Shown: piece by piece, positions 1 through 37,987 of the stretch
Position numbering within the stretch: the stretch's first letter is position 1
Layout: the number at the start of each line of letters is the position of its first letter
From: Macrostomum lignano
Taxonomy: Eukaryota
Length of the DNA: 37,987 bases
Direction: 5' to 3'
NCBI GenBank assembly: GCA_002269645.1
Contig: NIVC01002415.1
Span: forward strand, 1 to 37,987
The notes under the pieces: generated by a model
Databases searched by the model: none
Seen by the model: only the letters and a program-made list of their open reading frames with translations
Told to the model about the DNA's origin: nothing
Made by a program: the position numbers and the translations under genes

Positions 1-1376
1 GCGCGCGGGGCCGCCAATCTTGTGGAGGGTCTCATTAACTCATTAACGCCCGCAAAGTATGGGTATTACTATTATTGTGCCATAGACATTTGTGTCCTTG
101 ACAAAGACGTGGAACAAAATTAGCATTAACTGCCCGCTAATTTGCATTAAAGTAAGTTTGACTCCTGCAAGCGGGCTTAAATGTAGTCTATGGCATTAAA
201 AGGCAAGAATAAGTGCCCAGCGGCACAAAGGTCATGGTACAATTATGGGGTGGGTGGGCGCGCGTTACTTCTGCCAATTTTTGGTATATGGACAGTTAAT
301 ATGTACAGCTAATTCTGCGTACACCAATGCATTGAAACTTGGGGGCTGGGTGCGCTTATGCGTACAACAACGGCTACGGTGAAGCGCTAATTATGCGTAC
401 TATATTGTACTGGTCATATCGCTTCTGTACGACACAGTGCACACTGATTACATTTATAATTAGATTTACATGAGAGTTACATGCATGAATATCTCACATA
501 ATGACTTACATGAATCGAGGGTCTGGACCAATTAGAAGAGGTCTAGTGCATTTAGATAGGCGTTGAATTTGCATTTGCTCTGACACCCACCTCACCTCCA
601 AAATCAACACTTATCTGCACGTTACGTAGTGGCTGCCTGCCTTGGCAGAGTCCCTGATGAGGGTAATGGAGCCATGGTGGTGAGCCTTGTGCCACCAAAG
701 GCAGATGAGACAGTTTTTTGGACCCCAGTAGTCCACTGACTGCTCTTCCAACTTGGGCCACCATTTCCTTTGGTTGAAGGCTGAAGCAGCAAATCTTGGA
801 TCCTTTAAAAGAAAAAAGATAAAGAAAAAATTGTATTGTATATACTTTTAAGTTTCTTCTAAATCATAACTTTCTTCTAAAAAAATGTTTTTTCTTAAAA
901 GTATTAAATAATATTCAGTAAGCTTACCATTTCCATGAATGAAGGATAATAGCCAATAGGAACAACCATAGGAGTAGAGATGCTAATACCGGGATCCCGG
1001 TTTCGAAAAATATCGGTTTTTTGGCCATTTTTTCGGTATTACCAATACCGGTATTAGGGTCCGGTATTGGTCCGGTAATGGTCTAAAATTATGTCTGTAT
1101 TTTTACAAATTTGCTATTTTTTGTTAAAATTGCATTTTCCTAGACATTAAAAAATGCTTTTGCTTCGGCTTTTTAGCTCTAAATTTCCTCGGGATTTGGG
1201 GATTTCTTAGAATTGGGGAAAATTTTCACTTTCTGCTACTATAAGGAGTAAGCCTGGGGATACTCCTGGTGGCGTGCACCTGATCGGCGGGAGAGCAGCC
1301 GGAGGGCAAGGCGGGGGGGGGGGTGAGAGCGGCGGCTCAGGGGGCGGTGGGAGCGGCAGCAGCGGGGGAGGGACCT

Positions 1377-1405
1377 CCCTAACCCTAACCCTAACCCTAA
1401 CCCTA
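1377..1405 (+). repeat. Interstitial telomere-like repeat (CCCTAA)4
   Basis: Four CCCTAA copies plus CCCTA, directly abutting the 22-bp minisatellite. Confidence 0.9.
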
Positions 1406-2430
1406 GACGTCGTCCCCAAGGGCCAGGACGTGGTCCCGAGGCGGGGACGTGGTCCCGATTCAGGGGACGTAGTTCCCGAGGACGGGGACGTGGTCGCCGA
1501 GAGCGTGGTCCCTGAAGGGGGGACGTGATCTATTAAGGCGGGGACGTGATCTATTAAGGCGGGGACGTGGTCCCGATTGAGGGACGTGGTACCCGAAGGC
1601 AGGGGACGTGGTACCCGAAGGCAGGGGACGTGGTCCCCGAAGGCAGGGGACGTGGTCCCCGAAGGCAGGGGACGTGGTGCCCGAAGGCAGGGGACGTGGT
1701 CCCCGAAGGCAGGGGACGTGATCCCAGAAGGTGGGGACATGGTCACAGAAGGCGGGGACGTGGTCCCGATTCAGGGGACGTGGTCCCGAAGGCAGGGGAC
1801 GTGGTCCCGAAGGCAGGGGACGTGGTCCCCGAAGGCAGGGGACGTGGTCCCCGAAGGCAGGGGACGTGGTCCCCGAAGGCAGGGGACGTGGTCCCGAAGG
1901 CAGGGGACGTGGTCCCCGAAGGCAGGGGACGTGGTCCCCGAAGGCAGGGGACGTGGTCCCCGAAGGCAGGGGACGTGGTCCCCGAAGGCAGGGGACGTGG
2001 TCCCCGAAGGCAGGGGACGTGGTCCCCGAAGGCAGGGGACGTGGTCCCCGAAGGCAGGGGACGTGGTCCCCGAAGGCAGGGGACGTGGTCCCCGAAGGCA
2101 GGGGACGTGGTCCCCGAAGGCAGGGGACGTGGTCCCCGAAGGCAGGGGACGTGGTCCCGAAGGCAGGGGACGTGGTCCCCGAAGGCAGGGGACGTGGTCC
2201 CAGAAGGTGGGGACGTGGTCACAGAAGCCGGGGACGTGGTCCCGATTCAGGGGACGTAGTTTCCGAGGACGGGGACGTGGTCACCGAGGGCGTGGTCCCT
2301 GAAGGCGGGGACGTGATCTATTAAGGCGGGGACGTGGTCCCGATTCAGGGGACGTGGTCCCCAAGAGCGGTGACGTGATCCCAGAAGGTGGGGACGTGGT
2401 CACAGAAGTCGGGGACAAGGCTGGGAAGTG
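1406..2430. repeat. GC-rich 22-bp minisatellite (GGGGACGTGGTCCCCGAAGGCA)
   Basis: Near-perfect copies in the core (~1590-2200) with 21-bp variants. A variant block (gattcaggggacgtagtt...gatctattaaggc) recurs at ~1450-1575 and ~2236-2345. It explains all overlapping ORFs at 1207-2493. Confidence 0.95.
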
Positions 2431-2695
2431 GTCTCCGAAGGCCACAAAAAACTTATTATTTGTGCACTTATGTGCTGAGCCAATCTCAAACACGTCCTAG
2501 AATGTGGAGACTTCAGAGACGTGCTGCAAAATTGAAACTCCAGCAGTGGAGGATAAAGGAAACTCCAATATTGGATCGGTGGTCCAGTTGAGCTCGCAGT
2601 GTGATGAAGAACTGCTCAGCGGCTCGAGTCGTTTCGATTAGTTGTAAGTTGCGGTAGCATTTGACTACTTGCAGAATCTTTACTGGTAGCTGCTG

Positions 2696-3945
2696 TCAAG
2701 GAGATGTCTGAAGGGGAGTACGACGTTTGCTTGCGGAAAGTTTGCTTGCCGAACTTTGCTTGCAGGAATTTTGCTTGCCGAACTTCGCTTGCCGAATTTT
2801 GCTTGCAGGAAATTTGCTTGCTGCACATAAGCTTGCCGAAGTTTGCTTGCAGGAATTTTGCTTGCCGAACTTTGCTTGCCGAGCTTTGCTTGCGGAATTT
2901 TGCTTGCCGAACTTTTCTTGCCGAACTTTGCTTGCGGAATTTTGCCTGCCGAACTTTGCTTGCCGAACTTTGCTTGCGGAATTTTGCTTGCTGAAGTTTG
3001 CTTGCCGAACTTTGCTTGCCGAACTTTGCTTGCAGGAAATTTGCTTGCAGGAACTTTGCTTGCCGAACTTTGCTTGCGAAATTTTGATGTCTGCTTTCTA
3101 GAAATTTGCAATCACACAATCGCAAGGTTTTAACTTGCACAATTATTTTCTTGTTTGCTTGCTTGTTTTGATTGCTTGTAAAGTTGGTCAGTCAATTATT
3201 ACTTACTACAGATGCTTTGCAAGTGGATTCTTATCAGGTTCGACGTAAACTGACTTGACACGAAGCTTTCAAACTAGGCTTATAGAGTTTCATTCTAAGA
3301 ATGTAGTATATAGAATGCTTAGAGATTTAGTATAGGTAGATAGGGATCGGTAACAGTATAAATCTTTGTAGTTCCTGAGTTCAGCACGATTGAGCAGGTA
3401 TGATAATTGCAGTGATGCTAATGTATAATAATGCATATACTAATAATATTTTAGTATATAAAATGCAGTTAATAATCCGCCATATCCTCATACAAAATCA
3501 TAACACTATAGGCGACTTCCACGAATCTTAGAAAATGAAAATTAGAAATACAAGAGCTCAAAAATAGGTTTCTTTAAGGTCCCGCAAAACTTTGGCTGGC
3601 AAACCTCGCAAGAAAATTTCCTGCAAGCAAAGTTCGGCAAGCAAATTTCCTGCAAGCAAACTTCGGCAAGCTTATGTGCAGCAAGCAAATTTCCTGCAAG
3701 CAAAATTCGGCAAGCGAAGTTCGGCAAGCAAAGTTCGGCAAGCAAAGCTCGGCAAGCAAACTTCGGCAGGCAAAATTCCGCAAGCAAAGTTCGGCAAGCA
3801 GACTTCGGCAAGCAAATTTCCGCAAGCAAAAGTCCCGCAAGCAAACTTCGGCAAGCAAACTTCTCGCAAGCAAATTTCATAGACCCGTCTGAAGCCTGGA
3901 GCGGTTCCATCCATCTTCCCGAATGCTCCCCTCTACTTGTCATCT
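2696..3945 (+). pseudogene. THAP-domain remnant split by the foldback insertion
   Basis: Removing the element plus one TSD gives SRRCLK|PGAVPSIFPNAPLYLSS, matching the THAP C-terminal AVPxIF motif. The upstream C2CH residues are not cleanly recoverable and there is an in-frame TAG at 2687-2689. Confidence 0.45.
2714..3886. mobile_element. Non-autonomous foldback-type DNA transposon with long, internally repetitive inverted arms
   Basis: Left arm 2714-~3085 is made of ~15-bp TTTGCTTGCCGAACT units; right arm ~3590-3886 is the reverse complement. Termini are GGG...CCC. Perfect 8-bp flanking duplication GTCTGAAG at 2706-2713 and 3887-3894. AT-rich non-coding spacer. Confidence 0.85.
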
Positions 3946-5120
3946 GACGCTAACCATGGCTATATAAGCTCCAGTAAAGGGCGACAGCTGCCGGCTGGAC
4001 ATCCTCAGCTAGACTCTCAAACGTTCCTTCATCACCCCGACGCCGTCGGCTCCTTCAACAAGATTTTTCATCATCCTTTACATTTTAAAGCTCCTAAAAT
4101 TATTTTGCGCATTATATTCGGCGTAGACTCATATTACTGTATTTTTACATGCTCTTAAGGTATTGCTACTCGCTGGCTATTACTCGCACTTCTTTATTGG
4201 CAAGTTGTTTAGTCTACCTACCTGTTGAAACTCAAGAAACTCCGCTTGGGTGAAAGCCAGTAACCAACGAAGTCAGCGCTGATGCAAACACATGTAGTCA
4301 ACATCCTGATGAAATCTGGTGGCTTGGAAGGGCCGCACTGCTTGACTGGAGACTTGGTTCTTGTTTGAGAAGGTGCGCAACAAAAAGTTAGCCCGGCGCA
4401 ACAAAAAATTTTCTGGGGAATCCCCCCCCCGGTAGTTCGACTATGGTATTCGACTAAAATGGCTTCATTCGTATTCCTACTGTAAATTCCTTATTTTTAA
4501 CAGTAATCACAATTAACTATGTACTTTGCATGTATTTTAATGCATGCATACATGTACATTTAGCTACAGTTTTGATCAAATTTCAGGTAATGGGGTATCG
4601 CACCATTCGCTCTTTTAGACGACATTTCGATCATGCACTAACTACGTCGCTTAAATAGTGATGAAAATGCGAGACAAATTTTCCGCGTGTTGCATAGCCA
4701 GCAAGCCAGTGCGCAGCTATAAATAAACTTGTGCGAGTACGTTTGTTTATTTTGATTATTAAAGTTGCCGGAGAGTACTGTTGAGACTTTTAGATTCTAA
4801 ATGAACGAAAAAATCGCTGTATAAAAGTTTATTAAGCGAATTTTTTTATATGGACGCGATTTTTCGGAACTTAAAAATGGAAGCGAATAAGCAAACAGTG
4901 CTACTTTTTCTGGGTTTTGCTAGAAAATTTAAGGGAGTGCAAAATAAAATAATTACTTGTAGGAGGTGCCTTGATGGATTGCTACAGAATATAGTACTAC
5001 AACTATATACGAGTATCTTAGAGTAAGCGCGAATATACTTCGGACTGTCAGGATTACATGAATTAAGTCAGACTCCACTCATAAAAATGAAGTGCAGGTC
5101 ATTATCGAAATAGCCGGCAC

Positions 5121-5952
5121 TCAATCCACAATCATGCGTCCTTTGCCGAAGTTCATTCCGGCCTGACTGGCGCCCTTGTTGAAGCCCGCCTGCAGCCCAA
5201 TAACCGACTTGCTGGCGTTCATCTGTTCCTCGCTGAACTCCCGTTTGTTCTCCTCTGAAAGCTTTGGCCCCAGCACCGGGCCGGTGAATTCTGGGTGCAC
5301 CTGGCACTGAAAATTATTACTTCAATGCGTTAGTGAGCCACTCAGTCCGTTTTCAGACATCTCATAGTTATACCCACTATGGCTTAATTGTGACTCACCG
5401 TGCGGCCCAGAGCGAACAGGCACTGGGTAACCTGGCTGATGTCCTTCTTTTCGTACAGATCCACGGTCTGGAAAACATCAGTCGTGGGGACGCCGTAGGC
5501 CTTAATAGCATTCTGGAACGCATTGATGTTCTCCATTATCTTGAAGGGCATGCTGTTGGCTTCATTAATCTTCTTTACGCTGCCCGGCTTGATCTTGTTC
5601 ATCAGCTTGCACAGCACGATGCCTGCAATGTCGTGAATGGTTTTTGATATTAAATAAAACAAATGTTTAATGCACATGTAAATTTCACTTTTCGAATATC
5701 TCACCATTCTGCAGGATATTCTCATAGCCCTTATCTCTCTCTAGCTTCTCGCCAATAATAGCCTCAATCCAGTCGAGCACTTCAGCCTCCTGTCCTGGAT
5801 CGCGCTTTCCATCAAGCTGCGGAGTGAACACATTCCCTTACATAAATTACTTTATGTAAGTCAGTCAACATAATAAAAAATGAAAATCCTGTGTTACAAA
5901 CCTTTTTTTTGATCTGGGCGCTCAAGCCGTATGCAAGACCCTGGTTTGACAT
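5121..5952 (-). CDS. Calponin-family muscle protein (myophilin / Mp20-like), 190 aa, 4 exons
   Basis: Exons 5952-5902, 5816-5705, 5622-5399 and 5306-5121. GT-AG introns of 85, 82 and 92 nt with consistent phases; 573 nt from ATG to TGA. The protein MSNQGLAYGLSAQIKKKLDGKRDPGQEAEVLDWIE...DVFQTVDLYEKKDISQVTQCLFALGR...IGLQAGFNKGASQAGMNFGKGRMIVD is a CH domain plus one calponin repeat. Confidence 0.95.
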
Positions 5953-6526
5953 GGCTGGCTTGACTAGACTGATATAGCGCAATTTTCAGGATGGTGAAAG
6001 CAGCGAGATCAGGGCCACAGGATCGCTAGGTTTTATTCCTCTCCCTCATTCCAGCCTTATCCTGGCAAAAGCTTACCTTTTCACTTGCCATACCAACCCT
6101 CCCGTCCATCGAGGCCGATCGATAAACTTCATCCCTGCGGGCTTCGGCTAACCTTTGCAGCAGGAGCGACGTAAACATCACCGCCCACGGTTTGCGAGCG
6201 GGTTGTGCAGGAGGCCGAACCAGGGTAGGATTTAGCAGAAATGGTTTCGGGTCTCTGGACGCCAAATCACCCGTGTACTGCAGCTGAAGCCAACTGCACC
6301 AGAACGATCAGACTTTGTCATCCTATTTTGGTCTTCCTGATCCAGTTCTTCCTTTACCCTCTTCCCACAACCTGAAAATCGTTGATCCCTACTTTTCTTT
6401 TTCTAAAGCTGCAGCGGAATCGCAGCGGCAAATGAAGAGTTGAAAGAATGCCCAAGACATTTCGGCTGTTCGAATAGAAGACTGTGAGCAAAGGTTTTGG
6501 CAGTACAGGCCCCACTGGGAAAAACG

Positions 6527-6745
6527 ATGTCGAAACGACGTCGTTTTGCGATGTCGTTTTGACGTTGTGGTTTGTCCCCGCCCTACTACGTCGTTTCGAC
6601 ATCGTATTTATATCGTTTCGACGTCGTATGTATGTCGTTTCGACATAGTATGTACGTCGTTTTTACAACGTATGTATGTCGCAAAATCGTATTGATGTCG
6701 TATTCATTTTCATGTAGTTTTCGCGGCTCTCGCGTGTCGTAAAAT
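6527..6745. repeat. Degenerate CpG-rich repeat (GTCGTTTCGAC / ATGTCG motifs)
   Basis: Recurrent tcgtttcgac, acgtcgt and tatgtcg words over ~220 bp; no exact period established. Confidence 0.55.
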
Positions 6746-7228
6746 GCAATTTAATCTATCTGCTGTTGGTAATGTCCTGCTACAAATTTTCTAAGCCATA
6801 AAAAACTATCATATACAAGTAGAATAGTAGAAAATAGTAGAAAATGTTTCTTTGCTAGATGGTAATGTACTATTGGTTCAACTTCACTCGAGCTCCAGTA
6901 TAAAATGATAGACAAGCGCACAGAATCACACAGATCATACAGACGTACTATTCTGTGCCAGTACGCTATAGCTATTTGTAGAAAAACCGTTAAATTCAAT
7001 TATTGTGCAAGTATTGAAATGAGTAAAGGGTTGTATGTAAGGCAAACCATTTTTAGTATATGGACGATATAATCGTGTTTAAATATAATGGCACACAAGG
7101 TAACAACAGATGAATTACGAAAAAGTATAATTTGTATGATTTTTTCTTCTGGCAAAATGAAACATGACCATGGCAAAAAGAGAAAAAGGAGTGAGAAATA
7201 GACGAAAAAGAGAGAGACAGAAGAATAG

Positions 7229-7231
<3 letters not shown>

Positions 7232-7267
<36 letters not shown>

Positions 7268-7286
7268 ACGAGAGCGAGAGAGAGAG

Positions 7287-7324
<38 letters not shown>
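7232..7324. repeat. (GA)n microsatellite
   Basis: Direct read, with a few interruptions. Confidence 0.95.
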
Positions 7325-7330
<6 letters not shown>

Positions 7331-8639
7331 GAAAAGTTCGTAACCCGTAAACTAAAAGAAAAAAGAAAACTATAAACTATTTTGGTAACAGTAACAGTGA
7401 TAACAGTAAACTAACTGCATAAAAAATTGAAACATTGATAACAGGGCTCAATGAGCTATAGCGAGCATTATAGATGAACTGTGAAAACATTGCACTGCAA
7501 AATAAAAAGGAAAACTTCTTCGAAAAAGAAGAAAAAGCAAATTTGATAACAGCAAACAGCGAGAACTACATGAGAAAAAGAAGTACTGATTAAATGGCTC
7601 AATGAGCTAGCATCTATTCCAAATACTTAAATTAGTATTATAATCTGTAGGGTCCTTCTGTATGGTTACATCTAACAATAGGGTTAGCCTATAGGCCTAT
7701 TGGTAATTAACCAAGGTGGTGCAGTGACGTCACGACAGATTAGGAGAATCCGCAGCGAGTGACAGGTAAGGATGCTGTGGTTGATGACAGGATTTTAAGT
7801 GAGAACAGGAGTAACAGGTGGATCTTGCAACTGGAAAAGATCGCATTGGAAAGAAATGCGGGCATGGCGACTGCAATGACTGCAGAGGATCCAACATCTG
7901 TACTGTGGTGCGAAGAGAACGATAAGGTCAAAGATGATCTTGAGGAGTGTGGCACCTGGGCATGTCGGCTTCGAGAAGCAATGGACAGAGGCTGGATAGG
8001 TTCACTGACAGCTATCATGTAAAGTAGGTCTGAGCCTATGAAGGATTTTGGACCACCTCCAATGAGGGGAAAATAAGCAGTGCGCAGGTTGTTTTTGTCA
8101 CTGTTCCACTTCATTCCTCCTCCCCAGTCGCTGATTCACATCTCGCAGGTACCAGCCAATGCATGCCCCGATGGCTGCGTCTGTCGTTTGGTACTTGGCA
8201 TCGTGTCTAAAAAGAAGGGTGATATTTAAAAGGGTGTTTCGCTGCTCCTGCTTGTTTGCTTAGTACGCATAAGCAACCTTATTAAAAAACGATGCAAAAT
8301 GATGCGTAAAATCTGCGTTACTTATTTAAATTAGAATTCTCAGAAAAGATGATGCAAAAAATTATTTACTGATTATTAAGCTCAAAGAGGTGATCATTTA
8401 TAAATGCATTTATCAGTGTATGCGTTAAATTATTTCACCAACCGCTAAATTGATCGTCATCTATGACAACAAAAAAAGACAAAATACGCTGACAATAAAA
8501 TACGCTGTCAGTGTCACAGGACGCGCCGAGGGCCAGGTCACGAATGAACGCCACGCCGCCGGCCGAATCAGGGGCGGCGGCGTCAGCGAGCAGGCAGTCG
8601 ACGATGAAACACCGAGCAGCGTCAGCAGCAGCAGCACCT

Positions 8640-9290
8640 CATCTCATGCACCGCATCTGCCGCGGCCCCCGGACCCTGGACCGCCTGGGGTCGGAAATCT
8701 GGCGGCTTATTAATTAATTGCCGGCCTGCATCTGTCTTCACCTCCAGTGGATATCCGGCCATGCGGGCATCCAAGGCAACGAGGACGCGGACCAGGCTGC
8801 CCGTCAGGCGCTCGATATGGATCAAGGCCCCGTGACTGCCAGCAGCGAAGCAGCGGCCCCCGTCGCCACCAGGACCATCTTGCGGACCTGGCGGAATATC
8901 CGCAAAAGGTCGCACCCGCTCCGCAGCGACACTCCGGGACACGACGACCTGGACCGCTGGGGCCAAGTCATTGTTAGCCAACTCCGCACGCTCCTCACCT
9001 CCGTCACCAGAGACTCGACTCACCGCTTTGGCCTGGCCCTGGATGATGGGTGCCCAGCGTGCAGGGAACCTGACAGTGCAGTTCACCTCCTCATCGACTG
9101 TCCGCACTACCAACCGGCTCGTAGTCAGGTCTGGGGAGGTGGCTGCATCAGCATCGACGACGTTTTCAGTAGGGAAGCGCGCCTCATCTGCCGCTACCTG
9201 CGCAGTGTGGGCCGCACGGACCCGCCTATTGATGATCCTGGCGGGCCGACGGCCCCTGCCCCTTGCCCGCGGGCGAGGACAGGCAGGAGT

Positions 9291-9292
<2 letters not shown>
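8640..9292 (+). mobile_element. 5'-truncated non-LTR retrotransposon 3' end (RNase H plus C-terminal CCHC knuckle)
   Basis: One frame across a TAA at 8715-8717 reads GSEIWRLIN*LPACICLHLQWISGHAGIQGNEDADQAARQAL (RNase H C-terminal motif) and CPACREPDSAVHLLIDC (CCHC). This layout is typical of RNase H-bearing LINE clades (I/Ingi/R1/Tad1 group). Confidence 0.85.

Positions 9293-9355
<63 letters not shown>
9293..9355. repeat. (AG)n microsatellite at the LINE 3' end
   Basis: About 31 perfect AG units. Confidence 0.95.
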
Positions 9356-9357
<2 letters not shown>

Positions 9358-9642
9358 CACCTCCTGCACCGACTGTGGGCAGTACGTCTCGGCGCGGATG
9401 ATGTGGCTTACTAGCTGGAGTCGCCGATGGCGCAACAGGTTGCTTGGACGGACCAGGCGTGCTCTCAATGTTTGGAATTCTTTCGTCAATTGTAAGCCGA
9501 AATGTTAGATTTACACGTAGTTCTCGTACCTTCGGGTCTTTTGGTACTGAGTGTAGCAAGTGTTTTTGTGTTTCTCCGCTCATGATTAGCAGACTGCCAG
9601 ATGCCAGTTTTTGCGAAAATACTACATTTGCTGCGTTTTTTA

Positions 9643-9804
<162 letters not shown>

Positions 9805-9828
9805 CTAGCCAGGTAGCTAGTCGCGTTA

Positions 9829-10311
9829 TCAACGGGTGCCAGTTGTCGTTCGCTTCGATTTTTGATCTTCCATAGGCGTACTCGGGCCATACCACATAAT
9901 CTTGCGGTTCTCGGGCCTCCCGTTGGTGTTGTGATGAAACGCCTTTAGAGCAATATCTTTTTCAATCATTTTTAGTAATTCATTAGGATTCTTAATGGCG
10001 TGTGGCGCATAGAGTACCTCACAGTTATTAGGAAATTTTTCGAGTTTTTCGTCTGTGCGATCTGGAGCCATTAGTTCAAACATGCTTTTGTTGTAGCAGA
10101 CCGCCTTGGGCTGGCTTGGTCTTCTTTTGTCCGTTCCGTTAGCCGTAGTTGCTCCTTGCACCGTAGCATGGTCAGTTGACGTAGGTCTTGCTGAGACTGA
10201 TGTCCTTGTGTTTGGCTTTTTGATAGTCGTGGCGGACGGAAGGGCCGTCGGCGAATCGGTATCTCGGGCAATTCGTTTCCCGTTTTCAGTGATTTCCTTA
10301 CTGCTACTCAT
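9829..10311 (-). CDS. Unassigned 160-aa ORF (possibly a retroelement ORF1/gag N-terminus)
   Basis: ATG-initiated and non-repetitive, with a basic Ser/Thr-rich N-terminus. No domain recognised. Confidence 0.25.
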   Translation of the reverse strand: MSSSKEITENGKRIARDTDSPTALPSATTIKKPNTRTSVSARPTSTDHATVQGATTANGTDKRRPSQPKAVCYNKSMFELMAPDRTDEKLEKFPNNCEVLYAPHAIKNPNELLKMIEKDIALKAFHHNTNGRPENRKIMWYGPSTPMEDQKSKRTTTGTR

Positions 10312-11392
10312 TCTTCAGCTATTAATTAGGCTTTTAATATAAAACTATTAAAAGATAAGTAAAACTGAGGTAGCTGGTCAAAATAAATGTCAGTTCAGGG
10401 TAAATACAAGCAGTTTTATAAAACAGAGGGTCAGATAAATGTAAAACAGTTCTAATATAAATTTAAATCAGTTCAATATAAAGAGAAGCTATTGGATTAG
10501 CAACAGTTAATAAGTAGCAGCAGCGTCCGCAAACCTCACACGCACTGCCACGTTAGAGTAAGAAGAAGAGAAAAGAAAAGAGAAGAGAAGAGACCCGACG
10601 AAATTTTGAAATAAATTAAATAATTAATGGAGAAAATTTTTTTTAGATAAAAGAGAGAGAAAGACCGAAAAACCTGAATTAAACTATTTATCCAAAAATA
10701 GGCAAAAAGCAAATAACTTCTAAATTAAAGAAAATAAGTTAAAAATAATTTAATTAATTTTGGAGGAAATTATCAAACTTAAAGGTAATTTAAACTACTT
10801 ATATTAAAAAATAGTGTAAAAGCGTATAGCAGGAAAAATTTGCAAATACGCCTAAAAATTAATTAATTTAGAAAAAAAAATTGGGCAGGGTTTCCCCAGG
10901 CCGAAGCCAATTAAATCAGCGAGGAAATCAAATAAATAGATAATAGCCTAGCTAACTAACAGGACAGCGCGTCCTAGACCCGACCCTTAAGAAGGAAGCC
11001 CTAAAAGCTTAAGACCCGAAAATAAATAAAATTGAGAGCAAAAAGAAAGGGGGGGAGTCTCAGGCCAGGGCAGGTGAGACAGGGACAGTGAAGTAACTAA
11101 AGAAAATAGACCCTAAGACATTCTAAAGGCCAAGAAAAAGAGAAGAAAAAAAACTTTAATCGAAATGAAAAATGAAGATGGAATTCACAATTAACTTACT
11201 GGCAGTAGTTTTGAAGACTTTTCGAGCAGATATCAGACCGGCCGTGCGTTGGCAGTGCGCGCAAGGCTTGGGGGGAGGGAGGACGGAAAATTCATTCCAG
11301 ACGGTCCGAGCTCGATATATTTTGTTTAAAAAAGTTATGACCATTTTCTCTTGCTTTTTAGTTATTTTTTCGACTTTGGCTATTGTCAGTAG

Positions 11393-11700
11393 TATATGGG
11401 TGGCCCAATAGATTTAAGCTTTTTTTCGAGTCGGATTTGATTGGAAATCAATCTAGAAACAATCTCCTACACGAATGAGTTGGTAGTGTGGGAAAAGTTG
11501 ACAAAATAAATAGGGGCCCGGGAGATACACTATACAGAGTTTAGGGAGACTAATACACTTTAGGGTTACCGATATATGGGTGGCCTGAGGGACTTGAGCA
11601 CAGTTTATTGAGTCGAATTGGATTGGAAATCAATCTAGAAATGATTTCCCACACGACTGAGTTGGTAGTGTGGGAAAAGTTGACGAAATACATAGGGGAG
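11393..11700. repeat. Diverged 180-bp tandem duplication
   Basis: tatatgggtggcc occurs at 11393 and 11573, each followed by gattggaaatcaatctagaaa...gagttggtagtgtgggaaaagttgac...ataggg. Confidence 0.85.
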
Positions 11701-12158
11701 ATATTAGGGTAGAGTGAGTGATAGAGATAGAGGTATAGGCAGAATGAATTCCAAATGTTAGTGAAATGTTGCTATAAATTCCATGTGAAATGGCAAACTC
11801 AGACTTGGTTCAGTCCTCAGTTATGGCATGTAGAAATTGCGCAAAAGCGATCCCCACAAGTTGCAGAATTTCTTCTGCCGATAGTAGTAATTAACGTTGT
11901 CGAATACTTAGCCTAACAGCGGTGGGTGGGTAGTGGCAGTTGCTGTGATCGCTTGTTACTGTTAGGCTGTTAGGCTGTAGTTTCATTCCTAATTGCACGA
12001 CGTGCCTTGTCTAATCTTTTACAGATTCCTCAATGGCCCACCACATTGACCAATCACGAGTGAGGTGTGATTTTAACATGAAATATAATCTTCATTCGCG
12101 CGTTCCTTTATTGATTTAATACTCGCTAACCATAGCCAGAACATATTTTCGCAGAAAA

Positions 12159-13062
12159 ATGACACGAGCAAATAATGCAGAGGCATTTTGCCCCATTGTG
12201 CCGTGCAACTGGCCCAAGAAGCTCCGCGCCGACTCATTGAAGCGCCACTTGCACAGCAAGTATAATATTAATGGCCAACCCATTTCGATAGCCGTGCAAT
12301 ATGCGAGACACGCCGAAAAAATAGACAGTGATGTTTTTAAGTGCGGGCTGTGTTATAAAGTAACACTAAGCTTCCAAGGCTTAAGAGATCACTACCGTTC
12401 AGCGCATTATCATGCAAACTTTGAAAGTCTTGCTGAATCGCAAAAGGCTGCCACAGCCTTTTACGAAAAAGTCCGAGAGTATTTTCGTGGTGGCGCTATC
12501 GACATGCGTCTACAAACGGAAATTCTGCGCTTGGTAAGACAATTACCTTTACCTTTACCTTTACCTTCTACTAAAACACTATGCTATCTAAAGTATCAAA
12601 TATTTTGCATTTTGCCCAAAAAATGTAGGCTTAGGTGTGAAAACGGTATTGTAGGCATACATTTGCATTTACATTGAAATAAATTAATATTGTTTGAAGC
12701 AATCAACAGTACACCAAATTTAAATCCCGGAAACCTTTAACCAGGCCACTGGTGCTGTCGATGATGCTGGTGCTGCCGCTGATGCTGGTGCTGGTGCTGG
12801 TGCCGGTGGTGCCGCTGATGCTGGTGCTGGTGCTGGTGGTGCCGCTGATGCTGGTGCTGGTGCCGGTGGTGCCGCTGGTGCTGGTGCTGGTGCCGGTGGT
12901 GCCGCTGATGCTGGTGCTGGTGCCGGTGGTGCCGCTGATGCTGGTGCTGGTGCCGGTGGTGCCGCTGATGCTGCCGCAGATTCTGCCGCTGATGCTGCCT
13001 CTCATGAAGCGGCCTCGGCCAATAATGCGACTTTGGATGTCTGCCTCCGTTTTTCTGGTGTT
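12159..13062 (+). CDS. Double C2H2-like zinc-finger exon (12159-12533) plus Gly/Ala/Asp-rich exon (12745-13062); 5' part of a spliced gene
   Basis: Fingers CPIVPC..LRADSLKRHLHSKY and CGLC..LRDHYRSAH. Phase-0 donor GTAAG at 12534; acceptor CCAG ending at 12744; open ATGAVDDAGAAADAGAGAG... frame to a phase-0 donor GTAAGC at 13063. CCAAT (~12050) and a TATA-like word (~12082) lie upstream. Confidence 0.6.
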
Positions 13063-13439
13063 GTAAGCAATTTTTTTCTCGTTTATGGTCAACAATGATT
13101 TTTTAATTTCTTATACAAGCTATATTAACGTGCGTTAGAGATATAGCTTGTTGGCTAAGGATGTCAATTCCCCGGAAAATTCACACCCCAGGGGAACTGA
13201 GGATTTTTCGGCAAAAACCCCGGTTCCCCGATCTCTGGGTCTCCGATCCCTGGGTTCCTCGGTCTCTGGGGTCCCCGGTCGTCTGTAACTGTGGATACAG
13301 TCAGTAATAGTACCATGTGTAGCATGTAGGCAAACTCCGGCCCACATGTTAAATGCGGCCCGCGAAGCCTCTCTATCCGTCCTTTGAAGCTTCTTCACAA
13401 TAGCAATCCGGCCCTGCTCAAAGTTAGTGCTTCCCAGTT

Positions 13440-13805
13440 CTTTCATCTCCTGTCTCATATCTCCCCTCGTCTCCTCATTTAATGTCTTCTCATCTCATTT
13501 TCTCTCATTTATCTCATCTCCTCTCCTCTCATCTCCTCTCCTCTCATCTCCTCTCATCTCATCTCTTCTTCCCTCTCTCCACTCTCCCCTCCCCTCCTCT
13601 CCTCTCTCCTCTCATCTCCTGTCCTCCCTTCCCTCTTTTAATCTCATCTCCCATCTCTCCTCTTATCTCCTCCCCTCTCAACTCCTTTCCTCTCTCTCTT
13701 CTCCTCTCTCACTCCTCTCTTATCTTCTCACTCATCTCTTCTTCTATTATCACATCTCTAATATCGCCTCTCACCTCCCCTCTCTTCTGCCTGTGTCTGT
13801 CTGTC

Positions 13806-13858
<53 letters not shown>
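13440..13858. repeat. Pyrimidine-rich low-complexity tract ending in (TCTG)n (13796-13858)
   Basis: CTCAT/CTCCT words with no AG dinucleotide seen. ORFs 13427 and 13482 are artefacts of this tract. Confidence 0.9.
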
Positions 13859-13860
13859 GG

Positions 13861-14340
13861 CATCCGGAGGCGGAAATAATATCACTAATAATAGCCAGTG
13901 ACGATACGGCTGTTTTCATTGCTGATGCCGGACATAAGGGGAAGGGGGCGTTCGCCTCCCGATATCTACGACGGAATGAGTTCGTCTGCGAGTATGCTGG
14001 CGAGCTTATAGAGTCAAGAAAGGTCATTAACCAGCGTGTCGAGCACTACCAACAACATGGCCTCGACACCTGGTACATTTTTGAGTTTGTTCATCACTCA
14101 AAAAGCTACGCGATTGACGCGCAGTACACCGAGCGACTCGGCCGCTTCCTGAATCACTCAAGGAGAAGTCCGAACTGTGTAGCCAGAACTATTTCAGTGC
14201 CTGTGGCCGGCAAAACGTGCCGCTTCGCACTTTATTTCATTACGAATCGTGCGGTCGAAAAGGGCGGAGAACTGCTGTTTGATTACGGCCCAAATGACCG
14301 AGAGACAATTGAAGCATGCACATGGCTTATTGACTGTTAA
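13861..14340 (+). CDS. SET-domain exon, KMT5A/PR-Set7 (H4K20 methyltransferase)-like
   Basis: Stop-free frame not listed in the ORF track: HPEAEIISLIIASDDTAVFIADAGHKGKGAFASRYLRRNEFVCEYAGELI...YIFEF..SKSYAIDAQYTERLGRFLNHSRRSPNC...ELLFDYGPNDRETIEACTWLIDC*. It has GxG, EYxGE, RFxNHS, ELxFDY and the SET8-type xxPW-like tail, with no post-SET cysteine cluster. Confidence 0.9.
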   Translation, partial: HPEAEIISLIIASDDTAVFIADAGHKGKGAFASRYLRRNEFVCEYAGELIESRKVINQRVEHYQQHGLDTWYIFEFVHHSKSYAIDAQYTERLGRFLNHSRRSPNCVARTISVPVAGKTCRFALYFITNRAVEKGGELLFDYGPNDRETIEACTWLIDC

Positions 14341-14444
14341 CTGTTGTTGCCTGACCCTAAACATTGCTCATACTAATTTCGCAGCGCTTGGCGCCCCCCC
14401 CCCCAGAACTGCGCTTTGCCGCCCCTTTGGAAACGCTGCCGCTT

Positions 14445-16260
14445 TCCTGGCGCCCCCATAAAGAAACTGGCGCCCTAACCCTATAAGCTGCCCCCCCCTA
14501 TAAAGAAACTGGCGCCCCCCATAAAGAAACTGCCCCCCTATAAAGAAACTGGCGCCCCCCATAAAGAAACTGTCCCCCCCCCTATAAAGAAACTGGCGCC
14601 CCCCATAAAGAAACTGTCCCCCCCCCTATAAAGAAACTGGTGCCCCCTAAAAGAAACTGGCGCCCTAAACCTATAAGCTGCCCCCCCCCTATAAAGAAAC
14701 TGGCGCCCCCATAAAGAAACTGCCCCCCTATAAAGAAACTGGCGCCCCCCATAAAGAAACTGTCCCCCCCCCCTATAAAGAAACTGGTGCCCCCTAAAAG
14801 AAACTGGCGCCCTAACCCTATAAGCTGCCCCCCCCCTATAAAGAAACTGGCGCCCCCCATAAAGAAACTGCCCCCTATAAAGAAACTGGCGCCCCCCATA
14901 AAGAAACTGTCCCCCCCCCCCTATAAAGAAACTGGTGCCCCCTAAAAGAAACTGGCGCCCTAACCCTATAAGCTGCCCCCCCCCTATAAAGAAACTGGCG
15001 CCCCCCATAAAGAAACTGCCCCCCTATAAAGAAACTGGCGCCCCCCATAAAGAAACTGTCCCCCCCCCTATAAAGAAACTGGCGCCCCCCCCCATAAAGA
15101 AACTGTCCCCCTATAAAGAAACTGGCGCCCCCCCCATAAAGAAACTGTCCCCCTATAAAGAAACTGGCGCCCCCCCCATAAAGAAACTGCCCCCCTATAA
15201 AGAAACTGGCGCCCCCCCCATAAAGAAACTGTCCCCCTATAAAGAAACTGGCGCCCCCCCATAAAGAAACTGTCCCCCCATAAAGAAACTGTCACCCCCC
15301 ATAAAGAAACTGCCCCCTATAAAGAAACTGTCACCCCCCATAAAGAAACTGCCCCCCATAAAGAAACTGTCACCCCCCATAAAGAAACTGTCCCCCTATA
15401 AAGAAACTGGCGCCCCCCCATAAAGAAACTGTCCCCCTATAAAGAAACTGGCGCCCCCCATAAAGAAACTGTCCCCCCCCATAAAGAAACTGTCCCCCTA
15501 TAAAGAAACTGGCGCCCCCCATAAAGAAACTGTCCCCCTATAAAGAAACTGTCCCCCCCCATAAAGAAACTGTCCCCCTATAAAGAAACTGGCGCCCCCC
15601 CATAAAGAAACTGTCCCCCCCCATAAAGAAACTGTCCCCCCCCATAAAGAAACTGCCCCCTATAAAGAAACTGGCGCCCCCCATAAAGAAACTGTCCCCC
15701 TATAAAGAAACTGGCGCCCCCCCCATAAAGAAACTGCCCCCTATAAAGATACTGGCGCCCCCCCATAAAGAAACTGTCCCCCTATAAAGAAACTGGCGCC
15801 CCCCATAAAGAAACTGTCCCCCATCCATAAAGAAACTGTCCCCCTATAAAGAAACTGGCGCCCCCCCAATAAAGAAACTGTCCCCCTATAAAGAAACTGG
15901 CGCCCCCCCCATAAAGAAACTGTCCCCCTATAAAGAAACTGGCGCCCCCCCCCATAAAGAAACTGTCCCCCTATAAAGAAACTGGCGCCCCCCCATAAAG
16001 AAACTGCCCCCCTATAAAGAAACTGGCGCCCCCCATAAAGAAACTGTCCCCCCCCCCCCTATAAAGAAACTGGTGCCACTTAAAAGAAACTGGCGCCCTA
16101 ACCCTATAAGCTGCCCCCCCCCCTATAAAGAAACTGGCGCCCCCCATAAAGAAACTGCCCCCCCCCCTATAAAGAAACTGGTGCCCCCTAAAAGAAACTG
16201 GCGCCCCCCATCTATAAGAAACTGGCGCCCCCCATCTATAAGAAACTGGCGCCCCCTAAC
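14445..16260. repeat. ~1.8-kb C-rich minisatellite (ATAAAGAAACTG + GCGCCCCC/TCCCCC, ~20-bp subunits)
   Basis: Invariant ataaagaaactg core with variable C runs. The marker ggcgccctaa(c/a)cctataagctg occurs at 14469, 14659, 14806, 14954 and 16092. Confidence 0.95.
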
Positions 16261-16278
16261 TCACGGCCCCCCAATCAA

Positions 16279-16298
16279 AATTCCTGGCTACGCCCCTG
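16279..16298 (-). mobile_element. DNA-transposon-like terminus (reverse complement CAGGGGCGTAGCCAGGAATT)
   Basis: 19/20 match to 19804-19823. The CAG start is typical of hAT-like/MITE termini. It caps the minisatellite. Confidence 0.5.
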
Positions 16299-16998
16299 TG
16301 TATATATAACGTATAATGTATAATATATGATGTAAATAATGCATAATGTATATAATATATAATGTAAAAATTTACTTATTTGTTTGCTTACTTGTATGCT
16401 TATTGTTTGCTTGTTTGATGTTTGCTTATTATTATTATTTCATTCATAATTTTCGATGTAATTATTTTATCAGTCTAACTTATAACTTATATCGCAATAC
16501 ACGCTGCTCTTTTAAATATCAATTAATATAGTATGAATTGATTGTCCAAATTAAGAAGACAATGAAATTCGTGTCGCAGTTTTTGCCTTCTTTTTCAAGC
16601 GTGTTTAGTATACGCAGTAACTGCTGGCTACTTAGTAGGAAAATTAGTAAGAAATTTAGTAAATATTCTAAGAAACTTAAATGGTAAGTAGCGTTTGGTA
16701 TGGCTCATTGATGATACTCGTTATTAAATGATTTAAAGTTGAAGTTATTGGTGCAGCTAAAAGATATTTGGTAAGGTAGCTTACAATCTTGATGATTACA
16801 GACTACATTTATCGAAATTGGAGAATTTTAAGTCAGTAATGGGTTAGCTTGTGCTGAAAATACCGACAGCGGCTTTACATCTGAGTATATGATTTGTCAA
16901 GAATTCAAACTCACAAGTTTTGGACATTAACAATTTTCATTTTTACTACAAATTTTTACTAAGATACATATATCCACTTATATATTACTACTTGCAGT

Positions 16999-17361
16999 GG
17001 GGGGGGGCCGTAGCCCAGCGGTAGCGCAGCTGCTCTGGTGTGCCAGCGACCCAGGCTCGATTCCAAGTGCAGTCACATTAATTTGGGGCTGAATTGGAAT
17101 CTCGGCTTGGCTCTGCTCGTGCAATTAACGGCCTTGAGAGCCAACCCCCCAAGGCGCAGTGAAGTGTACATGCCTAACGATAATATAAAGTTAGGGCCGC
17201 TGTACACTCCTGTGTGAGTGTGTGCCTGCGTACGTATCCGCGCGCTTGTATGCCTGCTCAGGGGAGTCGGCGGAATGGACAGTAATGCCTCTCGCCGGTT
17301 GTGTGCCTATGTCGCTTAAAGTGCGCCAGGGTGCACACAACCCCCTGCTTCTAATAAAAAA
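16999..17361 (+). mobile_element. tRNA-derived SINE, copy 1
   Basis: Box A TAGCCCAGCGG, box B GGCTCGATTCC, AATAAAAAA tail, and a perfect 13-bp TSD TACTACTTGCAGT (16986-16998 and 17362-17374). About 97% identical to 30022-30381. Confidence 0.92.
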
Positions 17362-17374
17362 TACTACTTGCAGT

Positions 17375-17640
17375 AGCAAAACTGCAGGTCAATTTTAGCG
17401 ATCCCCACAAAATTCTAATTGAGGGTAGCTGGCGGGGTTTGATGCTGGCTGCAGAACCGTCATAGCGCCGCACAATTGAGTACAATCGAGTACAAATTTC
17501 TAAAGTTTTGTGCAGCCGAAGTGTGAGCGAGCTGGCTACCTCATGAGCTGAGCTGCGCAACTCATGGAAATTGTACTCATGGCAACTCATGGCTAATAGA
17601 TTTAGAGGTTAAAGAAGAATGCTTCTATTAGTATCTATTT
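17375..17640. repeat. Interspersed repeat, inverted homolog of ~32470-32900
   Basis: 17519-17577 is the reverse complement of gtacaatttccaagagttgcgcagctcaactcatgaggtagcttgctcgctcacactt (~32625-32682). Both copies share gcgatccccacaa-like and cttctttaac words and adjoin GATA/TATC repeats. Confidence 0.7.
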
Positions 17641-17654
17641 ATCTGTGTATCTAT

Positions 17655-18677
<1,023 letters not shown>

Positions 18678-19084
18678 ATATTAATCTGAGATAGAATTTT
18701 CATCTATCTGAGTTGAGTCTCATATTTTCATCTATCCCTACCTCTCTGGCTTTACTGACCTTTTTCTCAACCATACTCGATCCCGTTGTCCCCCTTCTGT
18801 TTCCTAAGCAACTCACTCTATAATTTTATCTCATGCTACTACTCTCTTATTTTCACAACACTTTTCTTTGGGTGCAACGTGCGAAAGAGACTCCAACTAT
18901 GACCCCACCCCACTGACCCCACCCCACTTTCTAGCCAATTGTAGACAGCCAAATATGTATGTATAGGGTCAAAGCTCCGTCAATTGGATAAGCGACCAAT
19001 GGCATGTGGATGTCCAGTTTCAACTGCTATATAATAAAGCTACCAAATCGATCCTTTGGCTTTTAATTGTATTAGCCGATAGGC

Positions 19085-19500
19085 ATGACATCTAATGAAA
19101 AAAGTAAAGAATGTGCGCTCTGCGGCCAGAGAATGAGGCTTGACAATCTCAAGCGCCATTGCGGCTTATTGCACAAAGCGTTCCTACATCGTATTCATGA
19201 ACTGCGATGGTTCGCCATCTTTGAGCAAAAAGTGCGGGTCGAAAATGCCGGCATGTGCTGCATTGCTGATTGCCGAGAAGCCAGCAAGCAGATGCGCGAC
19301 CACTACCGACACCACCACGAAGACGTAGTGCAGCACAACGGCCAGCCCATGAAGGGTCCAGCACATATACGGCTTGTCCGTGACTATGCGCAGGCAGTGT
19401 CGTGCCTGCAGCGCGACAGGCCCTTCAGCAGGATCGCCCTTTGCCACCGCATCCTTCGAAGTGGCATCGATTCATTGAGCGGGCAGCGAGCCAGCAACAT
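19085..19500 (+). CDS. Second double C2H2-like zinc-finger exon, paralog of 12159
   Basis: Fingers CALC..MRLDNLKRHCGLLH and CIADC..MRDHYRHHH. Ends at donor GTGAGT (19501, phase 2). CCAAT (~18935, ~18996) and TATATAA (~19028) lie upstream. Confidence 0.6.
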
Positions 19501-19803
19501 GTGAGTTTTTTGCTTCCTTTTTGCTTTATTTTTTTGCTTTTGTTTAGTTTATTAGTTCCAGCTTTAATAGATAACATTTTCAATAGATAACAAGTATAAT
19601 TAGTCTATAACCAGGGTGTCGGACCACTTTTTGGCATGATCCTGCGAATGCCCTTTTTGAATTTTAAACAAGTGTTGGCCCGTTTTGGGCTTTGGCTTTT
19701 CTGGGTCTTTTTAATGTTTTTTTCTGAGGTTACATCAAAAATGTAAAAAGTGTTAAAAGGTAATAATGGCCATCACCCTCAATCGGGTATGTGGACATAT
19801 AAT

Positions 19804-19823
19804 CAGGGGCATAGCCAGGAATT
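19804..19823 (+). mobile_element. DNA-transposon-like terminus CAGGGGCATAGCCAGGAATT
   Basis: Matches 16279-16298 in inverted orientation; no partner right end found. Confidence 0.45.
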
Positions 19824-20679
19824 TCTCACGGGGTAATGCCTAACGCGGCAGCTGCATTCCTATCGCCAATAGAAAGAATTCTATGATTCAGCAAATTCTA
19901 TAGCCAAACAAGAACTCTAAGCGGACTAAATAAATTTCACTACGATTAACTTTAAGTCACGGTAAGCTCAGCGCTAAGCAAGAGCGACCAAATATATTTC
20001 ACTTTTCCTCAATCGTCTATGGCCAAAATCAACAGCTAGACTATATCAAACTCACTTCACTCAGTGGTAGGAACACTTGGACTAAATAAATTTCACTTAT
20101 GCCCAACAACACTGTTAAAAGGAATATTAGTAGCTGCTGCTACTTGTACTTGCTGGCCCAATGGCAGTTCACAGGAAAATTAAGTGCCATAAATCAAATA
20201 CGTAGGTGCTAGGTAGCTATGGACGGTCAGTAAAGTTTTCAATTCTATGAAAATCTCACAATTTTGTGAAAAAATTTATTAAAAAATCCTTTCTACTGAA
20301 TGCTTTAGTAAATGAAAATCGTTTTTGACTTGCTGCACTAGCATGCACTATGCTTTCCTAATTTCTTACACCCACCGACCAGGCCCACGGAGGGATACAT
20401 TCCCATACCGGTGCCTACGCCACTGTATATAATAGTTGATGTTGGTCTCCATCCCATTCCACTACAGTTTTTATATAATGTGCCTAGTGCTTTTAGTGCA
20501 GGGGTCGGCAAACTTGTTACCTCAGTCATCAAGGGCCAAATTGAGAACCCAGCTCATGACTGCCCTTCTGGGTCCGCTTCGCTGGGCCCCTTAAGCGAAG
20601 CGGGCCCAGTAGTCCTGATGACTGCGGGCCATGCAGACGAGGGATACAGGATATGGAATAGAGAAAATAAATATGAGCA

Positions 20680-20915
20680 TAGGTGAAAGGAGGCGACGAA
20701 ATAAAGGAGAAGATAGTAGGCGAGATGAGAGATGAAAAAGGAGAGGATTGAGAGAAGGGAGATGAATGAGGAGAGAGGAGAGAAGGGAGAAGAGAATGGA
20801 GAGGAAAAGGGAGATGAGGGGAAGGGAAAGAGGTGAGGATATGAGATGGGAGGAGAGAGGAGAGGAAAGAGAAGAGGAGAGAGGTGAAGAGATGAAAGAA
20901 TTGATGACAGAGGAG
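20680..20915. repeat. Purine-rich low-complexity tract
   Basis: GAGAT/GAGGA words, compositionally the mirror of 13440-13790. Confidence 0.85.
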
Positions 20916-20949
20916 AGGAGCATTTTCACACTCTTTATTACTACTTTCA

Positions 20950-21092
20950 ACACAATTGAATATTGGCCTGCTGTCACAATGTCACAAACTGACATCATAA
21001 CAGCGAGAGTTAGGTGCCCTTAGATTAAAAAATAATGTGCGAAGTGCCCCCCCACCAATAGCCCTCCTTTGAAAAATGTTCCAACACTGCTG
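20950..21092 (-). mobile_element. Terminal segment of a non-autonomous DNA element (inverted homolog of 32072-32220)
   Basis: attgaatattg...tagattaaaaaa...cccaccaatagccc...tttgaaaaatgttccaacactgctg aligns to the reverse complement of 32072-32220. Confidence 0.75.
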
Positions 21093-21737
21093 TCTATGTA
21101 TGACTCTATGTTAAAAGCCCAGTCATCTGGTGGTATTAACTGGTTTAATCTTTCATTTTCTGCTTTTCATTGTCTGAAGGGGGATTTTATGACAATTTTG
21201 TGCAATAAGGGTTCTTCCTGTCCCACTGAACTAAAGAGGGTCTGAAGTGCTATTTTTCTTACTTCAAATTCATGAAAGTAAGTAAAAAACAGCGCATCAA
21301 TAGTTACAGTAAAGGTAATGTAATTTTGAGGATTTGGGTTTTGAGATTTTGGGAGGTTTTGGCGTGCGTGCATTTTGATCTGCTGATGATGCATGACTTT
21401 TTTTATTTTGCATACATACCTTCACTGTCTGTGATTCATCAGGCTCCATCTCTCAGTATTCCACCAAATTTTACCGATTTTTGTAGACTGCTGCTGACAC
21501 ACGCTCGGTTGCGTCATCTGGACGGGCGTCATCGGTACGGGCATTATCTGAAGATCCAAAAGCAGTCAATGATCAGATTGAGGTGCGAACAGGGTAACTA
21601 AAATATTTTCCTTTGATTTGTTGCTTAAACGTCAAGTAGGAAAATGTATTTACCTGACTCTCATTTGTGTATATTTTGTAGCGCAAGTGGTAGGCGGGGG
21701 ATCCAAAGTTGTTTTTAGGATAGTTAGGATAGTACGC

Positions 21738-21899
21738 GCTGTACTCCGTATGCTGTACTCTGTACGCTGTACTCTGTACGCTGTACTCTGTACGCTGTAC
21801 TCTGTACGCTGTACTCTGTACGCTGTACTCTGTACGCTGTACTCTGTACGCTGTACTCTGTACGCTGTACTCTGTACGCTGTACTCTGTACGCTGTACG
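21738..21899. repeat. 14-bp minisatellite (GCTGTACTCTGTAC), ~11 copies
   Basis: Direct read; followed at once by a telomere-like inverted repeat at 21903-21943. Confidence 0.95.
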
Positions 21900-22081
21900 C
21901 AAACCCTAACCCTTAGCGATGAAAGAAAGCTAAGGGTTACGGTTAGGGTTAGCTAACAGGGTTGTCTGCAGAAATCCTACAGAATGACCTAGATTTTTTG
22001 TATGGTCTGGCTTTCATGGTTGTCCCAGTTTGCAATCATATTTTATGATTAAACGTTTTTTTGTTTTTGTGCAAACCGGAG

Positions 22082-22771
22082 CATGTCACGTTGTTCCATC
22101 TGAGCGAATTTCATCATTCCTACGGGATGTCGAGCTTGAAAAGCCGATTCCATTAAGGGTATGTTTACTATATAGCTTGCTGTTTTTATAAACTGAGTTA
22201 CATACCAAAATGCAACAGATAATAACCTCTCTGTGTGTACTTTGTACTCAGGCTTCAGCAAGTCTGCCCTACAAGTTGACGAAGCCAGTGCAGCTCAACG
22301 ATCAAGATCCAGAAGAGTGTCTGGAGCGCCGACAACGCTGTCTGCACCTGAAAAAAATTTCAAGCGACATGGAAGACACAGAATTTAGACAATGGGTTGA
22401 CAACCGTCTCAAGGTTCGTCTCTGTTGGTCTGTTTGTGTATTCCTAAAGTACAATTACTGAGTGTTGAAGTCCATAAAAGTTAGAATTAATCATTTTTAT
22501 TATTACACATCAAACACCCTAACATCCAAATCACTAACAGAAGTTAGCCGTTGAAGCTCCAACACCGCGACCGCGATCTATCTCAGCTGCGGCCACCAGT
22601 GTAGAAGATCTAGCAGCTGCCGTCTTGGTCTCTTCATCAGCTGCAGCCGCCCTAGTAACAGCTCCAGCTGCTGCCTCTTCTTCAGTTGCGGCCCCCGGAG
22701 TAGCAGCTTCAGCCATTCCAATCGCACCTGTGGGGCCTGGCAGAGCAACAGATGGGGTAGGACTTTTTTAA
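22082..22771 (+). pseudogene. Fragment of an unassigned spliced gene (exons ..22158, 22252-22413, 22541-22771)
   Basis: Phase-0 GT-AG introns of 93 and 127 nt join ..RISSFLRDVELEKPIPLR / ASASLPYKL...EFRQWVDNRLK / KLAVEAPTPRPRSISAAAT...; the frame stops in the TTAA at 22768-22771. The 5' boundary is uncertain. Confidence 0.4.
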
Positions 22772-24646
22772 CCATTAGCCTCCCGCGTCTATTTTTGCTC
22801 ACCCCGTAGCCTCCCGTAGCAGCTCTGCTGCCATAGATTTAAAAGCTGAAAACTGGTAGAAAATTATTTCACCCCCACTCCCTCCTTAACTTTCTGTAAA
22901 AAAATAAATATTGAAACATTACTAGACATCAGTAGGAAGTAGTATGATGAAAATGATGAAAGTGAAAATATTGGTAGAAGTTGCTTGCATTATAATTCTA
23001 ACTACACCCGCTGTCTATGGCCAGCAGATCGAGTCAGAGCCTGCTAAAAATAGCTACCAGCCATGCTTCTAGAAGCAGCCCAGGACTGGTGTGAGAGTTT
23101 TACATAGACAAACCGAAGTCACTTTTTGCCATAAACAGATATTGCTTCGTATATCCATCTTATTTGTTATGCGTAGTGTAAAGAGATGAGACAAGTATTG
23201 CAAGCATAGACATTTCTACGTAAGTGATTGCCATAGACAATAAGATTTGGGTTTTCGAAGGGATGAATGCAATACAGTATTGCATATATGTTCTTCTCCT
23301 GTGAAATGAGGATAAACCAATAATAAATATTTTTTATCAATATTCCCCACAAATATAATTTTTCAAACAATATTCTACAATGCAAGCTGGCAATCCAACC
23401 CTTCAAAATTTGGGCTTGGATAGCGACTCAGATGACGAATCATACGTGACTGCATCTGGTACCAGTGGAGGCTCCTCTGATGAGCAAAGTGACCTTGAGG
23501 AGGTCCAGATTGTGAATCCGCCAGACAACATCGAAGATAACTGGCATGATACCACTCCGGAAACGGATCATCGGCCCAACCCACTTCCCGAGTTTCTCGG
23601 CTTGCCTGGTCTGCATCCGGCTTTTCTTGTGCCGGACAACATTGAAAATAGTGTGGCTGCCATCCTTGGTCAGTTTCTTCCCGACAGTCTGCTGCAAAGT
23701 TTGTGTGACTGGACAAACGCCAGAGCAGACAGAGCTGTCACGCAAATTCAACAAGAAAACGGAGAGCTGCCATGGAAGCTCCTAAATTGGAAGCCATGCA
23801 ACCTGAATGAAATGAAGAAGTTTATCGGAATTCTGCTGCACATGGGAGTAGTACAGAAGCCAGATATTAGCATGTATTGGTCAACCGATCTAATGTACCA
23901 TCAGGACTTCTTCCACCATGAGTCATGTCTGTCGCGTAACAGGTTTCAGCTCATCATGACCTGGTTTCGCTGCTACGATTGCACGGAGGTGAACGAAGCT
24001 GATCCGCAGTGCAAGATTAGACCTTTTTTAAACAAAGTCCAGTCCATCTGTCAAAATAAGTACATGCCACATCAACATACTTCTGTTGACGAGTCATTGC
24101 TACTTTACAAAGGTAGGCTCCACTGTCTTCAGTACATGCCCAACAAAAAGGCAAAGCTCGGCATCAAGCTGTATTGTCTAGCCGAATCGAACAGCGGCTA
24201 TTTGTGGAACTTTCTGATCCACTCCACTGCGGCCCAAAACAACCTGTTCGGCCAGGATGCGCAGCAGCTGTCGCTCTCGGAACGCATCGTCGTAGAACTG
24301 TCTCGGGATATCTTGGACCTCGGGTACAGGATCTTTTGTGACACCTGGTTTTGCTCGGCACGGTTGCTCCAGAGAGACACTCTGTTGACAGGCACAGTGC
24401 GAGCACAACGCGGCGTTCCCGCGGCTCTGAAGCAGCAGGTGTTGCACCCACCATCCAACGCCTTTTCTAGGCGTGGGGATCTGCTTGCTGTGAAGATTGT
24501 GGATCGGCGAGCCTCTGGCCTAAAGACCGTGTACATGCTAGACAGTGCTGGCTCGGCCAACTGTGTGCAAGTTACAAGGGTTCAGCGAGGCAGTCGGGAG
24601 CGGCAACTGTTAAAGTCTCAGACAGCTCTAGACTACAAAGTAGAAG
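22772..24646 (+). mobile_element. piggyBac transposon, 3'-truncated
   Basis: Transposase ORF at 23380. The putative left end is TTAA|CCATTAGCCTCCCG, with tagcctcccg repeated at 22776 and 22807 and gtctatggc/gccatagac subterminal words. No right end was found, so the left boundary is tentative. Confidence 0.7.
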
Positions 24647-24690
24647 GCATGAGGGGGCTTTTGGGACAAAATTTTTCACATCCTCCATAA
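23380..24690 (+). pseudogene. piggyBac-family DDD transposase, lacking the third catalytic Asp
   Basis: Acidic N-terminus, then MSRNRF-like LSRNRFQLI, SVDESLLLYKGR, YMPNKKAKLGIK and FCDTWFCS. Homology ends at ALDY, before the expected GGVD motif and the C-terminal Cys-rich domain. Confidence 0.93.
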
Positions 24691-25030
24691 TCCATATTAT
24701 CCATCCATATTATCCTTGACAGAATCAGAAAAAAGGGGGGTCACACTCGCTCACAAAACCTCCTCCATAATCCCATTAAATTCATCCATATTATCCCCGA
24801 CAGAATCAGAAAAAAAGGGGGTCGCACTTGCTTCGAAAACTTCGAACATAATCCCATTAAATCCATCCATATTATCCCTGAATCAGAGGGTCCTACTCGC
24901 TTACAAAACGTCATCCATAATCCACCTAAATCCATCCATATTATCCCCGACAAAATCAGAGCATAACAGGTGTCCTACATAATCCACTGACATCCACCCA
25001 TAGCATCTTCGAAACAATCAGAAAATAATC
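24680..25030. repeat. ~81-bp tandem repeat, 4-5 diverged copies
   Basis: atccatattatcc occurs at 24703, 24784, 24865 and 24934. Confidence 0.85.
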
Positions 25031-25822
25031 TGCATTCTTCTCCCCACATTCAATCCGCAACGCGAAACCAGATCCCAAAGACTTTAAATAATCAGCGCAG
25101 GGTCCTTACCCTTTGAAAAAAAAAATAAATAATAAAAAAAATTAAAAAAAAATTAAATTAAAAAAAAATTTCATATTTGATGTGAATCTTGCGAGGTAAA
25201 AAACAATAGCTAGCTGAGAAAACTCATAAATAGAATAAATTTTTTTACATAAACAAAAACAAGAATAATTATTAATTGGTGGTACTTCTAAAATTGTCTA
25301 CAAGTTGCTCTAAATTTATATTAGAACGAAGGTTATCTAACAAACCTACAGTATCCTCTCTACATATCCCACATTTTATCGTGTTATTACTTGAAGTAAG
25401 AATTTCTAGTCATATCACTTATAAGTAGGCTCTAAACAACTTGACGCTATTCTGGACTGTCTCGGAAAAACCACACATGATTTTCTCTGACGTGTTAGAA
25501 AAAATAATGTGCGCCCAGTACGTTCAAATATTCGTCTCCCCAGCTGGCCTTGGGTACCTCGGTTTCAGAGAAATCTCTCTTCCATGCCAGTGTACGCTTT
25601 CTGTTACACTCCGCTATTTTTAACACACAACTTTGGCGACAACCTCCTCATGCCTTTCTTGCCTTGCCCCCCCTCTAGTGGTATCTAGTGGTAAGTGGTA
25701 TCTTGCCACTTCTCTCTACACTCTATGAAAATATTAAAACTTATGAAATCTTAACACAACAAACAATAACCTAAAGGACTTGTCAATAAAATGTCTGAAT
25801 AAATATTAGAGTGTTGTTACTG

Positions 25823-26305
25823 TCAGCACGTCTTCACTTTGTTGTCCTCGTCCTCATCTTCATCATCTTCCTCGTTGGCCTCTGAAAAAATAAAAGCAAT
25901 GTTTTAAGAATTATAAATTTAAATTTGATAGAATTAAAACTGTGAAGCAATTACTTACCGTCTTCGTACCAAGCTTGGATTGTCTTTTCAAATTCACCTT
26001 CCATTGTAAGGAATGCAACACTTTCATGCTGCATTCTCAGCAGCTGGTCAAATCTGGTGTCGGTGGCAGCCTTCTTGTGGATTGGAGCGCTATAGTTCAA
26101 CACACGCCCCATCGAATAACCCGAGAAGCGAGCTAGTTGCAAGGCTGGAAATGAATGAAGGTAGAGAAAGAACAAGATATTGTAGATCCTCACACAATCC
26201 AAAATCGTTATTATTCGGATCCAGAATAATATTGATTTTCTTCCCGCTCACAAACCCTTCCCGACTCAAACGTCTCTCTCTACCCCCATATCTTTCAAAA
26301 GTCAT
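25823..26305 (-). CDS. Putative small spliced gene or gene 3' fragment with an acidic tail
   Basis: Exons 26305-26194, 26144-25959 and 25881-25823 join in phase (introns 49 and 77 nt) to give 118 aa ending EANEEDDEDEDEDNKVKTC. The last intron (GTAAGT..TTTCAG) is strong; the first is weak. Confidence 0.35.
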
Positions 26306-26401
26306 CCTAGTTCCTTGTTAGGAGCGCACAAAATAAACCCTGCTCCCGAGCGTCCGCCCTCTCTCCCCGTGCACCCACCCTCTCTTCCAAAACACCCACC
26401 C

Positions 26402-26764
26402 TCAGCCAATTCCTAATCCCAACTTTGTCTTTCCCAAAATAACCGCCTTGACTAATTTCCGAGCAATAGACTCACGAAACCCGCTTGAAGTCCCCATATT
26501 GTCTAATCTCCTAAGCATTTCTTTGTCCCAACGATTCTTCTCCTCTGGAAAATTCCTATACTTAACGTCGTGCCACATGCAGACAGAGTCTAGCTCGTTC
26601 ACAGGTTCATGCCCAGGATTTGGATTATTGCTTTTATCTAACTGTATTTCAAGTGGATTCAAAGGCCCGCAATATTTGTAGCCGGGAATTGTCCAGCCTT
26701 TGTTTGGATGAGGAAGATTTTCTATCAGTCCATATGAATCTAAATTACCGCCAGAGCGTTGCAT
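26402..26764 (-). CDS. Parvovirus VP1u-type phospholipase A2 (Polinton/adintovirus PLA2X-like), 120 aa
   Basis: IPGYKYCGPLNPL (Ca-loop region), PVNELDSVCMWHDVKY (catalytic HD plus Y), D..ML..L and a terminal KLGLG. The ORF is intact. Confidence 0.88.
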   Translation of the reverse strand: MQRSGGNLDSYGLIENLPHPNKGWTIPGYKYCGPLNPLEIQLDKSNNPNPGHEPVNELDSVCMWHDVKYRNFPEEKNRWDKEMLRRLDNMGTSSGFRESIARKLVKAVILGKTKLGLGIG

Positions 26765-26794
26765 TATTTTATTTAAAGTTTTCTTTTTTTAAAA

Positions 26795-27827
26795 ATGACA
26801 GATCAGAAACTTCAAAAGCTCTACTACAGTGACAAAGGATTCTTTGTAGGAAAAAATGCAGTCACCAAACTTGCAGAACTAAGTAAGAAACCAAAAGCTA
26901 CAGTAAAAAAATGGCTCTAAGCAGGCTGTCTTTCAAGTCTATTTCCCACCAGTAAAATTTGAAAGGCCCCATTTCAGTATTTATAAACCTAATGAGGCGC
27001 ACCAAGCAGATCTTCTGTTTCTCCCCAATGACTCAGGCTACAAGTATGCTCTCAGAGTTATAGACATTGCCTCCAGATATAAAGAGGCTCGTCCACTAAA
27101 GACTAAACAATCAGAAGCATTTGCTAATACGCTACAAGATATTTATAAAAAACTCACCCCTTAGTTACCCTGAAATCTTTATGACCGACCCGGGTAAAGA
27201 ATTCCTAGGCAAGGACCACTAGAACTTCTAGTGGTCCTTGTTCCTAGGTGCAGTGAAATCACTTCTACATAAGTATGACACAAAAATTCGCTACGGAAGA
27301 ACTGAGCTCCACAGAGACCAAGCGTACGTTGAGAGATTCAATCTAACTCTAGCCAAGAGACTATTCACTAAGCAGACAGCAGAGGATCTGAAACTAAAAA
27401 GTGGCCAATACTATACAAAATGGAAGGACCGCCTCCCCATTGTTATAGAGCAACTGAACAATGAAGTCACACGCATGACTCGATTGAAACAGTCCCATGC
27501 AATTAAACAAGACACTGTCGAACTTAAGGCATCTCATAGAACAGACACCTCGAACTACCCTAAGCTTCCAGGAGTTGAATCACCATACAAACTGACAAAC
27601 TCTGAGTTTCTACGCTTTTTATATCTACCTGGAGAGCTAGAGAAAGACACCAAAAAAGAGCTACAGATCCATACTTCAGCCTTGATGTACATAAAATAGA
27701 CAGACATTTCACCTCCGACTCTGGAGAGTATTACTTTTTATCTCAGGCCTTTAACCCTAAATCCCCCACGCGGTCATTCACTAGAGCTGAACTCCTAGTG
27801 ATACCAGCTGACACAGAAATTAATTAA
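26795..27827 (+). pseudogene. Retroviral-like DDE integrase of Polinton type
   Basis: Across frameshifts: HQADLLFLP, VIDIASRY, MTDPGKEF, YVERFNLTL and YLPGELE..KRATDP. At least four frameshifts plus a 39-bp insertion. Confidence 0.92.
27210..27240. mobile_element. 31-bp palindromic insertion with 8-bp TSD
   Basis: CAAGGACCACTAGAA-C-TTCTAGTGGTCCTTG (two perfect 15-bp inverted arms) flanked by TTCCTAGG at 27202-27209 and 27241-27248. Confidence 0.85.
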
Positions 27828-27843
27828 AATATTAAAATAAAAA

Positions 27844-28290
27844 ATGACAAAGATTGAAACCAGAACCATCAATAAACTCAATAAAATGATTGAATCAAAG
27901 AAACCAGGTCTTATATCAATTAAAGGTGTCAAAGTAAAAATCAATCCCGTGCAGCAAATAGTTCAGTGTAATGAGCAAAGACTCAGCATTACAGATGAAA
28001 AGTCAGGAGGAATCCTACCATTAGCAGCTCTTATCCCAATCATTGCAGGCGCTGTAAGTGCCGCAGGTGGTGTAGCTGGAGGTGTAGCAACTGCTGTTAA
28101 AGCTGGGAATCATAGAGCCCACCAGCTAGAATTGCAAAAGATTGCAAGAGACAAAGGTATAACAATTAAGGCAGGAGAGGGCTGCCCCGATCGTGATGAT
28201 TGTGATCATGAAAATTCTTTTAGCAAGTCTGACATTGTCAAAGCCATCATGACACTGCACAATGCTGGGTTTACAATAATGCGCATGTGA
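27844..28290 (+). CDS. Adenovirus pX-like virion protein precursor, 148 aa
   Basis: KSGG|ILPLAALIPIIAGAVSAAGGVAGGVA resembles adenovirus pX MRGG|ILPLLIPLIAAAIGAVPGIA. The ORF is intact. Confidence 0.7.
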   Translation: MTKIETRTINKLNKMIESKKPGLISIKGVKVKINPVQQIVQCNEQRLSITDEKSGGILPLAALIPIIAGAVSAAGGVAGGVATAVKAGNHRAHQLELQKIARDKGITIKAGEGCPDRDDCDHENSFSKSDIVKAIMTLHNAGFTIMRM

Positions 28291-28413
28291 TGAGGTTTAA
28301 AACCCAACTTTATCCAGCTTCATAAACCCAACGCTACTGATAGGATGTTAGAAACAGTTCAACTTTTCTATCAGGGTCGTCACCCTCAAAAGTTTTTTAT
28401 TTTATAGAAAAAA

Positions 28414-31400
28414 ATGCGAAAAGCCAATCCAGCAAAAGATTTAGTCTACAAATATTTTTCAAAAGGCGTCTCATTTCAAGACAAAAGTAATTTACTAAGA
28501 GAAGCATGTAAACAAAAGTTTAACACCGACCCTGGTCACCTGGGAAGCTATGAAAAACAGTTGGAAATCATCAATCAATTAGAATCCAACCAGTATGCGC
28601 CTATAAAAAATCCTGCAAAGGAACACCAAGAGAGGAGTCGCAACTTAGTTAACAAATACGAAACTCTCACTGGCGAAAAAGCAAAGTACCCACAAAATAA
28701 GCAGGAACAAGAGAAATTAAAGCAATTAATCCATTTAAAAGAGTCGGAGCTTGCCATTGAAGAGATTAATTTTGCACAGAGGAAGTTTACAGAACATTAC
28801 ATAGAGTACACAATCCCAATTAACAACACCAACCACATTAACGACACCAACGGCACCACCGCAAACATCTACGACTATAAAGACAGCATCCAATCAATTT
28901 TTGATCACACACTCAAAACACGCAAGACCTTTAAACTACAGATATCATTCAAGATTGCGTTTTATACGCCTGCAAAACTCACTGAACATCTCGAGTATTA
29001 CATGACAACAAAGGCAAAGCCATTCACCCCTACAGACACACATGGATCCTTTCCTTCAAGATGTCACTAAGAAAATTGAAGCGTTTACATCCAGAGGTTC
29101 CGGATGGGTCGTGGGAGGGATTCAAAGAGCGACTGTTATGGTCATGAAATATGACCCACTTAAAGCCTCCTCTTATATAGAGCCCCCGCATAAGCTAGCC
29201 GGCAAAAAAGCTTGCATAAATGTTAAAAATAAAGACAATTGCTGTGCTCTATGGGCAGTTCTTTCTGCACTTCTTCATGATAGTGTCCCTGACCACCCCG
29301 AAAGAACCTCAAATTATCAAAATTATTTCAACTACTATCTCATCGAATGCGAAAAGAAGGGAATCAGGTTTGACAAAGGAGGCTTGGCGATCTCTCATAT
29401 TCCAAAGCTAGAAGAAGTGTTTAATAACAAAATTAGAATCACAGTCTTTGAGTGGAGTGAAAAAAACTGAGAAAGTTCAACCGGTCAGATGTAGCAAAGA
29501 CGTTTTAGATCCTGAGGGGAAAAGGCGGACTGAAGTGGATCTTCTAGTGATTGGTAATTTACTAGAGGAGGCTCACTATGTTTGGATTAAAATCATTCAA
29601 GACTCATTCACAAGCAGTTGAAAATTCATCACGAGGCTGTTGCCATCTGCCGCTTGTGCCTTAAGCATTACAGTGGACCTGAGCGCATTGAAAAACTAGC
29701 AGAGCATGAATTATCATGTGAAGATCACCCAACTAACTGCTCTCTTCCTTCAGCTGAAGAGAAGTATCTCCGTTTTAAGAACTATCACAAGATGGAGAAG
29801 CTCCAATTTGTTGTATATGCTGATTTCGAATGCTCAATCATGCCAGAAACTCAATAACAAACTCAAACTCAAAAACATGTCCCCAATTCAGTAGCATATG
29901 CCTTTATAAATACAAAAGGACTTGTTGAGTCTAATTATTTCTTTGGAGAGCAGTGTGTGGAGCAGTTTATTGCCAGAATGTTAGAGTTGCAAAAATTGAT
30001 TAGCACCCTTCAGCCTGTTTCGGGGGCGTAGCCCAGCGGTAGCGCAGCTGCTCTGGTGTGCCAGCGACTCAGGCTCGATTCCAAGTGCAGTCACATTAAT
30101 TTGGGGCTGAATTGGAATCTCGGCTTGGCTCTGCTCGTGCAATTAACGGCCTTGAGAGCCAACCCCCCAAGGCGCAGTGAAGTGTACATGCCTAACGGTA
30201 AAATAAAGTTAGGGCCGCTGTACACTCCTGTGTGAGTGTGTGCCTGCGTACGTATCCGCGCGCTTAAATGCCTGCTCAAGGGAGTCGGCGGAATGGGCAG
30301 TAATGCCTCTCGCCGGTTGTGTGCCTAAGTCGCTTAAAGTGCGCCAGGGTGCACACAACCCCCCTGCCTCTAATAAAAAAATTCAGCCTTTCCAATAATT
30401 ATGTCTGAGGAGGATGAAAGCAATTTCCTATCAGCAACTAATTGCCACATCTGCAGGAAACAGTTAACTTGCACTGATATTAAAAACCCCACCGTTAGGG
30501 ACCACTGCCACTATACTGGGAAATTTAGAGGTGCAGCGCATAACACTTGTAATCTAAAGCTAAAATCGAACATTCATGATCTAACGATATTTTGTCACAA
30601 CGCAAAGAACTATGACATGCATTTAATAGTTGAAAAATCGGCATGATTCCAGACATACACCTTGATTGCATCGCAGAGAACAAGGAGAAGTTTAAGTGTG
30701 TTGATATTAAACAGGATAATTCGGTTAAAGGTTCGAGTGAAGGTAAAATAAGACTGAAGGATTCATATCAATTTCTAGCTGCCAGTCTAGACGAACTAAG
30801 CAAGAATCTAAAAGATGAACAATGTACATGTACAAAGATATTTGCTAATAAAATTAACAACACTGATGAATCATTTAAACTTTTAAGAAAGAAAGGCTTC
30901 TACCCCTATGAAAATATTACTGGGTATCACGTATTTGAAGAAGGTTTACCACCACAAGAAAAGTTCTTTTCAAAGCTAACAGACTCTGGAATCTCTGACA
31001 AAGACTATGAGCACGCGAAGCATGTCTATAATTACTTTAATTGTCAAAACTTCTTCCAGTATCACCTGCTTTACCTCTACACAGATGTGTTTCTGCTGGC
31101 TGATGTGTTTGAAACCTTCCTTCAGATACACCTGGTACACAGCATATGGCCTTGATCCAGCACATTATGTGTCTCTGCCTGCTACTAGCTGGGAATCTTT
31201 GCTTAAAATGAAATGGGACCAAGATCCATATCGTTAACAGGTATGCAAAGGCAAACAATCCCTACATTTAATCTTACAATAAGAAGCAGCCCTCAAACTA
31301 CATAACTTACTTGGACGCTAATAATCTCTACGGGTGGGCGATGAGTCAAGATCTTCCAGTTAGAGATTTTCGATGGCCAATTGTATCAGAATTCAAATGG

Positions 31401-32065
31401 GACTTTTCAATACCCGGCATTTGTGAGGTTGATGTTTACATTCCACCAGAGTTTCACGACTATACGTATCTCTGACTTTCCACCCTTCCCAGAGAACATC
31501 AAGTGCCCGAAAATAATCGAAAATCCCAATGGAACTTGGCACCTGTCAGGAACAGAAAAAGAACATACAGAGAAACTAACACAGAATCTAAACAACAAGA
31601 CACGTTACAAAATTCATTACAAACTGCTTCAGTATTTTATCTCACTTGGTTGCAGGGTCACCAAAGTTCACAGGGCTCTTACATTTACAGAGGAAGCGTG
31701 GATGAAACCCTACATTGATAAGAACACCCAGTTTAGGACCAAAGCAAACCAACGACTTTGACAAGAACCTCTTTAAGTTGGCCAACAACTCTGTCTATGG
31801 CAAGACTCTTGAGAATGAGCGGAAAAGAACAAACCTGAAACTTGGTTCCTCATCAGAGCCTGCTGTTATTCAGGCAAATATGTCAAAGCCAACATTCAAA
31901 GAACTCCATATCTTTAATAGCTACTTAGGTGTGATCATATTTTACAAAACCAAGGTGACGCTGCGCAAGCCGATCTATACAGGTGTCACTGTTCTCGACG
32001 AATCAAAACGTCTGATGTACCAGTTCTTCAACTGGGTAAGTCAAAGCCCTGAGAATGGTATTTGA
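28414..32065 (+). pseudogene. Protein-primed family B DNA polymerase with embedded endonuclease VII-like motif
   Basis: GSGW and CALWAVLSAL, Exo I VYADFEC, VRDHCHYTGKFRGAAHNTCN, Exo II HNAKNYDMHLI, KGFYPYE, Exo III TDVFLLADVF, motif A YLDANNLYG (31308) and motif B KLANNSVYGK (31775). Multiple frameshifts, a SINE insertion, and truncation before motif C (DTDS). Confidence 0.95.
30022..30381 (+). mobile_element. tRNA-derived SINE, copy 2, inserted in PolB
   Basis: About 11 differences from copy 1. TSD is TTCAGCCTGTTTC (30009-30021) versus TTCAGCCTTTC (30382-30392, 2-bp deletion). Confidence 0.92.
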
Positions 32066-32071
32066 ACCATG

Positions 32072-32220
32072 CAGCGGTGTCGGAACATATTTCAAAGTGG
32101 GGGGGGCTATTGGTGGGAGGGCATATTGCACATAATTTTTTTTAATCTAGGGCACCCTAACTCCTGCTGTTATGTCATTTTGTGACATTAATTGTTACAA
32201 CCAGAGCAATATTCAATCAT
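32072..32220 (+). mobile_element. Terminal segment of a non-autonomous DNA element (CAGCGGTGTCGGAAC start)
   Basis: Inverted homolog of 20950-21092; sits at the PolB truncation point. Confidence 0.75.
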
Positions 32221-32469
32221 ATCATATCAATTGTGTGAAAGTAAGCCAAAAGTCTAAAAATGCACGAATATTCAACTAATTAAAGCATTGCGCAACTGTA
32301 CTGCACTATCAATTAATTTATTTAGTGAATATCTGAAATGAATGAAAATTATGTTCAGTTTTATGTTGTAGCCGTGCGCTCAAGTAGCAACGTGTAAATT
32401 ATCAGAAGAAAGTAGCAGCAACGTTCTGGTCTATACGTTTTTGTCTGCTATATTCCACAGCAATAATCT

Positions 32470-32900
32470 TATATAGATCTATATATCCATCTATCAATCC
32501 ATTTATCTATTTATTTATTTATCTATCTATCCATCTATTTATCTGACTACTGAACCATCCAGAACTTCACTTCTTTAACTTTAATTTCAATCAATCACGA
32601 GTATCAGTCTTCCTCCACCCTACGGTACAATTTCCAAGAGTTGCGCAGCTCAACTCATGAGGTAGCTTGCTCGCTCACACTTAGTGTTACGTGTTGTCTA
32701 GAATCCATACCCTAGGCTACTTTCTCCATTCTGTGTATACTCTGTCTAAGAAATCTAAATTATGTGAATATCCTCAATCATAATTTGTGGGGATTCCTGA
32801 TCAACAAACGCCAGTAAATATCAATAGTGCGAGCTAGCCCTTGAGTGTTGTCAATAGAGCTCCAAGCCAAACATTAGCTGCACAAAATTTTCAAAATGAT
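32470..32900. repeat. Interspersed repeat, inverted homolog of 17375-17760
   Basis: See 17375-17640; includes a degenerate (TATC)n at ~32480-32545. Confidence 0.65.
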
Positions 32901-33127
32901 TTTTTGGGGTTCCTGCTTCGCAACTAGCAACTAGCAACTAAAACTTTTTATTTGATTTTGACGGACCGGTTGCAGTTTAAGTTTGCAAATACAATCGCAG
33001 TTGATTATTACTGTTGAATATAACAGACAAACAAACTTACCGACCAGTTTTGTTTATATTTGAAAAGCAGAACCCCCAAAAAATTCTGATTCAGGATGAG
33101 GTCCGGTTTGAAGATGGGGCTTTTAGA

Positions 33128-33279
33128 GTGCAAAGTGTGCAAAGCTTTTTTGAAGCCTAAAAGCTTTGCACACTTTTGAGAGGTGCCTCGCACGCTTGTA
33201 GTTGGGGTTTCACACACTATTAGGAGGGGAATCGCACGCTTTTAAGACGCTCTTTGCACACCTTTGCACGAGATGACAA
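33128..33279. repeat. Nested inverted repeats (MITE-like)
   Basis: Perfect 18-bp stem at 33132-33149 / 33159-33176 with a 9-nt loop. The outer gtgcaaagtgtgcaaag also pairs with ctttgcacacctttgcac (33262-33279). No TSD seen. Confidence 0.6.
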
Positions 33280-34630
33280 GGCTTACGTTGGAATCGCTAT
33301 AATATTATCAATAGTAGGCTCACAGTGGAATCGCTTATAGATAGATATAAAAAGTTTTACTTTTAATTTTTTGAATAATGGCCATGACGCATTTAAACAC
33401 TTATATTGTTATTTGCAGTATCGAAATGCATGCCACTTTCAGCGATCCCCACAAAATTATATTGAGAATTGCGAGGCTGTTTAGAGTATAGAGACGGACA
33501 TCAGATCGGTTCCAGCAGTGTTTTACAGTAAAATTACACCGAATGACGAAGACCGAAAAGAAAAAACGAGTAGTCAATGGCAAAGGCGGGCAGTTCGAAA
33601 GAAAAAACATTCGAGCTTCGGGCAATGAGTATAGTCATCAAATGAAAAGAGAGGTAGCTAAATAATTTATACTGAGAGAACTTCAAAAGTAGCTGAGAGC
33701 AGCCGCAGGAGTGTATGTAGCTTAACAAATAAAAGCAGCATGATTCGCGATATAGGAATGACTGCGCAGTAGACAAGAAACTAGAGAGACAAAAGGAGAA
33801 ATTCAGAATTTATAGCAGTTGAACAACAAAGATTTAGAGTGAAGTGAAAAATAGCCATTGATACAACTGCTTTAAGTATAAACTCACAAAGCAGACGGGA
33901 TAGTCGGCACCATTGGAGTCGAGGTCGACAACGCTGCATCTTCTGGGCTACATGTCGCCGAGGGCCTTCTGTTTAAAATGAAGTCATGTATTATTGTCTT
34001 GGTTTAGACTCAAGTTCTCAAGTATAAAGTTTAGATACAACTACACGCGCCATCATTCAACTAAATATTAATAAAATCAGCATGAATTAGGAAATTTTGT
34101 GTCGCCTTACATGTTCTCACTAAGCCGGCGAATCTTTGAAGGTGGCTGCCGATCCATGTCCTCGAAGTCCAGCTGCTCTGCTTCAAAGTCACATGGCCGC
34201 TTCATTTCTTCTCTGGTGCTTTTAAAACTATTTTCTTTGGAGCAGTACTCTCGTAGCTCTTCGATGAAAGCTGAAAGTGAACAGAATTAGAAAAAATGTT
34301 AGTTAAAAATTGCAGTACAGCATTGTTGTTTGGCAGTAAAAGTCGCATAACTTAGCCTATCTTTCCTAAAGAGTTTGAAGAGCCTTTTTGAACCAAAGAG
34401 AAATAGAAGGGAAGTAATAAGATCTTAGGTCTACATAGTTATAAGAACAACTATAAGAGTACACTCTAGAAATGAGATTGTAGGAGAGATTGTAGGAGTA
34501 TAGCTATAATTTGAATAGAAATGAAATGAAGCAGAAAAGTAATAATTAATCGTATATAGATGCAAATATTGAACATGCAAAAAGCAAAATGCAACAACAT
34601 TCGTAAAAAAATTAGTAATAAATAGTAATG

Positions 34631-35432
34631 TGTCACGATTATTGATGTAGCGGCTAGCTATGGCTATGACCCTTAAAAGGGCCGTTTTGACGAGAGTTGC
34701 AGAAGGTCGTAGTTCCAAAATAAATTGAAGTCAACTCTTGCAAAGCGGATCGTGTAGCGGAGCACTTGGCGATAAAGGCAGGAAACTGCCGTAGTTGTTT
34801 TTATTGTTGAGATCAATATTAGAAGTGGTTATTACTGTCAATACACAAACTATAGCTTTCTGGGCACTGGCGGCTGCAGCAATGGTTTTTGAAGATAATT
34901 AGAATATGAAGTCAAGTGGCAGACGAATGATGCGATGGCGACGCAACGTGATGAGCAATGGCGATGAGCACGGTGAAGGCAGTGAGTAGCAGTAGGCAGG
35001 CAGGTGAGAAGTGGCGAGATTGGCGTTAGCCATGGCGGAACACAGTGAAGTAACAGTGTGAACAGGCTGGCCCAGACAGAGGGGCCGTGGCGAGAGATAA
35101 GGAGGCAGGACGAGACAAGAGCCAGAACAAGGCAGGACAGGAAAGTGGAGGCCCCCAGCCCGCCAGGCGAGGGTTAATAAAGGAGCGCAGAGGGGGGCGT
35201 AGCGCGAAGCACGAGCGGTTCTCATTGGCTGGCTAAAGAACTTAAAATTATCGATCGTGCCAGTTTTCTACGGTCGCATGAAAGGATAGCAAAGTACGCA
35301 GTGAATTAGCGATAGGTACAGATTCATTGGGCACTACTACAAGTAAACGTTAAAATAAACGATTGGAGAAATTTTAGAGAAGCTGCAGTCCAACGGCCCT
35401 TTTCGGGACCACTTTAAACTGGCAACGTCACA
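34631..35432 (-). mobile_element. Solo LTR (802 bp), Ty3/gypsy-like
   Basis: TGTCACG...CGTCACA termini (6/7 inverted match) and a 4-bp TSD AATG (34627-34630 and 35433-35436). On the minus strand, CCAAT (~35225) precedes AATAAA (~34800). Orientation is inferred. Confidence 0.7.
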
Positions 35433-36508
35433 AATGTTTAATAATTAGTAATGAGCTTACTGAGTAGTGGACGAGAGAATAAATGGCACCTAATAAATTA
35501 CAACTATAAATAATGGAATACAAATATGAAATCGAAATTAGTCGAAAAGTACAAAGTCACAACATCACAACAAGTAAATAAATGAAAGTTAAGCACACGA
35601 TGAAAGTAATAATTACTTGATTATAAAATTAAGTAATGAATGGACTTAAGTAATGAGTGGTAATAAATATGCATTGTTATGCACAACAACGAGTAGTGGA
35701 CGAGTAAATTGGCACCTAATAAATTACTTAAAACTATAAATGGAATACAAATAGAATTAGTAAACATGCAAAAAAGATGAAGTAAAAAATGAAAATTAAA
35801 AACATTGTCTTTAGACCTATAATGTCATATATTGTCATTCAATCATTTCTTTTGCGAAGTCGCGACCATTGGGATTTCCATCTATTGATATTAATTTGCA
35901 TTGTCATGCTGTCAGCAACTTCGGCCTTGTCCACAAACCGCAAGGACTAATGTGTCGCGACGTACTGATTGTACGCGCTCTTGCTTGGTGGGATCGGGCA
36001 GTTGCTACTCGGACCATTAAGACGCAGCAGCTCATCAACAACTGCACTGATTTTCAAGCCGTTGGCTGTCTGCATGCGTCGCTTTGACTCAGTGCGCTTC
36101 TCTGCTGCTGTTAACACTCTAGGAGTGTTGACTTCATGGTGAACGGACGCATTGGCTCGATAGGCCTCCTGGCTAATGATTTGGTTCATCTCATTGTAAC
36201 CATTGTATGCCTGGGTAACCATTCCTGGGTTGCCTGGGTTCGTCCATTGTCGTAGGGGAATTTATTGTACTGATACTCGGCTGTTTTGCTGACTGCTGAG
36301 TGTTCACTGGTGTCGAGAACAGCGCGTTTGCAGTTTCCACAGACGCCTCCGCGATGGGTGCGAGATTCCTCCTTGAATAAGAAGAATTGTAGTGGCGAGA
36401 GGTAAAGAACAAGTGCAACCAATGTAAAATGCTGTTGCCCACGTCGATAGCATCTTCCTCTTTCCGTTGGCTGTCGTCTTCATAGTTTTGGATGCCGTAC
36501 TGGTCCTC

Positions 36509-36790
36509 CTCAGCTGCCGACTCATCATGATCGTCGTCCAGTCTGGGGCCATGCCTTCTAGGACGAATGCTGTCATCGTCATCATCCTCCTCATGGTCGT
36601 CCTGGTCGTCATCAGCTGCCGACTCATCATGATCGTCGTCCAGTCTGGGGCCATGCTTTCTAGGACGAATGCTGTCATCGTCATCATCCTCCTCATGGTC
36701 GTCCTGGTCGTCATCAGCTGCCGACTCATCATGATCGTCGTCCAGTCTGGGGCCATGCCTTCTAGGACGAATGCTGTCATCGTCATCGTC
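36509..36790. repeat. 102-bp tandem repeat, ~2.8 copies
   Basis: gtctggggcc occurs at 36541, 36643 and 36745. One minus-strand frame reads DDDDSIRPRRHGPRLDDDHDESAADDDQDDHEED. Confidence 0.9.
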
Positions 36791-36970
36791 AAGTTTCGAG
36801 CTCCGGTTGTTGTCAGGCAGCGGTAGTTAGGATGTGGTAGTGCGAATATCTGTCTCCCTCAAAAATATCTTGGGGAATTGGATAGTGTCCATTTGGAGAA
36901 TTCCTTTTTTAACCATCTCTAACAATAAAAATGAAAACTCTGTCTGCGTGTGTCTGTCTGTGGACAAGGG

Positions 36971-37012
36971 TTAGGGTTAGGGTTAGGGTTAGGGTTAGGG
37001 TTAGGGTTAGGG
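36971..37012 (+). repeat. (TTAGGG)7
   Basis: Direct read. Confidence 0.95.
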
Positions 37013-37336
37013 TTTCTTCCATACTTTCTCTCTCCTGATCCTTTTCCACCCTTTCCCTCAGCCACTCCCGACCCCATCTTTTTCTCCTCTGCGCTCCCAT
37101 TCGCTCACTGTACCCCTCGCGCGCTCCCATTGGCAGTAACCTCCTCTCAGTTTTTATATTTATTAAATATACCTGATCCAACTTAGGACTCTTTACTAAC
37201 TAATTGCTCCTGAAGAAGGTTTTAAACCGAAACGCGTCGAGCACCAAATCCCTTTTTAGCTACTGTCTTTTTAGCCTTCCTTATTTTAAGTGCTCAGCGG
37301 CCGACTGGTCTGACGGATCAGTAATCCTTGTCCTAA

Positions 37337-37378
37337 CCCTAACCCTAACCCTAACCCTAACCCTAACCCTAACCCTAA
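37337..37378 (-). repeat. (CCCTAA)7
   Basis: Direct read; inverted relative to 36971-37012. Confidence 0.95.
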
Positions 37379-37395
37379 AATTTACTGACATTTGT

Positions 37396-37987
37396 TTAAT
37401 GAAAAAAATAAAGTAAAATTCTTTTCTCCTTATTAATCATGACAAACTGATAGGGTTGGTTCCACTTTTCATAGCATATGTTAACAAATTCCTCCTGTGA
37501 AATTGTTCTGTCAGAGTTCTTAGCTAGATATGTAATGTGAGCTGGGGCAATGACCTCATTATAAAATCGTTTCAGTCGATCCTGTGGTATGGTTGGGAAA
37601 AGGAGAATCAAATTACAGTTACCTCTAATTGTTTTATTTGGCAGTTCAAACCAGTTTTGGGCAATGTAAATAACATTGCAGTTATTGTGTCTACCCCGGG
37701 TGAAATAATTTTCTATCTGTTTCTGGGGACCGGTCATGCAGTCATTAAAGACAATCAGGTGCTTTCTCCCCTTTTCCAGTTCATCAGGTTGAGGTAAGAG
37801 TTTAGTTTTAGGATCTATCTGTGGATCTCCATAAGTGAAAACTTTAATGTTTTGCCACTTTTCATTGTCTGGGATGTGTTTTGCGTATTCAGTGGCTACA
37901 ACTTCCGGGGTTGCTGTTGAGGCGTCTTTTTGATGTCTAAAACATTGAATAATATCTTCCTTGTTGAGTTTGTTCTGTAGGCCCGCT
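37396..37987 (-). CDS. A32/FtsK-like packaging ATPase of Polinton type (C-terminal part; open past the window end)
   Basis: The frame is open from 37986: ..LPQPDELEKGRKHLIVFNDCMTGPQKQIENYFTRGRHNNCNVIYIAQNWFELPNKTIRGNCN. It shows the Walker B region, RGRH and the sensor Q; Walker A would lie beyond the window. Confidence 0.88.
   Translation of the reverse strand, partial: AGLQNKLNKEDIIQCFRHQKDASTATPEVVATEYAKHIPDNEKWQNIKVFTYGDPQIDPKTKLLPQPDELEKGRKHLIVFNDCMTGPQKQIENYFTRGRHNNCNVIYIAQNWFELPNKTIRGNCNLILLFPTIPQDRLKRFYNEVIAPAHITYLAKNSDRTISQEEFVNICYEKWNQPYQFVMINKEKRILLYFFH

What the first reader, a model, noticed from the sequence alone, without database searches (positions are those of the whole stretch)
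12159..14340. Candidate zinc-finger / Gly-Ala linker / PR-Set7-like methyltransferase gene hidden from the ORF track
A complete SET8-type catalytic domain (13861-14340) lies co-oriented 0.8 kb after two well-spliced exons encoding two C2H2-like fingers and a Gly/Ala linker. The linker exon ends in phase 0, and the first AG after the 420-nt AG-free pyrimidine tract (13868-13869, a weak GAG) is also phase 0 and in the SET frame. Canonical KMT5A has no zinc fingers, so a fusion would be a potentially sequence-targeted H4K20-type methyltransferase. The TE-rich setting raises the possibility that it is transposon cargo. The exon linkage is inference, and the native acceptor may have been destroyed by the repeat insertion.
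Basis: partly seen in the sequence, partly recalled or inferred. Interest (0 to 1): 0.72.

Follow-up and report, generated by a model that had tools for sequence, protein, structure and literature searches.

The report
Zinc-finger plus SET8-like methyltransferase gene

Summary
Exon 1 (12159-12533) encodes two C2H2-like fingers. Exon 2 (12745-13062) encodes a Gly/Ala/Asp linker built on a 30-nt minisatellite. A start-codon-free open frame (13870-14340) encodes a complete SET domain whose best solved-structure matches are KMT5A/SET8 (E 2e-18). All junctions are phase 0 with GTAAG donors.

The linkage is supported by relatives. The 387-aa spliced model aligns end to end (E 1e-41) with P0005, a single uninterrupted 349-codon ORF from an unidentified sequencing run. 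It aligns in two blocks with a Macrostomum lignano hypothetical protein (P0048), whose gene has one short intron in the linker. A tree built from SET domains alone groups these three.

It is a divergent paralogue, not the KMT5A orthologue. It has Phe at the Phe/Tyr switch, so H4K20 monomethylation cannot be assumed. Two widely spaced fingers do not support sequence-specific targeting.

Transposon cargo is not shown: I detected no neighbouring transposase or terminal repeats. However, the flatworm gene sits just after a KDZ transposase gene, and both genomes carry a finger-only paralogue downstream.

Doubts remain: a weak acceptor after a repeat-filled intron, a lost zinc ligand in finger 1, and no expression data.

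The parts
12050..12090 (+). Possible core promoter: a CCAAT box at 12050-12054 and an A/T-rich TATA-like stretch about 70 nt before the ATG
   Evidence: Read from the sequence. This is inference only; there is no transcript evidence.
12159..12533 (+). Exon 1 (125 codons, from the ATG): the paired C2H2-like finger module followed by a helical region
   Evidence: Translation. Donor TTG|GTAAGA, phase 0. Homologous to the N-termini of P0005 and P0048. A profile of the module hits classical C2H2 fingers in the PDB: ADR1 at 1.3e-4 and Zif268 at 2e-4.
12189..12263 (+). Finger 1 (CPIVPC...RADSLKRHLHSKY). The last zinc ligand is Tyr, where four relatives have His.
   Evidence: Alignments A1 and A3; coordinates.
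12342..12407 (+). Finger 2 (CGLC...LRDHYRSAH), a classical CX2CX12HX4H
   Evidence: C62, C65, R76, H78 and H83 are invariant in all 5 family sequences.
12534..12744 (+). Intron 1 (211 nt, GTAAGA...CAG). If retained, the frame stops at 12675-12677.
   Evidence: 12745 is the only in-frame acceptor not followed by a stop.
12745..13062 (+). Exon 2 (106 codons, phase 0 at both ends): a Gly/Ala/Asp linker on a 30-nt minisatellite (12784-12973) plus a unique 3' part (...SHEAASANNATLDVCLRFSGV). Skipping it would keep the frame.
   Evidence: The P0005 alignment runs without a break across the exon 1/2 junction. The unique 3' part aligns weakly with the CLR-containing stretch before the SET domain of P0048.
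13063..13869 (+). Intron 2 (807 nt, GTAAGC...GAG). It holds a CT-rich low-complexity tract (about 13438-13792) and a (TGTC)n microsatellite (13794-13858). The acceptor is weak.
   Evidence: The CT-rich tract has a 72%-similar inverted counterpart at 20706-20920.
13870..14340 (+). Exon 3 (156 codons plus TAA): the N-flank helix and a complete SET8-like domain at the very C-terminus. Motifs: GHKGKGAF (13930-13953), CEYAGELI (13987-14010), RFLNHS (14143-14160), ELLFDYG (14269-14289), ACTWL (14314-14328).
19085..19504 (+). Finger-only paralogue (139-aa ORF with the same two-finger module and no SET domain). Its stop codon overlaps a GTGAGT donor-like site.
   Evidence: The flatworm locus has a matching finger-only ORF downstream of its finger-SET gene.

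Best explanation
12159-14340 (+) is a three-exon gene for a 387-aa protein. From N- to C-terminus it has a module of two C2H2-like zinc fingers with a helical extension, a flexible low-complexity linker, and a SET8-like catalytic domain that ends the protein.

It belongs to a small, patchily distributed, undescribed family. Only two other members turned up: P0005 from an unidentified sequencing run, and a Macrostomum lignano hypothetical protein.

The inferred mechanism is that the SET domain transfers methyl groups from S-adenosylmethionine to a lysine, while the finger module tethers it to a chromatin, nucleic-acid or protein partner. By homology the substrate would resemble a histone H4 tail. 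However, the Phe at the Phe/Tyr switch predicts products beyond monomethyl, and the altered C-flank leaves the substrate open.

Shown: the parts, their order and phases, the homology, and the intact catalytic motifs. Inferred: splicing, expression, substrate, and the role of the fingers.
For: (1) Pfam SET scores 62.7 bits, and the best solved structures are KMT5A at 2e-18.
(2) All near-invariant residues of 154 SET8-like domains are kept: EY, G, D, R, NHS, N, E, DYG, WL.
(3) The spliced model aligns colinearly with P0005 over 378 columns (31% identity, E 1e-41). The alignment covers the fingers, helical region, linker and SET domain. P0005 is a single ORF of 349 codons on contig L001.
(4) P0048 of Macrostomum lignano matches in both the finger block (3e-7) and the SET block (1e-21). 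Its gene has one GT..AG intron of 96 nt in the linker.
(5) A neighbour-joining tree of SET domains alone gives (window, P0005), then P0048. Fingers and SET have therefore travelled together.
(6) Both donors are GTAAG, all junctions are phase 0, and each acceptor is the only usable in-frame one.
(7) The SET frame has no Met, so it needs upstream exons.
(8) There is no stop or frameshift in 387 codons.
Against: There is no transcript evidence, and the source genome is not in the protein collection.

The intron-2 acceptor is a weak GAG. It follows 430 nt of CT-rich repeat and a microsatellite. The codons just upstream (HPE) may be a remnant of an older, longer exon, so the native acceptor could be gone.

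Finger 1 has Tyr where four relatives have the last His.

The SET domain matches only 30 of 44 family-consensus positions, which puts it in the lowest 5%. P0005 (35) and P0048 (31) are similarly divergent.

Exon 2 is a young minisatellite open in several frames.

No canonical AATAAA was seen by eye in the 107 nt between the stop codon and the start of a 1.8-kb satellite.
Confidence: 0.62

Rival explanations
1. Recently disabled copy. The locus descends from a finger-SET8-like gene, but repeat growth in intron 2 removed the native acceptor. The fused mRNA is no longer made. The intact frames only reflect how recently this happened.
For: The acceptor is a weak GAG directly after a (TGTC)n array and a 355-nt CT-rich tract. 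The AG-free state is compositional. Finger 1 has lost its last His. A satellite begins 107 nt after the stop codon. The setting is rich in transposable elements.
Against: There is no stop or frameshift in 387 codons. All near-invariant catalytic residues are kept. Both donors and the exon-2 acceptor are good. The first AG after a long pyrimidine tract is the site normally used (established splicing knowledge).
Confidence: 0.25
2. Transposon cargo. The finger-SET gene, perhaps together with the finger-only gene, is carried by a DNA transposon. It would modify chromatin at or for the element. This is compatible with either reading above.
For: In Macrostomum lignano the relative lies 723 nt downstream of a KDZ (PF18758) transposase gene on the same strand. 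In both genomes a finger-only paralogue follows on the same strand. The family is very patchy: only 2 relatives carrying these fingers turned up among the best 150 SET hits of a search of 1.8 billion representatives. SET genes are known cargo of Harbinger and MuDR transposons in oomycetes (PMC12730594).
Against: The window holds no KDZ relic. I detected no transposase homologue close to the gene: the piggyBac ORF lies 9 kb downstream, and no TTAACCC ends bracket the region. No terminal inverted repeats were found. The three flatworm loci are more than 99.4% identical over 16 kb, as expected for haplotypes or homeologues rather than dispersed copies. The KDZ protein shares no finger similarity with the family. 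The gene has spliceosomal introns.
Confidence: 0.15
3. Two unrelated genes. A small zinc-finger gene (exons 1-2) happens to lie upstream of a separate SET8-like gene whose own 5' exons are elsewhere.
For: The exon linkage in this window is inference only. Finger-only genes of this family exist (19085-19504; flatworm ORF 9951-10823).
Against: Two relatives carry fingers and SET in one protein. Their SET domains are the window's closest relatives. The SET frame has no Met and begins exactly where homology to P0005 begins. Order, strand and all phases agree.
Confidence: 0.05

Closest known systems
KMT5A / SET8 / PR-Set7 (histone H4 Lys20 monomethyltransferase)
   Same: It is the best-matching solved structure (E 2e-18), and the alignment runs from the N-flank helix to the C-terminal WL motif. 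The SET domain ends the protein with no Cys-rich post-SET region. The GxG, EYxGE, NHS and DYG motifs are kept.
   Different: Identity is only about 35-45%. The domain groups with the finger-bearing proteins rather than with annotated KMT5A of flatworms. The protein has N-terminal zinc fingers. It has Phe where SET8 has Tyr334, the switch whose Y334F change gives a dimethylase (my own knowledge of the SET8 literature). It has Cys where SET8 has the His of AHPWL. The whole SET domain lies in one exon.
P0005 (Logan run SRR19430222, unnamed) and P0048 (Macrostomum lignano PAA66912.1, 'hypothetical protein BOX15_Mlig001681g4')
   Same: They share the same two-finger module, a spacer, and a C-terminal SET8-like domain in the same order. 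The SET domains are each other's nearest neighbours. P0005 also has Phe at the switch and a repeat-bearing low-complexity linker.
   Different: Overall identity is only 31-36%. P0005 is intronless, P0048 has one intron, and the window has two. P0048 has a short non-repetitive spacer and Tyr at the switch. Both relatives keep the last His of finger 1, which the window lacks.
PRDM proteins (PR/SET domain plus C2H2 finger arrays, e.g. PRDM9)
   Same: The general logic is the same: a SET-type methyltransferase joined to C2H2 fingers in one polypeptide.
   Different: PRDM proteins have a different SET subfamily; the window protein gave no PRDM2_PR hit. Their fingers form C-terminal tandem arrays, whereas here two spaced fingers sit at the N-terminus.
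Transposon-borne or transposon-fused SET genes (HarbingerS and MuDR of Phytophthora; primate SETMAR)
   Same: A SET methyltransferase is associated with mobile DNA (PMC12730594). The flatworm relative neighbours a KDZ transposase gene.
   Different: No transposase is linked to the gene in this window. The SET subfamilies and hosts differ. A search for KDZ transposon terms together with 'SET domain' returned no report linking the two.
Other N-terminal C2H2 plus SET8-like proteins from environmental transcript and genome assemblies (P0018, P0020, P0065, P0067, P0116)
   Same: 9 of 155 SET8-like representatives carry a C2H2 pattern before the SET domain (P0005 among them; P0048 escaped the pattern). 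Some begin CPxxxCxW, as the window does.
   Different: Their finger regions are not significantly similar to this module (E 0.02-0.8). They have long coiled-coil spacers. Their SET domains do not group with the window's.

Membership tests
SET-domain lysine methyltransferases (Pfam PF00856) | Score above the curated Pfam threshold across the whole domain | tested here: met
   62.7 bits against a cut-off of 22.4, covering profile positions 1-105 of 105.
SET-domain lysine methyltransferases (Pfam PF00856) | Cofactor and catalytic motifs (GxG, EYxGE, NHS, xDY) are intact | tested here: met
   GHKGKGAF, CEYAGELI, RFLNHS and ELLFDYG are present. Every column conserved at 99-100% across 154 relatives is kept.
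SET8/KMT5A-like subfamily | Closest to KMT5A among SET classes, with the SET domain at the extreme C-terminus, an N-flank helix and a C-flank WL | tested here: met
   KMT5A chains score 2e-18 against 4.6e-11 for the next class. The alignment reaches chain residue 158 of 160. Top named hits are annotated [histone H4]-lysine(20) N-methyltransferase.
KMT5A orthologue (the host's own H4K20 monomethylase) | Groups with canonical KMT5A, with high identity in the SET domain | tested here: not met
   The best identity to anything is 45%. The neighbour-joining tree places it with P0005 and P0048, apart from annotated flatworm KMT5A.
KMT5A orthologue (the host's own H4K20 monomethylase) | Tyr at the Phe/Tyr switch (human Tyr334) and the His of the AHPWL C-flank motif | tested here: not met
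   ELLFDYG against ELLYDYG, and EACTWL against EAHPWL, in the alignment to 5teg_A. The roles of these residues come from my knowledge of the SET8 structural literature.
KMT5A orthologue (the host's own H4K20 monomethylase) | Methylates nucleosomal H4K20 | not testable with these tools
   This needs an enzyme assay.
Classical C2H2 zinc finger | The CX2-4CX12HX3-5H ligand pattern and a profile score above threshold | tested here: inconclusive
   Finger 2 fits exactly. Finger 1 is CX4CX13HX4Y. All Pfam finger models score below their cut-offs (zf-C2H2_4 15 against 27; Zn_SUZ12 21.9 against 28). The family profile hits ADR1 and Zif268 at about 1e-4. The AlphaFold models were too poor to judge (pLDDT 41 and 52).
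Finger-SET8-like family (P0005, P0048) | Colinear two-finger module, spacer and SET8-like domain, with SET domains that are mutual nearest relatives | tested here: met
PRDM family | A PR-type SET domain with a C-terminal tandem C2H2 array | tested here: not met
   No PR-domain hit, no tandem array, and the fingers are N-terminal.
Transposon cargo gene | Lies inside an element bounded by terminal repeats together with a transposase | tested here: not met
   No KDZ relic. No inverted repeats bracket 10300-14450. The ORFs around the gene that I scanned against Pfam or read gave no transposase match.
Transposon cargo gene | Multiple dispersed copies in the genome | not testable with these tools
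   The source genome is not available. The window holds a single SET copy.

The most novel reading that the evidence does not exclude
The finger-SET8-like gene and its finger-only partner form a conserved two-gene chromatin cassette. It would travel with, or derive from, DNA transposons (KDZ in the flatworm). The shared finger module would direct the methyltransferase, and its catalytically empty paralogue, to the same targets. This would be an animal counterpart of transposon-borne epigenetic modifiers such as the TET/JBP genes of fungal KDZ elements.
Probability: 0.1. Interest if true: 0.8.

Novelty: new variant of a known kind. Interest (0 to 1): 0.5.

Why it matters
SET8/KMT5A is normally a single-copy, finger-less enzyme recruited through PCNA and the nucleosome. 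A paralogue lineage that carries its own zinc-finger module would be a different way of placing a SET8-type mark, or a di-methyl mark, given the Phe switch. This lineage is present in at least a flatworm, an unidentified organism and the source of this window.

The finger-only paralogue next door in two distant genomes, and the KDZ transposase neighbour in one of them, raise a testable link to mobile DNA.

On a practical level, the case shows that a complete catalytic exon can be invisible to ATG-based ORF tracks.

Tried and rejected
- **Word-indexed protein searches.** The SET exon gave only two weak SET hits. Exon 1 and the finger profile A1 gave nothing.
- **Exact look-ups** of the exon-1 ORF and of the piggyBac ORF found nothing, so the source genome is not in the collection.
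- **AlphaFold2.** The full model (pLDDT 41) and the finger module (pLDDT 52) were too poor to use, so no fold search was run.
- **Metagenome scan.** It returned 38 SET-only relatives, none with the finger module. The viral-contig scan found nothing, and the finger alignment was too divergent to scan with.
- **KDZ transposase relic in the window.** None was found by tblastx or by phmmer --max against six-frame pieces.
- **Terminal inverted repeats and piggyBac-type TTAACCC ends** around the gene: none.
- **Shared upstream sequence** between the two finger genes: none above shuffles.
- **A second SET copy** in the window or after the finger-only ORF: none.
- **Rfam and tRNA scans:** empty.
- **Literature.** No paper on finger-SET8-like proteins or on KDZ elements with SET genes was found. 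The sequencing run SRR19430222 is not cited anywhere.
- **The AG-free tract as a selected AG-exclusion zone** was rejected, because composition explains it.
Full report
**1. What is in the sequence**

The window is repeat-rich animal-type DNA. It holds satellites, microsatellites, TTAGGG-type hexamer runs, a piggyBac transposase ORF, an RNase H fragment and a Maverick/Polinton-like block.

- **Exon 1.** It opens at ATG 12159 and encodes two C2H2-like fingers followed by a helical stretch.
- **Exon-1 boundary.** The donor is TTG|GTAAGA with GT at 12534-5. The exon therefore ends at 12533, which is 125 codons in phase 0.
- **Intron 1.** If it is retained, the frame stops at 12677. Downstream, the only in-frame AG not followed by a stop is CAG|G, which gives an exon start at 12745.
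- **Exon 2.** 12745-13062 is 106 codons of Gly/Ala/Asp-rich sequence. It is built on a 30-nt minisatellite (6.3 copies, 96% matches) and ends at GTT|GTAAGC in phase 0.
- **Exon 3.** The SET frame is open only from 13762, holds no Met, and runs to TAA at 14338-14340. The region 13438-13867 has no AG. The first AG (13868-9) starts a codon of the SET frame.

The spliced product is 387 aa.

The ORF list shows only a 47-aa piece of the SET frame. The gene really is invisible to a start-codon-based track.

**2. How much of this is beyond chance**

The SET domain is unambiguous. It scores 62.7 bits on Pfam against a 22.4 cut-off, and KMT5A chains match at 2e-18 against 4.6e-11 for the next SET class.

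- The AG-free tract is 85% pyrimidine, and 8% of mononucleotide shuffles also lack AG.
- Exon 2 is open in several frames on both strands because it is a minisatellite.

On internal evidence alone, the linkage would rest on GTAAG donors, matching phases and the absence of a Met in the SET frame.

**3. Evidence from relatives**

A full HMMER scan of 1.8 billion representative proteins with the SET exon found nothing above 45% identity.

*P0005.* The best single-domain hit is P0005 (349 aa, 118 bits), and it has the same architecture. It carries two N-terminal fingers (CPLC...LLRHIKLIH and CKLC...MRLHLEACH), a helical stretch, a Gly/Ala/Thr/Ser-rich linker with its own tandem duplication, and a C-terminal SET8-like domain. 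It is one uninterrupted ORF on a 1683-nt contig from run SRR19430222. Upstream of it I read what looks like a tRNA-derived SINE and an acceptor-like site. This is my reading, not a tool result, and it suggests the contig is genomic. The window's spliced model aligns with P0005 in one colinear alignment of 378 columns (31% identity, E 1e-41). That alignment crosses the exon 1/2 junction without a break and re-enters strong similarity exactly at AEIISL, the first codons after the proposed acceptor.

*P0048.* A second relative was picked out by searching the 150 hits with the finger region (E 4.5e-7). It is Macrostomum lignano PAA66912.1, annotated 'hypothetical protein BOX15_Mlig001681g4'. It matches the window in the fingers (3e-7) and in the SET domain (1e-21). 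Its gene has one 96-nt GTGAGT...CAG intron in the spacer between fingers and SET.

*Tree and further searches.* A neighbour-joining tree from SET domains alone puts the window with P0005, and then with P0048. This is independent of the fingers and shows that the two halves have evolved as one gene. No further members were found in 38 metagenomic SET loci or in viral contigs.

**4. The finger module**

Five sequences define the module: the window's two copies, P0005, P0048 and a flatworm ORF. The invariant positions are C11, R23, L27, H30, C62, C65, R76, H78, H83 and A98.

A profile of the module hits classical fingers in the PDB: ADR1 at 1.3e-4 and Zif268 at 2e-4. All Pfam finger models stay below their thresholds.

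The two fingers lie about 25 residues apart, not in a TGEKP-linked array. In the window's finger-SET copy, the last His of finger 1 is Tyr (RHLHSKY).

Sequence-specific DNA targeting is therefore not supported. A tethering role through DNA, RNA or protein is the most that can be inferred.

**5. The catalytic domain**

All columns that are 99-100% conserved among 154 SET8-like domains are kept. Overall the window matches 30 of 44 consensus positions, which is the lowest 5%. Its two relatives score similarly, at 35 and 31.

The position equivalent to human Tyr334 is Phe (ELLFDYG), as in P0005. From the SET8 literature, which I cite from my own knowledge, Y334F converts the enzyme from a mono- to a dimethylase. 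The His of the AHPWL C-flank is Cys here.

It is therefore a divergent SET8-like paralogue. It is not the host's KMT5A, and H4K20 monomethylation should not be assumed.

**6. Transposon cargo?**

*In the window.* No KDZ relic turned up (tblastx; phmmer --max). The ORFs around the gene that I checked gave no transposase match. No inverted repeats bracket the gene, and no piggyBac-type ends were found.

*In the flatworm.* The relative lies 723 nt after a KDZ (PF18758) transposase gene on the same strand. However, the three loci that carry it are more than 99.4% identical over 16 kb. That fits haplotypes or homeologues rather than dispersed copies.

*An unexpected parallel.* Both genomes carry a finger-only paralogue downstream on the same strand.

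- In the window it is 19085-19504, 4.7 kb after the SET stop codon.
- In the flatworm it is ORF 9951-10823, about 1 kb after the SET stop codon. A profile built without it detects it at 3.1e-9.
- In the flatworm, a 553-nt, 100%-identical direct repeat precedes each of the two genes.

SET genes are known cargo of Harbinger and MuDR transposons in oomycetes (PMC12730594). My literature searches turned up no report for KDZ elements or for animals. Cargo status remains a minority possibility.

**7. Is this copy alive?**

*For:* 387 codons without a stop or frameshift, intact catalytic motifs, good donors, and a CCAAT plus TATA-like upstream region.

*Against:*

- The acceptor is a weak GAG, placed right after a microsatellite and a CT-rich repeat. 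The repeat has an inverted counterpart at 20706-20920.
- The upstream codons HPE could be a remnant of a longer ancestral exon (P0005 has SPE at that position).
- Finger 1 has lost a zinc ligand.
- A 1.8-kb satellite starts 107 nt after the stop codon.
- There are no expression data.

I put about 0.6 on a currently spliced, functional gene, about 0.25 on a recently disabled copy, and 0.05 on two unrelated genes. The remainder is uncertainty not assigned to any of these. Cargo status overlaps these readings and stands at about 0.15.

**8. Verdict**

The fusion architecture is supported by independent relatives. The claims of H4K20 specificity and sequence targeting are not supported. Transposon cargo is unproven.

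The family is undescribed; its only named member is a 'hypothetical protein'. It is a new variant of a known kind of enzyme rather than a new kind. Interest is moderate, at 0.5.

Noticed in passing
window 19085-19504 (+): A 139-aa ORF with the same two-finger module but no SET domain. It has CCAAT and TATA motifs upstream, and its TGA stop overlaps a GTGAGT donor-like site. A matching finger-only ORF follows the finger-SET gene in Macrostomum lignano (L002 9951-10823).
   Followed up: partly
L002 4767-11211 (Macrostomum lignano NIVC01001431.1): Three features lie on one strand: a KDZ transposase gene, then the finger-SET gene, then the finger-only ORF. A 553-nt, 100%-identical direct repeat (7232-7784 and 9065-9617) precedes each of the two finger genes, and a partial third copy lies at about 10963-11211. 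Satellite arrays flank the block.
   Followed up: partly
L005, L006, L007/L008: After P0005 and P0048, the nearest SET-domain neighbours in the tree are small stand-alone SET proteins (135-171 aa). They sit on contigs with giant-virus-type genes such as a capsid N domain, a DUF5906 helicase-primase, and AAA or F-box-ankyrin proteins. The tree is neighbour-joining at about 35% identity, so this grouping is weak.
   Followed up: no
P0003 (Phyllopteryx taeniolatus XP_061624999.1) and the P0009/P0155 cluster (Dissostichus eleginoides): Very long teleost gene models carry 2-5 SET8-like domains. One of them (3363 aa) also has phage-integrase SAM-like domains, which suggests arrays of SET8-like units in repeat or recombinase-element contexts.
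   Followed up: no
window 26400-31800: A block of ORFs typical of a Maverick/Polinton- or adintovirus-like element: a parvovirus-type phospholipase A2 domain (26402-26764, - strand, E 1e-13), a type-B DNA polymerase fragment (30643-31155), and several unassigned ORFs. The polymerase is split over several ORFs, so the element looks degraded. It was not assembled or examined further.
   Followed up: no
window 23380-24690 (+): A 436-aa piggyBac-type transposase ORF (DDE_Tnp_1_7, E 1e-53, profile positions 5-293 of 349). The C-terminus is truncated, and there are no TTAACCC-type ends nearby.
   Followed up: partly
window 5384-5725 (-): By eye, an ORF that reads like a calponin-homology domain exon (transgelin/calponin/myophilin type). 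It is probably part of an ordinary host gene.
   Followed up: no
window 36967-37014 and 37332-37378: Two perfect 8-copy runs of the telomere-type hexamer in opposite orientation (AGGGTT and CCTAAC), 318 nt apart. A short CCCTAACCC stretch ends the 14-nt satellite at about 21900.
   Followed up: no
window 14447-16256, 1426-2416 and 18103-18677: Large tandem arrays: a 21/40-nt C-rich satellite that starts 107 nt after the SET stop codon, a 22-nt G-rich satellite, and (AGAT)144.
   Followed up: no
window 13438-13792 and 20706-20920: CT-rich low-complexity tracts about 72% similar to each other in inverted orientation. Both begin next to a shared TTCTTTCATCTC motif, so they may be two diverged copies of one repeat family. 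One lies inside intron 2 and the other lies after the finger-only gene.
   Followed up: partly
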